The translations under genes were made by a program, and so were the position numbers. Positions 1-64,000 of a stretch of DNA of 64,000 nt are shown here, in pieces (positions within the stretch are counted from its first letter, which is position 1; each line of letters begins with the position of its first letter). This DNA comes from an uncultured virus (IMG/VR IMGVR_UViG_3300029317_000049) (Duplodnaviria; Heunggongvirae; Uroviricota; Caudoviricetes), in the IMG/VR virus record IMGVR_UViG_3300029317_000049; one strand, written 5' to 3'. Below the pieces are notes generated by a model. The model had not been told where the DNA came from. It did no database searches and saw nothing but the letters and a program-made list of their open reading frames with translations.

Positions 1-198
1 TTATGTTATCTGGTAAGTCCCTGCAGAACTTCCCCCAGCAACAACCACAGTGCCATTTTCGGTTATTTCATCAATAACCGCGTTAGCTATGGCTTGTGCC
101 ATACCTGATGCTTTAGCATGTTCGCCTGGTAATACGAAACCTGCGCTTGTTAGTTCACTTTCTATTTTTGACTTTAAGCTTGCTTTGGTTATTGCCAT
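1..198 (-). CDS. Small tail/baseplate-associated protein
   Basis: ATG at 198 right after the stop of the spike-like gene; C-terminus VVVAGGSSAGTYQIT. Confidence 0.55.
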   Translation of the reverse strand: MAITKASLKSKIESELTSAGFVLPGEHAKASGMAQAIANAVIDEITENGTVVVAGGSSAGTYQIT

Positions 199-199
199 G

Positions 200-1054
200 T
201 TATTTACCTGCAAATACTGTTGTTGAACCATCTGCATGTGGTTTGCCCGTAAAGGCGCAAATACTTTCACAGGTAATAACCCCTGTGCCACCATTTAATT
301 TAATGGTGTCTGCATCTTCAGTGATATTTTTAGCGTTAATGATTAAGTTCTTTGCGCTTTTTAGCTTCATGTTTTCGCCACTTTCAACGATCACTTCTTT
401 TTTACTACCAAGTAATACGTTATCTAAAGCGACTATTATCGCTTTTTCACCAATTAAGGTTTTTAAGGCGCCCATTATTTCATTAACTTGATTGCCATCA
501 ATTTTGCTAGTGTCGTGGCCGCTTATGGTGGTGTTTCTTTGGTGGTGGTTTTGCTCGCTTACTTGGCTATCAATTATGTGCTTTTGGCTGGTTTGCTTTA
601 TTTCACCATTAGTTTGCATGTGCCAATCTTCATTACTGCCTGTAATTTTACTGGTACTTGATTGCTGTAAAACTACATCAGTTGATTTATTGTCTGGTAC
701 CAAGCTTTGCCAGGGTAATATAGCAGTGATCACCGGCCTTGAATTTAAGCCATCAATATATTGAATCAAGCAATGCATACCTGCACTCGGTTCAATAAAC
801 AGGCCTCTTTCATGGGCTTGTCCAGTAGCTAAGGTGACTTGCTCAAAAATGGGTGTGGCTAAAGGCTCGCCCGATACAGCATCTAATAATTGAATATCAG
901 CGGCTTTATAAGCCCTAAAAGCGGTACTTATTTTGCTATTGCCTGTGGGCAAATCATGCACTTTTTCAATGCGTGCAAGTTGTGGTAAGTGTTTGCGTTG
1001 CCCTAATTCAGGGAAAAATCTCAAAACTATGCGGCGTATAGCGTTTTTGACCAT
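200..1054 (-). CDS. Baseplate spike/gpV-like protein
   Basis: Repetitive beta-strand-like C-half, C-terminal CESICAFTGKPH tip motif, tail operon position. Confidence 0.6.
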   Translation of the reverse strand: MVKNAIRRIVLRFFPELGQRKHLPQLARIEKVHDLPTGNSKISTAFRAYKAADIQLLDAVSGEPLATPIFEQVTLATGQAHERGLFIEPSAGMHCLIQYIDGLNSRPVITAILPWQSLVPDNKSTDVVLQQSSTSKITGSNEDWHMQTNGEIKQTSQKHIIDSQVSEQNHHQRNTTISGHDTSKIDGNQVNEIMGALKTLIGEKAIIVALDNVLLGSKKEVIVESGENMKLKSAKNLIINAKNITEDADTIKLNGGTGVITCESICAFTGKPHADGSTTVFAGK

Positions 1055-1734
1055 GTTATTTTCTGCTTATTACCTATGAGAGTGGTTTCAATAATAAAAC
1101 GGTTGTTAAGTTTTATACCTGGGCGCATTTGTGGCACGGCCATCATTTCACCCGTCGTGGTACTTTTAATTTTTATGATATGTTCAGCCAAATTATCAAC
1201 GGGGGTATTGGCCCACGGTGAATCATGCCAACTGCCCACATAAATTAAACCATCCGGGCGTTGTTGAAAGATATAATCGGGAATATTAAATACTTTGCCC
1301 AATTGTCTTAACGCACTAATACCATCACCTTGATGATAAAAACACGGCACTTTGGTTTTCATGTAATCTTGTTCGCCATATACAAACGTAAAGCCGGTAC
1401 TTTCTAATGCGGTTAATACATCGCTAGCATTAGCAAAACGTAAAGCCATTGGTATTAAAAATGATAATGCGCCTATCAATTCACGACAGGTTAAAAACCA
1501 TTGGCCATCGGCAAAGTGTTTAGATTCTATTGCCCCTAAAAAATACGGGGTTAGTTCGTCAACTTTGTAACCTAATTGTAATTCAACTACACCTTTGGGC
1601 TCGTCTTCGCACGTTACGACAAACGTTGCACGGCCAGTGCTAAATAAATCTAGCTGTACACTGTCACTAACAATATTAGTAACGGATTTACCGCCAAAGG
1701 TTAGGCTTTTGGTTAATCGTGCTGATTGCTGCAT
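1027..1734 (-). CDS. Baseplate hub-like tail protein
   Basis: Overlaps the spike gene; HP1/K139-type synteny. Confidence 0.5.
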   Translation of the reverse strand: MQQSARLTKSLTFGGKSVTNIVSDSVQLDLFSTGRATFVVTCEDEPKGVVELQLGYKVDELTPYFLGAIESKHFADGQWFLTCRELIGALSFLIPMALRFANASDVLTALESTGFTFVYGEQDYMKTKVPCFYHQGDGISALRQLGKVFNIPDYIFQQRPDGLIYVGSWHDSPWANTPVDNLAEHIIKIKSTTTGEMMAVPQMRPGIKLNNRFIIETTLIGNKQKITWSKTLYAA

Positions 1735-2217
1735 TTAAACACCTGTTACCTGTTCAAATTGTGCCAGCACATTGTTATGGCCGTCATTGGCTTGGGTATT
1801 GGTGCTTTTATTGGCTTTGTTATCAAGTTGCTGTTGTTCGCGCTCAGATTTACTTAATACTTCAAGTAATTTAAAGGTAATAACCCAACCTTTTACGTCT
1901 TCAGCTTCAACGGTTTTTACTTCACCATCAAATTTAACTTTTCGCACTTTATACGCGCTAGCCACATCGCTATTTACAGTGTAAATTTTGCGTGCGCCAT
2001 TTTCATCAAGGTCTTTTGCTTTAGTAATTAATTGCGCTAGTTTTTTATGATCAACAAAAGCAATATTGGTGGTAATGCTAAGCACTGCGGCTTTTACCCC
2101 ATTATCAGTTGAAATTAAATAAGAGCCTGCCCCGCTTAAATCTTCACCCGCGAGTTTAATGCCACAATTAATTTTGGTGTTATAACCTGGTACTTGCCAA
2201 CCATTTATTGAGATCAT
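1735..2217 (-). CDS. Baseplate complex/tail protein
   Basis: Coupled ORF in tail operon. Confidence 0.5.
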   Translation of the reverse strand: MISINGWQVPGYNTKINCGIKLAGEDLSGAGSYLISTDNGVKAAVLSITTNIAFVDHKKLAQLITKAKDLDENGARKIYTVNSDVASAYKVRKVKFDGEVKTVEAEDVKGWVITFKLLEVLSKSEREQQQLDNKANKSTNTQANDGHNNVLAQFEQVTGV

Positions 2218-2927
2218 AAAAACAACTCTTTAAGTGCGGTTAATTCGCTCACGCTACCTACAAAAACCACATAGGCCCAATGCAAATCATTATTGCCCAG
2301 TGTTTTAATGCTACTAGCTAGGTTGGCGGCATTACTGGCGCTAAATTCTTTTACTTCAAGGTTTAAGCTTTGGGCAACAAAGTTAGTTTGGCTAAGCCTA
2401 TTATCTCGAGCCTCCTTTAAACTGTTTGCTTCTGCCAAAGCATTATCTATGGTGGTAACTAAGCTTGTGCCATCGTTTGCCAATAGTGCTTTTGATTTAT
2501 CACCATAAGCATTTTTAATGGGTTTTAGGGTCCTAATATCATTAAGGACTTGCCACTCAATATTTTGGCCGATATTCGCAATGAATTTGTCTTGTTCAAG
2601 GCTGGCAAAACTAGCCGCCATTTTTTCAGCATTAATAAAGCCGATTATTGGGCAAGCGCTGTTAACCGTTGCCAAAGTGTTGACTAATTTACTCGCACTG
2701 TTTTCAATGACATACAGCACCAAGGCATTAAATGCACTGGGTTTGCTTTGCCTAGTACTATCACTAATAGCGTTAGCCAAAAGTAAAGAGCCTTGCGCGG
2801 CACTAACACGGCTAGCACTTTCATAGCTATGTAAGGCCAATACACTAACGGGTGTGCATTTTGCGCTTAGCTCGCTTTGGCTGCTTACGTTAAAACTTGC
2901 AGGTAATTGCATTATGCTAGATTTCAT
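2214..2927 (-). CDS. Hypothetical tail-region protein
   Basis: 237-aa ORF overlapping the next gene by 4 bp. Confidence 0.5.
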   Translation of the reverse strand: MKSSIMQLPASFNVSSQSELSAKCTPVSVLALHSYESASRVSAAQGSLLLANAISDSTRQSKPSAFNALVLYVIENSASKLVNTLATVNSACPIIGFINAEKMAASFASLEQDKFIANIGQNIEWQVLNDIRTLKPIKNAYGDKSKALLANDGTSLVTTIDNALAEANSLKEARDNRLSQTNFVAQSLNLEVKEFSASNAANLASSIKTLGNNDLHWAYVVFVGSVSELTALKELFL

Positions 2928-2982
2928 CCCATTGAATAGCGTTTAATAACAACACATTAAAAAAGTCATTAGCCGTTTTTTA

Positions 2983-3432
2983 TCAGGCTTCTTCTTGTAC
3001 CCATACAGCCGTTTGCGCTTTTCCCGCCAATGTTAGTACCGCGATAAATTGTGGGCGAGTTAAATGAACGACTGTATTATCAGTTAATACCCACAACCAA
3101 GTGTCAGTATCGTTTTGGAGTGCTGCAATAGGTCGCAACATTCTGTTTTGAGACTCTTCGTCAGCATCAAAGGTCTTTCCATCGAACTCAACAGTTAAGC
3201 TAGCCACCGTAGCTTCACGCTCTGCTTTAAATTCTTTGCGTAATTGACTGTCAGTCAATGGAGTATTGTAAAACTCCCTTGTCACAGCGTTGTAAGTTTT
3301 ACCCACATAATTATATTCATGCTCAAAATCTATGACGATCCAATCGTCTAAATTTTCAGGGATAGGCCACAAAACAAAGTTTGTTAGGTTTCCTTTATCT
3401 ATGTATATCTTTTCATTTTCTATAAATGTCAT
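2983..3432 (-). CDS. Tail fibre assembly protein (DUF4376-like)
   Basis: FDADEESQNRM and WVLTDN motifs; follows the fibre gene. Confidence 0.7.
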   Translation of the reverse strand: MTFIENEKIYIDKGNLTNFVLWPIPENLDDWIVIDFEHEYNYVGKTYNAVTREFYNTPLTDSQLRKEFKAEREATVASLTVEFDGKTFDADEESQNRMLRPIAALQNDTDTWLWVLTDNTVVHLTRPQFIAVLTLAGKAQTAVWVQEEA

Positions 3433-3444
3433 ATTGATACTTCT

Positions 3445-4959
3445 TTAAGTGTATTTAATGCCGTATATGGCAAATATTTTGGCGTTATCAGAGCTGTAAG
3501 CTAGGTAGTACGTAGTTGAGCCGTTTATCCACCAGTGATAGCCATGGCCATTATCCCAAAGCACTACCTTGCGATTCGCAGCACTAGACAAGGCTTTCAA
3601 TAGACCAGGTACACTATGAACCATAGTAGTAGCCTGATTCCCGGCAGTATCACCGCCCACCACCTCTATTGCATCGTAGTTACGCCAACCTCTAATATAC
3701 AAGTGGCCTGACGTTTGACCGCTAGGATTAGCAAGCAAAGTGGTCCTTTTGACCGTGTGAGAGTGGGAGCTTGGAGCTAAGCCACTTCTAGCTGAAGCTA
3801 TAACCGAGGCTTTAGTGCTACCTTCGAGTCTGTATGAATCAGCAGCTCTTGAAGATGAACGCAAATAAGGGTGTGAATGATTACCTTTGTTGTAAGCTGC
3901 CCTAACTGCAGCAGAGCTTGCAGAAACAGAATTGCTTGTTGATGAAACTGAGTTTGATATTGCGCGATGCGTATTTGTATTGGGAGGAGTATCAATATAT
4001 TCATAAGTTCCATCGCCTTTGTACAAATAAACCCTGTTACCGCTTATTCTCAATGCATCAGTAAGATGTAAAGCGCTCTTTTCAGTTTGATGAACAACAG
4101 AAGACGGTAATGAGTAAGTAAAATAGTTGGCGTTAGTCGCACCCCTATAACCCAAGCTTGCTAAAGTGTGACTGTGACCTGCGCCAGACTTACCCGCTAA
4201 AGCAGCCACTAAACCCGCGATGCTGGCAATAGATAAAGCATCTAAATCACTGCGGTTTAATTTGATATAGTCAACAATTTCTTGAATTTCATTTAGCGAC
4301 GAGTCACCACTAAAAACAAGTGAATTCAATAGGTTGATATCACTCTGCTTTGCGTAATATGTTGGGGGTTGATTGTTTAGTTTGTCTGCGTTAATGGCAG
4401 AATCACCCGCGGCAAGTGCGCCAATATCAGAAGCCTTTGCGGTTTTATCTAACTTACTAGCCATCGCTAAATCGTAAGCCGCTTGGGTAACAAAGGTGTT
4501 ATCTGGTACTTGCCAAGGTAGCGCACTCAATGACACGTTTAATTCTTGGGCTATATTCGCGGTTTTCCATACAATACTTTTAACGCTGTAATTACCGGTA
4601 GTAGGGCCATTTGTTTTAGTTTTTGTTTGTACCGGGGTTTGCACAACAGCTATCAATACTTCGCTTAAGTCTGCGTTTTGCGCTATTACGCCATACCAAT
4701 TATATTCAAAGTTACCTACGTCATAGCCTAAAACGGTGCTCATCACTATAGCATTGTCATCTAACGCCCCTACACGCTCTATTGGCTCACTGTGCACAAT
4801 ATCGCTAGTTGGTACACCTTGGGTTAAATCAATGGCGGTTTGGGGTACTAATCCGGCAATGTTTCTAAAAATAACTCGAGTAATATTTTGCGCTTCTTGA
4901 CCGGCAAAAACTGCATCTTTATACAAAACCCCTGCATCGGTTATGGCGAGTAAACTCAT
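3445..4959 (-). CDS. Tail fibre protein
   Basis: Tail-collar N-terminus (GNFEYNWYG), HSH motifs, ASSAAVRAAY repeat unit. Confidence 0.85.
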   Translation of the reverse strand: MSLLAITDAGVLYKDAVFAGQEAQNITRVIFRNIAGLVPQTAIDLTQGVPTSDIVHSEPIERVGALDDNAIVMSTVLGYDVGNFEYNWYGVIAQNADLSEVLIAVVQTPVQTKTKTNGPTTGNYSVKSIVWKTANIAQELNVSLSALPWQVPDNTFVTQAAYDLAMASKLDKTAKASDIGALAAGDSAINADKLNNQPPTYYAKQSDINLLNSLVFSGDSSLNEIQEIVDYIKLNRSDLDALSIASIAGLVAALAGKSGAGHSHTLASLGYRGATNANYFTYSLPSSVVHQTEKSALHLTDALRISGNRVYLYKGDGTYEYIDTPPNTNTHRAISNSVSSTSNSVSASSAAVRAAYNKGNHSHPYLRSSSRAADSYRLEGSTKASVIASARSGLAPSSHSHTVKRTTLLANPSGQTSGHLYIRGWRNYDAIEVVGGDTAGNQATTMVHSVPGLLKALSSAANRKVVLWDNGHGYHWWINGSTTYYLAYSSDNAKIFAIYGIKYT

Positions 4960-5483
4960 GTAATTACTTCCTTATCAAATTCAATTAAACCGATAGCAAA
5001 ATAACCATCAATAGCGCTTATTGCGCTTAAATAGTAACGGCGGCAGGTTCGGCCATACTGTTTTATAATGCTGTTTACTAAGTCTTGTTTACCTGAAAAT
5101 TCAGCTTCAATCATGGCAATTTCAATCATGTCCCAATCAAGACCGGTTATTCTTTCGTTAAACTCGACAAAGCCAAAACCAAGACGTTTAAATATTCGTT
5201 CCATGCCAACACTTGAGCCAGCATCTTTACTGTTAGCAATGCCGTGTTTTACGCGCTTGCTGTAAAGGTCTACGCTTTCATCGGGTAAGCGTTCTATGCC
5301 ACGTTCCCAAGCTAATAGGTCTAAAATGGGTAAAGCATCGGTTTGGTTATTTATTTGATCAAGCCACCAAAGCAAATAACTTTCTACTTGCTGCCAATAC
5401 GCATTGGCCGCTTTGGTCAGTGCAACTGAATTAACACCGGTTAACCAGGTAGGTAATTCAATGTTGTCTAATTGGCTAGACAT
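4956..5483 (-). CDS. Tail protein I (P2 gpI-like)
   Basis: LDLLAWERGIERL motif; between gpJ and fibre. Confidence 0.8.
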   Translation of the reverse strand: MSSQLDNIELPTWLTGVNSVALTKAANAYWQQVESYLLWWLDQINNQTDALPILDLLAWERGIERLPDESVDLYSKRVKHGIANSKDAGSSVGMERIFKRLGFGFVEFNERITGLDWDMIEIAMIEAEFSGKQDLVNSIIKQYGRTCRRYYLSAISAIDGYFAIGLIEFDKEVIT

Positions 5484-6660
5484 TATTAGTCACCATGCTT
5501 GTGTTAATGGTGAGTGTGCTAATAGTTGGTAGCCAAACCCCTGCAGTAATATCGGTAGTGGTAAATTGTAACCTGGCTATTTCGGTAAATTCTGCGTGTA
5601 ATTCTGCCGCTAATAAACTAAAGCTAAATACGGCATTAGGTAAGCAACGAGTTATCTTGTAACCCGCGTTTTCTCTAAAAGCTGACCGTATAAAGTTTTC
5701 AACGTCGCTGGTAATATCTTCGCTATTTGGTTTTAACCACATATTAAGCGCAATGACTTTGGCTTGTGTTGGTATGGCAAATACTTGTAAATCGTCACCT
5801 TGGCCATGAAAACCACTGGCAATATGGTTATTAATAGCATCAATTACCGCTTGGCTAACTTGGCCAATGTTTAAAAATACATAGGCGTTTGCACTACCGG
5901 CACCACGAGGGGCTGTTTGTTCAAAAATAATGTTATCAATGGGAATGCCTGATACTTCAGCAATAATTGATTTATACACCGCGTCAACGTGAAAATCGCC
6001 TAAACTTGCGAACTGATCACGAATGCGCAAACTAAAGTTTTGGTCGGTTTCGATGTTCTGGCCGTTTTTAATCAACCAGTCTTGTTTATTGCTAACACTA
6101 ACACCGTCAATGGCTGGGGTTATTTTGCTGTAATAACCTACGACTAAATTGTACTTTTCACCGCTTTGCTGCGCTTCACATAAGGCAAGCGCTTGGCTTT
6201 GCCCGATAATAAAGTTGGTTTCAAATAAGGTGATTAGTTGATAAACCACGCCATTAACCGGGGTGCTTTCAATAATGGTGCCTGCAGTTATCGTTAATGC
6301 GCCTGTGGTATCGGTGCGGGTGAATTCAACATTACCTTGTGTTTTTACTGCACTTAAGCGGGTTATGTTTCGGTCTGCGCCTTTTAAATCAAGCCATTCG
6401 TTTTGTGCGGTAGCGACAAAACTATTAGGCATAATTTGTTTTGTTAAAATATCAATTATTTGCGCGGCAGGTTTACCCACTAAAGCTTTTTGCAAACGCC
6501 AAAACGGGCTCAATGGGCTGTCATTATTCACAACAAAATCATGCGCAATTAATTGCGCATCCCATTGTGTTTGCATGCCGTTTTCAGTCACGGGAATATC
6601 CGCATCAATTAATATTTGTTCAAAGTCGGTTTTGCTTAAATCAACGGGCATGGTATTCAC
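5476..6660 (-). CDS. Baseplate wedge J protein
   Basis: WLDLKG, ETDQNFSLRI and PRGAGS motifs. Confidence 0.85.
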   Translation of the reverse strand: MNTMPVDLSKTDFEQILIDADIPVTENGMQTQWDAQLIAHDFVVNNDSPLSPFWRLQKALVGKPAAQIIDILTKQIMPNSFVATAQNEWLDLKGADRNITRLSAVKTQGNVEFTRTDTTGALTITAGTIIESTPVNGVVYQLITLFETNFIIGQSQALALCEAQQSGEKYNLVVGYYSKITPAIDGVSVSNKQDWLIKNGQNIETDQNFSLRIRDQFASLGDFHVDAVYKSIIAEVSGIPIDNIIFEQTAPRGAGSANAYVFLNIGQVSQAVIDAINNHIASGFHGQGDDLQVFAIPTQAKVIALNMWLKPNSEDITSDVENFIRSAFRENAGYKITRCLPNAVFSFSLLAAELHAEFTEIARLQFTTTDITAGVWLPTISTLTINTSMVTNNV

Positions 6661-6955
6661 CTTTGTCTATGGTTTGCGCTTTAACACTTAATTGCCCTTG
6701 CGCAGTTCTGAACACTTCAATGGTGCCAGGTATTAAACGTTCGTCCTGCTCTACGACTAATTCAATTTCGGTAAGTATCATGGCAATAGCATTGGTATTA
6801 CGTAGGCCAACCAATTGCGCTAATAAGCCACTTTCTAAAATTCTGTGCTTAATGTCTTGGCAAATCACTTGCGTTTTAGTTAGCTGTACTGGTGTTAATG
6901 CTTCATCAAGCGACAAGTCACCATTAACAATATTTAAATCAATGTTAATAGCCAT
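6641..6955 (-). CDS. gpW-like baseplate protein (DUF2590-like)
   Basis: QDIKHRILESGL and DERLIPGT; between tape measure and gpJ. Confidence 0.75.
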   Translation of the reverse strand: MAINIDLNIVNGDLSLDEALTPVQLTKTQVICQDIKHRILESGLLAQLVGLRNTNAIAMILTEIELVVEQDERLIPGTIEVFRTAQGQLSVKAQTIDKGEYHAR

Positions 6956-9144
6956 TAGCCAACAAGCTCCATTAATTGGTCGCTTGTTGCGAAAACATCG
7001 TCTGATTTAATGGTTAAGTTATCGACATACACACGCTTGCTTTGGTCTGTTTTAGCGTTTGAATTATTATGGGTTGATTGGGCAACTTGATTAAAATAAT
7101 TGCTTTTTTCAACCTTGCGAGCACTGGCAGTACTTAATTGCTGATTACTTTGTTTGGCTTGTTCAATGGTTTCACTTTTAGCGGCCATTTCATTAATGTT
7201 AATTGGTACGACATTTGACACCCTATCAGCCGCATTTATTGCAGGGTTGTTAACGGCATGTTCAATTTTTTTACTTGCGCTTATTTCAACGTCATCACCA
7301 AACAAACCACTTACCCAACCAGCGGCAGACTTTAATAGGCCAATGCCTTGGGTTAATAACATGATCCAGCCTTTAATAGGCGCCATTAATATATTGAAAA
7401 CACCACCCACTATTTCACCAAATAGTTGTCCGGCATTGGTTGCACCGGCAAGTGCTTCACTGGTGGCATGAATGGGGGTAAATAACGCACCAAACCAAGC
7501 AACAATGCCGCCAACGGCATTGCTTAACCATGAAAAACCATTACCGACAAAACCTAATTCGCTAAATAATGCTGAAAACACGTCAATAACGGGGGCAAAG
7601 CTACTCACTAAACCATCCCAAAAGCCAGACATAAAGGCTTTAATAGGCTGCCAGTATTTATAAATGGCAAAGGCAAATAAGCCAACAGCGGCTACAAGCC
7701 ACGTTAACGGATTAGCCAGTAATGCGGCAGTAAATGCCCAAGCACCACTGGTTGCACTAAGAAAAAGTACGTTCATGGCACCTAATGCGCCACCACTGGT
7801 GGCGGCAAGTATTTGGAAACCTAATAAAGTGTTACGCGCAAAGCTTATTGCTGACGTTAGCCCTAAAAAAGTTTTTGTAAATATTGAAGCAACGCCACCA
7901 AAACCAATCATGCCAAATTTAGCAAAGCCCATGCCCATGTTTAGTAGGCCCATAGCCACAATTAACCCAGTAACACCCACGGCCATAGTGGCAACAACAC
8001 CCGTTAACATGGGGAATTCTTGACTAAGCCAAAGCACGCCCCTAAGCATAGAGCCCAACACTTCAACCACGGGTTCAATAATGGGTAACACGGCTTGGCC
8101 TAATGCCGTAGCTGCCGCATTAAAACCACCACTAAGGCGCATCCATGCATCAGTTTGGGCGTTAGCCATATCAACAGCGGTTTGCATGCCTGTTTGTTCA
8201 TTTAAGGCATTAATATTATTTTTTAATTGGTCGACTTGCGGTAGTAGTAATTTAATTAAGCCAGTCGCTTCATCACTACCAAAGGCTTTTTTAAGCGCAT
8301 CTGACTTTGCCACGGTATCTATATTGCCAAATTTACCCTGTAAGGTTTCAAGCACATCAGCCATGGGTAATAACTTGCCTTGCGCGTCAGTTAATTGCAC
8401 ACCAAGTTGCTCTTGAGCTTTACCAACACCGGCTAAAAAGGCTTTGTATTTTGTACCGGCTTCACTGCCCGACATGGTCGCTTGTAATTGACCTAAAACG
8501 GCCATACTTTCAGCCATTTCAATGCCATGGCTTTGTGCACCTGCACCTAAACTGGTAAAGGCGCTAGACATTTCATTACCATTGGTTTTGAACATGCGAA
8601 CAGCGGTGGCGGTTTGCCCTGCTAATTGTTCAACCCATTGGGTTTTCCCCATAGCCGTGGCATTGTCTTGATAAACACCATACATGGTGCCTAAGTAATT
8701 TGTTGCGGTTGACGCGTCTGATTTTGTGCCTTTGGCCATTATGGCACTGGCATTGGTAAACGAGCTTAATTCTTTGCCCGTTAACCCCGCAATAGACGAT
8801 TGAATATCATAAGAGGCGCTAATAACATCAGCGGCATTACCCCCGTATTTAGCGGTAAAGTTGATTGAAGTATCATTGAGTTGTTGTAATGAACTTTCTG
8901 CGACACCTAACGAACTCACCTCACCTAGCGCCTGATTTGCAGCAATAGCAGGATTTAACGAGCCAACAAGCATCATAGCGCCACCCGCCGCGCCCATAAA
9001 ACCACGCATCATTTGGTCTTGTGCACCACTGGCCTGTGAGCTGAGCTGATTAATTTTAGCCATGATCTTATTCACTGGCCCTGTTGCTTTATCAACAACG
9101 CCAATGGAATACATCAATTTTTCTAGCTTACTTAATCCGCTCAT
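6955..9144 (-). CDS. Tail tape measure protein
   Basis: 729 aa, Ala/Gly-rich, GSEAGT core, hydrophobic segments. Confidence 0.92.
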   Translation of the reverse strand: MSGLSKLEKLMYSIGVVDKATGPVNKIMAKINQLSSQASGAQDQMMRGFMGAAGGAMMLVGSLNPAIAANQALGEVSSLGVAESSLQQLNDTSINFTAKYGGNAADVISASYDIQSSIAGLTGKELSSFTNASAIMAKGTKSDASTATNYLGTMYGVYQDNATAMGKTQWVEQLAGQTATAVRMFKTNGNEMSSAFTSLGAGAQSHGIEMAESMAVLGQLQATMSGSEAGTKYKAFLAGVGKAQEQLGVQLTDAQGKLLPMADVLETLQGKFGNIDTVAKSDALKKAFGSDEATGLIKLLLPQVDQLKNNINALNEQTGMQTAVDMANAQTDAWMRLSGGFNAAATALGQAVLPIIEPVVEVLGSMLRGVLWLSQEFPMLTGVVATMAVGVTGLIVAMGLLNMGMGFAKFGMIGFGGVASIFTKTFLGLTSAISFARNTLLGFQILAATSGGALGAMNVLFLSATSGAWAFTAALLANPLTWLVAAVGLFAFAIYKYWQPIKAFMSGFWDGLVSSFAPVIDVFSALFSELGFVGNGFSWLSNAVGGIVAWFGALFTPIHATSEALAGATNAGQLFGEIVGGVFNILMAPIKGWIMLLTQGIGLLKSAAGWVSGLFGDDVEISASKKIEHAVNNPAINAADRVSNVVPININEMAAKSETIEQAKQSNQQLSTASARKVEKSNYFNQVAQSTHNNSNAKTDQSKRVYVDNLTIKSDDVFATSDQLMELVG

Positions 9145-9165
9145 TGCTTTGCTTCAACTCAATAA

Positions 9166-9357
9166 TTAGTTGTCAGGGAGTATTAAACTAATGCCGTTCG
9201 CGACGGCATATTTTAAGTTTTGCGCATTGTCGTTTTCTAAAAACAATGCTTGGGCTAATGTTTCTTCGGTTACCTCAACGTGGGGTAACCATTTTGCTTT
9301 GTACGCGAACAATTGCCCTATTCGGCTTTTGCCTATGTCAATTGCTCGCTGTTCTAT
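9166..9357 (-). CDS. -1 frameshift extension of tail assembly chaperone (G-T type)
   Basis: A AAA AAA at 9363-9357 before TAG; -1 frame open to TAA 9168-9166. Confidence 0.75.
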   Translation of the reverse strand: MEQRAIDIGKSRIGQLFAYKAKWLPHVEVTEETLAQALFLENDNAQNLKYAVANGISLILPDN

Positions 9358-9623
9358 TTTTTTATAGAAATGTCAAAGTCTGGTTTGTATTCTTCAAATA
9401 CAGCAGCAGATAAATCTAATGCGGCACCGGGTACCGTTTTAAATAACTCTTTAAGATCAGCTTTACTTTCAGGGGCAACCGTTGCTATTAAAAAGTTAGT
9501 GGCTGGCTTGATTTTTTCTTTCATTGTCAGCTCATTAATATATTTATCATGCGCGGCTAAGTTCACGTTAAATACAAGTTCCAAATCACCCACTTCAACC
9601 GTTATTTGTTTCTCTAAAGCCAT
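9354..9623 (-). CDS. Tail assembly chaperone
   Basis: 89 aa, upstream of tape measure, ends in a slippery run. Confidence 0.8.
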   Translation of the reverse strand: MALEKQITVEVGDLELVFNVNLAAHDKYINELTMKEKIKPATNFLIATVAPESKADLKELFKTVPGAALDLSAAVFEEYKPDFDISIKK

Positions 9624-9685
9624 GTTGATTACTCTCTTTTTATCTGTTTAAAATTAAATGATTAACCGTTATTCTTTGCTATTTT

Positions 9686-10336
9686 TTACTTAAGCTGTTT
9701 TTGCTCTAGCAGCGTGTAAGAAAAGGTATTACCCCATTTTTTGGCCGATTCGCGGCATAAGGCCATAAAAGTGTCAAAATCATCAGGGTTCGCTATCACT
9801 TGGCAACCTGCGCTCCATTTATCAACTTGGGTTGACTCATGGTTAGCACTGGCACGATGGCAATTTATGCCAAAGTAGCCCTTTTGTTTAATAACATGGG
9901 TGGTGGTAACGTCCGTGTTTATCGTATCGTCCTTGTTTCAATCACGAAAAACGGTTACAGGTTTATTTTGTACAAGTGCTGGGTATTTACTTTGATGAAA
10001 ACCAAAGGTCCATAAACCACGGTATTGACCTGGAACAACCACCGCAGTACCGTCAACATTGCACGGGTTTTCGCGGTAATAAACACCGGGGTCAGTCGTG
10101 CATTTAAATTGTTCTAATTGCCACTTTTCTTTATCTTTACTTTTATCTTTATAAAGCACACAAAGCACATCGTTAAAGCTATTGGCGTTAGTGTCTTCAT
10201 GACGAACCGCAATGATATTTATACTAAAATCAGCTTCAAAAACGGTATGATGGCTGCGCTCCATCGCGGCCAATAAACTTTTTACCGTTAATGTTAACGG
10301 TTTAACTTCGGGTAAATTATCTATTGCTTTAGTCAT
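9686..10336 (-). pseudogene. Putative peptidoglycan-acting enzyme (L,D-transpeptidase-like; possible endolysin) interrupted by in-frame TGA at 9940-9938
   Basis: Frame continues 83 codons past the TGA and includes GINCHRA...WSAGCQV; HP1 lysis-gene position. Confidence 0.65.
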
Positions 10337-10405
10337 GTCAAAATGTTCCTGTGCTTAATGGGGTTTGTTCAAATGCTTTTGCTAACGTTACTCATGCTAT
10401 AACCG

Positions 10406-10858
10406 TTAAAGGTCGCGCACTTCATCTTTTGTTAAGTACGGAATACCATTAATTTTGATAAAGTCAGGTGAGGTAACAATGCCTTTAATTGAGGTAGTAT
10501 CCTCTTCGCCACCTTCCGCTTTAAAGCCTAAAACTTCATCTAATTGCGGTAATACACCAAAGGCTTCAACGTTTTTAGTGCCTGCAGATACTTCAGCCAT
10601 AAATGACACGTCAAAGGGCTCTATACCTTTCCAACTGCCTGCCGCTTTCGCTTGACCTTCTACAAGTAAAAAGTTTTCATGATCAAGTTTTAATGTGACT
10701 TCTGCTTCAACAGGGCCATCAATAAAGCCAGTAGGAACACCGCGCGTATATTTAACTTTTCGTCCATCAGTTATTTTTACATTGGCCTCAATAACATGAA
10801 CCATTTTGTCACCAATCATGGTGTCAAAATCTTTACCGCCTAATGATTTTTTGCTCAT
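10406..10858 (-). CDS. Tail tube protein (HP1-type)
   Basis: TRGVPTGFIDG and TSPDFIKINGIPYL; follows sheath. Confidence 0.85.
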   Translation of the reverse strand: MSKKSLGGKDFDTMIGDKMVHVIEANVKITDGRKVKYTRGVPTGFIDGPVEAEVTLKLDHENFLLVEGQAKAAGSWKGIEPFDVSFMAEVSAGTKNVEAFGVLPQLDEVLGFKAEGGEEDTTSIKGIVTSPDFIKINGIPYLTKDEVRDL

Positions 10859-10929
10859 AATTCTTACCTTAGAATTTGCTTAGGATCTGTTTGTAATTTG
10901 CGGCAAAAGCCGTACCTACAACTAAATAA

Positions 10930-12039
10930 CTACTCTGTGGTGTCGAGCATAATGCCGACTATAATTGTGTCTGGTGAATCAATAGGTTTAACTTTCATCA
11001 ACACTTGCAGCTGCGTTGGCGTAATCCAAGTTAAACCAATAGAGTCTTCGTTTGGTACATCAATTTCACCAGGGAATTTATCGGGACCAATATTGATACT
11101 TTTGCTCATTTCACGCAGTGGTTTGCTTAAAATTCGTTTACCAAAAGCTATACCCGTTGGTGAATTATTCAAACGACGGTTTTTAATTTGATAAATGGCA
11201 ATAATGCGCACTTGTCTCGCGGCTTTATCGACCACGCGACCCGCTTCAATTTTTTGAAAATCGCCACCTTCCGCATCAAGCATGTTCACGCTACCAAAGT
11301 AAATGCCGTCAAAGTCAGTATAAAATTGGATACAACTAAAACGAATAACATCAAGTGCTGCGGTTACAGCACCGGTTAATGGTTTACCGTCTTTATCAAC
11401 GGGTGCAGGCAATAACGATAGTGGGCCTGTTAATACGCGCATTGGGCTATCAGCAATGGTTACGCTACGTTTGCATAAACGTCCAACAACGCCACCTAAT
11501 TCATCACCATAAAGTAATGGAATAACCGCGATTTCTTTACCTGCAACACCCTCAATTAAAGGCTGTATAGCCGTGTTATGCTCTGCCCATGATTCACCCG
11601 TAACAGGGGTTGCATCACAACCTGGTGCGGCCATCAAAATTCTAACTCGACGAGCATGTGTTGAAAGTAATTCTAATGCTTTAGCTTGATAGGTTTCTAC
11701 TTCGGGCTTGCCTGTAACGGGTGTACAAATAACAATAATTTCAGGACTAACACCTTGATCCATTGCCATATCAATTTGCGCTAAAATGTCATCACCTTGA
11801 GTGATAGGGATAGCCCAACCTGACACTAATTCGTCACCATTACGCATCCAAGCATCTAACTGAATTTTTAATGCCGTATCTGCGCCCACTAAGGTTTCAA
11901 AATCAGACTGTGCATTAATGGCAACCACTGCGTTTAAATTTTCCGTGCCTACACCAATAAACAAAGCCGCGCGTTCTACTTCTTTGGTGGCGCCACTACC
12001 TGTTTGTTGTGCGGTGACTAAAACCTTACCTTGAGACAT
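10930..12039 (-). CDS. Tail sheath protein (HP1-type)
   Basis: IADSPMRVLTG and RVVDKAARQVRI motifs. Confidence 0.85.
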   Translation of the reverse strand: MSQGKVLVTAQQTGSGATKEVERAALFIGVGTENLNAVVAINAQSDFETLVGADTALKIQLDAWMRNGDELVSGWAIPITQGDDILAQIDMAMDQGVSPEIIVICTPVTGKPEVETYQAKALELLSTHARRVRILMAAPGCDATPVTGESWAEHNTAIQPLIEGVAGKEIAVIPLLYGDELGGVVGRLCKRSVTIADSPMRVLTGPLSLLPAPVDKDGKPLTGAVTAALDVIRFSCIQFYTDFDGIYFGSVNMLDAEGGDFQKIEAGRVVDKAARQVRIIAIYQIKNRRLNNSPTGIAFGKRILSKPLREMSKSINIGPDKFPGEIDVPNEDSIGLTWITPTQLQVLMKVKPIDSPDTIIVGIMLDTTE

Positions 12040-12075
12040 GTTGTGATCCTTTTACTTGATTTATGTACTTTTTAG

Positions 12076-12723
12076 CTAACCAAGGCGCATTGCCTCGTCT
12101 AACATGTAATTTTTTAACTGTTTATATTCTTCAAGCTCTTGCCCTAAAAACGAACGTTCTCTTATTCTGTGATCCCACCTACGTCTACTTTGTTGGTAAA
12201 CAGGTGAAATAGCCCTTAAAACAGCCCCTGCTCTCTTTATACTTAAGTTTCCTACAATCCATTTGATTGACGGTTTTTTCAAACCTTGCCCTCGGCTTTT
12301 TCGAACTCTGTACTCTTCTTTAAGTAAAGCTTTGGCTTGTCTACGGGTTGCAGGTCGTTCACCGTTAAGTTTCCCGTATTTTTTATCTAAACTTTTTAGG
12401 TTACCTTCATAACTGTCACCATCTTGGTGTGCTCTCGCTATTTGCGCAGTTCTCGTATCACCAAAAGTAACTACCGCATTGTTTTCAGTGGTTTTAACTA
12501 TTAATTTTCGACCTATCTTTTTCAACATTCTGTTTTTACGGCCGTTAGATCGCTTTTTCCAAGCTTTTCCACTTAAATCAGACTGCCCCTTTAACCTTGC
12601 TCTTGTATCTCGTCTAACTTTTCTACCTGCACCGCGTAATATTCTTCTACGTTTACTAGGTGATAATGTGAGTAAATTAAGCTCTTCAAGTGCTTTACCG
12701 GCTTTAAAGTCAACAGCTAGCAT
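12076..12723 (-). CDS. Virion morphogenesis protein (gpS-like)
   Basis: Basic protein with IARAHQDG and ERSFLG motifs. Confidence 0.75.
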   Translation of the reverse strand: MLAVDFKAGKALEELNLLTLSPSKRRRILRGAGRKVRRDTRARLKGQSDLSGKAWKKRSNGRKNRMLKKIGRKLIVKTTENNAVVTFGDTRTAQIARAHQDGDSYEGNLKSLDKKYGKLNGERPATRRQAKALLKEEYRVRKSRGQGLKKPSIKWIVGNLSIKRAGAVLRAISPVYQQSRRRWDHRIRERSFLGQELEEYKQLKNYMLDEAMRLG

Positions 12724-13208
12724 TACGTGCTTTCTTGCTGAGAAACTTCACCGGTTAAGGTAAATATTTCAGCTATCCATAAACTTTGTTCACCAAAGTC
12801 ATAGTGCTTGCCATTTAATAAAAAGGGTCCATCAACCTGTTCAATCAGTTCAATGTCTTCACTAAAGGTTTCAATGGTTAATTCCACTTCAACACTATTG
12901 TCTTCAAGCGTATCAACGCTAAATTCCACTTCGCTGCTATCCTCTTTTTCAGCATGTTCTTGCAACCAAAAACTAACAAATGCGCATATTAATTCAGCCG
13001 GTGCATTGCAGGGGTTAATGCTAATAACGCCGCTGTAATAAAACCTTGCTGCTAAAATGCCAGTGCCGTTAATGCGCTTACTGGCGGGCTCAATTCTGCC
13101 GCCCTCTATCCAGGCATCAAATTGTGTTGGTAAAGCGAGTTTTCTGTCTTGATATTTTGCATCAATTAAATAAGCAGTTAAGCGCTGTAATTTGCTTTGG
13201 CTACTCAT
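12723..13208 (-). CDS. Tail completion protein (gpR-like)
   Basis: Synteny L-R-S. Confidence 0.65.
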   Translation of the reverse strand: MSSQSKLQRLTAYLIDAKYQDRKLALPTQFDAWIEGGRIEPASKRINGTGILAARFYYSGVISINPCNAPAELICAFVSFWLQEHAEKEDSSEVEFSVDTLEDNSVEVELTIETFSEDIELIEQVDGPFLLNGKHYDFGEQSLWIAEIFTLTGEVSQQEST

Positions 13209-13210
13209 GC

Positions 13211-13690
13211 TTAAATCAACTCTACTGTTAAGTTTTTACTGCAATTCATTAGTTGAGAAATGGCATCGTTACTTTGTTTAAGCCAATGCTGCTCACTGTC
13301 TATACGGTCTAACGCTTGTACTGTGCCTTTGTCACGATGGGTTTCCCCAAGCGTACTAATTAACAATAATGATTTTGCCAGGCTAAATACGGCATGCTTA
13401 TACAAAGTAACAAGTGTGCTTTCACCGTTTACAACATCACCTGGTACATCAGCCAAAGTGTTACTCTCAAGCCAGTTAGTCGCGAAATAAAATGCTAAGT
13501 CTTTATTTACTGAGGTAATAGCTAAACTAAGTTTTTGCACGGGCATACCTGTGGTATTGCCGTATTGCGTTGCTATAGCATAATGTTGAATAAATTCAGC
13601 AATGGCTACATCAGGATAAAAACCATTATTACTGTTATTAGTGACGGTTTTTGTTGATGTGGTGGCCGATGGCATACCCGTTAAATTCAT
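13211..13690 (-). CDS. Head completion protein (gpL-like)
   Basis: NNGFYPD and LYKHAVFSLAK motifs. Confidence 0.8.
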   Translation of the reverse strand: MNLTGMPSATTSTKTVTNNSNNGFYPDVAIAEFIQHYAIATQYGNTTGMPVQKLSLAITSVNKDLAFYFATNWLESNTLADVPGDVVNGESTLVTLYKHAVFSLAKSLLLISTLGETHRDKGTVQALDRIDSEQHWLKQSNDAISQLMNCSKNLTVELI

Positions 13691-13812
13691 TTAAAATTAT
13701 CCACTTTCAATTGTTAAAATTAGGTGTGGCCGCCACAACAAGCGATCAAAAACATATCAATGGTTTAATCAGTTGAAGTTGGCCACATGGCGTAAGAGTT
13801 GTTACTCTTTTG

Positions 13813-14598
13813 TTAAATTTCTATTTCAATATTTAGGGTTTTAGCAATATCACGCGCGGCTTTTTTAACCCCTGCTTTTTCGTTAATTTTTGTGGCTGTA
13901 ATGTAATGGTGTAGCGCGTTGCCGTAGTTGAATCGAACATGTTCTAACTTACCCGCCATGGCATACGTTTTACCGCCAACAATTTCACCTAAGTCCCAAT
14001 TGCCTTTTTCAGCCAAGCCAATAAGTTGATAGAACGGGTTGATAATGTTGCTGCTTTGAATGCTTTTAAGGCCTTTTTCTAACTGAACAGCACCTTCTGT
14101 ATAAAGTTGGTCAGCCATAAATACGCCCCAATGCTTGGTATTAAAACGCGTTGGTAGTGGCTGTTTTTGTTCAACCATTAACGGTAAAAGCTCAAGTGCT
14201 TTTGACCAACGTTTTAAGTCAACTAACCAAATAAACACCCATGCAAGCACGATGTTTGGATGATTAGCGCCACTGGCTTGATAATCATCAACGTATTTCA
14301 AGTATTCGTTGTTGGTTAACGCTTCGCTTTTATACTGGTCTTTATCTTCAATGGATGAAAATTGTTTAAGCTGAGCTAAGTCGGAGTTCATGCCGATGGC
14401 GTACATGTCAAAATCTTTCATGATTTGAGTACGTTCACCTTTGTTTAATGTCACCGTTTTATCAGAGCCAGCTTGTGCAGGGTCAACGGCAATGATTACT
14501 TTTTTCTCATTGTTTCCTGATGCTGCGGCTTGTCGATTTCTTAGCATTTTACTCATGATTTTTACTCTATAAAAAATGGCCTGCTTACACAGGCCCAA
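13813..14598 (-). CDS. Terminase small subunit (gpM-like)
   Basis: Follows capsid gene; C-terminal KAGVKK; true start probably the second Met. Confidence 0.8.
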   Translation of the reverse strand: MGLCKQAIFYRVKIMSKMLRNRQAAASGNNEKKVIIAVDPAQAGSDKTVTLNKGERTQIMKDFDMYAIGMNSDLAQLKQFSSIEDKDQYKSEALTNNEYLKYVDDYQASGANHPNIVLAWVFIWLVDLKRWSKALELLPLMVEQKQPLPTRFNTKHWGVFMADQLYTEGAVQLEKGLKSIQSSNIINPFYQLIGLAEKGNWDLGEIVGGKTYAMAGKLEHVRFNYGNALHHYITATKINEKAGVKKAARDIAKTLNIEIEI

Positions 14599-14621
14599 AG
14601 TCCAAGGGAATTATTTAATAC

Positions 14622-15659
14622 TTAATACCAGTCGGTACCGTCATATAATTTGACGTTGGTTGATTCAACATAGACACAAGCTTCTAGCACTGAAATACCA
14701 AAACATTCACGACGGCCATTCCAATCAATAATGGCTTCCGATTCGCTTGAATCTTCTACGTGTCTACGCCATGTGCCTTTTTGCACCATAATGACCAAGT
14801 TTTTAAGGCTTGTGATCATAATGCCGCGCGTTGGGAAAAATTCAGGCGTGTAAGCAGATAAACCAGCATAAGTTTTATTAACGGCTTGTAATTCAATGGC
14901 TTGTTTTTCGCTTGGAGTAGCACCGTGTGCTTCATACAATTTAGCTTTATCAGTGGCTAGTAACTCGCTACCTAATAGAACCACTAAATTTTTACGTAAG
15001 TGCTCAGGGATTAGCTGCAATGCGTCATGCACGGCCATATCAAGGTTTGCGTAATCACTATTATCACCAGAGCCGATATTAACAACACCACTTGCCGCTT
15101 CAATTTCAGTAACAACATTTTCAGGCTTTTGATCACGAAGGGTTTGTAACCAACCAATGTTACAATCTTGCATTAGTGGGTTAGCATCAATGTCTGAGTC
15201 AACAGCGTAGCTTGTACCGTTCCAACCAATAATTAGTCGGTCATTGGCAATAGCTTGCTGTACCCACTTACGGTAACGTTGATGGAAATCTTTAAAGGCA
15301 GGAGTCCAAGTGTCTAAATCATCGTAATGAATAAATACATCTGAGTGCACTTTATTACACTTATACTGCGAGCCAGTTAAACCCAATACATTACGTGGGC
15401 TACGCTTGTTTCCAGCCTTGGTATTTGTGGTACTCGTTACAGAGCCCGATACACCACCAAAAATGGTTTCGCCCTCGCCATGGTCAACAACTTGTGTGTG
15501 CACCATGCCTAAAAAGCTTGATTGCTCAGTAATTTGGTCTTGTAAGGTTTGCTCTAATGAAGGTGTAACTGTGAACTTGTGCGTCATGTCATCTACGCCA
15601 TAAGCTTGAGCCATGCCTTGCATGATTTTATTAAACACTAAGCGAATATCTTTTTTCAT
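14622..15659 (-). CDS. Major capsid protein (gpN-like)
   Basis: IGWNGTS and NPLMQDCNIGWLQ P2-family motifs. Confidence 0.92.
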   Translation of the reverse strand: MKKDIRLVFNKIMQGMAQAYGVDDMTHKFTVTPSLEQTLQDQITEQSSFLGMVHTQVVDHGEGETIFGGVSGSVTSTTNTKAGNKRSPRNVLGLTGSQYKCNKVHSDVFIHYDDLDTWTPAFKDFHQRYRKWVQQAIANDRLIIGWNGTSYAVDSDIDANPLMQDCNIGWLQTLRDQKPENVVTEIEAASGVVNIGSGDNSDYANLDMAVHDALQLIPEHLRKNLVVLLGSELLATDKAKLYEAHGATPSEKQAIELQAVNKTYAGLSAYTPEFFPTRGIMITSLKNLVIMVQKGTWRRHVEDSSESEAIIDWNGRRECFGISVLEACVYVESTNVKLYDGTDWY

Positions 15660-15709
15660 GGTAATTTCCTGTTAACTATTCTGTTAAATAAATCGATAAA
15701 ATATTTGTA

Positions 15710-16657
15710 CTAAAGCATTGCTTCGTTTTTGCTGAAATCACCTAGATTTTCATCATCAGCATCGGTTGTTTCTTTTGCAGGTTCGCCAATGGCTTTACTT
15801 AATTGCGTACTTAAATTTTCAATTTGTGTTGCCATGTCACCTACTTGCTTAGTGACCTTATTAAAATCGTCATTGTCAGCTAATGAAAATTCAGTTTTCT
15901 TTTCTAGATCTTTTTCTGGCTCATCGCCACTAACATCTTCATCTGGTTTTGCAGTAAAGTTTTTTTCAATGTTTTGCATTGATGCGGTTAATGTTGAAAA
16001 CCCTGTTGCTAATGCAGCTAATGGCTCAGTTAAGGCGGTTTGTAATTGTGTAAATTGGGCTTGATTCATTTCTTCATCGTCCTTTTTCTGGAATAAATTT
16101 TTAAAGCTAAAATGCGGCTTTTCCGGTGGTTTGTTTGAGTTGGTTAACGCGTAAATATCAGTAAAATCAAGCGTTGATTTAAAGTTTTCAATGGTGTTTT
16201 CTTGTCGCTTATTAGAGGAGAAATTAGCACGTGTGGTGTAGCAACAAGCGGGGTAATCTGTTGTTGCTAACCCTGTAAGGTATGTTTTACCTGAGCCTTG
16301 AAAATCTTGGTCTAATTCAACACTGTAATAAACGGCTTGGCCTGATTGATTCAATAATACAAAGGAGGCATTAGGGCTTAAAATGGCATAAAGACACAGT
16401 ACACCTTCGTCATTTTTGGCTTTATACACTTCCATTACATCGCCAAGCATGCCGCCGTTAATGTCTATCTGGTAATAATTTTTAGCTAACCAGCCGCCGA
16501 ACTCTGCTGAATGGTCTAAATTAATTCGCGCACCATATTTGTTGAAATTGTACGTTTCCACTATGTCGTCAATATGTGCTTTTGTAATTTCACGACCGTC
16601 AACAGTCATACCAACTGAACATATGCTTTGCGGTAAAGTTCTTAAATCACCAGCCAT
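15710..16657 (-). CDS. Capsid scaffolding/protease (gpO-like)
   Basis: GMTVDGREI, ARINLDH and YLTGLATTDYPA motifs. Confidence 0.9.
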   Translation of the reverse strand: MAGDLRTLPQSICSVGMTVDGREITKAHIDDIVETYNFNKYGARINLDHSAEFGGWLAKNYYQIDINGGMLGDVMEVYKAKNDEGVLCLYAILSPNASFVLLNQSGQAVYYSVELDQDFQGSGKTYLTGLATTDYPACCYTTRANFSSNKRQENTIENFKSTLDFTDIYALTNSNKPPEKPHFSFKNLFQKKDDEEMNQAQFTQLQTALTEPLAALATGFSTLTASMQNIEKNFTAKPDEDVSGDEPEKDLEKKTEFSLADNDDFNKVTKQVGDMATQIENLSTQLSKAIGEPAKETTDADDENLGDFSKNEAML

Positions 16658-16756
16658 TTTTAACCCTTGTACATTAATTAAATAGTAAATATGATTACTT
16701 AGGATTTAAGTTTGCCCTCTGATTTTATTCCTTTCCATTCATTTAACATTTTGAAA

Positions 16757-16779
16757 TTCCTATATTAAGCATTTAGGAA
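16757..16779. promoter_or_regulatory. Dyad TTCCTA-N11-TAGGAA, candidate late-activator site
   Basis: Inverted repeat centred between the divergent gpO and gpP genes. Confidence 0.4.
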
Positions 16780-16865
16780 CATATAGGTTTCGTTGTTAAA
16801 GAATTAACATTTTTAGCGCTATAAACTGCCGATATTCTTTATTTATATTGGTGTGTTTTGCGTTA

Positions 16866-18653
16866 ATGAAGCTTAGAAACAACCCTGCAACGATAAAACA
16901 AGCACGCAACCATTATGTTTTTGGTGCGCTAACGTTTGATGAAATAGCAGAGTTACCAGATATGCCAAGCGCGCGTACTTTACGCCGTTGGGCTGATGAT
17001 GGTGATTGGAATGAGTTGTGTCCGTCGTTAAACGTTGAAATACAAATATCACGCCGTTTAAATTTGTTGGTGGATTTAGAGGATAAAACCGATAAGCACT
17101 ATAAAGAAATTGAATTTTTAACTAAGCAGATTTGTGCATTAAATCAGTCGCGTTTACCTAGTGCCCGGTTAACTAAAAAATATGGGCAAGCACAGCCTAA
17201 TGCGGCTAATGATGGTGCTGAGCACCAAGGCAAAAGGAAGAAAAAAGCTAAGAAGAAAGTTAAAAATGATGTGTCTGGTATTACTAAGGAAATGCTGGAC
17301 CAGCTTAAAGATGAATTACTTTACCCCCATCAACAGTATTGGTTCGACAATCAAGATCACCGCAGCCGCTTTATATTAAAACCTCGTCAAATTGGCGCTA
17401 CTTTCTATTTTGCCTTTGAAGCTTTTTACGATGCCGTTGTTAATGGCCGTAATAAAATATTCATTTCAGCATCACGCGACCAGGCGGAAATATTTAAAGC
17501 CAACATTGTTGCTTTATGCCGTGAACACTTTGGTATTGAATTAAGCGGCTCGCCACTTACTTTGAATAATAATGGCAAAACCACCACGCTTTATTTTAAG
17601 TCTACCAATGCACGAACGGCACAATCGGCCAGTGGTGATTTATATATTGATGAAGTCTTTTGGATCCCTAAATTTAAAGAACTTCGTAGTTTAGCCCAAG
17701 CAATGGCTACGCATAAAGATTTTAAAATTACCTATTTCAGTACACCAAGTGTTACCAGTCATGAAGCTTATGATTTATGGAATGGTCGCTGGTATAGAAA
17801 AACTAAAGCCTGTAACGACCCCGAGTTTGACGTTGATACTAGTCATAAATATTTAAAAAATGGTGTGCTTTGTAAAGACGGTATTTGGCGACAACGCTTA
17901 CATGTTCACGATGTTGTTAACCAAGGCTTTGACCGTATTGATATTGAATTGCTTGAAGGTGAGTATTCCAAAGAAGAGTTCGACAACTTATTTTTATGCA
18001 AATTTATTGATGATGCGCATTCTGCCTTTAGCCTAAAACAAATCATGGCTTGTGTGGGTAATAGCACCAAGTGGAAAGATGTTGATCACACATGGGAAAG
18101 ACCATACGGCATGAAACCCGTGGTGATTGGTTTTGACCCCGCTCGAACCCGTGACATGGCCGCCGTTGTGGTGATGACTTTACCCGCCAATGCTTCTGAA
18201 AAATTCCGCATTCTTGAAACGTTAAATTTATCCGGTAACGATTTTGAAAGCATGGCAAAGCAAATTGAAGAGCTAACACTTAAATATAACGTGGTACACA
18301 TTGGCGTTGATACTACAGGCATTGGCTTAGGTGTGTTTGAGCTAATACAGAAGTTTTTTGCCATGGCAATGCCCATTTATTACAACCCACTAATGAAAAA
18401 CCGTTTAGTACAAAAAGCGATAAATATTATTGCGAATAAACGACTTGAATTTGATGAAGAGTCGGTAGGTATAGCAAGTAGCTTTATTAATATTCGTAAA
18501 AAAGTAGTTGGCGATCAAATTAGTTACGCAACCAACCGAACAGCAGTAACAGGCCATGCCGATATTGCATGGGCCATTATGCATGCGCTTATATACGAAC
18601 CACTTTCAGGTGGTATCGACAGTACACGAACTTCAATAGGAATAGCGGCTTAA
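16866..18653 (+). CDS. Terminase ATPase subunit (gpP-like)
   Basis: LKPRQIGAT, LYIDEVFWI, IGFDPART, HADIAWA. Confidence 0.95.
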   Translation: MKLRNNPATIKQARNHYVFGALTFDEIAELPDMPSARTLRRWADDGDWNELCPSLNVEIQISRRLNLLVDLEDKTDKHYKEIEFLTKQICALNQSRLPSARLTKKYGQAQPNAANDGAEHQGKRKKKAKKKVKNDVSGITKEMLDQLKDELLYPHQQYWFDNQDHRSRFILKPRQIGATFYFAFEAFYDAVVNGRNKIFISASRDQAEIFKANIVALCREHFGIELSGSPLTLNNNGKTTTLYFKSTNARTAQSASGDLYIDEVFWIPKFKELRSLAQAMATHKDFKITYFSTPSVTSHEAYDLWNGRWYRKTKACNDPEFDVDTSHKYLKNGVLCKDGIWRQRLHVHDVVNQGFDRIDIELLEGEYSKEEFDNLFLCKFIDDAHSAFSLKQIMACVGNSTKWKDVDHTWERPYGMKPVVIGFDPARTRDMAAVVVMTLPANASEKFRILETLNLSGNDFESMAKQIEELTLKYNVVHIGVDTTGIGLGVFELIQKFFAMAMPIYYNPLMKNRLVQKAINIIANKRLEFDEESVGIASSFINIRKKVVGDQISYATNRTAVTGHADIAWAIMHALIYEPLSGGIDSTRTSIGIAA

Positions 18654-19741
18654 TGAAAAAGAAATTTACTAAAAGGCGAGTAGCCAAAAAAGCAGAATCG
18701 GCATTAAACAAAAGCCAATCTACCCCTAGCTCTAACATTAATAGTTTTAGTTTTGGTGATCCTGAGCCGTGTTTAGATAACCGTTTAACGGAATACATGG
18801 GCATTTATGCCGACATGGATGGTCTTTATACGCCACCGATTTCATTAACCGGCTTAATAAAGTTACTTGATGTTAATGCCCAGCATGCACCTATTTTATT
18901 TTTTAAACGAAATATGATTTTAAAATGGTTTAAAAAAAATCCCATTTTGAATAGAAACAATTTCAGCAAATTCTCTTTTGATTATTTGTGGTCGGGTATG
19001 GGCTATTTTCAGGTAATTAACAATGCGTTTAATACGCCGATAAAATTAAAACATTTACCTGCATTGAATATGCGTTATACCACTGAACCTAATGTATATG
19101 CACAACTGCAAAACAATGGAAAAGTTTTAAAATTCCAACCAGGTGAAGTTATCCAGGTAAAAGAATATGACCCACGCCAAGGTATTTATTCTATTCCGCA
19201 ATATTACGGTGGTATTCAGTCAGCTTTACTTAATGAAGATGCAACCTTGTTTCGCCGTAAATACTATAAAAATGGCGCGCATATGGGTTTTATTTTTTCG
19301 ATGGCCGATCCCAACTTGAATGGCGAAGATGAAGCTATGCTCAAAAAGGCTATTTCAGAAAGTAAAGGTGCGGGTAACTTTAGAAGTTTATTTATTAATA
19401 CCAAATCACCCAAAGGTGACGCTGAAAAGGCGATAAAAATAACGCCCATTGGTGACGTTTCAACTAAAGACGAATTTGAACGTATTAAAAAAATAACACT
19501 AAACGATATGTTAAGCATGCACCGCGCAAGTGAAGCATTAAGCGGTCAAGCAAGTGGCGATAGCCCGGGCTTTGGTGATTTAGACAAAATAACCCGTAGT
19601 TATTACAACAATGAAGTGGTGCCACTGCAGCAAGAAATGCAGCAAATAAACGAATATTTACCCGCACATTTGCACCTTGATTTTAACATACCTACTTATT
19701 CAGATTTACACCCTGAGTTAGCCACCGAAGACGATAAATAA
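18653..19741 (+). CDS. Portal protein (gpQ-like)
   Basis: FRRKYYKNGAHMGFI; ATG overlaps the gpP stop. Confidence 0.93.
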   Translation: MKKKFTKRRVAKKAESALNKSQSTPSSNINSFSFGDPEPCLDNRLTEYMGIYADMDGLYTPPISLTGLIKLLDVNAQHAPILFFKRNMILKWFKKNPILNRNNFSKFSFDYLWSGMGYFQVINNAFNTPIKLKHLPALNMRYTTEPNVYAQLQNNGKVLKFQPGEVIQVKEYDPRQGIYSIPQYYGGIQSALLNEDATLFRRKYYKNGAHMGFIFSMADPNLNGEDEAMLKKAISESKGAGNFRSLFINTKSPKGDAEKAIKITPIGDVSTKDEFERIKKITLNDMLSMHRASEALSGQASGDSPGFGDLDKITRSYYNNEVVPLQQEMQQINEYLPAHLHLDFNIPTYSDLHPELATEDDK

Positions 19742-19754
19742 GGATATTAATTAA

Positions 19755-20090
19755 ATGACTTGGTTTGATGTACTTGACCTAATTGAATTTATTAAGCAAT
19801 GGGGCCGTTTGGTTGTATTGTCATTTTTAGCCGCCGCCGTACAAATGTATATAAGCGGTAAAAAGTTTACTTTCTTCCATTATTTTATGAATGTATTGGT
19901 CGCTATTTTTGCCGCGTATTCTGCCGCCGCTTTTTGTGAATGGCGAGAATTTAACGAGGATTTAACCACAGGCGTAATCGCCGTGGTGGCCTACACTGCC
20001 CCACATATTTTAGAGGGCTTAAACAAGTTAGTGCAGTTTATTGCCCAAAACCCAAAAGCTTTTTTAGCAAATTTATTAAAGGTGAAATAA
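19755..20090 (+). CDS. Holin-like membrane protein
   Basis: 111 aa, three hydrophobic segments, basic C-terminus, AAGGA RBS. Confidence 0.65.
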   Translation: MTWFDVLDLIEFIKQWGRLVVLSFLAAAVQMYISGKKFTFFHYFMNVLVAIFAAYSAAAFCEWREFNEDLTTGVIAVVAYTAPHILEGLNKLVQFIAQNPKAFLANLLKVK

Positions 20091-20091
20091 T

Positions 20092-20559
20092 ATGCCCTGG
20101 TTAAAATCAATCTTTTCTTTTTTAACTGATCCTATCGCTGACTTAACGGGTGGTTATAGGGAAAGAAAACGCATCTCTTCAGAAATGGCGGCAAGCATTG
20201 CGACAGCAGAATGTAATTTAAAAATCGCTAAGTTTAAAGCTGAAGAAACACGTTTGTTAAATACTGAAAATAACGACACTGATTATGATATGCAAGTATT
20301 GAAAAATCGTAAAAATACTTACATGGATGAAATTATTATTATCTTCTTTTTAGCATTGTTCGCTATGCACTTCTTACCAAGCACACAACCAATAATGTTA
20401 AAAGGTTGGATTGCTATGGGATATAAAGGTGCGCCCTGGTACTTTGAATTTATCATTGTAGGCATTGCCGTTAGTACATTAGGGTTAATGCGCTTGTTTA
20501 GGGTGTTTTTCAGAGCCAAGGAAAAAGACAAAACCAAGCAAGTGGTTGCTACTGGCTAA
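20092..20559 (+). CDS. Phage membrane protein (holin/lysis-related?)
   Basis: Coiled N-half plus two TM segments, APWYF motif. Confidence 0.5.
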   Translation: MPWLKSIFSFLTDPIADLTGGYRERKRISSEMAASIATAECNLKIAKFKAEETRLLNTENNDTDYDMQVLKNRKNTYMDEIIIIFFLALFAMHFLPSTQPIMLKGWIAMGYKGAPWYFEFIIVGIAVSTLGLMRLFRVFFRAKEKDKTKQVVATG

Positions 20560-20606
20560 CAGTATTTACCTTGTCCCGTCCTAAGATACGTTGACGGTTT
20601 TAATGG

Positions 20607-20638
20607 AAGGCCAGTAGCTATTGCTTCTGGTCTTTTTT
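20607..20638 (+). terminator. Intrinsic terminator of the P-Q-holin operon
   Basis: AAGGCCAGTAGC/GCTTCTGGTCTT stem with T tract. Confidence 0.7.
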
Positions 20639-20698
20639 GTGCACTTGGTTTAGTGATAATTAATGGCTATGTTGTAGAGTTTTGACTTTTATCAATTA

Positions 20699-20891
20699 TT
20701 CCGATCCTTTTAATGACATTTAATGACAATTAATGTCACTCTTTTGACATTCCGATCCTTTTTTTAGATCCTCTATTTTTTAGTAAAACCCCGATTGATA
20801 AAGCCCTGCCCGTAAATAAGCTATTTGGCCAATGTCACAACCAATGTCAAAAGTACACGTTTTTTGCTCGAAAGCGGAAGGTGAAGAGGAG
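20699..20891. repeat. Repeat-rich candidate cos/packaging region
   Basis: TTCCGATCCTTTT x2, AATG(A/T)CA x5, purine-rich tract 20870-20891; P2 cos position. Confidence 0.4.
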
Positions 20892-20945
20892 TGATTTTGT
20901 CTATAGGTTGAGTGTTTAGAGATTATTATTGCAGCATTTCTGTGA

Positions 20946-20961
20946 CTGTATATAATTACAG
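20946..20961. promoter_or_regulatory. LexA (SOS) box upstream of ogr
   Basis: CTGTATATAATTACAG fits CTGT-N8-ACAG. Confidence 0.8.
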
Positions 20962-20987
20962 TTATGTTTTATTGTTTGGTGTTAATT

Positions 20988-21236
20988 ATGGCTCGCGTTA
21001 ATTGTCCTAGCTGTGAACAAAAAGCTTTTGTAACTTCAAGAGAAATGCAAAGCGCGCACGTTACACACTTGTATTGTTCGTGTAGCAATAGCAAAGAATG
21101 TGGCGCAAGCTTTAGAGTTACGATAGGGTTCGATCATTACTTGAATCCTCCAAAAATGAGCAACGAACAAATGGCCGCTGCTTTTCTTAAGAGATTGCCC
21201 AGGCATGAGCAACTTGATTTACTTGGTTTGAATTGA
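20988..21236 (+). CDS. ogr: Ogr/Delta zinc-finger late activator
   Basis: CPSC...LYCSCSNSKECGASF. Confidence 0.9.
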   Translation: MARVNCPSCEQKAFVTSREMQSAHVTHLYCSCSNSKECGASFRVTIGFDHYLNPPKMSNEQMAAAFLKRLPRHEQLDLLGLN

Positions 21237-21324
21237 GTTGGTTATTCTGTTGCATTCCCCCATTGGTTATTCATCTTAGTAATCTATAAACTTGCTCCCC
21301 ACTTTCTAACTCAAAGGCTTCTTT

Positions 21325-21374
21325 GTGCATTCCTGACATTATCCTCAAAATATTTGCCATATATTTTCTAATGA
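21325..21374 (+). repeat. 50-bp site, copy W
   Basis: GTGCATT...GACATTATC-N9-TTTGCCATATATTTTCTAATGA; gap-free alignment with copies at 29073, 34374, 36068. Confidence 0.85.
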
Positions 21375-21489
21375 TAGTTAAATGTTCCTAAACAAAACAC
21401 CCCACCTTATATCATTTTTGAGCTATGACAGTTAATGCGATACTACCTTGTCACCATTAAAGCTATTCAATTAAATGCAGAGCTATTAA

Positions 21490-21585
21490 TGTCAGGATTT
21501 TTTACACAACCATGCATACACATCGCTAAAAAAAAGGTAATCAACTGAAAATTGTATATTTAAATGGTGTGGTTTAAATGTTGCA
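21490..21585 (+). promoter_or_regulatory. Enhancer (TGT-N11-ACA) and sigma54 -24/-12 promoter of the PEP-CTERM gene
   Basis: TGTCAGGATTTTTTACA 21490-21506; TGG-N10-GCA 21570-21585. Confidence 0.6.
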
Positions 21586-21681
21586 TCTTAGGATGCATAA
21601 AGGAAATTAGTCATGGTGTCATGTTCCTTATCAAAGGTGAAAAAACATAAGTTTCTAATATAAATATAGGAAAGAATAATC

Positions 21682-22224
21682 ATGATTACACAAAAAAATA
21701 AGAGAAATTATTGCATTATAATAATTTCTTTCTTTTGGCTTTTACTACTATGTAACACAGCACAAGCCACTTTAATTACCTATCAAATGAATTTAGATGG
21801 CGCACAAGAAGTGGGTGCTGGTGATCCTGATGGGCTAGCTTTTGGCACCATTAGTTTTGATAACGTGACAGGGTTGGTGTCTTGGGATTTAACCCACGCA
21901 AATATACTTTCCCCGCTAGCAATGCATGTTCATGGTCCCTTTGGAATTGCTGGAGTCAATGCTGGAGTGTTTTTCAGTATGGGAGTTGCGACATCAGGGG
22001 GGGCAAATACTTTAATTGATACCACTAACATTAGTCTTGCTGACATCAGTGCAATTACCTCGGCTCCAACGGGTTTTTATATCAATATACATACATCGGA
22101 CTTTCCTCCAGGCTCGGTAAGAGGGCAGCTGGGCAATATAGCAAACATACCCGAACCCACAACAATCGCCATTTTCGTATTTGGTCTGATAGGCTTGGGG
22201 TTAGGTAGATTTAAAAAGCGATAG
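21682..22224 (+). CDS. CHRD-domain protein with PEP-CTERM sorting signal
   Basis: Signal peptide (AQA), LDGAQEV, MHVHG, FYINIHT..FP.GSVRGQL, IPEP-TM-RFKKR tail. Confidence 0.9.
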   Translation: MITQKNKRNYCIIIISFFWLLLLCNTAQATLITYQMNLDGAQEVGAGDPDGLAFGTISFDNVTGLVSWDLTHANILSPLAMHVHGPFGIAGVNAGVFFSMGVATSGGANTLIDTTNISLADISAITSAPTGFYINIHTSDFPPGSVRGQLGNIANIPEPTTIAIFVFGLIGLGLGRFKKR

Positions 22225-22292
22225 TGATATAACTAAATTAACGCGACTGATACTTAGCTTATGTACTTAAAGCATCTACCCAAAGTGGAGGG

Positions 22293-22332
22293 AAATCTAA
22301 GGGGTCAGAACAATTTGATTAAAGCCACTAAA
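22293..22332 (+). repeat. GGGGTCAGA hairpin element; 40-bp direct repeat with 22714-22752
   Basis: AAATCTAAGGGGTCAGAACAATTTGATTAAAGCCACTAAA. Confidence 0.85.
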
Positions 22333-22407
22333 GCGGTCTTTCAGGTATCTGTATCGACGTGTTTTCAAAGTACTACAAACTTATCAGCAATTAAATCCCA
22401 CTAGCTG

Positions 22408-22435
22408 AAATCAATCGCTCTGACCCCATTGATTT
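22408..22435 (-). repeat. GGGGTCAGA hairpin element (inverted)
   Basis: Reverse complement identical to 29950-29977. Confidence 0.85.
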
Positions 22436-22453
22436 CTTATTTAATTAAATAGC

Positions 22454-22636
22454 TTAGAATTTTCGCTCCTGCCCATCTTCCTGTTTAGGGATGAAAAGTG
22501 CTAAAACGACAACGAGTGAGATAACGCCACCGGCTATATAACCAAAGCGCTCTAGGCTAACGCCTTCAATGCCATACGCATGATGGAACAGAAATGCTGC
22601 CAAGCAAGCTACCATGATGGCTATAAATATTTTCAT
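22454..22636 (-). CDS. Small two-TM membrane protein
   Basis: 60 aa, AAGGAA RBS, two hydrophobic segments. Confidence 0.65.
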   Translation of the reverse strand: MKIFIAIMVACLAAFLFHHAYGIEGVSLERFGYIAGGVISLVVVLALFIPKQEDGQERKF

Positions 22637-22713
22637 AATGTTTCCTTAAGTTTTTACTGCTATTTATCCCCACATATTACTAAATTTAGGCTTATTAGCC
22701 ACCTTTGTTTTAA

Positions 22714-22752
22714 AAATCTAAGGGGTCGAACAATTTGATTAAAGCCACTAAA
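22714..22752 (+). repeat. GGGGTC(A)GA hairpin element
   Basis: One-base deletion relative to 22293-22332. Confidence 0.85.
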
Positions 22753-22800
22753 ACGGGGGAACTACATTGTCCGTTTAATTGCCTTGTTATATTTTTTATA

Positions 22801-22830
22801 CCATAATCCAATATATATTGGTACTTATGG
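22801..22830. promoter_or_regulatory. Palindromic operator of parDE
   Basis: CCAATATATATTGG flanked by CCATAA/TTATGG just upstream of parD. Confidence 0.55.
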
Positions 22831-22840
22831 GTTTTACATT

Positions 22841-23080
22841 ATGGCTAAAAATACAAGCGTAACATTGGGCGAACATTTTGATCAATTTATAAACCAACAA
22901 CTTAACACTGGTCGTTATGGCTCAGCAAGTGAAGTTGTTAGAGCCGGATTAAGAGCTTTAGAAGATCAAGAAGCTAAGGTATTAAATTTACGCAATATGC
23001 TGATCCAAGGTGAACAAAGCGGCATTTCTGATTACAGTTATGAAAGTTTATTGACAGAGCTAGATAAAGATAACCATTAA
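22841..23080 (+). CDS. parD: ParD-family antitoxin
   Basis: NTSVTLG...GRYGSASEVVRAGLRALE. Confidence 0.9.
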   Translation: MAKNTSVTLGEHFDQFINQQLNTGRYGSASEVVRAGLRALEDQEAKVLNLRNMLIQGEQSGISDYSYESLLTELDKDNH

Positions 23081-23373
23081 TGAACAAATTTTTATTATCT
23101 TCAAAAGCAAAATCAGATTTAATTAAAATAGCTAAATACACCCAATTAACTTGGGGTAAGGCTCAGAGAAATGATTATTTAAAGGTATTAGATAATACGT
23201 TTCAATTATTAGCTACTGAACCAGAATTAGGTTTTAATTGCGATTATATTCGAGAAGACTACAAGAAGTACCCTCAAGCTAGCCATGTAATTTATTACAA
23301 AGAGCATAAAGCTAATCAAATTTTAATCGTGCGTATATTGCATAAAAGTATGGATGTTAACTCCGCACTCTAG
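23080..23373 (+). CDS. parE: ParE-family toxin
   Basis: AKSDLIKIAKYT..WG...HVIYY...IVRILHKSMD. Confidence 0.9.
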   Translation: MNKFLLSSKAKSDLIKIAKYTQLTWGKAQRNDYLKVLDNTFQLLATEPELGFNCDYIREDYKKYPQASHVIYYKEHKANQILIVRILHKSMDVNSAL

Positions 23374-23376
23374 AAA

Positions 23377-23407
23377 AAAATCAAAGGGGTCAGAACAATT
23401 TGATTTT
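23377..23407 (+). repeat. GGGGTCAGA hairpin element
   Basis: AAAATCAAA-GGGGTCAGAACAA-TTTGATTTT right after the parE stop. Confidence 0.8.
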
Positions 23408-23466
23408 TAATACCCGATAACCTCTGTATTTTGGCCTCTCCATCATACTACCCCAAGTTAAGGGCA

Positions 23467-25725
23467 TTAAGCTTGCATTAAGCCGGCATCCCACCAACCG
23501 GCTTCAGCTTCACCGTCTGCTATTTCCCTGGCATAAACCCAATCACTGCCAATTGGCATAGCCCTACCCTCGTTATTTGCCTTAACAAATGCTGTGGCTA
23601 CCATTTCACGTGATTTCTGCCAATCTGCTTCAAATGGTCGGTTTCGCCCCTCACTACGCGCAAAAATATGCGCCCAATGGTCAATTTCATTGCGTTTTTG
23701 TAAATCGATCTGATTTTCATCTTCTAAAATGATTAGTTTTTGACCCTCAATAGAGAGGATCCGATCATCAACCCTGATCCTTTTCCCTTTTTTCAGCTCA
23801 TTAACCTGGTAATTACCTAAACCTAAACTAAAAAGCTTTCTCGCCTCTCTAGCCGCTGCACCCAAAGGCGTACAGTTATTCCCACTAGTCCAAGATTGGT
23901 CGGCTGCGCCGACAAAGCCCAACTCCTGAGCATTCTTAGCGGCTGTACCTTTTAACTGTTTTACCCATTGGGTAACGCGCGTTAATAAACTTACCGTTTC
24001 TTCACTATCAGTAACGCCTTTAACTTTTCGGGTTAACTCGCCATATTTATTGCCAAAGGGTATTTGTTCATATGCGGTTTTAAAATTGGCATTGCGGCCA
24101 ACACACATGCCGCCCATCAGTTTTACAAAGTCTTTCCAGCTACCTCGGTCTGCGGCCTCGCGGATTTCTTCTAATTCGGCATGGTCTACTTTGTCGCGTT
24201 GTCTTCTTAATTCACGGTAAACGGTAACGCTTGGTGAGCCTTGAAACTGAAACTGACGAATACCCCAAGTGCTAGCCCAGCAAAGTACTGGGTTAACTTT
24301 GATTTTTTCGCCCGTCTCTTCATCTTCAAGATCGGTAATTTGATAAGCATCTAAGTTTTTAGATATATATTTGGCAATGTAGCCGGTAGCGCTGCCCTTA
24401 CTCGGGTCTATGCGTTCAACAAGAACGCGTGGTGAAAAGGTGCGAAAATCTTTACTTGGTTCTTTGGCCTTAATGCCTTGGCTTTTTTTATGGCCCCAAT
24501 CTCGTCTTTTTAATTTGTAAGCCTTAAAAAGTGATTTTCTGTTGTCGTACCTTTTTATTAATTCTACTCGGTCTTCAGAAATAAAGTATTTACGAATAAT
24601 AGCGGTAACGGTTTGCTCTTTCTTTTTTGGCACAAATAGCATCATGTGCCAATGTGGGCAACCATCTGCGTGTGCTTCAGCAACGCGCATACCAAAGTAC
24701 ATTACGCCTAATCTACCTAACTTTGCTCGGGCACGTGCCCAAGTTTCTACCATATATTTTTGTGATTCTTTAGGTGTAGCACCGTTCCAGTTTGCTGCAC
24801 CAGGATGATATTTTGACGGGCAAGTAAGCGTATAAAACACACCAACAAAACCTAGCTCTGTGGCTATCTCTTCGCTTTCGCGTAAACGCAACATGGTTTC
24901 ACAACGTCTAATTGCTGGGTTGGCAATACCTGCTTTTACTGCTTCGAGTAAATCAATTACTACGCCATCTTCATTTTCTATTTCTAACTTGCTCAGATAA
25001 TCAAGGACTGAACGTTGGTCTTCTGCAAATTCTCGCTGTGCTTTTTTTGAGGTGTACGGGTTAACATTTTTATGTGTAACTTTTTTACCTTTACCGACAT
25101 AAAAGGTCGCTTTACCAACACTGCCCATGGCAAGTTCAATATGTTCAAGATATTGCTTTCTCACGGTTTTAAGTTTTTTCTTCCACCAGTCTTCGCACAA
25201 TATTTTAAGTAACGATATTTCAAGCGCTTCAACGGGCTGCTGGTCTCTAACATGCCAATACTTAGGAGTAACATTCATGGACAAGCAAAATTCGCCCAAT
25301 TTTTCAAAAGTGTGGATAATGCTTTCTTCAAGGCTAAGGTCTGCGGTTTCTTGGGCAATTTCAGATAAGTGTTTACTGCAATCAAGTGCGGTTTTTATTG
25401 CGTGGTCCTTGGTGCGCTCTTTGCTTTCAATAATGTGCCAAGGCAGTGGCATGCTGTTACATAAGGTAAATAACCGAGCAAAACGGTTTCGTCCTTTTTC
25501 ACTAGTGCGTCTTAACCATTTGTTGGCATTAATAGTGCTATTGCCGCCTTTGCGGTTATACATGGTAAAGTATTCACGCGCTACACGAGTTTGCAACGGA
25601 ATGGGCATTCTACTTAACCCCAGCGCTAAAAAATTGTAGTTACGAATGTCTTCAATGCTACTCACCATAGTGGCAGCAGTACCAGACAGGTTTAACGTGG
25701 CTAACTCAACACGTTGGTCTCTCAT
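23467..25725 (-). CDS. Rolling-circle replication endonuclease (P2 gpA-like)
   Basis: FYTLTCPSKYH, EAHADGCPHWH (HUH), YIAKYISKN, WGIRQFQF. Confidence 0.95.
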   Translation of the reverse strand: MRDQRVELATLNLSGTAATMVSSIEDIRNYNFLALGLSRMPIPLQTRVAREYFTMYNRKGGNSTINANKWLRRTSEKGRNRFARLFTLCNSMPLPWHIIESKERTKDHAIKTALDCSKHLSEIAQETADLSLEESIIHTFEKLGEFCLSMNVTPKYWHVRDQQPVEALEISLLKILCEDWWKKKLKTVRKQYLEHIELAMGSVGKATFYVGKGKKVTHKNVNPYTSKKAQREFAEDQRSVLDYLSKLEIENEDGVVIDLLEAVKAGIANPAIRRCETMLRLRESEEIATELGFVGVFYTLTCPSKYHPGAANWNGATPKESQKYMVETWARARAKLGRLGVMYFGMRVAEAHADGCPHWHMMLFVPKKKEQTVTAIIRKYFISEDRVELIKRYDNRKSLFKAYKLKRRDWGHKKSQGIKAKEPSKDFRTFSPRVLVERIDPSKGSATGYIAKYISKNLDAYQITDLEDEETGEKIKVNPVLCWASTWGIRQFQFQGSPSVTVYRELRRQRDKVDHAELEEIREAADRGSWKDFVKLMGGMCVGRNANFKTAYEQIPFGNKYGELTRKVKGVTDSEETVSLLTRVTQWVKQLKGTAAKNAQELGFVGAADQSWTSGNNCTPLGAAAREARKLFSLGLGNYQVNELKKGKRIRVDDRILSIEGQKLIILEDENQIDLQKRNEIDHWAHIFARSEGRNRPFEADWQKSREMVATAFVKANNEGRAMPIGSDWVYAREIADGEAEAGWWDAGLMQA
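23872..23913 (-). other. Candidate replication origin inside gpA
   Basis: CTTGGACTAGTGGGAATAACTGT resembles the P2/186/HP1 ori; GTCGGC/GCCGAC hairpin upstream. Confidence 0.7.
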
Positions 25726-25988
25726 TAGAAAGGCATCTCAGGAAAGTTAATCAACTCTTCATGTAATGAAAGTCTGTATAACGGTCTTTTCTTATTTAAT
25801 ATAGAAAAGCTTAAATGCCAGATTCTCAAATCTAACTCTGTACTTAATGAGGTGATATTCATTAACTCATTAATTACATATGAAATAATTAACCATCGTT
25901 CACCTTTTCTCGGTGATGTCTTGGCTTGTTTAAGTTGTTCAAAGGCCAACTTAACTTGGGAACGGTCGTGTATCGTTATATATGCCAT
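25725..25988 (-). CDS. Hypothetical early protein
   Basis: Coupled to neighbours. Confidence 0.6.
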   Translation of the reverse strand: MAYITIHDRSQVKLAFEQLKQAKTSPRKGERWLIISYVINELMNITSLSTELDLRIWHLSFSILNKKRPLYRLSLHEELINFPEMPF

Positions 25989-26272
25989 TACCCTTCCCCC
26001 AACGTAATTTCGCTGATGTCTTCACCTCGTTGCATTAAATCAATGGTGCTTTCAATTTTGTTGGCTATGTCCTTACTGGTTAACTTCGGTAGCATTTTTA
26101 CTAGTGGTAACAAGGTCGTTAATTGCTCTTCACAATAAACATAAAAATGCATGGTTGAACGCTTGTTAAACATGAAAATGGCATGGTTTACCGTGTCTAA
26201 AATATGCGCAACGATGCTATCTTCTAAATCGATTTTTGGTGTTTCTGCTGAATTTTGGGTGCGTTTGTTCAT
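25988..26272 (-). CDS. Hypothetical early protein
   Basis: AAGGAA RBS; coupled. Confidence 0.6.
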   Translation of the reverse strand: MNKRTQNSAETPKIDLEDSIVAHILDTVNHAIFMFNKRSTMHFYVYCEEQLTTLLPLVKMLPKLTSKDIANKIESTIDLMQRGEDISEITLGEG

Positions 26273-26327
26273 GGCTAGTTCCTTTGCGTTAATTTTTTGG
26301 TATTTGTGGTGGTGGGTTTACGGTGGT

Positions 26328-26900
26328 CTAAATAATTTCGGTATACGTTAAGCCTGAAAAGCCTTTTTGAAATACAAAGTGGGCATATTCAATACTGTCT
26401 GTTTTATTTGGAAATTCAGGGTTAAAGCCTGGTCGTTTATGGTGAACATAAATGTGTTTTAATGGAGCTGTATCCCAAAACGGTTTGCGCTTGGCTGTTC
26501 CTAACCAATTTAAACGTTGAAGCATTACCACAAAACCACCGTAATTTACTTCACGAAGTGCTTTTTTAGCGAACTCAACACTGCGGTCAAATGGTGGGTT
26601 AGTAATAATTAGGTCATACCCTAAATTAACCGACTTAAAATAGTCACTGCTTGGGTTAGCTGCTCGGCTATCTTCTCTAATATCTGCCGTGGTAATGTCG
26701 GTAAAGCCAAAATCTTTTAATACTTTCGGGTAACTCATTTCATACTGACCACAACCACCCGCACTTGGGTCAAACGTTGGCTTGGTTAAATCTATGTTGT
26801 AAGCGGGTACAAAAACGGGCAAAAACTCAGTAATTAACCAATGTGGTGTTACGTAATAATCGTTAGCGTTTCGCTCTGTTCCTCGGCATGTACTGCTCAT
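26328..26900 (-). CDS. Orphan amino-DNA methyltransferase
   Basis: DYYVTP, FDPSAGG (motif I), ITNPPF (motif IV); GGAG RBS before ATG 26900. Confidence 0.8.
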   Translation of the reverse strand: MSSTCRGTERNANDYYVTPHWLITEFLPVFVPAYNIDLTKPTFDPSAGGCGQYEMSYPKVLKDFGFTDITTADIREDSRAANPSSDYFKSVNLGYDLIITNPPFDRSVEFAKKALREVNYGGFVVMLQRLNWLGTAKRKPFWDTAPLKHIYVHHKRPGFNPEFPNKTDSIEYAHFVFQKGFSGLTYTEII

Positions 26901-26901
26901 A

Positions 26902-27261
26902 TCAATACTTCTCCGCGTAAAGAAACTTTGATGTTTCCATCGCATTGGCATCGCGAAACATTGCTGCCACTTGTCCTAAAGATACAATGGCATTTTTAAT
27001 TGATTTTCTACTGTCTGCGTTTAAATTTACAAAGGTAACTTCATGGTCAATTCGACTTAAACCAGCAGTAAAACACAAAGCTGCGCGTTGTTTATCTGTT
27101 AATAAACAATCATAAATATATGCTGGGTTTCTTGATTTTGAGTTAAGCTTTTGTCGAATTTCTGCTAAACATTCTGCGCCTGTTTTTACTGATGATTTTT
27201 CAACTAATCTTAGTGGCGTTATTGCTTGCGCTTCATTAATCTGTGATTTTTTGGCTAACAT
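26902..27261 (-). CDS. P2-family early protein (gpB-like?)
   Basis: LTDKQRAALCFTAGL pattern; early operon position. Confidence 0.45.
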   Translation of the reverse strand: MLAKKSQINEAQAITPLRLVEKSSVKTGAECLAEIRQKLNSKSRNPAYIYDCLLTDKQRAALCFTAGLSRIDHEVTFVNLNADSRKSIKNAIVSLGQVAAMFRDANAMETSKFLYAEKY

Positions 27262-27290
27262 GGCAATTCCTTAAGTTAATCAACTAAACG

Positions 27291-27593
27291 TTAAGCGGCG
27301 TTTGCTTGGGCAATGGCGGCTTTGTTATCAATGCGCTGTTGCTTAATTTGGTTGCTGTATGTCAACTTAAAACCTACAAAGCCAATGCGCTTATATTCTT
27401 CAATATCACTTTTCAACCAGCCAACACGCCCTTCGGTAATTTGGTGCTGCAACGGGAATTGGTTTCTTTCCATAGCGCGATAAATGGTCGCGCGACTCAT
27501 ACCGCAGTATTCTGCAACTTCTTTTGCGCTTAAAAAACGGTCTTCCAAGGTAATTGGCTCACCTTTAATGTTTGTTTTTGGATTTATATTCAT
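27291..27593 (-). CDS. AlpA-family HTH (excisionase-like)
   Basis: EVAEYCGMSRATIYR...FP...VGWLKSDI. Confidence 0.85.
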   Translation of the reverse strand: MNINPKTNIKGEPITLEDRFLSAKEVAEYCGMSRATIYRAMERNQFPLQHQITEGRVGWLKSDIEEYKRIGFVGFKLTYSNQIKQQRIDNKAAIAQANAA

Positions 27594-27859
27594 TCGATAA
27601 CTCCTTTATTATTTGAATCTTTCCCTGCGCACTTATCTGCTTCCCATTGCTTAGCAAGTCTAATAAGTTCATCTTTAAAAAACGTAACTCCACCATAGGC
27701 GTCGGCAAACACACTATTTACTGTTGCGTAGCTGTAATCTAAGGCGGCATGACAAACCATTTCTTCAAGAGAGTAGTCACTATTAACTAATGCTGCTGCC
27801 CTTTCTGAATAGCTATACTGTGCTTGCTTTGCTGGTGTTTTGTTGTTTTTTTGGCTCAT
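27590..27859 (-). CDS. Hypothetical early protein
   Basis: Coupled ORF. Confidence 0.6.
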   Translation of the reverse strand: MSQKNNKTPAKQAQYSYSERAAALVNSDYSLEEMVCHAALDYSYATVNSVFADAYGGVTFFKDELIRLAKQWEADKCAGKDSNNKGVIE

Positions 27860-28077
27860 GTTGCTACACCTTGTTCGTGGTTTTTTTCATGATCAGCCAG
27901 TAATGCTTCAACCGTGATTTCACCATTGGTTAGCTCTGATATTTTCTTGATGTATTTAGCTGGTGCTTGGCCGTGACGGTTAGTCCAATTTGATACAGCT
28001 GTTGGTTGCTTTCCCAATATTCTCGCCAATTTCGTTTGACCCCCTATTTGTTCAATAGCTCGTTCAATTGCTGACAT
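27856..28077 (-). CDS. Cro/YdaS-like HTH repressor
   Basis: GGQTKLARILG..PTAVSNW; divergent from CI. Confidence 0.85.
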   Translation of the reverse strand: MSAIERAIEQIGGQTKLARILGKQPTAVSNWTNRHGQAPAKYIKKISELTNGEITVEALLADHEKNHEQGVAT

Positions 28078-28094
28078 GTTTTTAATCCTTACTT

Positions 28095-28236
28095 AACAAC
28101 TTTTACACATCATATGATCGCTTTAAGTGGTTGTAAACCACTTTATGTGTTTATTGTTTAAATAAAAACAACTAATAACTATTTGACCTAAACCACTTAA
28201 AGTTATATTAATAGCGTTATAACCACAGAAAGTGTT
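28095..28236. promoter_or_regulatory. CI/Cro operator array
   Basis: AAGTGGTT-GTA-AACCACTT 28125-28143; AACCAC-led dyads at 28136, 28191, 28221. Confidence 0.6.
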
Positions 28237-28261
28237 TTTAATTAACTATTTAGGAGTTAAT

Positions 28262-28888
28262 TTGGGTATTGCAGGACGAGTAAGAGAAAGAAGAACAGCA
28301 TTAGGATTCACTCAATTACAGTTAGCTGAAAATGTTGGTGTTGCTCAGAATTCAATACAAAAAATTGAAAGTGGTGACACTAAAAACCCACGTAACATTG
28401 AAGCACTAGCTCGTGTTCTTAAATGCACCCCAGAATATTTGCGTTTTGGCGTAGGTGAAATGGATAACGCAGCAATAGAACCAGACTTAACAAAAAGCAT
28501 TCCGATAATTGATTATGTTCAAGCCGGTGCGTGGGGTGATATTGAAGGCGTTCAAGAAACTAGCGAAATAGATAATGCTGAGCATTTTGTATGCCCGATA
28601 AACTGTAGTGACTCTTCGTTTGCACTAAGGGTTCAAGGCATCAGTATGGAGCCTAAATTTTTAGACGGTGACTTGATTTTTGTAGATCCCGAATCAGAAT
28701 CTATAAACGGCTCTTATGTTGTGGCAAGGTTAGAAGATGATAACCAAGCCACGTTTAAGCAGTTGGTTATTGAAGGTAATCAAAAGTTTTTAAAGCCACT
28801 TAATAAAGATTGGCCAGATCAACTAATACAGATTAACGCTAATTGCACCATTGTTGGCAGGGTAATTTTTACAGGTAAGGAACTTTAA
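28262..28888 (+). CDS. CI-like repressor (HTH + S24 peptidase)
   Basis: Xre HTH, VQAG cleavage site, GISMEP (Ser), TFKQL (Lys); TTG start after AGGAG. Confidence 0.92.
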   Translation: MGIAGRVRERRTALGFTQLQLAENVGVAQNSIQKIESGDTKNPRNIEALARVLKCTPEYLRFGVGEMDNAAIEPDLTKSIPIIDYVQAGAWGDIEGVQETSEIDNAEHFVCPINCSDSSFALRVQGISMEPKFLDGDLIFVDPESESINGSYVVARLEDDNQATFKQLVIEGNQKFLKPLNKDWPDQLIQINANCTIVGRVIFTGKEL

Positions 28889-29072
28889 TAAATCAAGGAA
28901 TGCCTGGGATAAAATGTACCCCGTAGATACTTGGGAGTGTACAAGATCCAAGAAGATATCTGGCCTACAAAAAAGTGAGAATAAGGTGGTCAAAAGCCGA
29001 TGTAATGCTTTGAGAATGTGGTAATGGTGCCAATATCCGACTAAATCAACAATATCCCAATAGTCACTCTGT

Positions 29073-29122
29073 GCGCATTGAAGACGTTAGCATTTAATTA
29101 TTTGCCATATGTTTTCTAATGA
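29073..29122 (+). repeat. 50-bp site, copy X
   Basis: GCGCATT...GACGTTAGC-N9-TTTGCCATATGTTTTCTAATGA. Confidence 0.85.
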
Positions 29123-29293
29123 ATTACGTCTGTTATTTACTTAATTTTATGTACAGCTCCACCAGAGGTTTACACTTTTTGCGAGAAAGAAGGCATAGCG
29201 CCATTTTTGTACTTAGGGTATAAAATCTAGTTCTTGTTAATTTATTGAGAATCATCGAGTTAACCGTTATTATTAAACTCAATAAATTATGAA

Positions 29294-29353
29294 AGGAGGC
29301 ATGGTGCCTTGTTTAAATAGGGCACCATGCCTCCTAATAAGCTGTTATGTTGC
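29294..29353 (+). other. 42-bp palindrome plus attI-like site
   Basis: AGGAGGCATGGTGCC...GGCACCATGCCTCCT, then AATAAGCT-GTTATGTTGC core. Confidence 0.55.
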
Positions 29354-29408
29354 TAATGAAGCTGATTAGTCCTGATGTGAATGTTAAACCAACAAGGAAG
29401 TGTTACAA

Positions 29409-29933
29409 ATGATAGGTATTATTGCTTTTTCTATTCTCTTTATTTTAATTTATATGGTTCATCGCATTGCTAAACGTTTTTCAACTGATTTTTCAACTGA
29501 TGATAATCCGAAATTACGGAAGCTTTTATATAGGATTGCACTAGGGTTTCTTATTTTTGTGCTAGTGGGTGATGAAATTATAGGAGGCACACAACTGGCA
29601 TATTTTTGTCTTTCAGAACCAAAAAGACAAGTGTTTGTGGATGAACTTGAAGGTCGTACTATTCAAGGACGTAATACTACTTTTATTAAAGAATACACGC
29701 CACTCGATATAGAAAAAAGGATAACTGAAATATTTGATATTAATAGCCACGAACTAGTGTTTAAAAGGTACTGGTATTCTGCTAAGGGTGGATGGCTGAG
29801 TCGTACAATATCTTTTAATGGAAGTAAAAACCCACTTTTGTTTGATGGTAATTGCTCTAACACTAAAAAACTTAAACAATTAAGATTAACAAATAAAATG
29901 AATTACATACGCACAGAATTGACGGCGTTTTAA
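29409..29933 (+). CDS. Membrane protein, gene cassette 1
   Basis: Two N-terminal TM segments; flanked by GTTATGTTGC / GCAACATAAC. Confidence 0.7.
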   Translation: MIGIIAFSILFILIYMVHRIAKRFSTDFSTDDNPKLRKLLYRIALGFLIFVLVGDEIIGGTQLAYFCLSEPKRQVFVDELEGRTIQGRNTTFIKEYTPLDIEKRITEIFDINSHELVFKRYWYSAKGGWLSRTISFNGSKNPLLFDGNCSNTKKLKQLRLTNKMNYIRTELTAF

Positions 29934-29950
29934 CTCGCAACATAACTGTA

Positions 29951-30012
29951 AATCAATGGGGTCAGAGCGATTGATTTCTTTCCCTCACCAAAAGCTAACG
30001 TCAAAAAAGTGC
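29951..30012 (+). repeat. 62-bp direct repeat, left copy (starts with GGGGTCAGA hairpin)
   Basis: 61/62 identical to 34314-34375. Confidence 0.9.
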
Positions 30013-30416
30013 CTTGAGTTCAAATAGTCAGTGCAACACACCTTAAGCTGACGTTAAGTTTAATGCTGCTATTGGCAACTGTGAGCCTAAAGCAGTCATT
30101 AACTTAATTTGAGTTCAAGGTAACTTTGTGCCAACAATCGTCTTTCGCTAACATATGATAAATATTCCCTTAGTCCGTATTTATATATTCTTTCTTATCA
30201 TATTTGGTATTAGTTCCATTAATATAAAAACTGAGTGTTTTTACGTTAAATCAACAGCTTGATGGTTTAGCTATACCAACGGATGATATATCAAGCTAAC
30301 TGATTACAAGTCCGCTACGTGGTATAGCTAATCCTACTAGTTATGCGGCTTAACAGTATGAATAATATCTTTAAATACAATAATAGCCCTATGAGTTTTC
30401 AACCCAATTTATTGCA

Positions 30417-32384
30417 CTAATTATATTTTTTCAGCAAAGCATTGGCTTTATTTGGCAAAAATAACACTCTATTCGTTTTTAATGTTTGAGGGTATTTATT
30501 CAAACCTGTTGCAAGAATTACTTGATAATTCTTTTGATAATCATCAAGAGCTTCAAGTTTATTTATGCACTTAATTAAGTTATCTAGCTCTATTCCTGCT
30601 GTCTCTGGGGTATCAACAATTAAAAACTTAGGAAAAGCCACATCATCATATTTTAATGACATGTTCATCAAAGCAACATAGTACATCATTCTCATAGATA
30701 CTAATGAACTTGCTTCTCGGTATTCACCATCATTAATAAGTGGCAGGTAGTCATCTAAGCTTATACGCGCAGATCTACAATCTGATAATGTATCGGTCAT
30801 TAATTCATTGTAAATAGCACTAAAAGCACTTACTTTGGTACTAACTTCTCTTTTTGTTTTTGATTCTAACTCTTTTCTTTTTAATTCTGCATCTTGCGCT
30901 TTAGAACGTTTAGCTTCAAAATCTTTTTGGAGTTTTTGAAGCTTGCCTTCGATTTCAATTAACTGTTCTAGTTTTCCACTATCCTCTCGAATATCAAGAA
31001 TTTTATCATCAATATCATTGAGACTATCAATATCAATTTCATCATCAATTTTTTCAAGATTTTTTCTTAGGCCAGACTTTAAACTAGGTAATTTAGCTGA
31101 TAATTCTTTAGACTTACCCTTTTCCTGTTGTATATCCAAATTACAATCTGAGATGGCTAACTTTATAGTCGCTAACGTTTTAGTTTTTGATTTTAATATT
31201 TCTTTATATTCTTGAGATGTATAAAAAAATCTTTCATATTGCTCTTCATTAATATCTGAACCACATACACATTTACCATGTCCTCTATCGACTTTTACTA
31301 AGCAGTATGGACAAGTATCACCAGAAAATAAATTTAATTGATCATGTGTATGTATTATTTTGCTAATTTGATTTATTTCACTGATGGTCTCATTCTGAAT
31401 TGTAACTAATTTATATCTTTCATTATAAAGTGATAATAAAATTTCTTTTATATCCCCTAGCTCTAATTCTATTTCTATAATTTGGTTCTTTAAATGCTCT
31501 ATATTGGGCTCAACCGAAACTCGGCAATTTCGGTTCTTCTTAAATGCTTCTCTAGCAGCTTGCAATTTTTCTAACTGAAGATCATTAGCACGCTGCTCAT
31601 TTTGAAGGAAATTAATGTTTTTTAGCTCACCATCACCTCTGATTTTGTCGGCTAGTAATGAATATTCATTTACCAAGCTTTTAGCTACATTCTTATCTTT
31701 ATCTTTTGTTTTAGCATCAACGATAGAGTCATAGTATTCAGAAAATGATTTACCGATTAATAATTCAAAAATAGCTTTACGTAAAATTTCAGAATCAGAC
31801 ACATGATTTTGCTTGATATCTATTTTTTTATAAATATATTCTGGATCTGGCTGTTGATCGTGATACATCAATCTGAAGAGATCGGTAGAGTTAATTTTGA
31901 AGGTGGAATACCCTTGATAAATTTCAACTACAGAAATACCAAGCTCTTTTAATAACCAGTCAGAAAAAGTATATGGCGTATTTTCTCTACGATATATTGG
32001 TAATATAGAAGTGTTTTGAGCATATTTATCTGTGGAAAATGTAATATTTCCATTTTCGGGATCTATTAATTCATCATATTCTGTAAGTGTTACATCATTA
32101 TCATTCAGATATCTTCGTAATTGGTAGTTTCCAACAGAAACCGATATATATATTTCAACGTAATTATTTGTATCTGAAGTTACTTCTTTGTGTTTTTTCT
32201 TTTCGCTATCTTTACGAAATTCTTCAACTCTACCGCCAAAAGCATAGTAAATTAAGTTACAAAGAGTCGTTTTTCCAGTACCATTATCACCTTCAATTAA
32301 TACAATGTTTTTGTCAAAAATTTCTGACTCAAAATGATATTTGTCTCCAGAATAGATAACTTGATTGACTCTTAAATAACCCAT
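30417..32384 (-). CDS. SMC/Rad50-like ABC ATPase (LmuB-like)
   Basis: GDNGTGKT, coiled coils, CPYC..CVCG hook, FLIVDTP Walker B. Confidence 0.85.
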   Translation of the reverse strand: MGYLRVNQVIYSGDKYHFESEIFDKNIVLIEGDNGTGKTTLCNLIYYAFGGRVEEFRKDSEKKKHKEVTSDTNNYVEIYISVSVGNYQLRRYLNDNDVTLTEYDELIDPENGNITFSTDKYAQNTSILPIYRRENTPYTFSDWLLKELGISVVEIYQGYSTFKINSTDLFRLMYHDQQPDPEYIYKKIDIKQNHVSDSEILRKAIFELLIGKSFSEYYDSIVDAKTKDKDKNVAKSLVNEYSLLADKIRGDGELKNINFLQNEQRANDLQLEKLQAAREAFKKNRNCRVSVEPNIEHLKNQIIEIELELGDIKEILLSLYNERYKLVTIQNETISEINQISKIIHTHDQLNLFSGDTCPYCLVKVDRGHGKCVCGSDINEEQYERFFYTSQEYKEILKSKTKTLATIKLAISDCNLDIQQEKGKSKELSAKLPSLKSGLRKNLEKIDDEIDIDSLNDIDDKILDIREDSGKLEQLIEIEGKLQKLQKDFEAKRSKAQDAELKRKELESKTKREVSTKVSAFSAIYNELMTDTLSDCRSARISLDDYLPLINDGEYREASSLVSMRMMYYVALMNMSLKYDDVAFPKFLIVDTPETAGIELDNLIKCINKLEALDDYQKNYQVILATGLNKYPQTLKTNRVLFLPNKANALLKKYN

Positions 32385-32899
32385 GTTTTTATGCCTCGTT
32401 CCCTGTAGATTTTACCTAACATAGTATCCAGAGTAAGTGTTGATAGTCGTTTTATATTAGTTTTCAAACTGTTTAAGTTATTATATTCTTTTCCAAAAAC
32501 TTTTTTATCAAAGAATGTTTTTGGTAGGTTTTTCTTATTTAATGATACGTTCACTAGCGATGAAATATTTCCTTTTTCCAGAGAGATAAACCCTTTTTTC
32601 TCTAAAGTAAAAAGTAATTTCAGAACCTCACTACGTCTCGTTAACCCATTGGAGTAGCTGTTAAATAAATATTCTTTATCAATATTGTTATGTGATTCTG
32701 AATCTAAGTTATTTAATATGTACACTAGCCTTTCATCTTTTATAAAATCGATTATAAAAGCGAGCTTTCTGTAATCTTTAAAATATTTACCATCATTGCA
32801 TTTTAATGAATCTAGAGTAATTATTACTGCATAGCAAAATAGATAAAAATCTTCACCGGATAAGTACATTATTCCTTTTTTGACATTAATATTTTTCAT
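32372..32899 (-). CDS. ABC-3C middle component (LmuC-like)
   Basis: 175 aa, coupled between effector and ATPase. Confidence 0.65.
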   Translation of the reverse strand: MKNINVKKGIMYLSGEDFYLFCYAVIITLDSLKCNDGKYFKDYRKLAFIIDFIKDERLVYILNNLDSESHNNIDKEYLFNSYSNGLTRRSEVLKLLFTLEKKGFISLEKGNISSLVNVSLNKKNLPKTFFDKKVFGKEYNNLNSLKTNIKRLSTLTLDTMLGKIYRERGIKTWVI

Positions 32900-34138
32900 T
32901 TATTTCTCGTCAAACGAAACAAAACAGCTATCAATCAAATCCATGACAACGCCATCAATTGTATTTTTATTAGATATTGTATAATTGTAGTCTTTTTTCA
33001 ATTCTTCTATATGCTCAGATGATGCCGCATTTAACCCTTTAATCGTTGAATCTACTTCAGCTATAGAATTAGGCTCTGGAAAATCGTTATCGAACAAATA
33101 TTGATTACAAGCTTCATATGTTCGGTATTTAAGAGAGAGAAAAGACTTGTTGCCTGCTAGCTGTTCTACTTTAGAACGGCTAGCTAGTCGCGCCAAATGT
33201 CCCAGTTTTCGCTCAGGGTAATCAGGGCATACAGATATTATTTTTTCTGATAAGTTACGTTTATCCGTAATTTCTTTCTCTAAGGCTTCAATTGAATTCC
33301 AAGTTGGATCAGTTGCATGATCTATTTCTTCGGACTCAGCTTCTTTAAAAACTAGCCTTACATCAGATGAATGAACAAACCTACCTGCATAACTTGAATT
33401 ATTTTGTCTTTCATCAATAAGTTCCATCAATAAAGAAAATATAATTTCTTCTTTATTTGCTATTCTTGAATTGTATAACTGAGAGTTTCTTATTAAAGAT
33501 AGGACAGTAGTTTTTAAATCTACTTCATTTTCTTCACCAAAATGCCATTTAATCCTATCTAAAAAATTTTTAAAATCGTCAGAATTAATAACTTTTAAAG
33601 TCTCAACGTGGCCATCAACTTTTTTATCTTGGTATTGCTTTGTATACTCTTCTAATACAATTGATTTTACGGTGTCAACCAGTTCTAGTGAAGTTGAATC
33701 ATTACTCATTAAAATCGACAGGATTGGCTCTTTAGGTAATTTAATAATAGTGCCATTATCGAGCTTTGTCTTTTTTTCCTTTCCTATACCTGAGGTTGTA
33801 TAAAAACCGAGGTTTAATTCATCACTAGCACGCCAAGTATTAATGTAAATATCAAAAAAACTGACTAATGTATTTTTAACTTCATTACTGAAAATAGTAA
33901 AATTAGTCTTTGAATCATAATTTTTATCTTCTTCTACATATTGCGCTGACAATTCACTAGATTCAATTGTGTGGGAAATATCTTCGATGACTTCTATTGC
34001 AGTGTAGAAAATAGAACTTTTTTTATGGTTTAAAGAATCAAGCATTAACTTGATGGCTCGAATTTTTTGTAGCCTAAATCCTTTTGACTTATCTGCCGCT
34101 TCGCGGTTGATTGTTTTATTTTCCATAATATATGTCAA
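32900..34138 (-). CDS. Nuclease effector (Cap4/LmuA-like) with C-terminal domain
   Basis: KGFRLQ...EVIEDI...EEDKNY restriction-fold pattern; first gene of the operon. Confidence 0.7.
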   Translation of the reverse strand: MTYIMENKTINREAADKSKGFRLQKIRAIKLMLDSLNHKKSSIFYTAIEVIEDISHTIESSELSAQYVEEDKNYDSKTNFTIFSNEVKNTLVSFFDIYINTWRASDELNLGFYTTSGIGKEKKTKLDNGTIIKLPKEPILSILMSNDSTSLELVDTVKSIVLEEYTKQYQDKKVDGHVETLKVINSDDFKNFLDRIKWHFGEENEVDLKTTVLSLIRNSQLYNSRIANKEEIIFSLLMELIDERQNNSSYAGRFVHSSDVRLVFKEAESEEIDHATDPTWNSIEALEKEITDKRNLSEKIISVCPDYPERKLGHLARLASRSKVEQLAGNKSFLSLKYRTYEACNQYLFDNDFPEPNSIAEVDSTIKGLNAASSEHIEELKKDYNYTISNKNTIDGVVMDLIDSCFVSFDEK

Positions 34139-34270
34139 GAGCCCTGCGCTAGTAATACTTAATGTTTTTGTTGTTATGTATCAATAATTAATATAACACT
34201 TATGTCAAAATTTTGTCGATAATGAACTAATTAATTATTTGTGAATAAAAAGACCCTTTAGTTAAAAAAA

Positions 34271-34375
34271 CCAATGGGGTCAGAGTAAATCAATGGGGTC
34301 ATAAAATCAATGTAATCAATGGGGTCAGAGCGATTGATTGCTTTCCCTCACCAAAAGCTAACGTCAAAAAAGTGC
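34271..34375 (+). repeat. Tandem CAATGGGGTCA copies plus right 62-bp repeat
   Basis: GGGGTCA at 34276, 34295, 34321. Confidence 0.9.
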
Positions 34376-34460
34376 GCATTAGAGACATTAGCCTTACTTT
34401 TTTTGCCATATATTTTCTAATGAATATTTCATGTCATGTTACTGAGCCGGCTCAGTAACA
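34357..34460 (+). repeat. Full GC-centred dyad, 50-bp site copy Y and 24-bp palindrome
   Basis: GCTAACGTC-N8-GC-N8-GACATTAGC; TTTGCCATATATTTTCTAATGA 34402-34423; TGTTACTGAGCCGGCTCAGTAACA 34437-34460. Confidence 0.85.
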
Positions 34461-34648
34461 CACCTAAAGAACACCAATAAACGTATATTTGATTGATCTT
34501 ACTGTAATTAACACCGTTTTTTATAAGGGCTATTACTGCGTGGGCTTAGTAACATCCTATTTTCAATGGAAAATTCCGTTATTGTGGTTTCTAATACTTT
34601 GAATTTGTGGGATATTAATGTAAATTAATTTTAAATTATGGAATGGAC

Positions 34649-34683
34649 ATTATTGAGCCGGCTCCATAATAAGCTATTAGCTA
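34649..34683 (+). other. Palindrome plus degenerate attI-like site
   Basis: ATTATTGAGCCGGCTCCATAAT then AAGCT-ATTAGCTA; shares TAATAAGCT with the 29335 site. Confidence 0.5.
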
Positions 34684-34707
34684 GCAAACCCAAAGGTTGT
34701 CCAAATC

Positions 34708-35250
34708 ATGTCATTATATTTATATTTCCTGCCACCGATATTAGCTGTTATTTACAAGTGGCTGGAGTACGCTGGCATAATAGACAAATTAACTGGTCGA
34801 GGTTTAGCTTTAGATGGCCTTAAAAGGCTAAGATCTACATCAGGTTACCCAAAAGCTTGGATTTATAATAAAGATCAAGATGAAAAAATATTTAGAGCTA
34901 TAGAGAAGCGAATCTCAAAAAATACAGACCAACCGATTATAATTTCTGCAATAAAAAATGGTTTTAAGCCAAACCTCATTTCAGTTGGCGGAAAACCTAC
35001 TGAGATTGAAGGCTTACCGACTGAGTGGCCACAAGCTGAAAGGTTCTCATACTTACCAAATCAACCTGTACTTTATTTTTTTGAAGTTCCTAAATCAAAA
35101 ACTGGTACAAAATGTGACAGAGCTTGCACGTTAGATGAATTGGATGGTTGGTTAAAAGAAGAAAAAGATAATAGAACCTTTTGGCTCGGTACATTTCTTT
35201 TAGGTGTGATTTCTATCACTTTCCTTTTAGTTAGGCTAAATATTGCTTAG
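34708..35250 (+). CDS. Membrane-anchored hypothetical protein, cassette 2
   Basis: Terminal hydrophobic segments; flanked by ATTAGCTA / TAGCTAAT. Confidence 0.7.
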   Translation: MSLYLYFLPPILAVIYKWLEYAGIIDKLTGRGLALDGLKRLRSTSGYPKAWIYNKDQDEKIFRAIEKRISKNTDQPIIISAIKNGFKPNLISVGGKPTEIEGLPTEWPQAERFSYLPNQPVLYFFEVPKSKTGTKCDRACTLDELDGWLKEEKDNRTFWLGTFLLGVISITFLLVRLNIA

Positions 35251-35345
35251 CTAATAAGGAAATCAAACGGACACGCAACTGTTGGCTGCGTTTCGCTACA
35301 CAATCTTAGCCAACTATTACTTAGCCTGTTATTTAGGCTTTATTC
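35248..35345 (+). repeat. Degenerate attC site
   Basis: Inverse core at stop codon, internal GTTGGCT/AGCCAAC dyad, core-like end; similar to 36997-37074. Confidence 0.7.
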
Positions 35346-35359
35346 ATAAGAAGTAGACT

Positions 35360-35980
35360 GTGAGTAAATTTGATATAAAAGTACAAATGAATCCTGTAAT
35401 AATGTCCATATTAGCCTTGTTAGTTTCATTCATTGGTTTGTTTTTTTCGTACCAGGCTAATGATTTAGCAAAAGAGCAATACCGACAAAGTAGGTTAATT
35501 GTTTTAAAAGCTGATTTTCTAAAACAAGATGATACCTTTATTCATGTTGAACCTATTGATGGCAATACTCATTTTATACGGGGAACTGCTTATTTACCTC
35601 CTGTGATTCATAAAGAAGAAGTACCTATTGCCTCTAATGGTAATATTTTACACATGGGTTCTATTAGTTCAGAAATTAAAGATCATTTTTTAACTTACGT
35701 ATCTTCTGAGAAAGGTATAACTAAAATATCAGAGGGAGATATCCCTGTTTTAATCAAATCATACTATGTATCGAAAGGTGTCGGATACACAGATATATCG
35801 TTATATATGCTTGGCATGCAAGTCATATTAACGGAAGAACAACATGCGAGGCCAAAAATACAATTTACGAGCTTGGCATTTATCGAACGTTATAACGAAC
35901 TCAATGATATTAACTATGAAATGCTGGATGCTATGGTTTCAAGTGAAAAAGGATTTCAGTTACCTATCAATAAGCCTTAG
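35360..35980 (+). CDS. TM-anchored hypothetical protein, cassette 3
   Basis: Flanks TTTATTCATAAG / CTTATGTATAAC are 10/12 complementary. Confidence 0.7.
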   Translation: MSKFDIKVQMNPVIMSILALLVSFIGLFFSYQANDLAKEQYRQSRLIVLKADFLKQDDTFIHVEPIDGNTHFIRGTAYLPPVIHKEEVPIASNGNILHMGSISSEIKDHFLTYVSSEKGITKISEGDIPVLIKSYYVSKGVGYTDISLYMLGMQVILTEEQHARPKIQFTSLAFIERYNELNDINYEMLDAMVSSEKGFQLPINKP

Positions 35981-36067
35981 AACTTATGTATAACAAGTGA
36001 CTATGGTGAGTTATCAATACAAAACCTAATCCGAAAAATTGTGTTGCACTGACCGTTTGAAATCACA

Positions 36068-36117
36068 GCGCTAAGCGGACTTTAGCATCAAATTTTTTAC
36101 CATATATTTTCTAATGA
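36068..36117 (+). repeat. 50-bp site, copy Z
   Basis: GCGC...GACTTTAGC-N9-TTTACCATATATTTTCTAATGA. Confidence 0.85.
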
Positions 36118-36213
36118 ATTATTCGTGTCATATAACTGAGAAGTCTTAGTAACAGCCCGAAAGTAACACATTTATTTTCTAAGTAATTATTTTATATTTA
36201 CACTCAATAATAA

Positions 36214-36425
36214 CTGTATAAATACATAGTTTAATCGAGTTTCCCCTATATTCAGGAAAATAAGCAAATTGCGCATTTTCGTCCGTTGATAATTTTAAAA
36301 GTGCTTTAACTAGAAAAGCTATATTGAATTTGCTATTAATAGTGAAAGTAGAAAAGTGCGCGACTTGTCAGCAGAAATATGCGCAACTTGCGCAACTTGC
36401 GCATTATTAAATTGTTATGTTTTTA
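36214..36425 (+). promoter_or_regulatory. attI-like region with degenerate LexA box
   Basis: CTGTATAAATACATAG 36214-36229; TGCGCAACT tandem 36379-36404; GTTATGT core at 36414. Confidence 0.5.
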
Positions 36426-36444
36426 GTATTCTTCGAGGGAGCTT

Positions 36445-37002
36445 ATGAATAAATCAATATTAATAAATGTGACTGCAGTTGTAATATCAATCTGCGCATT
36501 GACCCTATCCCTTAAACAAGCACAAGAAGCTGAAAAAGTAAGTAGTGTATCTGTGTTTCCTCACATAGATATAACTATGGTTGGAGGTAAAGGTTCAGGA
36601 CAAGAAAACGGAATTCGTTTAGATAACGCAGGAACGGGGCCAGCATTAATTGATGACTTTAATTTGTATGTTGATGGCAAAATAATAAAAGGAAAAAAGC
36701 ATGAACTTTGGTGGGATGCACTGATAAAACTAGGCTTTACCCCACAAGAGATTTATGACTTCAGAACCTTTTATTTTACGAATACTGCAGCTTTAAAAGA
36801 TGGTAATGTGTACTATTTGATAAGACCAAAGTTAATCAATAATGACGAATTTAGAAGCCTAACAGAGTACGAATGGGATAAGTTGCAGAAGCTGACTATA
36901 AGAATTGATTATCACGGTGCTTTTGGCGACAAATGCTATGTTACTTACACTCCTGCGAATAAAGGGAGTGCTATTGAACGCACCGAGTGTATAAAAACAT
37001 AA
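36445..37002 (+). CDS. TM-anchored hypothetical protein, cassette 4
   Basis: NAGTGPALI motif; flanked by perfectly complementary GTTATGTTTTTA / TAAAAACATAAC. Confidence 0.75.
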   Translation: MNKSILINVTAVVISICALTLSLKQAQEAEKVSSVSVFPHIDITMVGGKGSGQENGIRLDNAGTGPALIDDFNLYVDGKIIKGKKHELWWDALIKLGFTPQEIYDFRTFYFTNTAALKDGNVYYLIRPKLINNDEFRSLTEYEWDKLQKLTIRIDYHGAFGDKCYVTYTPANKGSAIERTECIKT

Positions 37003-37074
37003 CAAGCTAATTAATAAGGATAAAAAACAGTTTGCTGTTTTCGTCCCTCAACATTTTAGCCAACTAAATTTTGC
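36997..37074 (+). repeat. attC site truncated by the Mu-like prophage
   Basis: ACATAAC...GTTTGCT...AGCCAAC...TTTTGC with no final core. Confidence 0.65.
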
Positions 37075-37162
37075 TGATACAGAGAGAGAAAAGAATACAA
37101 GAAAACAGAGATAAATGTGAAATTTTGTGAAATTGTGCGGAATTGAATGATTTAGTATTTGC

Positions 37163-37193
37163 AAAAGACTTTCATATGCTGAAAGTCTTTTTT
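37163..37193. terminator. Bidirectional terminator after mor
   Basis: AAAAGACTTTCA/TGAAAGTCTTTT stem. Confidence 0.75.
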
Positions 37194-37203
37194 GTTGGGG
37201 GAT

Positions 37204-37542
37204 TTAGAACAATTGGGGTTGGAGTTTATCCCTTTCTTCTTTACTAGCAATTTTTATAACTCTATAAACATGCGTTGTAGACATATTGAACTCTTTACCT
37301 AGTGCAACATGGTTACTACCCGTAAATGCTTTATATATAGCATGGTGTTTCATTATTGCATTTGTTTTTCTACCATAAGCAAAATAGATATGCTCGCCAC
37401 CAAATTGATTACGTAGTTCGTCGCATACCTCAGTTGCCATTTTTTCAGCGTTATCTTTATCAACGCCAAATTTAATCAAGTTCTCCTCTATGTGTAATAA
37501 CAATTGAAATACAAACTCGGCAGAACGTTCGGGTAAGCTCAT
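37204..37542 (-). CDS. Mor/C-family transcription activator
   Basis: FGGEHIYF...IYKAFTGSNHVAL...MSTTHVYRVI. Confidence 0.9.
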   Translation of the reverse strand: MSLPERSAEFVFQLLLHIEENLIKFGVDKDNAEKMATEVCDELRNQFGGEHIYFAYGRKTNAIMKHHAIYKAFTGSNHVALGKEFNMSTTHVYRVIKIASKEERDKLQPQLF

Positions 37543-37547
37543 AGTAA

Positions 37548-38027
37548 TTAAGTCCTGTATTGATCCTGAATTTTATGAAACATCGCGTTGTTAGCTTCAG
37601 TGCTTTCTTCAAAGCCCCTTTTAATAACAGCTTGTGAGTCTTTAACTTTGGTTGCGCTAGCTGTTGGGTGATGGAATTTCTCTTCAGTAGTTTTCAGTAC
37701 CTGGATTAAATAGCTGTGGTTTTTAAACGGCTGTAACGTACCTGATTGGCGTTTAGCTTGAATACTTAATGTAGTTTGTTCCAGGGCTGCACTAAGCGCT
37801 TGCTCATTGCCAGATAGTTCAAGTACTTCATTTATTAACTTAACTGCACGGTCATTGTTTAGATCTGATTTCTCAGGTCGCCACAATGCTACATACCCAA
37901 TAACATGCGTGGCTAGCTTAGGTTTTAACTTAGCTACCAGGGCCAATAGAGATTTAGCGCTACTGTCTTGCACTAACGTATCTAAATTAAGATGACCGTG
38001 ACAACTTGGGCAACGTGCTAGTTTCAT
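37548..38027 (-). CDS. Mu-like hypothetical protein (CPSC)
   Basis: RCPSC...YVALWRP...KNHSYL. Confidence 0.65.
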   Translation of the reverse strand: MKLARCPSCHGHLNLDTLVQDSSAKSLLALVAKLKPKLATHVIGYVALWRPEKSDLNNDRAVKLINEVLELSGNEQALSAALEQTTLSIQAKRQSGTLQPFKNHSYLIQVLKTTEEKFHHPTASATKVKDSQAVIKRGFEESTEANNAMFHKIQDQYRT

Positions 38028-38479
38028 ACGTTAGATCCTCGCTCTTTTCTTCCTTCTCTTTCAAGCCAGTTTTTCAGTTGCTCAATTGCTTGATAAAACA
38101 TATCTGGCGTAAACCATTCGAGCTTAGTTACTGGTACACCATCATTTTGCGCTTTGCAGTTTGACTTTGCCCAGCTCTCCAATGCTGAATAAGAACGGTC
38201 TTTAACAAACCCAGCGTCAGCCATTTCTTGCCATAAAGAATAAAGCTTGGCATGTGAACCTTTTAATTTAGGCTTAACTTTACTCTGCACTTTAAACCCT
38301 GATTTTTTCATGTGCTCAAGTACTTTGAACAACTCAGGGATAGTCATTGATGAACAGCTGCGTTTACCGGTTAATTCGTTTAAATTTGCTCGATACAAAT
38401 CATCATCAAGCTGTAACTGGCTTTTAGCTATATGAATGAGTTTAATGTACCAGGACTTAGGTTTGTATTCTGTTCTCAT
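38024..38479 (-). CDS. gemA: GemA/gp16-like protein
   Basis: LIHIAKSQLQLDDDLYR...TGKRS...IEQLKNW. Confidence 0.85.
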   Translation of the reverse strand: MRTEYKPKSWYIKLIHIAKSQLQLDDDLYRANLNELTGKRSCSSMTIPELFKVLEHMKKSGFKVQSKVKPKLKGSHAKLYSLWQEMADAGFVKDRSYSALESWAKSNCKAQNDGVPVTKLEWFTPDMFYQAIEQLKNWLEREGRKERGSNV

Positions 38480-38688
38480 GATTTTCTCTCCGCTAGAAAT
38501 TTTTTGTCTGCTTCCTGCTCAGCTTCAATTATGAGATGACACTCAGAGCAATATTGGTACTCTTCAGTATCTGCATCATGGTGCCAGTTATGCATCGCTA
38601 GAAACTGTTCAATAGTATCAGTCCCTGTAGAATCAATGCTTTTGAAGCAATTGAGAGCATCACAGTTAATGGTTGTTTCAATAGACAT
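38476..38688 (-). CDS. Small Cys-rich protein
   Basis: CDALNC...CSEC. Confidence 0.6.
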   Translation of the reverse strand: MSIETTINCDALNCFKSIDSTGTDTIEQFLAMHNWHHDADTEEYQYCSECHLIIEAEQEADKKFLAERKS

Positions 38689-38690
38689 TA

Positions 38691-38936
38691 TTAATTCTCA
38701 CTAAGGTCACGAAAAGAAATTTTTATCCCCTTGATTAGCTCAGGCATAATCAAACCTAACTCTTCAACTTCTTGTTTAATGAATTGATAGTTAGCCAAAA
38801 AACGCATGGCAAAGCCACTACGATCTAAAGCGATAAACATACTTTCAGTTTTACCGCTTTCAGCAACTTTTTTATCCCATCGTTTTTTAGCTTGTTCAAA
38901 CGCTGAATCCACTTGTTCTTGACTAATTTCACTCAT
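38691..38936 (-). CDS. Hypothetical protein
   Basis: 81-aa ORF in early operon. Confidence 0.55.
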   Translation of the reverse strand: MSEISQEQVDSAFEQAKKRWDKKVAESGKTESMFIALDRSGFAMRFLANYQFIKQEVEELGLIMPELIKGIKISFRDLSEN

Positions 38937-38983
38937 AATATTCTCTGCTTATATAAGGTATGGCTTTCGCCGTTGTTTCACCC

Positions 38984-39011
38984 AAAAAGCCGCCCTGAAA
39001 TCAGGCGGCTT
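38984..39011 (-). terminator. Terminator after HU gene
   Basis: AAGCCGCC/GGCGGCTT stem with A tract. Confidence 0.7.
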
Positions 39012-39029
39012 ACTGGTTATTAGTCAAAA

Positions 39030-39305
39030 CTAGCTGTTTACAGCGTCCTTAAGTCCCTTGCCAACTTTAAACTTCGCCACTTTAGCCGCCGCAATTTGAA
39101 TGGTTGCGCCTGTTTGTGGGTTTCGACCAGTGCGAGCAGCACGGGCACCTAATGAAAACGTACCAAAGCCAACCAACGCCACATCACCGCCTTGCTTGAG
39201 TTCGTCAGTTACCGCGACAGTAAACGCATCTAGTGCGCGACCAGCTGCTGCTTTAGAAATGTCTGCATTGATTGAAATTTTTTCTATTAATTGAGATTTG
39301 TTCAT
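39030..39305 (-). CDS. hup: HU DNA-binding protein
   Basis: MNKSQLI...GFGTF...GRNPQTG. Confidence 0.93.
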
Positions 39306-39331
39306 ATTAAATTCCCCTTGAGGATTGAGTG

Positions 39332-39406
39332 TTAAGCACATTGTCTTTGTTTTTGCCAAAGCCATTGGCGCTGTCGTTTTAGTAACTTTTTATTTTTTGC
39401 TTTCAT
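39332..39406 (-). CDS. 24-aa basic peptide (not in ORF track)
   Basis: [35 protein letters not shown]. Confidence 0.35.
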
Positions 39407-39415
39407 TGCTTCCCT

Positions 39416-40039
39416 TTAAAGGCTCTTACTAACCAACGGAATTTGCACCCAAGCGCCTTGTATATTGCGCTCTTGAAACGTAATGTACGTTTTAGAACTA
39501 CTGCAAATAATGGCTTCGTCTAACGCCTTCATTGCATTGCTCCATTTATCAGACTTATTTGCATCACGGTATTTACGCAACGCTAAGATGCGGTTTTTGT
39601 TGTATTGGCCTTGCTTGTCAGCTTCGAATGCATCACGCATTAGTTGTGATATGAAAGTACTAGTTTCAGCAAGTTCTTCTTCTATAACTTCAGTGATAAG
39701 TTGTTTAGCAATATCAATCTCAGCACCAAAAGAAATTTGATCTGCAATCCCAACTTGAATCTTCTTCTTTTGGTCAAAGCTTGTTAAAGAAATATTACCT
39801 TTAGCCCCACCAATGCTCACTTCGTATTCATCAGCGACTAAAGCGATAAGGTCGTTAACCTCGCTGAAGACTCTTCGTTTAAAGTCTTCGTGAGCTTTGC
39901 TTTGCTCTTTTGCTTGCGCGGTTAGCAGCATTACCAAGTCATGCTTTAACAAATCTTGAGGTTTTATTTCGCTAATAGGTGTTTGAAAACCTCGACTATT
40001 CATTAAAAATTTAGGTTTTTCTATTACTGTTGTCATCAT
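39416..40039 (-). CDS. DUF3164-like protein
   Basis: GGAKGNISLTSFD...W..AMKAL...SKTYI. Confidence 0.8.
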   Translation of the reverse strand: MMTTVIEKPKFLMNSRGFQTPISEIKPQDLLKHDLVMLLTAQAKEQSKAHEDFKRRVFSEVNDLIALVADEYEVSIGGAKGNISLTSFDQKKKIQVGIADQISFGAEIDIAKQLITEVIEEELAETSTFISQLMRDAFEADKQGQYNKNRILALRKYRDANKSDKWSNAMKALDEAIICSSSKTYITFQERNIQGAWVQIPLVSKSL

Positions 40040-40048
40040 TATTTCCTG

Positions 40049-40222
40049 TTAGTAATGTTCGTTAATATCTAAGTCAAAATCTTTCTTGCAAGATGTGCAT
40101 TTTATTTCATAGGTTCCAACTTCTATCGCTGTAGTGCAGCCATGCTCATGAGTACCTTGATCGTCTTCACAATGAGGACAATAAAATTCAATGTTCAAAT
40201 TTACACTTACTGAAGCAGTCAT
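40049..40222 (-). CDS. 57-aa zinc-ribbon protein (not in ORF track)
   Basis: GGGGAA RBS; CPHC...CTSC. Confidence 0.65.
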   Translation of the reverse strand: MTASVSVNLNIEFYCPHCEDDQGTHEHGCTTAIEVGTYEIKCTSCKKDFDLDINEHY

Positions 40223-40231
40223 CGTGTTCCC

Positions 40232-41665
40232 CTATTTGATCATGCCGATAAGTTCGGCGGTAATTACTGGCTCACAAGCGCTAGCTGCTTCGTTCATAGC
40301 CTTAACCAGTAAAGTGTTAACCATTAACGGATACGTCATATCTTTACTGCCTTTAGGTTTGTTGATACCGTATTGAACTTCGCCTTGAAGCTTGTTTTTC
40401 ATGGCTTCAATAGCATCAGGTGTGATCACGTTTTTATAGTCCACATTGCAACGTCCTAGCTTATGAGCCACATAATCAGTGATTGAAGCGCCCAGTGGTG
40501 GCATGTTCATGATGTTGCAGCGGTAAGAAAATTCACGAATCTCAAAATTAGATAAACTTAATGTGGCTTCAAGCTCAGTTTGACCAACCAAAATAACGCT
40601 AACCAAACGATTAAAACCATCACGTAACTCACAAATACGTTTCAAATGCTTTAAGGCGGCATTACTTAAATCGTGAGCTTCCTCAATAACCACCACATGT
40701 TTAAAACCTGCTTTAGCGCTTTGCTTTAACGTGCGCTCAATTTTACGTGCCCGGTTCTCAAGGCCATTAGGCATAGACTTAACATTTAACTCTTCAGCCA
40801 ACGCATCAAAAATCATGGCTGCAGTTAAGCGTTTTTTATCTATGATCATAGGCTCAATAATCATCAACTCAGGGTTGTTCTTACTTACATAGTCGTAAAA
40901 GCCTTTACGCAGTTCAGTTTTACCCGCACCACATTCACCAATTACCGCTAAAATACTGCCGTTAAGGCTCGCTTGTACCATGCTTTCACGCACACGGTGT
41001 TGTGCATGGCTCATGAATAAATCTTCAATGCAATGCACTTCATTTTCAAAGGGGTGACGAGTCAAATTAAAATGACTCATCGTTTTTTGGTAAAGCATTT
41101 CAGGCTCCAATGGCTCAAAAATTACAGTGGGTTTAGGGGTGTTTTTTATTGTTGTTTTGCCTTTTTTCTCTTTTGTTTCATTCCACATAGTTGAAAGCTC
41201 ATGCGTACTAACGTGCTCACTCATAAACTTTTCAATAGCGGCTTTTATTAATTCCTCTTCTATTGTTTTTGGCCATATTCCATGGCGCAATAGTTGACTA
41301 ACGGCAGAGGGAGAAAGCTTCACGCCTGTTGTTTCCATCGCTCTGCGTAAATCAGCTTGTTGTAATTCATACTTCGTTAATAACGGCAGTACCTGGTAAG
41401 CGGCTGTCGCATTAACACTTGTTGGTGCTGCTTTTAGCATTTCCTCTATTTCCTCATTGTTGTCTTCACCCAATAAGCGGGTAAAGCATTCACGAATAGC
41501 ATTAGGGTTTGTACGTGCTGGCCATTGCTCATACCGAATAAAATTAAGCAATGACGTTTTTGAAATGTGCGACCCGTGGGCATTCATATCAGCGACTACG
41601 TCAAGTTGATTAATACCGTGCGATTTCAACGTTCTTACAATTAAACTTTTCTGAGCAAGTGCCAT
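40232..41665 (-). CDS. MuB/ExeA-like AAA+ ATPase
   Basis: GECGAGKT, VVIEEAH, LVGQTEL; follows transposase. Confidence 0.9.
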   Translation of the reverse strand: MALAQKSLIVRTLKSHGINQLDVVADMNAHGSHISKTSLLNFIRYEQWPARTNPNAIRECFTRLLGEDNNEEIEEMLKAAPTSVNATAAYQVLPLLTKYELQQADLRRAMETTGVKLSPSAVSQLLRHGIWPKTIEEELIKAAIEKFMSEHVSTHELSTMWNETKEKKGKTTIKNTPKPTVIFEPLEPEMLYQKTMSHFNLTRHPFENEVHCIEDLFMSHAQHRVRESMVQASLNGSILAVIGECGAGKTELRKGFYDYVSKNNPELMIIEPMIIDKKRLTAAMIFDALAEELNVKSMPNGLENRARKIERTLKQSAKAGFKHVVVIEEAHDLSNAALKHLKRICELRDGFNRLVSVILVGQTELEATLSLSNFEIREFSYRCNIMNMPPLGASITDYVAHKLGRCNVDYKNVITPDAIEAMKNKLQGEVQYGINKPKGSKDMTYPLMVNTLLVKAMNEAASACEPVITAELIGMIK

Positions 41666-41678
41666 GGTGATCTCCTTA

Positions 41679-43457
41679 TTAGCTGTTAACGAGTTTTAAT
41701 GCTGGAGACTTAACGCGCGTTAACTCGTCTACAATGCGCGGTATATCTTCAACAAAAACTGCTTGGTATTGTGCCAATGCATTAATATCGCGTGGCTCTA
41801 GGTCACGGCCTAAGTTCTGCATTACGGCACGTTTAAGCTCTAACGGGCTTAATGGCTTAGCGGCTGTGGGTACAAACTCGGTTGGCATATCAAACTGCGA
41901 GCCTTTCGGGGTAATCGCGGCTGGCATATCAATAGCGTTAAGTTGGCTAATGGCTTTAATCTCGCCATTAAACGGGGTGGTTTTTTTCTTCTTAGCTTTA
42001 TCGATCTCTTCATCAGTAAGGTTTGGATACGCAACGCGGTCCATCACTTTTTGGTTAGTATCAATAACCGTATCTTGCTTCGTATCAAAACCTTCACCAA
42101 ACACAGGTGAATCGGCTCTAAAGCCAGCTGCATCAAACTCAAGCGGTGCAACTTCATGTAAAACGTTATCACCAGACTTATTAGCTATGGTTACTAACAC
42201 CTTGCATTCATCGTTTATAACCAATGGGCTTACAGAAACTTTTAACCCTGCAAAAATACCGTCTAAGTTAGCCAGGCTATACGTGAGTTTCTGCTTAGCA
42301 ACCGGATGGCGAAACGATATTTCTAAATCACCTTTAACTAAACGCGTTACAGGCTCATGCGTAAAAATATAACGACAGTAATCTAAGTCAGGTAACGCAC
42401 GTAAATGCTGAATATTCTCGCTTTGCATAATGGTTAGCCAAGCATCAGTACGTGCCATGCCGTGGCGATTATGTTTCGCGTTATAGTTAGGGATTAAATT
42501 AGCGTTGTAAGCATTTTGCCACTGAACAACCGCTTGGTTCAGCTCCTCAACACTATTCACCGCTTCAAGAAACAAACGACCTTCAAAGAGTTTTTCAACT
42601 AAATCATTCGCTTTTTCTACCGCCCCAGTAGCACGTGCTAAATGCGTGGTATGGGCAATATGGTCAACCTTCAAACAACCAAGCGCATGTTTAATCGCTT
42701 TACTGGTCATGGCGCTACCTTTATCCCAATACACATAGCGTGGCAAACCATGGTATGGCGAGCCAGATAACTTGCTCCAACCAAACAATAAAAAGTCATA
42801 AAGTATTTGCTGATTCTCACCTGCTGATTCAAAATACTTCACTGTGATCAAACCGCTAAAATGGTCAACCATCACATAGCGCCAAACACGTAACCGCTTT
42901 ATTTTTTCAAGCATTTCAGGTTTGTTTTTATACTGCTCTTGCATCGTGGTGTACTTTTGAACTTTCATACCCTTCTTTTTACCCGGGGGGTAATAAAGCA
43001 CACACATTGACGCATCAGCCAAATGCACATGATTGGCATGTAAGCTTTTAAAATGACCGTGAGTAGTGTCTTGCTTGGCTTTTTTAGCAGTCATGTTATT
43101 GTCTCGCAGCAAACGGTTTACATTGCTAGTGCTGGTAAACTTGTGACCATTTTGAGATAACACACTAATCAGGTTAGGCGTTTCTAACAGTGTTTTACCA
43201 TTGGCTCTAGCACTGGCTTTGCTGGCTGCAGCAAGTAAAGTTAACGATGCCATGTCTTGGCTAGTAGTCCCTGCATCAGCACGCGTTTTACGTCCAGAGC
43301 CACCCGTTAAGGTTTTTAATGTGCGGTAAAACTTATCTTTGCCCCAACCCAACTGAGTTAATGCGCGAGATAAAATAGCGCCTTTGGTGCCACTTTTAGC
43401 GTTATCAAGTTGCTGACCAAAATCAAGAACCATAGTGCGAGCTACATCAGAAATCAT
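41679..43457 (-). CDS. Mu-like DDE transposase
   Basis: HLADAS, YWDKGS, GAVEK triad. Confidence 0.9.
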   Translation of the reverse strand: MISDVARTMVLDFGQQLDNAKSGTKGAILSRALTQLGWGKDKFYRTLKTLTGGSGRKTRADAGTTSQDMASLTLLAAASKASARANGKTLLETPNLISVLSQNGHKFTSTSNVNRLLRDNNMTAKKAKQDTTHGHFKSLHANHVHLADASMCVLYYPPGKKKGMKVQKYTTMQEQYKNKPEMLEKIKRLRVWRYVMVDHFSGLITVKYFESAGENQQILYDFLLFGWSKLSGSPYHGLPRYVYWDKGSAMTSKAIKHALGCLKVDHIAHTTHLARATGAVEKANDLVEKLFEGRLFLEAVNSVEELNQAVVQWQNAYNANLIPNYNAKHNRHGMARTDAWLTIMQSENIQHLRALPDLDYCRYIFTHEPVTRLVKGDLEISFRHPVAKQKLTYSLANLDGIFAGLKVSVSPLVINDECKVLVTIANKSGDNVLHEVAPLEFDAAGFRADSPVFGEGFDTKQDTVIDTNQKVMDRVAYPNLTDEEIDKAKKKKTTPFNGEIKAISQLNAIDMPAAITPKGSQFDMPTEFVPTAAKPLSPLELKRAVMQNLGRDLEPRDINALAQYQAVFVEDIPRIVDELTRVKSPALKLVNS

Positions 43458-43491
43458 AAATTTCCCCTACTGAAAATAAAACACGTGAAAA

Positions 43492-44445
43492 TTAGTCAAC
43501 TAAACGCTGTTCAGCAGGTTCATCTTCATTTTGCAGATTCAAAAAAGTATCCTCAGCAGATACATCAGGGCGATACTTACCACCCAACACACCAAATAAT
43601 TCGTTAGTAAAGTTATTCACTAAGGCATGAGCTGCTTGCGCTTCGCTTAATAAACTACGCGCAATTAAATCAATGGCTTTATCGTCTAACGATTCATCAT
43701 TCTGTAAGTTGTCAAAAACATCAGCTAATTGATTGATGCCTTGTTCTATGGCTGTTTTTGCATGCATCATGGCAGCGACATTATCTAAGGTTTGACGTTG
43801 CCAAGGTGCTTGGTTGAAACGGCGTATAGCCTCTATTTCTTTTATTTTATTAAGCTCTTGTTGTGTTTCAGCCGAGTTCTCGCGTACTGCTGAAACGGTT
43901 TGGTTGGCATCATCTACTTGTTTTTGCAATTCAGCTTTTTCAATCACTTGCTTGAAATTAAGGTCTTCAATAAGCTCTTTAACCGCTTCTTTATCAGATA
44001 AATCAACGGCTTCACTGTTGATGATAAGTTGTTGAGACTCTTCAGGTAATTGGCGTAATTTGCGAAGTTCACGATTGCCAAGGCCCATAGACTGAGAGGA
44101 TTCAAAAAATTCTTGACCAAAAGATTCTAGATTTTGTTCGTCCTCTTGCATGGAACGGTAAGAGCGCCCAAAAAACACAGTACAAACATCCTTAATATCT
44201 GCGACCGTCGCACTTTTCCCATCTTCATCGGTATAGACCAAACCCTTGTATTGCTTGGATTCTTTAATCTTTTTAAAGGTTACTAATTCTGCGACAGTCG
44301 CATACTTCTTCATGTTGTTAAAAGCTTGTATTTGACCTATTGCCATCAATACATCTTGCTTACTTGCCAATACCGCTTTGGCATCTACAACAGCTGTTTG
44401 CTGTTCTGCAGACAGTTCTGTAACTTTTGTGTGTTCATTATTCAT
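43492..44445 (-). CDS. DUF3102-like early protein
   Basis: KIKESKQYKGL...GLGNRELRKLRQLP; upstream of transposase. Confidence 0.6.
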   Translation of the reverse strand: MNNEHTKVTELSAEQQTAVVDAKAVLASKQDVLMAIGQIQAFNNMKKYATVAELVTFKKIKESKQYKGLVYTDEDGKSATVADIKDVCTVFFGRSYRSMQEDEQNLESFGQEFFESSQSMGLGNRELRKLRQLPEESQQLIINSEAVDLSDKEAVKELIEDLNFKQVIEKAELQKQVDDANQTVSAVRENSAETQQELNKIKEIEAIRRFNQAPWQRQTLDNVAAMMHAKTAIEQGINQLADVFDNLQNDESLDDKAIDLIARSLLSEAQAAHALVNNFTNELFGVLGGKYRPDVSAEDTFLNLQNEDEPAEQRLVD

Positions 44446-44480
44446 GGGTTTTTTCCTAAGAAATGGCTAGTGTTTGAAAG

Positions 44481-44798
44481 CTATAGCGCCAAGCGACTAT
44501 AGTTGGTTTGATCTTGTTGAAGTTGAAGCTGTGCTTGTGAGAGATTAAGCGCCACAGTATTTGAAAGTTGTACCAGAGCCACGCCTAAGCGGTAGCGCTT
44601 ATTATCAGCGGGTAAACGCTCAACAAACTGCTGTGCTTCAAGATTCGCGAGTACGCGGGTAATATTGCTTGCACTTACATTGGCAAACTTGCTTAATTCA
44701 GTGGGGCTAATGCCGCTAATTTCTTTACCTGCCATGAAGCGAATTACGCGTAAAGTGCGTTGCACCTGGTCTGAAATATAATTTGGTGAGGTGCTCAT
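44481..44798 (-). CDS. IclR-type HTH protein
   Basis: GISPTELS...SNITRVLANL...YRLG. Confidence 0.75.
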   Translation of the reverse strand: MSTSPNYISDQVQRTLRVIRFMAGKEISGISPTELSKFANVSASNITRVLANLEAQQFVERLPADNKRYRLGVALVQLSNTVALNLSQAQLQLQQDQTNYSRLAL

Positions 44799-45307
44799 TA
44801 TTTAGCTCCTTGAGAGAACATATCAAATTCTTCTTGCGGCATTTCGGCAACCTTCACATTACGTTGCTGATATGCCAAATCTTGCATCAGCACTTTAATG
44901 CCATCTATTGCCTCTTGTGCTGTGCATTCGCCTTGGTTTGCTTCAATAATTTTGGCAACTACCTTAGCCATGTATAACTGCAATTCATTCAAATCTTTAT
45001 GCTCTGCCTTGCGACCAGTTGGTGCAGGTACTAACAAGAACCCTTGGCTTTGAGCAAGGTATTGGGTAACAAAGTTAATACCGCAGGCTTCTTCAAACGC
45101 TATCACCTTGTTTACCGGCATGGTTGCATCGCCCAACCACTTGTATAAACAATCAGGGCTTACCCCTAATCGGTCACCAATACGTTGCACACTTTGCTGC
45201 TTTTTTTCTTTGCCATGGTCTTTAGCTAAGTTAAGCGCCTTAACCATAGAATGCGGAACAAGGCGGTTCCAATATGTCTTAGTCATTAGAAATGACTCCT
45301 TGATCAC
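44798..45307 (-). CDS. HTH phage regulatory protein
   Basis: LGVSPDCLYKWL...FEEACG. Confidence 0.6.
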   Translation of the reverse strand: MIKESFLMTKTYWNRLVPHSMVKALNLAKDHGKEKKQQSVQRIGDRLGVSPDCLYKWLGDATMPVNKVIAFEEACGINFVTQYLAQSQGFLLVPAPTGRKAEHKDLNELQLYMAKVVAKIIEANQGECTAQEAIDGIKVLMQDLAYQQRNVKVAEMPQEEFDMFSQGAK

Positions 45308-45620
45308 GTTTCCAAAAATGTAGTTCGTTTTGCTCTATACAACCCAACAGCGCTGAGTCTAAGCTGTAATCAATCACTTGAAACGACAGGACACAGGCAT
45401 CATGCATAACCAAACGAATACGGGTAGTAATACGTTTAACATTACCTTTAGTATTACTAATGAAGAATTTGGCATCATTAGAGCTTTGTTCGAACTGTTG
45501 GTTAAATTGCCCAACCACATTCGGTACGACACAATTGCTTGGGCCATTGAGAGAAAGGACCCCACCATGTTGAAGCTCAAGGCGTTGTGCCAATGTTTGG
45601 GCTTGACTGGTTATATTCAT
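45279..45620 (-). CDS. Hypothetical protein
   Basis: Co-oriented ORF in early operon. Confidence 0.5.
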   Translation of the reverse strand: MNITSQAQTLAQRLELQHGGVLSLNGPSNCVVPNVVGQFNQQFEQSSNDAKFFISNTKGNVKRITTRIRLVMHDACVLSFQVIDYSLDSALLGCIEQNELHFWKRDQGVISND

Positions 45621-45672
45621 TATTATTTTTTAACCCCTGATAAATTTAGACAATCGTTGTTTACACCCAAAA

Positions 45673-45942
45673 CTAAGAGGCTAAACGTAGTTGAAGAGCC
45701 TCAATACGTTCTTGGCGTGAGGTAGCAAGATGTTGTTCATCGAGGTAGCCCGGCACATCAGGAAATACTTTTTCAATAGGCAGTTCAAGCGCAGCAGAAA
45801 TAGCGGTGGCAACGCGTAGGCTGTTAGTTAAACGTTTAACTACCTGCTGAACATTGACGGGGGAGCAATTCAATGCGGCGGCAATCATAGACAGTGAATA
45901 GCCTTTTTTACGTAATTCGCTTTTAATTGTTTCTCGATCCAT
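45673..45942 (-). CDS. Ner-like HTH regulator
   Basis: IKSELRKKGYSLSMIA...IEKVFP; divergent from repressor. Confidence 0.8.
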   Translation of the reverse strand: MDRETIKSELRKKGYSLSMIAAALNCSPVNVQQVVKRLTNSLRVATAISAALELPIEKVFPDVPGYLDEQHLATSRQERIEALQLRLAS

Positions 45943-46018
45943 AGTAGACTCGCTTAGTTATGCTTAGTTGGTGCTAGGCATTGGTTAGTAGTTCTTTTAT
46001 TAAGTTGGGGTTAGTGTA

Positions 46019-46036
46019 GGTGACATATATGTCACC
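46019..46036. promoter_or_regulatory. 18-bp perfect palindromic operator
   Basis: GGTGACATATATGTCACC between ner and repressor. Confidence 0.7.
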
Positions 46037-46057
46037 GTCAACACTTTTATATGACAC

Positions 46058-46483
46058 ATGTTGCTATATAACAGATTGAAAAACGACCGGATGCGCTTAA
46101 AGGTAAGCCAAGAGCGCTTCTCTATCGTGTGCGGTGTTTCAAAAAGAACGTATATGCGTTGGGAAAAAGAGGTTGCGATTCCTGCCGACAAGCTTTCATT
46201 ACTAGTGAATGAAGGGCTTGATGTTCAATATGTGGTCACTGGCGTACGATCACAAAACTTGAGCGAGATAACACATAAACCACAACGTCGTCATTTTGAT
46301 TTTGAAGGAAAACTGAAAAAAATAATTTGTATTTTAGAAGAAGAGCTTGATGCTCAAGGGTTAGAGCTAGACCCCGAGCCTAAAGCACAAGTCATTGAAG
46401 GCTTATTGATGCAGGCAATAATAAACGAAGAGCAACCTACCAAAGAAAATGTATTGCCATTTTTAAAGGTGGTTGGGTTGTAA
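46058..46483 (+). CDS. Xre-family immunity repressor
   Basis: SQERFS..CGVSKRTYMRWEK...DVQYVVTG. Confidence 0.85.
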   Translation: MLLYNRLKNDRMRLKVSQERFSIVCGVSKRTYMRWEKEVAIPADKLSLLVNEGLDVQYVVTGVRSQNLSEITHKPQRRHFDFEGKLKKIICILEEELDAQGLELDPEPKAQVIEGLLMQAIINEEQPTKENVLPFLKVVGL

Positions 46484-46514
46484 CCATTGGATAATTAAGA
46501 TGTAAGGTGTACCA

Positions 46515-46988
46515 ATGACAGAAAAAAATGACATGGAATTTAGGGAACAGGTCAAGCAAGGGTTAAAGCAAGTAAAACCAAGGCAAGGTCGAAGTCAAAG
46601 TAAAGCAGAATCAATACAGCAACCAAACAACATAAGCCAGGTTATTTCTGGAAACAACAATGTAACCTCACTTTTCGGGGGATCAGATAATAATATCAAT
46701 GTCGGCAGTTTTAATTACAAGCCCATATTCAACTATGGCTACCGTGAACCACCACTTGCTTTGGCATCTCAAGAACAAGCGGCTCAACTGCGCAGCTTAC
46801 TTGAAGCTGCTGCTGACTGGGAAGAACGTGTGTGCAATCATCCAAAAACCTATACCCAATTATGTGCAGAGCTGAAAGAAAAATTTAAGTTCGTACTTTT
46901 TGAAACATTACCTGAAGAACAATTTGAGCATGCTATTGCTTACCTAGAGCGAATTATTGGGCGTTTGGCACTAAGTCAAACAACTTAA
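46515..46988 (+). CDS. Hypothetical protein (ORF6C-like C-terminus?)
   Basis: Asn-rich linker; LKEKFK...LPEEQFEHAIAYL. Confidence 0.5.
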   Translation: MTEKNDMEFREQVKQGLKQVKPRQGRSQSKAESIQQPNNISQVISGNNNVTSLFGGSDNNINVGSFNYKPIFNYGYREPPLALASQEQAAQLRSLLEAAADWEERVCNHPKTYTQLCAELKEKFKFVLFETLPEEQFEHAIAYLERIIGRLALSQTT

Positions 46989-47014
46989 ACACATCAAGTT
47001 ACAAGGAAATTAAA

Positions 47015-47572
47015 ATGAAATACTTTTCAATTGTAATGACTCTAATAATGCTTGTGGGTTGCTCATCCTCAGATAAGGCGCTTGAACTAGGTTATGTTCT
47101 TACTCAAGATGAATTTAAGGACTTTAAACGTTACTCTATGCCACGAGCTGGAAACCTAGAAGGTGGAAATGCTCTTTCTTTCAATACAGTTGAGCTGGAA
47201 ATTTATGCTGCTATAGAAAATAAAAAAATAGGTTTGGCGCTAGCAATCATTTTAACAGACGATAGTTGGGTTTTTATTCAGTCGGGAAAGTCACTGATAC
47301 TCATGGTTGATGGTGAAAAGGTGCATTTATCCAGCCCTAGAGGCTCTGCTAATTTTAGAAAAGTGATAGGAAGAAGAATAAAAGAAGAAGCCCATTACCC
47401 TATAACAACTGAACAAATAAAAAAACTAGCATATGCCAAAGAAATAAAAATTAGAATTTATGGCAGTAACGGATATGTAAGTCGTCAGTTTAATCAAGAA
47501 TACTTTGCTTCAGTGAAAGGTTTTTATGAAAAGTTTATTTTGAAAAATGGAATTAAAACTATTTCAAAATGA
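47015..47572 (+). CDS. Lipoprotein
   Basis: Signal peptide II with LVGC lipobox; AAGGA RBS. Confidence 0.8.
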   Translation: MKYFSIVMTLIMLVGCSSSDKALELGYVLTQDEFKDFKRYSMPRAGNLEGGNALSFNTVELEIYAAIENKKIGLALAIILTDDSWVFIQSGKSLILMVDGEKVHLSSPRGSANFRKVIGRRIKEEAHYPITTEQIKKLAYAKEIKIRIYGSNGYVSRQFNQEYFASVKGFYEKFILKNGIKTISK

Positions 47573-47719
47573 TTCATATAAGGAAAATATATCATAGGAG
47601 TAACGCCATCCTTGGCCTCCTTGCTAGATGTATGACTAAAGATTAGAACAATAATAAACAAAAGCAAGCATGGGCTTGTTTTCAGTAAAAACAAAAGATT
47701 AAGAAATAAAGGGAAAATA

Positions 47720-48787
47720 ATGACACCAGTAGAACTTTTAGAGCATTGTGAAAAACGCATTCCTTTTAATACTATGCGCAGCATTTTAAAGGGTAAAGAT
47801 ATGCCTACTCATGGAGGTTGGTCTAAAACAGTGAGTGCCTATAAAGATAAGTTAGAGGAAGATCCAAACTTTGAAAGTAAAGTGATGTCATTAGAAAGCA
47901 CATATAAGCATTATCTTCTAGCGGGTGATAAAGTTGTTTCTATTTATAAAGTAACTGATGATATTACTGATGCTATGTTACGTTTTACAAATGCCTTTGA
48001 TATTAATAACGTTAGAAAAGAAGACTGTGTTTATGAAGATGACTATCCCTTTCCTGTTAAAGATCTTACCGGGATAAATTCTGATGTAGAAATTGTTTAC
48101 AGTAAAAGTATTAATGGCAAGTTAACCCTTGGCTTTTGTTCAACCAGAAAAATAGAAGAGCATGTAAAAGTTGCTATTGAAGAATTGGACACCAATACCC
48201 AAGCCAGTTTTTCTGATTATACAGAGCTGTTTGGTACTAAACGTTATCGAAGACAGTTATTTGACTTTGTTGTTATTGATACGATTAATAATTACGTTGA
48301 GTATCGAATTGACGCTTCCAATGGTCTGTCAGTTAAAGATATAGAAAAGTCATTATCACGTGTAAAAGCTACTTTTTTAACTATGCTGCATGGCACTGAT
48401 GTTGATGAGCATAAATTACTAGCGCATAACTTGTACCCTAAAATAGGTACTTTATATGATAGTAATGAAGGACGTGTATGTGAGCTATCTTTTACCGTTG
48501 ACAGCGGTGGTACCTTTAATGAAAGAATGAGAGGGACCACTGTAGATATACGTAATGAAGAGTTTCACAGTGCTGGTATGCGAGCGGTAGAAAAGATTAA
48601 TACTTATAAAATTGCCGTACGATGGCCTGTAGATGCAAATAATGAAGAAAATAAATTAGAGCTAGAATTACTGCTTAATAGCAGTATGAACGAAACCTAT
48701 AATACAAGACCCACACTGTTTAGTGCATCTATCTTAAAGTGCTATACTGTAGATCAATATAATGCACTTTTAGACAAAATATTATAA
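47720..48787 (+). CDS. Hypothetical protein, gene 1 of candidate defence operon
   Basis: 355 aa, AT-rich. Confidence 0.75.
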   Translation: MTPVELLEHCEKRIPFNTMRSILKGKDMPTHGGWSKTVSAYKDKLEEDPNFESKVMSLESTYKHYLLAGDKVVSIYKVTDDITDAMLRFTNAFDINNVRKEDCVYEDDYPFPVKDLTGINSDVEIVYSKSINGKLTLGFCSTRKIEEHVKVAIEELDTNTQASFSDYTELFGTKRYRRQLFDFVVIDTINNYVEYRIDASNGLSVKDIEKSLSRVKATFLTMLHGTDVDEHKLLAHNLYPKIGTLYDSNEGRVCELSFTVDSGGTFNERMRGTTVDIRNEEFHSAGMRAVEKINTYKIAVRWPVDANNEENKLELELLLNSSMNETYNTRPTLFSASILKCYTVDQYNALLDKIL

Positions 48788-48796
48788 TATAAAAAC

Positions 48797-49204
48797 ATGT
48801 TTATTATCGATAATGTCATTGAACAGGCTTCAGCAGACTTGCCCAATAAAGAACTTTATAGGGCATGTTTTAATGTGTGTGAATATATTAAAAATACTAA
48901 ACCATCATTACTTCAGCATATTAACTACTCTACGCTATATACAGCGTCTAAAGCTGAAAATACCGAGCTACTACTTCAAACCATTCAATACCTAACCGGC
49001 GGTAGAACGCAGGTTCTTGACTCGGCTTATGAGCTTTTTTATGGTGATTTTCCTATTCAAATAGAAAAGTCTTATTTAGCTGAAGCAGATAGAGATGGTG
49101 TATTTATACACCCTGAAACAGGTGAAACAATAGATAACTACCAATCTTTCATAGAAGTCTATTTTAAGCTTTCTGATAAAGTATCTAAGGCTTGGAATCT
49201 GTGA
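48797..49204 (+). CDS. Hypothetical protein, gene 2
   Basis: 135 aa; FIHPETGE motif. Confidence 0.75.
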   Translation: MFIIDNVIEQASADLPNKELYRACFNVCEYIKNTKPSLLQHINYSTLYTASKAENTELLLQTIQYLTGGRTQVLDSAYELFYGDFPIQIEKSYLAEADRDGVFIHPETGETIDNYQSFIEVYFKLSDKVSKAWNL

Positions 49205-49860
49205 GTAGAGAAGAAGAAATAGGAAAGCTAACTTTAGCAACACTCCAATTATCGTCAGCTAATGATCCTTTGATAAAAAGTATCTACAAAAAATTGCTTG
49301 TTCATGATTACAATTCTTTTGTTGATTACGTAGAGGATGAATTATCTACTTGTATTCAGCAACTAGAGTCCAACCCAGAACACCATTGTAATAAAGGGGA
49401 AGATGAGGTCACTATTTCTCTTCGGGATATGTTAGTGATGAAAGGAGTAGATGCGGAACATGATGTACAGCATGGTGGTCATGTGGATTTGTTTATTAAG
49501 CAAGCCTCTTGGAAGTATCATGCTGAAGCTAAAATTTACAAAGGTAACGTTAATAGTTATGAAGGTTGGCTGCAATTAACCACGCGCTATGCATCAGGCA
49601 ACCCTTGTAATAAAGGCTGTATTTTATTGTACCTCCAAGAACACGCTGGCACACTGGATGTGATGAAAGGCTGGAAAGTACATGTTGAAGATAAAGTTGA
49701 CGATATAAGTGTTAATTTTTGTGGAAAAAACCCTTTAGCTTTAGTGTCTACCCATACATTGTTAAGAACAGGTTTGCCTTACCATATTAGGCATCTACCA
49801 GTATCATTATATTTTAAACCTTTAGATAAAAGCGGTCGAAATAGCAAGAAGTACAATTAG
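49201..49860 (+). CDS. PD-(D/E)XK-like nuclease, gene 3
   Basis: EDEVT...GGHVDL...AEAKIY; GTGA overlap with gene 2. Confidence 0.65.
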   Translation: MSREEEIGKLTLATLQLSSANDPLIKSIYKKLLVHDYNSFVDYVEDELSTCIQQLESNPEHHCNKGEDEVTISLRDMLVMKGVDAEHDVQHGGHVDLFIKQASWKYHAEAKIYKGNVNSYEGWLQLTTRYASGNPCNKGCILLYLQEHAGTLDVMKGWKVHVEDKVDDISVNFCGKNPLALVSTHTLLRTGLPYHIRHLPVSLYFKPLDKSGRNSKKYN

Positions 49861-49877
49861 TAAGAAGAGCTTTATTT

Positions 49878-49932
49878 TTACTAACTCAGGTTAATATTAC
49901 CTAGCCCCACATGCTGTCACTCTGGCAGCATG
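49878..49932 (+). promoter_or_regulatory. Late promoter copy 1
   Basis: TTACTAACTCAGGTTAATATT starts 52 bp before ATG; duplicated at 59005. Confidence 0.75.
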
Positions 49933-50547
49933 AAAAAATTAAACTCCCAACTCGCAACACTCACTGTCTCAATACGAAACAGTATTCCTAAAAACGCCTT
50001 GCGCGCCATTGAATTAATCCTTGGTGTTGAGGGCGGCAACGTTAACGACCCTGACGACCATGGCGGTAAAACCAATTTCGGTATCTCTGATTTACGTGAC
50101 GGTAAAGAAGATGGCTTAATTGATATTAACCTTGATGGCATTGGTGACGTTGACCCTGAAAACCTAACCCGTGACCAAGCCATTGTTATTTTCTTTACCG
50201 ACTACTGGTTAGCCAATAAGTGTGACCAGCTGCCCGAACCCATTGCGTTTATCATCTTTGATATTGCAGTTAACCAAAGTGCGGCATTTGCCCGCAAAAG
50301 CTTACAGCGCATCATAGGTGCAAAACCTGATGGTTTCATCGGTAAAAAAACCCTTAAGTCCCTGCAAAATGCAGACATAACCGATGTAATGCATGAGCTA
50401 ACCAAGCGCCGTAGCCTACGTTACGCCAAAAAAGTCAAAGGCAATCCCACGCAAATAAAATACCTCAGCGGCTGGTTAGACCGTGCCTTTACTGTTTGGT
50501 ATGAAGCCCATCACCTTTATATTTTTGGTGACAACAATGCCAAATAG
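49930..50547 (+). CDS. GH108-family lysozyme (endolysin)
   Basis: EGG...DPDDHGGKTNFGI; C-terminal GWLDR. Confidence 0.9.
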   Translation: MKKLNSQLATLTVSIRNSIPKNALRAIELILGVEGGNVNDPDDHGGKTNFGISDLRDGKEDGLIDINLDGIGDVDPENLTRDQAIVIFFTDYWLANKCDQLPEPIAFIIFDIAVNQSAAFARKSLQRIIGAKPDGFIGKKTLKSLQNADITDVMHELTKRRSLRYAKKVKGNPTQIKYLSGWLDRAFTVWYEAHHLYIFGDNNAK

Positions 50548-50782
50548 AACCCAACACAATAAGTTAACGGCCACTCAAAATCGCCACAGGCTTGGCCGCC
50601 ATGCCCGATTACGTGCTGAAGTGGCTTACGCCCTTCATAGCACACCTATTCAGTATGCCTGCATTTACCGACGTATAGAGCAAGCCAACCAGTTTAAGCG
50701 CGGCTGGAATAGCGTTACTGACATAGATATTGATGTAGCTGTTAAACGAACACAAATAGAGGAGATACACCATGAGTCGTAA
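50537..50782 (+). CDS. Hypothetical protein
   Basis: Overlaps lysozyme end; FKRGW motif. Confidence 0.55.
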   Translation: MPNRTQHNKLTATQNRHRLGRHARLRAEVAYALHSTPIQYACIYRRIEQANQFKRGWNSVTDIDIDVAVKRTQIEEIHHES

Positions 50783-51146
50783 ACAAGTTTTACCCGTTTT
50801 TATCGGTGAGGTTTTTACTTGCTGGTTGCCAAGAGAGCCGCGAAAAATGAAGTTAACACAAGACTTCTCTTTTATTGATAAACGCGGAGTCACTTGGCTG
50901 GCCCCAGCAGGTGCAATTATTGACGGTGCAAGTATCCCACGAACTTTCTGGGGTGTTATCGGCACACCGTTCTTTGGTCATTATCGCAGAGCAAGCGTTA
51001 TCCATGATGTTTATTGTGTCAACAAAAGCCGACCACATAAGCAAGTTCACCGTATGTTTTACGATGCTATTAGAGCTGATGGTGTTGGAAAATATAAAGC
51101 AAAATTAATGTACTTTGCCCTAAAAGTTGGAGCACCAAAATGGTAA
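50772..51146 (+). CDS. DUF1353-like protein
   Basis: DGASIPR...ASVIHDVYC. Confidence 0.8.
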   Translation: MSRKQVLPVFIGEVFTCWLPREPRKMKLTQDFSFIDKRGVTWLAPAGAIIDGASIPRTFWGVIGTPFFGHYRRASVIHDVYCVNKSRPHKQVHRMFYDAIRADGVGKYKAKLMYFALKVGAPKW

Positions 51147-51394
51147 ACGCAAAACTGAAAGTCAAAATAGTATTAACTGTCATTGTCTTAATGGCTTTAG
51201 CACTGAGCGCTTGCTCAAACTATCAATTTGGTGATGTATCTAGCATTTATTGTGGCTCTACTAACCGAGAAATACGCGCTGAAATCAAACTGACACTTCA
51301 AGACAACGGTATTGATATTGGCGTTGATTACTGTGCCAGTGTCGGTTTGGTTGATGCGCTTGTATTAGCGCCAATGAGAAATAAAAAGCCGTAA
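51140..51394 (+). CDS. Small lipoprotein (spanin-like?)
   Basis: LSAC lipobox in the lysis region. Confidence 0.6.
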   Translation: MVNAKLKVKIVLTVIVLMALALSACSNYQFGDVSSIYCGSTNREIRAEIKLTLQDNGIDIGVDYCASVGLVDALVLAPMRNKKP

Positions 51395-51411
51395 CCGGAA
51401 AGGATAATACT

Positions 51412-51642
51412 TTGGACATTACAGACAGAGCAAGTGCCGCTGAAGCATTAGATCGTGAACAAGCATTAGCTGCAAATAAGCCCGTAATTGAAAAGCCTGT
51501 TGAATTTCATGGCCACCGTTATTGCAAAGACTGCAGCTGTGAATTAACCACACAGCGTTTGCTAGTAGTACCAACAGCGGTGCGATGTGTTACGTGCCAA
51601 ACATGCAGTGAGCATTTAGCTAAACAGTTCAGGAGTCGTTAG
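51412..51642 (+). CDS. TraR/DksA C4 zinc-finger protein
   Basis: DITDRA, CKDC, CVTC. Confidence 0.85.
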   Translation: MDITDRASAAEALDREQALAANKPVIEKPVEFHGHRYCKDCSCELTTQRLLVVPTAVRCVTCQTCSEHLAKQFRSR

Positions 51643-51926
51643 TGATGGATTGGCTTTTAAAATACTGGCCTATATTGTTTTGCTCTTTCAACTTTGTCGG
51701 CGTGTTGATTATTTGGTCTTTGCATAAAACCTACGCAAAAACCGAAGCAGTAACAGAGCTTGATAAACGACAAACAATCACTGAAAAACAACTGTCAGAA
51801 ATGGACACACATAGCATAGAACTACAGCTTAAAGAGCTTAAAGGTGAATTTGACGGCATGAATCGCCTACTCAATCGCGCCGCAAATCAGCTTGACATGT
51901 TAGTAGAAAACGAACTTAAGGGATAA
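51642..51926 (+). CDS. DUF2730-like membrane protein
   Basis: N-terminal TM, coiled coil, ENEL terminus. Confidence 0.65.
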   Translation: MMDWLLKYWPILFCSFNFVGVLIIWSLHKTYAKTEAVTELDKRQTITEKQLSEMDTHSIELQLKELKGEFDGMNRLLNRAANQLDMLVENELKG

Positions 51927-51929
51927 ACG

Positions 51930-52217
51930 ATGGCACTTCAAGATATACAAAATGAGCATACGCGGCGGTCTATTTTACTTGCCTTAGCAGCGCTTAATTA
52001 CACCAGTAATGACAGTGTAATTAAAGACTCTTGCGAGTTGTTCGGTAATGCAATGAGCAGCGACCAGGTACGAACGCAATTGGGTTGGTTAGCTGAACAA
52101 GGCTTAGTCACTATTGAGCGTAAAACCAGTTACATGATTGCTACGCTAACCAGTCGTGGTCAAGACGTTGCCAATGGCCGTAGCTTTGTCGATGGCGTTA
52201 AACGCCCAAGCGCTTAG
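51930..52217 (+). CDS. Mu gp26-like protein
   Basis: LGWLAEQGLV...LTSRGQDVANG...GVKRP. Confidence 0.75.
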   Translation: MALQDIQNEHTRRSILLALAALNYTSNDSVIKDSCELFGNAMSSDQVRTQLGWLAEQGLVTIERKTSYMIATLTSRGQDVANGRSFVDGVKRPSA

Positions 52218-52226
52218 GAGAACATC

Positions 52227-52514
52227 ATGGCTAAAGCGAAAACCAAACCTTATACAGCGGGTGAAAAATGTATTATTCATCAACTGGGCTTAGCCCTTGT
52301 TTGTGCTGAAATTGAAACGCAAGTAATCAAACCGTTTTTTGAAAAAGACAAAGGTATCCCCTATCAATCTAAAGGCGGTTATCTTGATATATATCTTGCT
52401 TCGGATCCTAAAGTTAAACGTGCATGGAAAGCGTTGCAAAAAGATGTAAAACAAATTCGCAAGGATTTTTTAGCACATTCAAAAAATGAGGCTAAGCAGG
52501 ATGAAAGACCGTAA
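52227..52514 (+). CDS. Hypothetical protein
   Basis: AGGAG RBS; 95 aa. Confidence 0.6.
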   Translation: MAKAKTKPYTAGEKCIIHQLGLALVCAEIETQVIKPFFEKDKGIPYQSKGGYLDIYLASDPKVKRAWKALQKDVKQIRKDFLAHSKNEAKQDERP

Positions 52515-53076
52515 GAAACGTGGCAAGCCGTCCAAGGTAGATTTATTACCTGCAGCAATAAAAACCCAACTTGATCAATTGCTGCGTGATAACAAGATGC
52601 AGCAAAAAGACATTCTAAAAGCGGTTAATTTGCTTATTGATGATGCGGGCTTAGGCAAGGAAGTAAAGCTATCAGCATCGGGTGTTAATCGATACTCAAC
52701 GCAAATGGAAACTATAGGCCATGACATTCGCCAGGCACGCGAAATGGCTGAAATGTGGGTAGCTAAGTTGGGCACAGCGCCAACGGGTGATGTAAGTCAG
52801 TTACTGATGGAAATGCTACGTACGCAGTCGTTCAGATTGTTAGTTAAAGCTAATGAAAACCCTGACGATGTACTCGACCCGAAAACCATCGGCGAGCTAG
52901 CATTGGGTATTCAGCGTATTGAAAAAGCCGCCATGTTGAACATGGAAAAAGCAAAGGAGATCAAAAAAGCCTTTGCTGAAGAAGCTGCTGGTGCTATTGA
53001 TAAAACAGCCAAACAGGCAGGTTTAACAAGTGAAGGCGCAATGTTGATTAAGCAACAAATTTTAGGACTTGCCTAA
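52501..53076 (+). CDS. Terminase small subunit (Mu gp27/DUF3486-like)
   Basis: SKVDLLP...SASGVNRY...ILGL. Confidence 0.85.
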   Translation: MKDRKKRGKPSKVDLLPAAIKTQLDQLLRDNKMQQKDILKAVNLLIDDAGLGKEVKLSASGVNRYSTQMETIGHDIRQAREMAEMWVAKLGTAPTGDVSQLLMEMLRTQSFRLLVKANENPDDVLDPKTIGELALGIQRIEKAAMLNMEKAKEIKKAFAEEAAGAIDKTAKQAGLTSEGAMLIKQQILGLA

Positions 53077-54716
53077 TGAAGTTGCCCCCAACGCCAGTTA
53101 TTGAGCAAACAAAGCCTGAGCTTAAGCTTTCTAAGTATCAGAAAGCGATTAACGATTGTGACAATATCGAGAAGCGCTTTGGTTTGCCTGTTTTCATTCC
53201 TTTTGATCCTGATGAAGTTTTATTGGGTTATCAAAAGCGTTGGATGGCTGACGATTCCACCTTAAAAATTGCCGAGAAATCACGCCGTACCGGTTTAACC
53301 TGGGCAGAAGCTGCCGATGCTGTTTTAGAAGCCAGTAAAAGTAAAGTTGCTTTTGGTACCAACCATTTTTATGTTGGCTCAACCAAAGACATGGCGCGTG
53401 AGTTTATTGATGCTTGTGCCATGTGGGCTATGGCATTTGATAAAGCGGCAGGAGATATTCAAGAAGAAATATTTGTAGATGAAGGTCAGGAAGGAAAAGA
53501 GATCCTTACCTTTACCATCAACTTTGCTAGTGGCTTTAAAATACAAGCGCTAAGCTCTAACCCGTCAAATTTACGTGGTATGCAAGGCAATGTAACTATT
53601 GATGAAGCCGCATTTCATGACCGTTTAGCCGAAGTACTTAAAGCCGCCAGTGCCTTAACCATGTGGGGCGCTAAAGTGAGATTAATTAGCACTCACAATG
53701 GCACAGACAATCTATTCAATACCCTTATTCAAGATAGTCGCGCAGGTAAAAAAGCCTATTCAGTACACCGCATTACCCTTGATGATGCTTGTGGGGAAGG
53801 ACTTTATCAGCGTATTAGTCAAACACGCCGTAAAGAGTGGACTCAAGAAGTTGAGGATATGTGGAAGGCTGCATTACTTAACCAAACAGCCACTGAAGAA
53901 GATGCGTTAGAAGAATACGCTTGTGTGCCTAAGCAAGGTGGTGGTGTATATATCAAACGTGTGCTTGTAGACCAAGCCATGAAAAAAGATATTCCCATTA
54001 TTCGCTTTACTGCCCCTAAAGATTTTTTAGAGTGGTCGGCAAGACATAAAGAAATTCAAATTAAAGAATGGCAAGACGAGTTAAAGCCTCATTTAGCCAA
54101 ACTTCATAAAGACTTAAATCACGCGTTTGGTGAAGATTTCGCTCGCAAAGGTGATTTATCGGTATTTGTACCACTGCAAATAAATAAAGATTTAACCAAG
54201 CGCGTACCGTTCTTGCTTGAAATGAGTAATTTAACCTATGACGCTCAGCGTGAAATACTGTTTTATTTGTGTGACCGTTTACCACGATTACAGGGCTTAG
54301 CGTTTGATGCCACAGGCAATGGCGGTTACTTAGCTGAAACTGCTGCCTTACGTTATGGCACCGACATGGTTGAACAAATTGATTTAAGTGAAAAATGGTA
54401 CCGTGAATGGATGCCAAAATTAAAAGCTGAGTTTGAAGACCAAAACTTAGAAATACCACGTCATCAAGATGTTCAAGATGATATGGGACAAATCAAAGTA
54501 ATTAACGGCACCCCAAAAATAGACAAAGGTAGCACTAAAGGCACTGACGGCAGACAACGCCATGGCGATGTTGCAGTAGGTCTTGCTATGGCTGTTAGAG
54601 CAAGTTGGATGGAAGGTGCACCCATTGAATTTACCCCATTACCCAATAAACGCGACAGCTTTGAAGGTCGCGATGATAGCGACTACGGCGGCAATTATTC
54701 ACAAGGTTGTTTTTAA
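53076..54716 (+). CDS. Terminase large subunit (Mu gp28-like)
   Basis: EKSRRTGLT, IDEAAFH, GEDFARKGD, RHGD. Confidence 0.93.
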   Translation: MKLPPTPVIEQTKPELKLSKYQKAINDCDNIEKRFGLPVFIPFDPDEVLLGYQKRWMADDSTLKIAEKSRRTGLTWAEAADAVLEASKSKVAFGTNHFYVGSTKDMAREFIDACAMWAMAFDKAAGDIQEEIFVDEGQEGKEILTFTINFASGFKIQALSSNPSNLRGMQGNVTIDEAAFHDRLAEVLKAASALTMWGAKVRLISTHNGTDNLFNTLIQDSRAGKKAYSVHRITLDDACGEGLYQRISQTRRKEWTQEVEDMWKAALLNQTATEEDALEEYACVPKQGGGVYIKRVLVDQAMKKDIPIIRFTAPKDFLEWSARHKEIQIKEWQDELKPHLAKLHKDLNHAFGEDFARKGDLSVFVPLQINKDLTKRVPFLLEMSNLTYDAQREILFYLCDRLPRLQGLAFDATGNGGYLAETAALRYGTDMVEQIDLSEKWYREWMPKLKAEFEDQNLEIPRHQDVQDDMGQIKVINGTPKIDKGSTKGTDGRQRHGDVAVGLAMAVRASWMEGAPIEFTPLPNKRDSFEGRDDSDYGGNYSQGCF

Positions 54717-56341
54717 TGACTACTCAAAAAAGTAAAAGCGAAAATAAAATTCATGACATTAATGGTGTTCGATTTCGTATTAAGGAAATCACAAAGCCCC
54801 AAAGTGAAGACAACGCCCAGGTTGCTCAGTTAAAACGTGAGTTTGCTGAACACCCCAGTGCGGGACTTACCCCTGCTAAACTGGCTAGTATTACCCTTGA
54901 AGCTGAAAGAGGTAATTTAATGGCGCAGTCTGATTTAGCCGAAGATATGGAAGAAAAAGACAGCCATATTTTTGCTGAGTTAGCTAAGCGTAAAAACGCC
55001 TTGCTTACCGTGCCTTGGTCTATTGTGCCACCCCGTAATGCTAGTGATGCAGAGAAGAAAGACGCTGAACTAATTGAAGAGATATTGCGTGATGGTAACT
55101 TTATTGATGACACCATCTTTGATATGGCTGACGGTATTTTAAAAGGCTTTAGTAATTTAGAAATGGCTTGGGAACGCCGCGATGCTTTATGGGTACCTGA
55201 AAAAATTGAACATAGGCCAGCACGTTGGTTTATGGTTGACCCCGAAGACCAAAACATTTTGCGTTTACGTGACCAAAGTTTTAACGGTGCTGAGCTGCGC
55301 CCGTTTAATTGGATACAACATCAACATAAATCTAAGTCTGGTTACATTGGCCGAGCTAATCTAATCCGAGTATTAGCATGGCCCTATTTATTTAAAAATT
55401 ACAGCGTACGTGACTTAGCTGAATTTCTTGAAATATATGGCATACCTGCCCGTATAGGTAAATATCCTACAGGTGCAGGTACTGCTGAAAAAGCCAGTTT
55501 GTTACAAGCTATTATGTCAATCGGACACAATTCAGGCGGTATTATTCCCAAAGGAATGGACATTGAATTTGCTCAAGCTGCAGGTGGACAAGGTGACCCA
55601 TTTGAAATAATGATCTCCTGGTGCGAACGTAGTCAGTCTAAAGCTATTTTGGGTGGCACCCTAACCAGCCAAGCCGACGGTAAAAGCTCTACTAACGCAT
55701 TAGGTAACGTTCATAACGAAGGCCGAATAGAATTGCGTAATAGCGATTGCCGTCAAATTGCCAACACATTAACGCGGGACTTGGTCAAAACTATTTATAT
55801 TTTAAATGGAAAAAGCTATAAAAGTGATCGTCGTTTCCCTCGTTTTGAATTTGATATTCAAGAGCCTGAAGACTTAAAATTATTTTCTGAAGCTCTGCCT
55901 GTACTGGTCGATTACGGCTTTAAAATTCCCCTTGCTTGGGCGCAAAACAAAGTGCAAATACCGTTAGCTGAAAAAGATGAAGCGGTAATGATGTTAGCTA
56001 ACCAACCGCCTGAGCCTGAAAAAGAGAAAGCTAAGTCGCAAAAAATGGCCATCACTAAGTTAGCCGCTTTAAAAGCTAAGTCAGCAAAACCAACGACTGA
56101 TGAATTGGACGGTTTAACTAACCAGTTAAGCTCAAATATGTCACCTGTGTTAGCGAGCTTTACCAATGAAGTGCAGCAGCTGGTAGAGAACGCAACCTCT
56201 CTTGAAGAGCTTAGTGCGGCACTAGCTAGTTTAGATTTAACTGTTGATGAAGCCAGCGAGGTAATGCAACAAGCATTTTTTGCCAGTGAATTAAGTGGCA
56301 TGTATGACGTTGACATGGATGCAACAAAGGAAAACGAATAA
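54716..56341 (+). CDS. Portal protein (Mu gp29/DUF935-like)
   Basis: FLEIYGIPARIGKY, SKAILGGTLTS. Confidence 0.93.
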   Translation: MTTQKSKSENKIHDINGVRFRIKEITKPQSEDNAQVAQLKREFAEHPSAGLTPAKLASITLEAERGNLMAQSDLAEDMEEKDSHIFAELAKRKNALLTVPWSIVPPRNASDAEKKDAELIEEILRDGNFIDDTIFDMADGILKGFSNLEMAWERRDALWVPEKIEHRPARWFMVDPEDQNILRLRDQSFNGAELRPFNWIQHQHKSKSGYIGRANLIRVLAWPYLFKNYSVRDLAEFLEIYGIPARIGKYPTGAGTAEKASLLQAIMSIGHNSGGIIPKGMDIEFAQAAGGQGDPFEIMISWCERSQSKAILGGTLTSQADGKSSTNALGNVHNEGRIELRNSDCRQIANTLTRDLVKTIYILNGKSYKSDRRFPRFEFDIQEPEDLKLFSEALPVLVDYGFKIPLAWAQNKVQIPLAEKDEAVMMLANQPPEPEKEKAKSQKMAITKLAALKAKSAKPTTDELDGLTNQLSSNMSPVLASFTNEVQQLVENATSLEELSAALASLDLTVDEASEVMQQAFFASELSGMYDVDMDATKENE

Positions 56342-56478
56342 TGCTTACCCGATTCATTAAGCGTTATGAGCGTTGGTACAACCGCTATCAATTTAATCGC
56401 TTGTCAGAAACAGATAGAAAGATTTTTCGTTTTCTTGAGTTAGATCCCGATTCATTAATTAAACGTGGTGAGATATGA
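56341..56478 (+). CDS. 45-aa hypothetical protein (not in ORF track)
   Basis: TAATG overlap with portal and ATGA overlap with next gene. Confidence 0.55.
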   Translation: MLTRFIKRYERWYNRYQFNRLSETDRKIFRFLELDPDSLIKRGEI

Positions 56479-56774
56479 CCGAATTTATTATGTTAGATAT
56501 AAGTTTTCAAGATTTCGTTTTTTATCTTTTTTTAATTCCTCTTTCTTCTGTTGTTGGTATGTTTTGGACTACACGTATTTTATATGTGTGCATGCTGATA
56601 AGAGATATTTACGCTTGTTGTTTTTATCAATGTTTAGGCTTTGGAACTAAAAAAGGTAAAAATGGCGAAAAAGATAAAGAAGTTCCCATATTCAAAGTAA
56701 AAACTAATGTTGTGTATTTAGGGTTAACGTTTATCAGCCATCGTAAAGCGAGGAAAGCTAACAATGACAGCTAG
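56475..56774 (+). CDS. Small membrane protein
   Basis: Hydrophobic N-half, AT-rich. Confidence 0.5.
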   Translation: MTEFIMLDISFQDFVFYLFLIPLSSVVGMFWTTRILYVCMLIRDIYACCFYQCLGFGTKKGKNGEKDKEVPIFKVKTNVVYLGLTFISHRKARKANNDS

Positions 56775-58164
56775 ATATGGCTCAGTACCTTTTACTGAAG
56801 CAATAGACTTCTTTCAAACAAAGTTAAACATACCAACAGAGCGTTGGAATGATTTGTGGCAAGGTGCCCATAATACGGGTTTTATGGTTGCCGGAGCCAT
56901 GAAAGATGATTTACTCAATGACTTTAGAAAAGCCGTTGATAGTGCCATAGCGGAAGGTAAATCACTTTCATGGTTTAAAAAAGAGTTTCAAATAATAAAA
57001 GAACGCCATGGTTGGGATCATAACGGTAGTGCTGATTGGCGCAGTAAAGTTATTTACGATACCAACATGCGTCAAGCATATAACGCGGGGCGTTATGAAC
57101 AACTGCAGCACTTTGACTTTTGGGAGTATCAACACGGTGACAGCATGTCACCGCGTCCTATGCATTTATCCTGGCATGGTTTGGTATTACCCAAAGCAGA
57201 TTCATTTTGGGGAACTCACTTTCCGCAAAACGGCTGGGGCTGTAAATGCAAAGTACGTGGCCGTACCCAAGATTACATAGACCGTAAAGGCATTAAGGTA
57301 GGTAAATCGCCTAAAAAGGAACTTATTGATTGGACTGATAAAGTGACTGGCGAAGTACATCAAATACCAAAAGGCATAGACCCTGGTTTTGATTATGCCC
57401 CGCAAAAAAGTGCAGTTAAACAAAAGCAAAAGAAAGTAGCTACCCAAAAAGCTAAGCCCTATGAGCCACCACCACGCATTGCGCCAACCGCTTTTAGTAC
57501 AGTGCCCGGTGCAGACATTCATGCCTTAAATAAAAAGCTTAGCGAGTTTGCACCGGCTAAAGCCCGTTTAGATCTTCTTGGTCAATTTTTAAATAAACAC
57601 GACATTAAAACCTTGTTTCTCAAACAAGCTGAAATGGGCGCTAAAACCAAAGCATCACGTAACTTAGCACCACAAGTTCAGCCGTACTTAAATTTGGGTA
57701 GTGCAACGCATAGCTATTTCACCACCCGTAATGCATCAAGAACAAATGGCTTTACCTGGCGCAATAAAAATCATGTGGTTGTTAAAGTGAAAGCATCAAC
57801 CCGATTTAATAAAGTGGTGTTTGAAGAACTCAGCGAAGCAGTAGAAAATGCTATATTATTAATGCGTGAAGGTGATAAGCAATGGTCACTTTCTCATATT
57901 GTAAGAGTAGCCAGTGAAAGCCGTGAACATGGTGGCGCTTTGGTGACTTGGCTACATGAAATTGGCCACCAAGTACATTACAAAGCGGGTAAGCCGAAAA
58001 TGCCAGTGCCCTATGGTTATGGTGTTACCCAGTATAGTTTAATTAATGATTTTGAATGGCACGCAGAGCACTTTGCCATGTGGTTACTCAATCGCGAAGC
58101 TTTAGCCAAGTGGGATGAAGGTATCGCAGTATATTTTGATAAATTAATGAAGGCAGCACTTTAA
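56764..58164 (+). CDS. MuF minor head protein with C-terminal HExxH extension
   Basis: RPMH..WHG...NGWGCKC MuF core; WLHEIGHQVH...AEHF. Confidence 0.85.
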   Translation: MTARYGSVPFTEAIDFFQTKLNIPTERWNDLWQGAHNTGFMVAGAMKDDLLNDFRKAVDSAIAEGKSLSWFKKEFQIIKERHGWDHNGSADWRSKVIYDTNMRQAYNAGRYEQLQHFDFWEYQHGDSMSPRPMHLSWHGLVLPKADSFWGTHFPQNGWGCKCKVRGRTQDYIDRKGIKVGKSPKKELIDWTDKVTGEVHQIPKGIDPGFDYAPQKSAVKQKQKKVATQKAKPYEPPPRIAPTAFSTVPGADIHALNKKLSEFAPAKARLDLLGQFLNKHDIKTLFLKQAEMGAKTKASRNLAPQVQPYLNLGSATHSYFTTRNASRTNGFTWRNKNHVVVKVKASTRFNKVVFEELSEAVENAILLMREGDKQWSLSHIVRVASESREHGGALVTWLHEIGHQVHYKAGKPKMPVPYGYGVTQYSLINDFEWHAEHFAMWLLNREALAKWDEGIAVYFDKLMKAAL

Positions 58165-58394
58165 TGAATATGCTTGAGAAGTTAAGACAACAAAAAGTTA
58201 GTCGTGAAAATGCGAATGAAGCGGTAAGCGTAATTAACGATAAGTCGCTTAGCTTTAGTGAAAAGGTTAAGCGTGTGCAAGCACTTGAAGCCGAATCTTC
58301 TGCAGCTGAGCAAGTGCTTTTTGCTGAGGTTTATTCTAGTTTACATGGCATGGCCATCACACCAGAAGACATTAATTTAATGGCGGGTGTTTAA
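58164..58394 (+). CDS. Small protein, candidate immunity
   Basis: 76 aa, coupled on both sides. Confidence 0.55.
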   Translation: MNMLEKLRQQKVSRENANEAVSVINDKSLSFSEKVKRVQALEAESSAAEQVLFAEVYSSLHGMAITPEDINLMAGV

Positions 58395-58828
58395 TGGCTG
58401 GTGGTTTTGTTTCAGTTGATGTCATTGGCACCAAGTCGATAGCCAATGCATTAAACCGACTGTTAAGACAAGGCAGTGATTTAAGTCCAGCTCTTCGAGA
58501 AATAGGCGAACAGGTACTTGAGTCAACCCAACAACGTTTTACTGAAATGGTATCACCTGATGGTGAAGCATGGGATCCATTATCACCCCGCACCTTAGCC
58601 AAGAAGAACCGTCCAGACCGAATACTGACCGAAACAAGCATCTTAGCTGATACCTTAAACTTCCAACTGGGTAACGACCAAGTAATGATCGGCTCTAATC
58701 TAGACTATGCCGCTACCCATCAATTTGGCCGTGAAGCCGATGGTATTCCCGCCCGACCTTTTTTAGGACTTGCGCCATTCGAGCGTGTTGAAATTTTAGA
58801 GATATTACAAGCACACTTAATCGATTAG
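58394..58828 (+). CDS. Virion morphogenesis protein (Mu gpG-like)
   Basis: YAATHQFG, IPARPFLG. Confidence 0.9.
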   Translation: MAGGFVSVDVIGTKSIANALNRLLRQGSDLSPALREIGEQVLESTQQRFTEMVSPDGEAWDPLSPRTLAKKNRPDRILTETSILADTLNFQLGNDQVMIGSNLDYAATHQFGREADGIPARPFLGLAPFERVEILEILQAHLID

Positions 58829-59004
58829 TTAACAGCGCCTAAAACGCCTTTTTAGCGATTAAACGCTATAAGTCGCCTAATGATATTCAAATTGAACTTT
58901 AAGCGCTGTATGCGTTTTATAAAAACTTTATAAAATAGCTCTATGGCTGATTTTAGTCTGTCAAAACCACTACTAGCATTTACCCCTCTCAAAGCAGTTG
59001 AAAA

Positions 59005-59059
59005 TTACTAACTCAGGTTAATATTTAAAACCGCTCGATGTTGTCATTCTGGCAGCATG
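59005..59059 (+). promoter_or_regulatory. Late promoter copy 2
   Basis: Same 21-mer and spacing as 49878. Confidence 0.75.
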
Positions 59060-60226
59060 AAAAAAATACTTAACACAAAAATCAAACTACACCCCATTGC
59101 CGTTTTATCTGCGTCTAATGTTGGCGCTCAAAATATCGCTATTTTGGGTGCTGAACTTATTACGCAAGAAAGCGGTTTGGTTCAATTACTTCCTTCAGGA
59201 AAATTTAATGCTGTTGATGGTCGTCCTGCAGACGTAGCCGATAATCATTGGTTAATGGATGAAATTGCTTTTCAAGCATTAAAAGCCAATACACCACACC
59301 AAGAAGGTGATTTGGTTATTGACTATGAACACCAAACTCTTAAAGCCCCGGTAAACGGACAACCTGCAATCGCGTCGGGCTTTTTTAATATTGACGATGT
59401 GCGTTTTATTGAGGGTAAAGGTTTATTCATAAAGCCTAAATGGACTGAAAAAGCACAAGCGCATTTGAGCGCCGGTGAATACAAATATATTTCTGCCGTG
59501 TTTGGTTATGACGCAACCACTGGCCGACCTACCTATTTACATTCTGCTGCATTGGTTAATCGCCCAGGCGTTGATGGCATGAAGCCATTAACACTGCTTG
59601 CTGCAGATTTGTACTTAAAAAAAACCAATACCAACAACCAAAAGGACACTGCCGTGAATCCAATATTACTGGCGATATTACAAGCCTTGGGAATTAAAGT
59701 GGACGGTGATTTACCCACCGAGCCTGCTGCCCTAAGTGCACTAAACACACAAGTAACAACTGCCTTGGCAGCGTTACAAGCAGATGCAGGCAAAGTTGCT
59801 TCACTTAATGACCAAGTTGCTGTGTTAAGCGCAGGTCAAGCGAACCCTGCCACACATGTTCCAATTGCGGCGATTACTGAATTGCAAAACACAGTTGCTG
59901 CGCTACAAGCACAAGTAAGTGGTGGCGAAGTTGAAAAACTGGTTCAGCAAGGCTTAGCCGATGGTCGCATCATTGCTTCAATGGAAGGTTGGGCTACAGA
60001 GTTAGGCAAGCAGTCTGTTGCACAGCTTCAAGCTTATTTAGATAAATCAGCACCTATTGCCGCGTTAAGCGGTAAGCAGACAAAAGACTTAAACCTTGAT
60101 GCTGAAGGCAACAAGTTAACGGGCGTTGCAGCACTGAGCGCCGAAGACAAAGATGCAGCAACTGCGCTTGGTATTTCTCATGAAGATTTTGCCAAGCAAA
60201 AAGATGCTGAATTAGGAGCTAAATAA
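59057..60226 (+). CDS. Prohead protease I with probable internal scaffold (Z) start at GTG 59654
   Basis: IDYEHQT, EYKYISAVF, ALVNRP; AAGGA before in-frame GTG. Confidence 0.9.
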   Translation: MKKILNTKIKLHPIAVLSASNVGAQNIAILGAELITQESGLVQLLPSGKFNAVDGRPADVADNHWLMDEIAFQALKANTPHQEGDLVIDYEHQTLKAPVNGQPAIASGFFNIDDVRFIEGKGLFIKPKWTEKAQAHLSAGEYKYISAVFGYDATTGRPTYLHSAALVNRPGVDGMKPLTLLAADLYLKKTNTNNQKDTAVNPILLAILQALGIKVDGDLPTEPAALSALNTQVTTALAALQADAGKVASLNDQVAVLSAGQANPATHVPIAAITELQNTVAALQAQVSGGEVEKLVQQGLADGRIIASMEGWATELGKQSVAQLQAYLDKSAPIAALSGKQTKDLNLDAEGNKLTGVAALSAEDKDAATALGISHEDFAKQKDAELGAK

Positions 60227-60228
60227 TC

Positions 60229-61146
60229 ATGATTGTTACTTCAACAACACTTAACGCTTTGCGTACTGGTTTTAGTAAACATTTTCAAGACGGTAAAAAT
60301 GGTGTTAAACCACAATTTACTAAAATTGCCACAATTATACCTTCAACAACAGCCACTAATACTTATGGCTGGTTAGGTGAATGGCCAGGCTTTAGAGAAT
60401 GGATTGGTGATCGTGTTCACAAGTCAATGAAAGAGCGAGATTACACCATTGCTAACAAAGACTGGGAAAGCTCAGTAGATGTACAACGTAATCATATTGA
60501 AGATGACCAGCTGGGCATTTACGACCCTATGTTTAAAGAAGCTGGCCGTGCAACTGAATTGTTTCCTGACGAATTGGTATTTCCACAATTGGCATTAGGT
60601 GAAACAACCACTTGTTACGACGGTCAGTTCTTCTTTGATTCAGACCATCCAATCAATGCAGAAGTTGATGGTAGTGGCGCTGATGTTAGCGTGACAAACA
60701 TGATAGTTGATGTCGTTTATACAGGCGACACCTGGTACATGATGTGTACTAGTCGTGCTTTAAAACCAATTATTTATCAAGAACGCAAAAAGCCACAATT
60801 TACAGCGATGACAGCCTTAACTGATGAAGCCGTTTATACAGCGAAAAAGTTCCGTTATGGCATTGATTTACGCAGTAATGCTGGTTTTGGTTTTTGGCAA
60901 ATGGCTATCGCAATCAAAGCCGCACCTACGCCTGATGTTATTTGGCAAGCGATGGAGTTGATGAAGTCTTTCACTGCTGATGGTGGTCGTAAGCTTGGTC
61001 TAGTGCCTGATTTAATTGTTGCTCCATCATCTATTGAAAAAACACTAACACGCATTTTAGAGCGAGAGCTTTATGAAGAAAATGGCGCAGCAGTAACTAA
61101 TGAGCTTAAAGGTAAGTTTGAATTGCTTGTAGCACATCAACTTTAA
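60229..61146 (+). CDS. Major head subunit (Mu gpT-like)
   Basis: YGWLGEWPGFREWIGDR, CYDGQFFFDSDHP, GFGFWQMA. Confidence 0.93.
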   Translation: MIVTSTTLNALRTGFSKHFQDGKNGVKPQFTKIATIIPSTTATNTYGWLGEWPGFREWIGDRVHKSMKERDYTIANKDWESSVDVQRNHIEDDQLGIYDPMFKEAGRATELFPDELVFPQLALGETTTCYDGQFFFDSDHPINAEVDGSGADVSVTNMIVDVVYTGDTWYMMCTSRALKPIIYQERKKPQFTAMTALTDEAVYTAKKFRYGIDLRSNAGFGFWQMAIAIKAAPTPDVIWQAMELMKSFTADGGRKLGLVPDLIVAPSSIEKTLTRILERELYEENGAAVTNELKGKFELLVAHQL

Positions 61147-61192
61147 ATACGGTTGAGTTAACTGGGTTAGATATACCTTTCCCTGGGTGTTT

Positions 61193-61223
61193 GGCCACCA
61201 ACGAGTGTGGTGGCCTTTTTTTT
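61193..61223 (+). terminator. Intrinsic terminator after capsid gene
   Basis: GGCCACCA/TGGTGGCC stem with T8. Confidence 0.85.
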
Positions 61224-61244
61224 AATATTAATTGAGTACACAAA

Positions 61245-61853
61245 ATGACTAAATTAACACTGGTTGCTATAGCTGTTATTTGTTCAAGACCTTCAGGTTA
61301 TCGTCGAGCAGGTTTTTCCTTAAATCAAGGTGAGAACTTAATAGATGCTAACAAAACACAATATGACGCATTAGATGCTGATAAACACTTAACAGTTTCA
61401 ATGGTATCGGACAACGTAGAGTTTGATGATGCCCCTCTTAATAATGGTGATTTAGAAGACCAAATTACAATCTTGAAAAATAAAGTGACCGAGTACTCAT
61501 CGATGTTGTCAACCGCATATGACGACATTAAAGAACTTGAAGAGCAGCTTGCCACTGCTTTAGCGGCTAACAGTGATCATAAAGTGAATGTTGGTGAAAT
61601 CGGTAAGGTTGTCGAAATGGATTTTTCTTGGGCACCTGAGCCATTAGCGCCTTGGATTGCAGCTCTCCATGAAATGCACACACAAACGCCTTTAACTAAA
61701 CGCCCTACGGTTGCAGAGCTAGAAGTTGAAGTACCTGGTGATGGTGAGCGTGAAGCTTTTATGCATAAACCAACTGCAGCTCAAGCTGATGAAGCTTGGG
61801 CTTACTACTCAGATAACGTTATTAATCACGTTCCTGATAGCGCTAAAGGTTAA
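61245..61853 (+). CDS. Mu gp35/HI1506-like protein
   Basis: GYRRAG...LDADKHLTV N-terminus. Confidence 0.65.
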   Translation: MTKLTLVAIAVICSRPSGYRRAGFSLNQGENLIDANKTQYDALDADKHLTVSMVSDNVEFDDAPLNNGDLEDQITILKNKVTEYSSMLSTAYDDIKELEEQLATALAANSDHKVNVGEIGKVVEMDFSWAPEPLAPWIAALHEMHTQTPLTKRPTVAELEVEVPGDGEREAFMHKPTAAQADEAWAYYSDNVINHVPDSAKG

Positions 61854-61858
61854 TCACT

Positions 61859-62278
61859 ATGTTGTATTGCAGCAAGCAAGGTTTAATTGACCGCTTTAGT
61901 GAAGATGAATTAGTTCAACTTACTGACCGTGACAGTTTAGGCGTTATCAATGATGAAGTACTAAACAGAGCGATTGAAGATGCCAGCACTGAAATGGACG
62001 CGTATTTATCGCGCTTCAATTACAGTGCTGACAACTTGCCCAAGTCACTTAAACCGCTTGCTTGCGATATTGCTCGTTATCGTTTGTACGATGAAGAGCC
62101 AATTGAGCATATAACTACTCGCTACAACAACGCCATTAAGTTTTTAAAAGCCGTTAATAAAGGTGAAATCACTATTGGTACCACCGATGCTGATACTGAA
62201 GTAACCAGTACTGATTTAGCTGAAATGCAAAGTGCTGGCACTGTGTTCTCTCGTGACAAATCCAGCGGTTTTATTTAG
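61859..62278 (+). CDS. Head-tail adaptor (Mu gp36/DUF1320-like)
   Basis: ACDIARYRLY...RYNNAIKFL. Confidence 0.85.
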   Translation: MLYCSKQGLIDRFSEDELVQLTDRDSLGVINDEVLNRAIEDASTEMDAYLSRFNYSADNLPKSLKPLACDIARYRLYDEEPIEHITTRYNNAIKFLKAVNKGEITIGTTDADTEVTSTDLAEMQSAGTVFSRDKSSGFI

Positions 62279-62288
62279 GGGCTAAGCA

Positions 62289-62723
62289 ATGATTGATGAA
62301 ATTATTACTCAGTTAACAGCCGCCACCTTAAATGATAAGCCTTTATATAAAAACGTTGAAGAAGCCATCGATTTAGCGACAGCAATGAAAGGCAGCATAA
62401 AAAATTCACCGGTTGCTTATGTTATTGAGATAAACCGTCGCCCTGGTAAAAATGCTCGGGACATGGGGCCAGCTTTACAAAAAATAAGCACCACCATTGG
62501 CGTAGTTGTCGGCATTAGCAAACGAAATGATGTTAGCGGACTGAAAGCGAAAACGATGGCTGAGCCAATACTCAAAGAAACCCGTAACGCCTTATTTGGT
62601 TTTACCCCCAATGGCGCTGAGCCACTGTTACTTGGTGCTGCAGATATCATCGGTACAACTGACCATGCACTGTGGACGTTAGAGCGATTTACCACTGAAC
62701 ATTTTGAGGAAGCAAGCCAATGA
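62289..62723 (+). CDS. Tail terminator (gp37-like)
   Basis: Synteny; ALFGFTP motif. Confidence 0.65.
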   Translation: MIDEIITQLTAATLNDKPLYKNVEEAIDLATAMKGSIKNSPVAYVIEINRRPGKNARDMGPALQKISTTIGVVVGISKRNDVSGLKAKTMAEPILKETRNALFGFTPNGAEPLLLGAADIIGTTDHALWTLERFTTEHFEEASQ

Positions 62724-62902
62724 GCAAACCAACACTATTAAACAAACGCCAAGGCGGCAGCTATACCAAAAACCCCGAAACGGGTGAAATCAACTTGATA
62801 GAGCAAACCACGCATCAAGAAATCACCGGTTTTGAAAATGTAGGTTCGACTTCAGTCGTACAAGCCGTCAAATCACCAGCTAAAAAAGCCCAGGCTAAAT
62901 AA
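62720..62902 (+). CDS. Small tail-region protein
   Basis: GGSY...TGE...IEQT. Confidence 0.55.
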   Translation: MSKPTLLNKRQGGSYTKNPETGEINLIEQTTHQEITGFENVGSTSVVQAVKSPAKKAQAK

Positions 62903-62913
62903 GGACGCTAACC

Positions 62914-63834
62914 ATGAAATTTAGTGAAAAATTATTACTCGCAAAAATTGAAGCCACTTATGGCGTAGATTCGTCACCCGGTGCAACCAATGCCATTTTA
63001 GCGAAAGACGTTGAGCTAACACCGCTTGAAGCGGAAGCCTTAGAACGTGGTTTAGTTAAACCGTATTTGGGCGCTGATGAATCTATTATCAGCGGTGAGC
63101 ATGTGCTTATTAGCTTTAAAATCGAATTTCAAGGCAGTGGCACAGCGGGAACAGCTCCCGCATGGGGGCCTTTAATCCGCGCCTGTGGTTTTGCCGAAAC
63201 GATTGCGGCAGTAACGTCTGTTGAATATGATTTAGCGGCAAGTAATTACGAAAGTGCCACGCTGTATTTCAATATGGGCAAGAACCTACACGCCATGAAA
63301 GGTGCACGCGGTAATGTCAAAGTTAGTTTAGAAAAAGGCATTCCGTACCTAGAATTTAATTTTATTGGCCTTTGGGTAGATCCAACCCAAGTTGCTGCAG
63401 TAACGCCAAATTGGTCACTTTGGCAAAAACCGACACCAACGGGTGTTGGCCGCACTTCAGGTTTTAGCATCAATGGCTTTGCCGCTAAACCTTACAAACT
63501 ATCGGTTGATGTGGGTCAAGACGTTAAATTTATTGAAACATTAACGACGCAAAGCGTTGATATTAATGAGCGTAAAGCCAGCGGTTCAGTCAGCATTGAA
63601 GCGCCTGACTTGTCAGTTAAAGATTTCTTTAGTGATGCTAAAAACTCCACTACGGGTGCCTTGGCTATTCAACACGGCCAAGTGTCTGGTCTTATCTGCA
63701 AAATTGATTGCCCTAAAGTACAAGTTAAAGCCCCGAAATATGGCGATAACGAAGGCACGGCCAGTTTAGATATGGATTTGATCTTAATTCCGACCAGTGC
63801 CGGCAACGACGAAATAAAATTGACCTTAACTTAA
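62914..63834 (+). CDS. Major tail tube protein (siphovirus-type)
   Basis: LAKIEATYG, WGPLIRACG, GARG; no sheath gene upstream. Confidence 0.75.
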   Translation: MKFSEKLLLAKIEATYGVDSSPGATNAILAKDVELTPLEAEALERGLVKPYLGADESIISGEHVLISFKIEFQGSGTAGTAPAWGPLIRACGFAETIAAVTSVEYDLAASNYESATLYFNMGKNLHAMKGARGNVKVSLEKGIPYLEFNFIGLWVDPTQVAAVTPNWSLWQKPTPTGVGRTSGFSINGFAAKPYKLSVDVGQDVKFIETLTTQSVDINERKASGSVSIEAPDLSVKDFFSDAKNSTTGALAIQHGQVSGLICKIDCPKVQVKAPKYGDNEGTASLDMDLILIPTSAGNDEIKLTLT

Positions 63835-63951
63835 AGTAATCAAGGACGTTGAAGGCGTAGCTTCGCTGGAGTCAGGTTTCTTTGGCAAGGATGCCACCTT
63901 AATCCCTTTTAATGGCTGTTTAAACAGCCTTTAATTTTATAGAGAGTTCCC

Positions 63952-64000
63952 ATGTTTACAATAATGAATAATCCCATTGTGTGGTGGCCTGTTGTTATTA
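63952..64000 (+). CDS. Probable tail assembly chaperone (5' part only)
   Basis: ATG after GAGAG; MFTIMNNPIVWWPVVI; follows tube gene. Confidence 0.5.
   Translation, partial: MFTIMNNPIVWWPVVI

Follow-up and report, generated by a model that had tools for sequence, protein, structure and literature searches.

Four copies of a 50-bp site in a 64,000-nucleotide stretch of DNA from an uncultured virus (the window) are probably the left ends of an integron platform without an integrase gene. The 50 bp form only the left end of a longer repeat of ~100-400 bp, here called unit U, which is present in the window as copies W, X, Y and Z. We interpret the window as holding integrase-less platforms with cassettes, CALIN-like and partly in a P2-like prophage. 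The cassettes would have been docked at the core of U by an IntI encoded elsewhere on Colwellia chromosomes, and U probably supplies their transcription.

An earlier note on this DNA had described four 50-bp copies, a dyad at copy Y and swapped arms, and all of these were found in the sequence, well over chance. The pattern GYGC-N6-GACNTTAKC occurs on the + strand at 21325, 29073, 34374 and 36068 and as reverse-strand images at 29994-30012 and 34357-34375, giving six matches in the window against 0.63 expected. The 22-mer TTTRCCATATRTTTTCTAATGA is exact at 21353, 29101, 34402 and 36096, always on the + strand; 0.01 copies were expected from 100 shuffles, none of which gave four. The Y dyad has the form GCTAACGTC-N8-GC-N8-GACATTAGC (34357-34392). 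The left arm at 29994-30012 ends a 74-nt near-identical repeat (29938-30012 vs 34302-34375) which stops exactly at GTGC, so that these two stretches are direct repeats flanking a Lamassu-like module. The inverted arm at 30015-30040 matches the reverse complement of 36040-36066 at 23 of 26 positions, where the note had counted 26/32 over a slightly longer span. Each copy is followed after 299-349 nt by a + strand ORF of 177-185 aa (starting at 21682, 29400, 34708 and 36445), ogr (Ogr_Delta, 20964-21236) precedes W, and an S24/HTH repressor gene (28232-28888) precedes X. The proposal that the sites mark cargo modules was supported, as was that of a recombination-based gene-capture apparatus with the enzyme presumed to act in trans, an idea that was right in spirit.

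Features of the window from copy W rightwards, in order of position
Feature	Position	Strand	Evidence or detail
Copy W, left part	21313..21423	+	CM R1 63 bits, E 2e-12; 50-bp site 21325-21374, 22-mer 21353-21374
W cargo gene, CHRD-domain protein with PEP-CTERM signal	21682..22224	+	Pfam CHRD 6.4e-15, PEP-CTERM 8e-4
ParD/ParE toxin-antitoxin, right end of W module	22784..23373	+	Pfam ParD 1.4e-31, ParE 2.3e-18
Copy X, left part	29059..29160	+	CM R1 79.9 bits, E 3e-16; 50-bp site 29073-29122, 22-mer 29101-29122
Copy X right end, long palindrome then TAATAAGCTG|TTATG	29276..29354	+	G|TT at 29344/29345
X cargo gene, 177 aa	29400..29933	+	no family match
74-nt module end (left arm) finishing GTGC	29938..30012	+	local alignment, repeated at 34302-34375
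Second left-arm type, inverted	30013..30040	-	23/26 identical to copy Z left arm, 36040-36066
Three-gene Lamassu-like defence module	30417..34138	-	PADLOC LmuB 7.7e-61
GCGC-centred dyad, left end of copy Y	34357..34392	+	
Unit U copy Y, full length	34372..34680	+	terminal-block HMM E 3.8e-13
Cassette gene Y1, 180 aa	34708..35250	+	no family match
Canonical Colwellia-type attC	35248..35349	+	CM R2 54.4 bits, E 6.7e-12
Cassette gene Y2, 206 aa	35360..35980	+	
Very short attC-like remnant after Y2	35990-36015		ATAACAAG...GAGTTATC
Unit U copy Z	36068..36419	+	CM R1 86 bits
Cassette gene Z1, 185 aa	36445..37002	+	no family match
attC of Z1, cut off at 37074	36996..37074	+	CM R2 match 36996-37096, 29.6 bits, E 3.3e-5

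From left to right, U is composed of a variable left arm, the 22-mer, hairpin units, a promoter-like block and a terminal hairpin. The left arm forms with GACATTAGC a dyad across a GCGC centre, one to three hairpin units follow (palindrome ATTACTGAG-N4-CTCAGTAAT), and a GACATTA(C/G) box is present in both dyad and hairpin units. The terminal block ends in ...CCATAATAAGC(N)G|TTA, with the attI-type core ...ATAAGC(N)G|TTA, and in many copies the cargo ORF starts 10-40 nt past it. Subfamily alignments and an eight-genome alignment showed that conservation runs from GTGCGC, where homology starts across the eight genomes, to ...GTTA, with none outside. At the right boundary it stops at (G/A)|TTA and unrelated cassettes follow, on which the eight-genome alignment agrees; in the 22 RTTR-anchored copies, information content collapses after (G/A)|TTA, and pairwise identity falls from 0.45 ahead of the site to 0.30 behind it. 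The HMM detected the terminal block in 26/55 copies (E <= 1e-4), while 29/55 had no block as modelled. Two sequences depart from the conserved GTT, namely the core of Y, which is A|TTA, and the dyad of most copies, which has ATTAGC instead of GTTAGC.

The window copies retain these parts to varying degrees. In W the hairpin unit is unrecognisable, the terminal core is degenerate (near 21646-21660), and most of the attI-homologous part is missing. The right end of X gave a weak attC-model match (18 bits, E 0.04) and shares its layout with the intI-proximal site in four further Colwellia integrons. Copy Y contains the 22-mer (34402-34423), a hairpin unit at 34438-34459 and two more units, and its terminal block ends in ...CCATAATAAGCTA|TTAGC at ~34675/34676; BLAST homologues in other genomes cover exactly 34372-34680 with 70-82% identity. 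In copy Z the right dyad half (36068-36086) and the 22-mer (36096-36117) are accompanied by a single hairpin unit; a LexA-box-like CTGTATAAATACATAG occupies 36214-36229, the core spans 36399-36419 with G|TT at 36414/36415, and BLAST homologues of this copy cover 36075-36417.

Across five Colwellia genomes we found 8-35 copies of U per genome; the motif is scattered genome-wide, which counts against the earlier claim. A same-strand ORF starts 61-682 nt downstream in 48/55 copies, and no gene is conserved beside the 55, the biggest real neighbour cluster having three members. Using a genus-specific attC covariance model (CM R2), we found that a same-strand attC lies within 3 kb downstream of 21/55 copies and upstream of seven, with none on the opposite strand; the other 34 have no canonical attC in the 3 kb downstream examined. 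Five copies (Z, L010, L011, L049 and L058) adjoin a preceding canonical attC through a conserved GTTATCAATACAAAA start. A sixth match to this pattern, L022, is unlike the family, and the controls gave one match downstream and none on the reverse strand.

Three Colwellia genomes contain complete integrons whose attI region, reaching from intI to the first cassette, shows homology to the right part of U. In G006 the intI gene has a LexA box, and after it come three direct hairpin-unit repeats, ...TCTCCATAATAAGCTG|TTAT and a canonical cassette array; this intI-attI region aligns with U_Y, L049 and L016 along hairpin units, promoter-like block and terminal core. G024 repeats this layout, whereas G025 has one hairpin-unit match, with core and LexA box at the G006 offsets. 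The core AATAAGCTGTTA(T/G) is common to the four other integrons compared besides G006. U-left-like sequence flanks the intI 3' end in G006 and G024, and the 22-mer of dispersed copies occupies the position of intI in G006. Compared with the last 18 nt of the Shewanella-type attI quoted in PMC9892861, the Z core agrees at 15 positions; this is the best match in the window, and it scored above all 30 shuffles. The integron integrase TIGR02249 was above cut-off in 5/5 and 19/22 genomes searched in the genus. No integrase, resolvase or invertase family was found by Pfam among the 76 window ORFs; since intI is neither in the window nor recurrent beside the copies, the window holds no complete integron. 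The earlier note had suspected an undescribed system, but the attI-type core of U and the canonical-attC cassettes that follow it indicate a variant of a known gene-capture system.

In the window, U_Y and U_Z stand at the front of a small cassette array that includes canonical attC sites, and a single cargo gene follows each of U_X and U_W. The attC sites at 35248-35349 and 36996-37096 are both on the + strand, homologues of the former occur in many family genomes with 79-88% identity, and no canonical attC was found at W or X. The Lamassu-like module consists of an LmuB-like SMC ATPase (30417-32384) and proteins of 175 aa and 412 aa without family match. U_W sits between ogr and the replication gene, inside the variable hotspot of the P2-like prophage. 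The W module spans 21250-23400, and homology to the nearest related phage, L115, breaks at 21249 and 23401, the left break being 76 nt before the GC at which a cargo break had been expected.

Among known systems, a CALIN is defined by Cury et al. 2016 (PMC4889954) as two or more attC that share a strand within 4 kb and lack an intI in their vicinity. The window agrees with this, having two same-strand attC 1.65 kb apart and no intI family in its 76 ORFs; its cassettes encode small proteins of unknown function, and the genus encodes IntI elsewhere. It differs from a CALIN in that a long and conserved attI-like unit, itself recurring many times in a genome, stands at the head of the arrays, and in that canonical attC sites are absent altogether from copies W and X. 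[quoted passage not shown] Here too an integrase-less array lies within or beside a prophage whose host belongs to the Alteromonadales, and at the head of the array stands an attI-like site, with the Z core likeness given above. In contrast to M16-3, neither this prophage nor the window has intI, and the platform is 100-400 bp long with dyad, 22-mer and hairpin repeats, at 8-35 per genome. A sedentary chromosomal platform (intI, LexA-regulated promoter, attI and Pc) is seen in G006, G024 and G025; the right half of U is homologous to it and copy Z retains the LexA-box-like sequence, whereas the dispersed copies are without intI and LexA box, except for the relic in Z. The earlier comparison was with the pdif modules of Acinetobacter, in which exchangeable cargo likewise lies between short conserved sites and the gene for the enzyme is at another locus. 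Those modules are flanked by inversely oriented XerC/XerD sites; the sites here are in direct orientation and go with the direction of the following gene, and no XerD-type arm was found at them.

The left boundary of U counts against the platform reading, because IntI strand exchange is not expected at GCGC, and so do the copies without terminal block or canonical attC and the departures from GTT; no event mediated by IntI was seen. The dyad could instead be the crossover site of a serine recombinase or of Xer (dif-like) that joins module ends (left arms) to starts (right arms), which we regard as quite improbable. Left and right arm combinations do vary and switch at GCGC(A) in at least five copy pairs (L011/L046, L016/L024, L053/L060, L023/L033 and L022/L045), two left arms are joined tail-to-tail at 29994-30040, 74-nt direct repeats ending in GTGC surround the Lamassu-like module, and the first bases of U may resemble the XerC half of dif. 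The earlier expectation that cargo changes at the GC held in that copies sharing a left arm (28-87 nt) switch their right part just after GCGC(A); it failed in that the downstream cargo changes ~60-300 nt further on, at G|TTA and not at the dyad. The tail-to-tail junction sequence also occurs at L026 in another genome, so it belongs to a repeat family and is not a one-off product. Next to the 55 copies we found no conserved gene, whether for a recombinase or otherwise, the resolvase-domain scan of locus neighbours having covered 48 downstream ORFs, and Pfam found no recombinase in the window ORFs. A dif-like pattern gave no match in five genomes with up to three mismatches, and a shorter one was no better than its reversed control. 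A serine-recombinase res/att site as the earlier note had proposed was not supported, since the dyad is present but no such enzyme is implicated in the window or among recurrent neighbours, and the genus has the integron tyrosine integrase. Of the excision that the note had predicted between W and X, nothing was seen. A MITE or IS end was not supported either, because GTGCGCA... and ...GCTGTTA, with which U starts and stops, do not form inverted repeats and no transposase is linked, target duplications having been judged by eye.

Two further readings concern what U itself does. U may be a mobile, ORF-less, cassette-like unit with an integrase-type site at either end, the dyad at the left and the G|TTA core at the right, the dyad (GCTAAY...RTTAGC) being a miniature attC or attI-type simple site at which the integrase moves U; we consider this unlikely. 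It would fit the dyad arms of X and Y, which are exact complements of the R''/R' kind (GCTAACGTC / GACGTTAGC), the box shared by dyad and hairpin units, the copies that follow canonical attC through the GTTATCAATACAAAA start, the solo dyads without 22-mer near the G006 integron, and the high copy number. However, most dyads have ATT rather than GTT, the attC model gives no match on them, and copies with the same left arm diverge right after GCGC(A), ~8-9 nt short of the R|TT point at which exchange is predicted. The dyad is also ~38 nt long, and natural attC sites are not known to be this short. If U were such a unit, it would carry attI and promoter, so that the docking site itself is mobile, and a host integrase could start new mini-integrons without integrase at any place in the chromosome as well as within phage genomes; G006-type complete integrons would then be U that still contains intI. 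Against the platform reading, U is the attI region only in the integron type of G006, G024 and G025, so that it could have landed beside that intI rather than lost it.

We consider it very unlikely that U is a regulatory leader only. In that case its dyad would be terminator-like, it would contain a promoter, and its palindromes would be operators for a regulator of the host or of a phage; accessory genes would have this leader in common, homologous recombination would have spread it, and the integron link would stem only from one copy beside one intI type. The strict orientation to the next gene suits this reading, as do the strongly conserved block TTGAAnTTrTGGGATATTAAT, the order A-tract, dyad, T-tract in U copies, and the covariation of the hairpin unit, whose changes are G-U-compatible on the + strand only (0/500 shuffles reach the observed score; at columns 110-120, 18 copies have a GC pair and 13 a GU pair). 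Against it, homology stops exactly at G|TTA, right before unrelated ORFs, the core is common to the five integrons compared, and the attC cassettes that follow copies are all on the same strand. A TTGAA-N16/17-TAAATT/GATAAT-like block is conserved in U; a simple sigma-70 consensus scan found no promoter in U_Y or U_Z (three sites in the region vs 12.3 expected) and a consensus terminator scan found nothing in U.

The platform reading bears on how integrons are usually described, with one attI next to one intI and CALINs treated as broken-off pieces. Copies of U are followed by small cassette arrays and by single accessory genes, of which some are defence-like. If functional, an attI-type platform at 8-35 per genome would alter the one-attI-per-intI picture, spread cassette capture and expression in Colwellia over many docking sites, which phages could then carry, and give a concrete and testable source for CALINs; if the copies are inactive relics, U is an ordinary genus-specific repeat derived from integrons. 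No account of such a platform in Colwellia was found in the open-access literature, covered mostly at abstract level.

At the right end of the array, unrelated DNA begins at 37074, near the Mor end of the early-gene block of a Mu-like phage. Contigs of other runs go on past 37074 with the missing end of the attC, although through weak joints, and dozens of homologues of the Z1 attC all stop at this position.

The four copies of the 50-bp site, W, X, Y and Z, had been proposed in the earlier note to be res/att-like crossover sites of a serine recombinase, shuffling cargo modules at a GC dyad. The sequence elements on which the proposal was built (the four copies, the dyad of Y, its reused left arm and the inverted arm) were all found in the window. 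The 22-mer of the site occurred as four exact plus-strand copies with 0 mismatches (0.01 expected), and GYGC-N6-GACNTTAKC plus its reverse-strand images gave six matches (0.63 expected). About 300-350 nt after each copy, a plus-strand ORF of 177-185 aa starts; the four products showed no mutual relatedness.

Features of the window discussed in the text
Feature	Position	Strand	Remark
P2/HP1-like prophage	1 to about 29000		P2-family capsid, GpO, GpL, GpR, baseplate J, terminase, Ogr, GpA, Cro-like protein, S24 repressor
Copy W	21325	+	Cargo: CHRD/PEP-CTERM protein, then ParDE pair
Stem-loop repeat	22294-22320
Stem-loop repeat	22408-22434	-
Stem-loop repeat, near copy	about 22722
Stem-loop repeat	23379-23405
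Copy X	29073	+
Stem-loop repeat	29951-29977
Reused left arm of Y dyad	29994-30012
Inverted relative of 36040-36066	30015-30040		23/26 positions identical
Lamassu-like module	between X and Y		Three genes; LmuB 7.7e-61
Stem-loop repeat, partial copies	34270-34300
Stem-loop repeat	34314-34340
Y dyad	34357-34392		Verified
U_Y, extent of BLAST homology	34372-34680
Copy Y	34374	+
attC model match	35248-35349	+	54 bits, E 6.7e-12
Copy Z	36068	+
U_Z, extent of BLAST homology	36075-36417
LexA-box-like CTGTATAAATACATAG	36214-36229		Within copy Z
Repeated TGCGCAACT	36376-36401		2-3 times, immediately ahead of the Z core
attI-like match	36399-36416		15/18; directly precedes Z cargo
attC model match	36996-37096	+	29.6 bits, E 3.3e-5
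Mu-like phage	from 37.2 kb on		Mor, GemA, DUF3164, Mu portal, gpT and others

The conserved sequence reaches far past the 50 bp, which form the left end of a longer repeat, U. The exact 22-mer pattern matched 51 loci in the species-representative genome collection (36 titled Colwellia, 7 Alteromonadaceae and 8 other, mostly MAGs), and with a covariance model built on 54 copies, five Colwellia genomes yielded 15, 21, 35, 8 and 10 copies, which lie dispersed over many contigs, with local clusters at 1-4 kb spacing. The apparent invariance of the 22-mer is inflated because the copy sets were seeded with the exact 22-mer; copies found by the covariance model were more variable. Duplicates (L004, L017, L047, L057 and L059) and loci equal to the window (L001-L003 and L006-L008) were dropped from the counts. 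In order, U consists of a left arm, GTGCGC, GACATTAGC, the 22-mer, a palindromic hairpin unit and a terminal hairpin ending ...CCATAATAAGC(N)G↓TTA. Longer subfamilies have one or two extra hairpin units and a strongly conserved TTGAAnTTrTGGGATATTAAT block before the terminal hairpin, and in short versions (group D) the first and last hairpin units are merged. The conserved promoter-like block reads TTGAA...GGGATATTAAT. In the hairpin unit, 73.6% of cells were paired, with G-U-compatible changes on the plus strand alone, and its covariation score was reached by 0/500 shuffles, this support being limited to the hairpin that was specified by hand. RNAalifold on 54 copies gave no consensus structure, and Rfam had no family for the region, its two matches (E 0.057 and 0.61) both lying elsewhere.

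In 48 of 55 non-redundant copies, the 22-mer is followed at 61-682 nt by the start of an ORF on the same strand, 70 aa or longer. No neighbour gene recurs beside the copies: the gene clusters obtained were overlapping loci and one three-member tyrosine recombinase cluster. The encoded proteins are highly varied (AAA_15/AAA_21 ATPases, GmrSD, HNH, EndoU, PEP-CTERM, LysR and GGDEF), and 25 of the 48 had no Pfam match. Three other readings of the repeat were rejected: minus-strand coding of the 22-mer (its reverse begins ATG GCA AA) stops after four codons in X and meets stops in many copies, a conserved C-terminal CPxCG-like peptide upstream of some copies does not hold up across frames, and a MITE does not fit a repeat without terminal inverted repeats.

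Integron integrase scored over the curated cut-off in all five Colwellia genomes and, across the genus, in 19 of the 22 genomes searched. In the complete integron of G006, the right half of U fills the space from intI, with its LexA box, to the first cassette: three direct hairpin-unit repeats, the promoter-like block and ...TCTCCATAATAAGCTG↓TTAT. Beyond it lies a classic cassette array, in which small ORFs alternate with attC sites some 97 nt long. G024 has the same layout, and in G025 the core, the LexA box and one matching hairpin unit lie at the offsets of G006. Next to the 3' end of intI, G006 and G024 have a divergent version of U's left part, GGACATCAGC...TTTTTCTAATGG, so placed that intI occupies the position of the 22-mer in dispersed copies; in G002, a C-terminal intI fragment adjoins a reverse 22-mer. 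The other four integrons compared have unrelated intergenic regions with a common palindrome followed by AATAAGCTGTTA(T/G), and the right end of copy X has this same layout.

With an attC covariance model made from 16 sites of two arrays, two matches were found in the window (table). Same-strand attC sites lie within 3 kb downstream of 21 of the 55 U copies, the first usually 465-1564 nt past the 22-mer, about one cassette away, and none was on the opposite strand (0/55). This count left out three low-scoring antisense echoes of strong hits (L005 1963-2068 minus; L044 2190-2295 and 1425-1529 plus) and all L061-L067 rows. Seven copies have attC upstream, and U can therefore lie within arrays. 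For the final 18 nt of the Shewanella-type attI given in PMC9892861, the best window match lies directly before the Z cargo, above 30/30 shuffles. The repeat before the Z core recalls GCGCATGCGC of that attI in PMC9892861. The LexA-box-like sequence in Z has the same place as the intI-promoter LexA box of complete Colwellia integrons and may be left over from an intI promoter since lost.

When 34250-37150 was compared by BLAST with 201 genomes of the family, homologues covered U_Y, U_Z and both attC sites, and the cassette ORFs had none. Eight U copies aligned from eight genomes end sharply, with GTGCGC at their left edge and GTTA at their right; the switch of downstream cargo therefore falls at the attI-type core instead of the GC. 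The change at the GC expected by the earlier note thus fails for downstream cargo, whereas it holds for the upstream context, which switches at the dyad centre. Around W, the ogr-gpA interval of the nearest phage relative, whose GpA is 93% identical, is 3.7 kb of different DNA, and homology breaks at 21249 and 23401, so that the left break lies 76 nt ahead of the GC rather than at it. Among 26 related P2-like phage loci searched (35 found), none had U, and the site is therefore not a trait of this phage lineage; one weak attC-like match occurred, in L121. In this nearest relative of the P2-like phage (L115, from IMG/VR, 8323-12068), the 3.7 kb in the ogr-gpA hotspot are unrelated DNA that lacks both U and attC.

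The best reading, which we hold to be fairly probable, is that U is an integrase-less integron platform, at whose core an IntI encoded elsewhere would dock cassettes. U-headed cassette arrays fit the CALIN concept (attC clusters without an integron integrase) as outlined in PMC4889954, and an attI-headed CALIN in a Shewanella prophage, described in PMC9892861, is a precedent. What is unusual in U is the many copies of the platform and the elaborate left half.

For that left half, several candidate explanations stand beside the platform reading. The swapping of arms claimed in the earlier note is real and is the least explained feature: copy pairs with 28-87 nt of common left arm part ways immediately after GCGC(A). 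Another recombinase could use the dyad and 22-mer as its crossover site; the 76 window ORFs scanned gave no match to an integrase or resolvase family, and a dif-type Xer pattern gave nothing useful. Public runs were examined as Logan contigs and carry no weight as evidence for any reading: the W-X joint that would go with excision of about 7.7 kb was absent. Those contigs contained the joints 34679>36997, 34425>36994 and 35343>36999/37053, each in single contigs with sides of 22-70 nt, for which other repeat copies are a possible source; an RNA run contained 5% of sampled words.

The dyad and 22-mer could instead be a miniature attC or a simple site, U itself then being mobile. A terminator or operator is a further candidate; U has its paired hairpin unit and promoter-like block, and sigma-70 and terminator scans gave nothing within it. 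In L068 (G006:C29, 13975-14060), two GCGC-centred dyads stand back to back some 0.8 kb away from the intI 3' end, and no 22-mer accompanies them; a dyad can therefore exist alone.

Five small cargo proteins near the sites had no family match. Near-identical 74-nt direct repeats (29938-30012 and 34302-34375), both finishing in GTGC, bracket the 4.3-kb Lamassu-like defence module (30013-34301), which looks as if it was inserted where the X module end met U_Y. The attC of the last cassette is broken off at 37074, where homologues from dozens of genomes also stop; contigs from other runs carry a normal attC end past this point. Mor (37204-37542, minus strand) begins 130 nt beyond the break, and the Mu-like transposable phage, or DNA flanking it, has apparently inserted into an attC. 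The Mu-like early genes (Mor, GemA, DUF3164 and an AAA_22 B-like ATPase) lie on the minus strand at 37204-45620, and the lysis, head and tail genes on the plus strand at 46058-63834; this divergent layout departs from the usual Mu order and may be due to an inversion, to the presence of two elements or to a join made in assembly.

A second repeat, the stem-loop AATCAAn-GGGGTCAGArCr-ATTkGATT, was found at the 3' ends of cargo modules, with five window copies (0 expected), one exactly on the right edge (23400) of the W module, and no copy in the five Colwellia genomes searched. In another metagenome (run X7), contigs go from parE of the ParDE pair (22784-23373) into the reverse complement of an attC end at the place of 23378, and because of this the pair is probably a reverse-oriented integron cassette elsewhere.

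Follow-up and report, generated by a model that had tools for sequence, protein, structure and literature searches.

Organisation of the locus

The window, that is, the whole 64,000-nucleotide stretch that was analysed, carries a series of short gene cassettes flanked by a prophage repressor gene on one side and a Mu-like prophage on the other (Table 1). In our judgement, the region from 29,071 to 37,074, together with about 0.6 kb past the Mu-like prophage, quite probably consists of three integron modules in tandem, each without an integrase and all from a host of the Colwellia type. The first-pass annotation had counted four cassettes; five are now found, spread over the three modules, and two apparently later insertions shape the region. 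Each module would follow the same order, with a conserved head, an attI-type docking site, one or two cassettes and a conserved tail, and the docking sites lie 240-310 bp downstream of the heads. The head appears to combine a palindrome with a GTGCGCA core and a nearly invariant 24-mer, while the cassettes seem to have the attC type of the host genus itself.

The head block of module 1 aligns with a copy at 21340, which heads a CHRD/PEP-CTERM gene without attC, and the same block is present in Colwellia loci. In module 2, the second copy of the 62-bp repeat and the head together form the full palindrome GCTAACGTC-N7-TGCGCA-N5-GACATTAGC. The attC remnant of cassette 3 retains R'' at 35987-94 and R' (GTTATC) at 36010, and is followed by the tail ACAAAACCTAATCC at 36019-32. 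The loci L088 and L048 have this short attC form as well, while many loci contain the tail motif.

All four cassette ORFs of the window, as well as the fifth, which is located beyond the Mu-like prophage, contain a hydrophobic 19-residue segment (Kyte-Doolittle mean at least 1.6), in agreement with the membrane anchoring first assigned to the four proteins. The anti-phage role suggested for them found no direct support, and the five ORFs gave no PADLOC or NCBIfam matches. The four window ORFs were likewise without Pfam matches, and the fifth had only a sub-cut-off match to 8xMP.

The segment of about 6 kb that holds the putative Lamassu-type operon and module 2 lies between modules 1 and 3, and its probable boundaries would place the insertion within the GTGC|GC core of the module 3 head. 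The putative LmuA (412 aa) and LmuC (175 aa) of the operon had no PADLOC, Pfam or NCBIfam match. The other event was the transposition of the Mu-like phage into the last attC. This prophage measures 38,918 bp (38.9 kb), begins with TGATACAGAG and ends with CTCGGCATCA (TG...CA), and is bordered by a 6-bp duplication, TTTTGC. Judged by its genes, ends and short target duplication, it is a Mu-like transposable phage; its rve match is weak.

Table 1. Features of the module region and its surroundings (window coordinates)
Feature	Position	Strand	Basis or remark
Fourth head-block copy, inside P2-like prophage between ogr and gpA	21340..21375	+	Alignment to module heads
S24/HTH cI-type repressor of P2/HP1-like prophage	28232..28888	+	Pfam Peptidase_S24 9.3e-28, HTH_3 4.2e-13; left neighbour of modules
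Module 1 head block, GTGCGCA-N5-GACGTTAGC ... TTTGCCATATGTTTTCTAATGAAT	29071..29124	+	Direct-repeat family D1, 3 copies
attI-like site 1: palindrome centred on TTGTTTAAATAG, then TAATAAGCTG|TTATG; crossover 29344/29345	29294..29349	+	Palindrome I9
Cassette 1: ORF1 (29409-29933, 174 aa, two hydrophobic stretches), R''-like end GCAACATAAC	29345..29946	+	Exact 10-mer complement of cassette start
62-bp repeat copy 1: hairpin AATCAATGGGGTCAGAGCGATTGATT and left half of head palindrome, broken after GTGC	29951..30012	+	D4, 98% identity to 34314-34375
Segment of about 6 kb with putative Lamassu-type operon and module 2	30013..36068		Bounded by 28-bp inverted repeats I1 (30013-40 / 36040-66)
Putative Lamassu-type defence operon	30417..34138	-	PADLOC LmuB 7.7e-61
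LmuB, SMC-like ATPase	30417-32384	-	PADLOC 7.7e-61
Putative LmuC (175 aa)	32372-32899	-	Position and size only
Putative LmuA (412 aa)	32900-34138	-	Position and size only
62-bp repeat copy 2 joined to module 2 head block	34314..34425	+	Repeat analysis, alignment
attI-like site 2: three 20-bp palindrome copies (34439, 34533, 34650), the third leading into CCATAATAAGCTA|TTAGC; crossover 34676/34677	34439..34679	+	D5
Cassette 2: ORF2 (34708-35250, 180 aa, C-terminal hydrophobic segment) and attC_2 (35247-35347)	34677..35339	+	attC model R1
Cassette 3: ORF3 (35360-35980, 206 aa), very short attC remnant, conserved tail	35340..36032	+	Sequence
Module 3 head block	36066..36119	+	D1 copy 3
attI-like site 3: LexA-type box, GCGCAACTT tandem, CATTATTAAATTG|TTATG; crossover 36414/36415	36214..36419	+	Sequence
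Cassette 4: ORF4 (36445-37002, 185 aa) and 5' part of attC_4 (36995-37074)	36415..37074	+	attC model R1
Mu-like transposable prophage inside attC_4	37075..64000, on to about 75,992		Mor, GemA, DUF3164, Portal_Mu, gpT and others

Recombination sites and integrase

A covariance model of attC (R1) was built only from 40 attC sites in integrase-adjacent arrays of three other Colwellia genomes. Its secondary structure is backed by covariation, with 97.4% of the cells paired and 9 of 18 pairs changed on both sides, which was reached in 0 of 500 shuffles. Only two R1 matches with E < 0.09 were obtained in the 64-kb window, both on the + strand, namely attC_2 at 35247-35347 (67.9 bits, E 4.6e-12) and attC_4 at 36995-37094 (40.6 bits, E 3.7e-6), the latter interrupted by the Mu-like prophage. 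These are exactly the two attC-like dyads for which the first-pass annotation had asked for such a model, although the dyad at 36997-37074 proved to be only the 5' three quarters of a site. The remainder lies past the Mu-like prophage (L004 14299-14320), and the two halves align colinearly with a reference attC. On the basis of R1, the cassettes are followed by the R''-L''...L'-R' hairpin of a complete integron, with cassettes 1 and 3, for which the search returned no full attC, retaining remnants only.

At the cleavage site, the G found in 40/40 reference sites is replaced by T in both window attCs (at 35339 in attC_2), which makes their current activity doubtful. The R'' of attC_2 moreover reads TAAT instead of TAAC (AAT for AAC), and this site alone folds no better than shuffles (z -0.98). 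Given the mutated attC_2 and attC_4 and the lack of a full attC in cassettes 1 and 3, the window copies may be frozen. Among the head-associated attCs of other genomes, CGTT is kept in about 42 of 58, according to a reading of the site tails.

Each of the four genes had also been described as bracketed by complementary core pairs, and this holds exactly for three of them. The ORF1 pair, GTTATGTTGC at 29344 and GCAACATAAC at 29937, is an exact 10-mer that was equalled in 3/2000 flank shuffles, the ORF4 pair lengthens to an exact 14-mer (TTGTTATGTTTTTA at 36412; 0/2000), and for ORF2 an exact 9-mer is present (TATTAGCTA at 34675; 24/2000). The ORF3 pair, however, is inexact, since the 12-mers noted earlier are imperfect complements and no exact match exceeds 6 nt (1120/2000 shuffles). 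Flank complements of 10-11 nt were also present in 2 of 19 other + strand ORFs of the window, so that pair length alone is unremarkable. Both the ORF3 result and this control would suit ordinary small prophage genes flanked by inverted repeats of chance origin or by terminators, an explanation that we nevertheless consider extremely improbable: the shuffles for ORF4 and ORF1 speak against it, as does a junction consensus common with attI sites adjoining intI, and the matches to the independent attC model effectively refute it.

The first cassettes had been proposed to follow attI-like sequences instead of attC sites, each abutting a palindrome or tandem repeat, and the three junctions do resemble real attI sites; by this likeness, the modules would possess the attI of an integron. 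At junction 1, the palindrome (29294-29335) has 21-nt arms with 90% complementarity, and the layout of palindrome and TAATAAGCTG|TT is that of the attI adjoining intI in the Colwellia loci L132, L133, L136 and L137, which also have in common with it AATAAGCTG|TTA and a long upstream palindrome centred on GTTTAAA; the junction words are as in L131. The crossover of junction 2 reads A|TT, not G|TT, and its consensus, ...ACATTACTGAG..CTCCATAATAAGCG|TTA, is common to L006, L012, L020, L021 (two copies), L042, L045 and L048 (8 other loci). Site 3 contains the one-mismatch SOS box reported earlier, a LexA-type CTGT-N8-ATAG at 36214-36229, as well as the GCGCAACTT tandem at about 36381-36404. The box lies 201 nt from the crossover (203 nt in L131, a complete integron), and the site resembles both locus L036 and a Shewanella-type attI as quoted in PMC9892861. 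Where a head could be paired with its first attC, the complement of the R'' of that attC directly follows a junction of the ...ATAA(G/A)N(G/T) type in 13 of 26 cases. With the attC model matching and this similarity to attI sites adjoining intI, the refutation proposed in the first-pass annotation fails, and the cassettes are genuinely of the integron type.

The reported absence of an integrase was borne out: tblastn with Colwellia IntI found no integron integrase in the 64-kb window or in the 18.8 kb beyond it, and the TIGR02249 profile had no match in record G001, which corresponds to window positions 28,696 to about 80,544. By these searches of the window, L004 and G001 (about 80 kb), the locus lacks the array-adjoining IntI of a complete integron. 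Among the head-bearing loci fetched, there was no IntI orthologue within 6 kb, only three matches of about 30% identity (L071, L046). IntI above the curated TIGR02249 cut-off was found in 5/5 genomes and in 43/55 genomes of the genus, and Colwellia genomes also contain many intI fragments and pseudogenes. No IntI above the cut-off was detected in the searched assemblies G164 (12 heads), G181 (15), G200 (6) and G159 (3), so that the family is maintained even where no local enzyme is available.

Heads and tails across Colwellia

The conserved head of about 55 bp opens every module. Searching 55 Colwellia genomes with a 21-mer of the head (up to 2 mismatches) located it in 40 of them, with as many as 19 copies each, while the reversed pattern used as control gave 2 matches in all. 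The 24-mer of the head is nearly invariant across species. A same-strand R1 attC lies within 3.5 kb of 22/58 head copies, and an opposite-strand attC was seen in only one locus; 36/58 copies have no attC within reach. Cassette arrays downstream of heads are short, with one or two cassettes in the window and elsewhere as many as 7 or more. In 49 of 54 copies, the first dominant downstream ORF points the same way as the head. Upstream neighbours vary, the largest common protein cluster accounting for 3/57 copies. Some heads precede ordinary genes, such as a GGDEF gene (L055) and the CHRD gene (21,682), and these, like the heads without attC, imply that the head is not strictly part of an integron. 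The head motif was absent within 1.5 kb of 8/8 intI loci. A consensus promoter scan showed no enrichment (26 sites against 39.8 +/- 5.8 in shuffles).

Both module ends are built alike, as imperfect palindromes of the form GCTAAKGWC-N5-core-N5-GWCMTTAGC that have GTGCGCA as the core in heads and TGTGGYA in tails. In tandem modules, the linker from tail to head is short, and in L060 the tail motif directly abuts the next head. One chromosomal site holds differing cargo among genomes. Instead of the repeated capture of attI and first-cassette units that had been proposed, the comparison suggests that the three window units belong to a family with conserved head and tail that is dispersed over many Colwellia genomes.

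Interpretation and relation to known integrons

The cassettes were probably inserted by IntI-type recombination at G|TT, the footprint being first cassette bases complementary to the R'' end of the cassette's own attC. Because no integrase is nearby, any cassette turnover would necessarily occur in trans, through the chromosomal IntI carried by most Colwellia, and expression may be driven from the head, as the cargo is co-oriented with it. In its widest form, this would be a distributed integron in which dozens of integrase-less docking modules lie in the chromosome and prophages of Colwellia, the heads drive expression, the end palindromes let whole modules move, one chromosomal IntI fills many first, expressed positions, and phages are able to carry modules between cells. 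We offer this reading tentatively, as possible rather than probable.

The modules might instead be dead debris, pieces of a chromosomal integron that was formerly complete and became scattered through rearrangements and inserting prophages, with recombination and special expression lost. Such decay would fit the mutated cleavage-site G of both window attCs, the truncated attCs after cassettes 1 and 3, the interruption of attC_4 by the Mu phage and the commonness of intI fragments and pseudogenes in Colwellia genomes; CALINs in general are thought to come partly from integrase loss or rearrangement (PMC4889954). It fits less well with three attI types that have the same head before each and no intI remains, with a head that is not near the eight intI loci, with mostly intact head-associated attCs elsewhere, or with different cargo at one chromosomal site in different genomes. 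The near-invariance of the 24-mer across species and the co-orientation of the cargo argue for selection, and we regard debris as a rather unlikely origin. Similarly doubtful in our view is that whole head-to-tail units are self-contained and mobile, moving by site-specific recombination at the end palindromes of about 37 bp through a non-IntI enzyme (Xer or an unknown recombinase), with attI and cassettes as cargo. The common palindrome design, the short linkers and the direct abutment in L060 would all be expected from this, as would the unrelated surroundings of the copies and the breakpoints after GTGC, seen at 30012/30013 of the window as well as at a locus compared in G004, G181 and G161, a site that is empty in eight other genomes. 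Furthermore, the head in L006 is located downstream of a filamentous (Zot) prophage, and such phages use Xer. Nevertheless, no recurring recombinase gene accompanies the modules, and dif-type pattern searches in 5 genomes gave nothing convincing. The head begins with a GGTGCGCA-type word that resembles a XerC arm, but there is little conservation in its other, right-hand arm. Neither a target duplication nor a clean empty site was seen at nucleotide resolution, the spacer of the empty genomes being too diverged.

Among known systems, the window modules come close to CALINs, clusters of attC sites lacking an integron integrase (Cury et al. 2016, PMC4889954). These are frequent in genomes encoding IntI elsewhere, and their definition is silent on attI, which IntegronFinder is unable to search for in most integrons. 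The window agrees with CALINs in having at least two same-strand attC sites without intI nearby, the two R1 sites being 1.65 kb apart on the + strand, and on sequence grounds the modules are an attI-headed CALIN. They differ in that every run is short, has a recognisable attI-type site and is framed by a conserved head and tail; the runs stand in tandem, and their family reaches 19 copies per genome. An attI-headed, integrase-less cassette run inside or beside an alteromonad prophage, as described in PMC9892861, has the same arrangement, and the module 3 junction resembles its attI type; the window differs from that system by the absence of an integron integrase in 80 kb, three tandem attI types, the conserved head and tail, and genus-wide dispersal. 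The sedentary chromosomal integrons of Colwellia (intI, attI and homogeneous attC arrays; L131, L139-L141) have the same attC family. Module 1 has their attI crossover words and palindrome layout and module 3 their LexA-type box, roughly 200 nt away from the crossover, but the modules carry a conserved head in place of intI, and short arrays. Class 1 integrons derive from Tn402 but are defective; they have conserved segments on their 5' and 3' sides and inverted repeats at their termini, and are moved in trans. They likewise hold cassette arrays between conserved segments ending in inverted repeats and have no mobility genes of their own; unlike the window modules, they keep intI1, and the end repeats of the modules are palindromes.

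An integron is usually pictured as a single integrase with a single attI and a single array, of which only the first cassettes are expressed, while CALINs are usually viewed as leftovers of unknown origin. In Colwellia, integrase-less arrays with their own attI, head and tail occur up to 19 times per genome, also in prophage accessory regions beside a probable defence system. If these arrays are served in trans, the origin of many CALINs would be explained, the expressed positions of an integron would be multiplied, and phages would gain a way to move docking sites along with cassettes.

attC sites and cassette boundaries

The attC sites were modelled on Colwellia; its genomes had been reached with a motif from the conserved block (head) that lies upstream. 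The intI-adjacent arrays of three Colwellia genomes gave 41 attC sites, the 40 complete ones being aligned to build the covariance model R1, and in these arrays the R' of each extracted attC was the complement of the next R'', which is the usual chain. The four-helix structure of R1 was supported by covariation, with 97.4% of cells paired and 9 of 18 pairs changed on both sides, a level reached in none of 500 shuffles. Searched over the 64-kb window, R1 matched attC_2 with 67.9 bits (E 4.6e-12) and attC_4 with 40.6 bits (E 3.7e-6), while the next best match had an E of 0.09; these are the same places in which the first-pass annotation had recognised two attC-like dyads. Rfam, which seems to hold no attC family, gave no match over the 64 kb at gathering thresholds and, at an E-value threshold in the module region, nothing but a snoRNA match put down to chance (E 0.028). 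Cassettes 1 and 3 finish on an R''-like ...CATAAC or ...TATAAC word without a full attC, and the short attC form behind ORF3 is also present at two compared loci, L088 and L048. In another P2-like prophage (L142), whose repressor is 62% identical, an element of ~60 nt at 9390-9460 resembles a short attC (ACATAAC...GTTATAC); it lies between minus-strand ORFs downstream of that repressor and is not matched by R1.

The core strings proposed to bracket the four cassette genes were all found at their positions in the window sequence. Flank complements of 10, 14 and 9 nt at ORF1, ORF4 and ORF2 were reached in 3, 0 and 24 of 2000 flank shuffles, respectively, and those at ORF3 fell short of significance. 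Complement length alone is weak proof, since 2 of 19 control ORFs in the window also had flank complements of 10-11 nt.

attI-like sites and the head and tail family

Beside intI in Colwellia, the attI of four loci (L132, L133, L136 and L137) has a long palindrome with GTTTAAAC-like bases at its centre and then (A/T)AT(A/T)AAGCTG directly before the crossover and TTA after it; the attI junction of a fifth intI-adjacent locus, L131, is CTTAATAAACTG/TTA (slash, crossover). The module 1 site, a palindrome with 21-nt arms and then TAATAAGCTG/TTATG, has the same layout, so that its earlier description as attI-like appears sound. In module 3, GCGCA repeats are followed by TTATTAAATTG/TT, and this site, likewise proposed to be attI-like, resembles a Colwellia copy (L036) as well as the Shewanella-type attI given in PMC9892861; the distance from its LexA-type box to the crossover is 201 nt, compared with 203 nt for the perfect box of L131. 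The 20-bp palindromes of the module 2 site were ruled out as LexA boxes, their CTG-N8-CAG spacing being 2 nt too short. The module 2 site fits the consensus ...ACATTACTGAG..CTCCATAATAAGCG/TTA, also found in L006, L012, L020, L021 (two copies), L042, L045 and L048. In 13 of 26 head/first-attC pairs the R'' complement of the first attC begins directly after the attI-type junction, which we read as the footprint of insertion at G/TT.

Each module starts with the head, a block of ~55 bp composed of GTGCGCA-N5-GACATTAGC, ~13 variable bases and TTTGCCATATATTTTCTAATGAAT. Besides the three copies in the module region, the window holds one at 21,340, within the P2-like prophage. The head 21-mer (at most two mismatches) occurred in 40 of the 55 Colwellia genomes, with a maximum of 19 copies, against two matches in total for the reversed control. 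Among the 58 head copies examined, 22 were accompanied by a same-strand R1 attC no more than 3.5 kb away, with up to seven attCs behind one head (L048); an opposite-strand attC was found at one of the head-bearing loci. The first dominant ORF downstream was co-oriented with the head in 49 of 54 copies, and the genes upstream vary from copy to copy. Many modules also share a conserved tail, ACAAAAYCTAATCC and, 37 nt on, GCTAATGTC-N5-TGTGGYA, and the ends of heads and tails are palindromes of one design. In tandem modules just a short linker separates tail from head, and in L060 the tail motif is continuous with the next head. On an isolate-derived viral contig (L006, 691-2520), a head and a three-cassette run are immediately preceded by a filamentous-phage Zot-like gene and a small ORF.

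One reading of the head, as a remnant of the start of intI, was dropped: in several copies, stops interrupt the minus-strand frames, and the likeness to eight intI loci is limited to the crossover words. No IntI orthologue was found within 6 kb of the head-bearing loci, nor any head within 1.5 kb of intI at the eight intI loci.

By the definition given in PMC4889954, the window locus is a CALIN, an attC cluster without integrase, and the attI-headed CALIN of Shewanella prophage M16-3, as described in PMC9892861, provides a precedent. A conserved head and tail, a tandem, dispersed multi-copy family and several attI types were not encountered in a limited literature search.

Prophage setting and later insertions

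Annotation of 80 ORFs of the window against Pfam delimited three regions, the integron modules sitting between a P2/HP1-like prophage and a Mu-like phage.

Coordinates of the main features in and beyond the module region
Feature	Position	Strand	Size	Content or remarks	Basis
P2/HP1-like prophage	1-28,900			capsid, terminase, tail, ogr, gpA, AlpA-type, Cro-like genes, S24 repressor	Pfam
S24 repressor of P2/HP1-like prophage	28232-28888				Pfam
62-bp direct repeat	29951-30012 / 34314-34375		62 bp	98% identical; flanks Lamassu-type operon	
Segment between modules 1 and 3	30,013-36,068		~6 kb	28-bp inverted repeats at ends	boundaries read from sequence
Lamassu-type three-gene operon	30417-34138	-		two partners without family match	LmuB E 7.7e-61
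attC_2	35247-35347				R1
attC_4	36995-37094				R1
Mu-like prophage inside attC_4	37,075 to ~75,992 (14298 in L004, which extends the window)		38,918 bp	complete-looking	
Mu-like transposable phage genes	from ~37,200			Mor, GemA, HU-like, DUF3164, ATPase/transposase pair, Mu head genes	Pfam

The Mu-like prophage carries imperfect inverted repeats at its termini, which read TG...CA, and is accompanied by a 6-bp duplication of the target (TTTTGC); the attC_4 halves on either side of it are colinear with a reference attC; to judge from these junctions, it has transposed into an integron attC site. Beyond it lie a fifth cassette with an 8xMP-like ORF, a tail and an integrase. The ~6-kb segment holds the Lamassu operon, the second copy of the 62-bp repeat and module 2, and its left junction, read from the sequence, falls after GTGC within a head palindrome. 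A short hairpin element, AATCAAWGGGGTCAGARC.ATTTGATT, was observed at downstream edges of accessory genes (22294, 22409(-), ~22718, 23379, 29951, 34269, 34288 and 34314).

From 28,696 onward the window sequence is identical to that of a viral record (G001), which extends 16.5 kb past the window end; there the Mu phage is followed by a small membrane ORF, then by a P4-type integrase of 436 aa and the host gene fadE. No tRNA gene was found. AlpA-type genes usually partner P4-type integrases. Because an AlpA-type gene lies in the early operon and a head between ogr and gpA, the modules may lie within the P2-like prophage, flanked by its repressor and its integrase. The region had no megablast match among phage records, nor did relatives of either the repressor or the P4-type integrase offer an informative empty site. 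In the stretch 21340-23400, the fourth head, which is the one between ogr and gpA, precedes a CHRD / PEP-CTERM gene; behind it come a small hydrophobic ORF on the minus strand and a ParD/ParE pair (22784-23373). The early operon also contains a 207-aa ORF (26328-26951, minus strand) with a weak methyltransferase-like PADLOC match (E 0.008).

Mobility, cargo and activity

At one chromosomal site compared across genomes, G004 carries a GGDEF gene between a head and a tail (L055), G005 (L179) and G006 (L178) other modules, G181 (L177) a segment with a CBS-domain gene and G161 (L176) a lone head palindrome, and eight genomes have nothing at the site. With different cargo behind one GTGC breakpoint in five genomes, and with eight others empty, the site is a hotspot of head-type modules. 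Breakpoints follow ...CACTTTGTGC and precede AATGGGGGCAGAG, which fits recombination at the palindrome core. AATGGGGGCAGAG, the right edge of the variable site in G004 and G181, is a word related to the AATCAAWGGGGTCAGARC.ATTTGATT hairpin.

No partner enzyme for such recombination was found. An IS91-family transposase and a tyrosine recombinase abut the head in L071 / L183 (4790-5860) and L184, which are identical copies in one genome; in L012 and L063, heads are preceded within 2 kb by relatives of the recombinase. As a pair seen in L071/L184 alone, it was rejected as a general head partner. Patterns of dif type gave no site in five genomes, leaving the Xer/dif idea without support.

The four window cassette ORFs had no Pfam match, the fifth an 8xMP match of 27.5 bits, under the cut-off of 30, and none of the five matched NCBIfam or PADLOC; each contains a hydrophobic segment. 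In a protein atlas ORF3 and ORF4 fell in unnamed clusters only, and no cassette-protein homologue was found in ~1 Mb of compared loci. Weak relatives of ORF4 occur in 8 of 151 family genomes, with a Colwellia-type attC at only one of the eight loci, on the other strand. Hints of a defence role for these proteins come only from their neighbourhood and from two preprints (10.1101/2024.07.02.601686 and 10.1101/2024.07.02.601719).

Among contigs of public runs, the module region was present in several. Joints between 35342/3 and 36999/37000 had sides shorter than 30 nt, and other attC copies are their probable source; loose ends at 37074, which continue into an intact 3' part of an attC, may belong to other copies of the array. 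No usable sign of cassette excision was found in these contigs.

IntI above the TIGR02249 cut-off was detected in 43 of the 55 Colwellia genomes (5 of 5 in the first set tested); in the assemblies searched, G164, G181, G200 and G159 carry 3-15 heads each and no IntI above the cut-off. G164 and G181 have 12 and 15 heads, some of them clustered with five in 18.5 kb, and only IntI fragments in these assemblies. The cleavage G is kept in 40 of 40 reference attCs and is T in both window attCs; attC_2 also has AAT in place of AAC and folds poorly on its own. Since the window sites have lost this G, whereas CGTT is kept in about 42 of 58 head-associated attCs elsewhere, the head family looks active in some genomes, with the window copies partly decayed.
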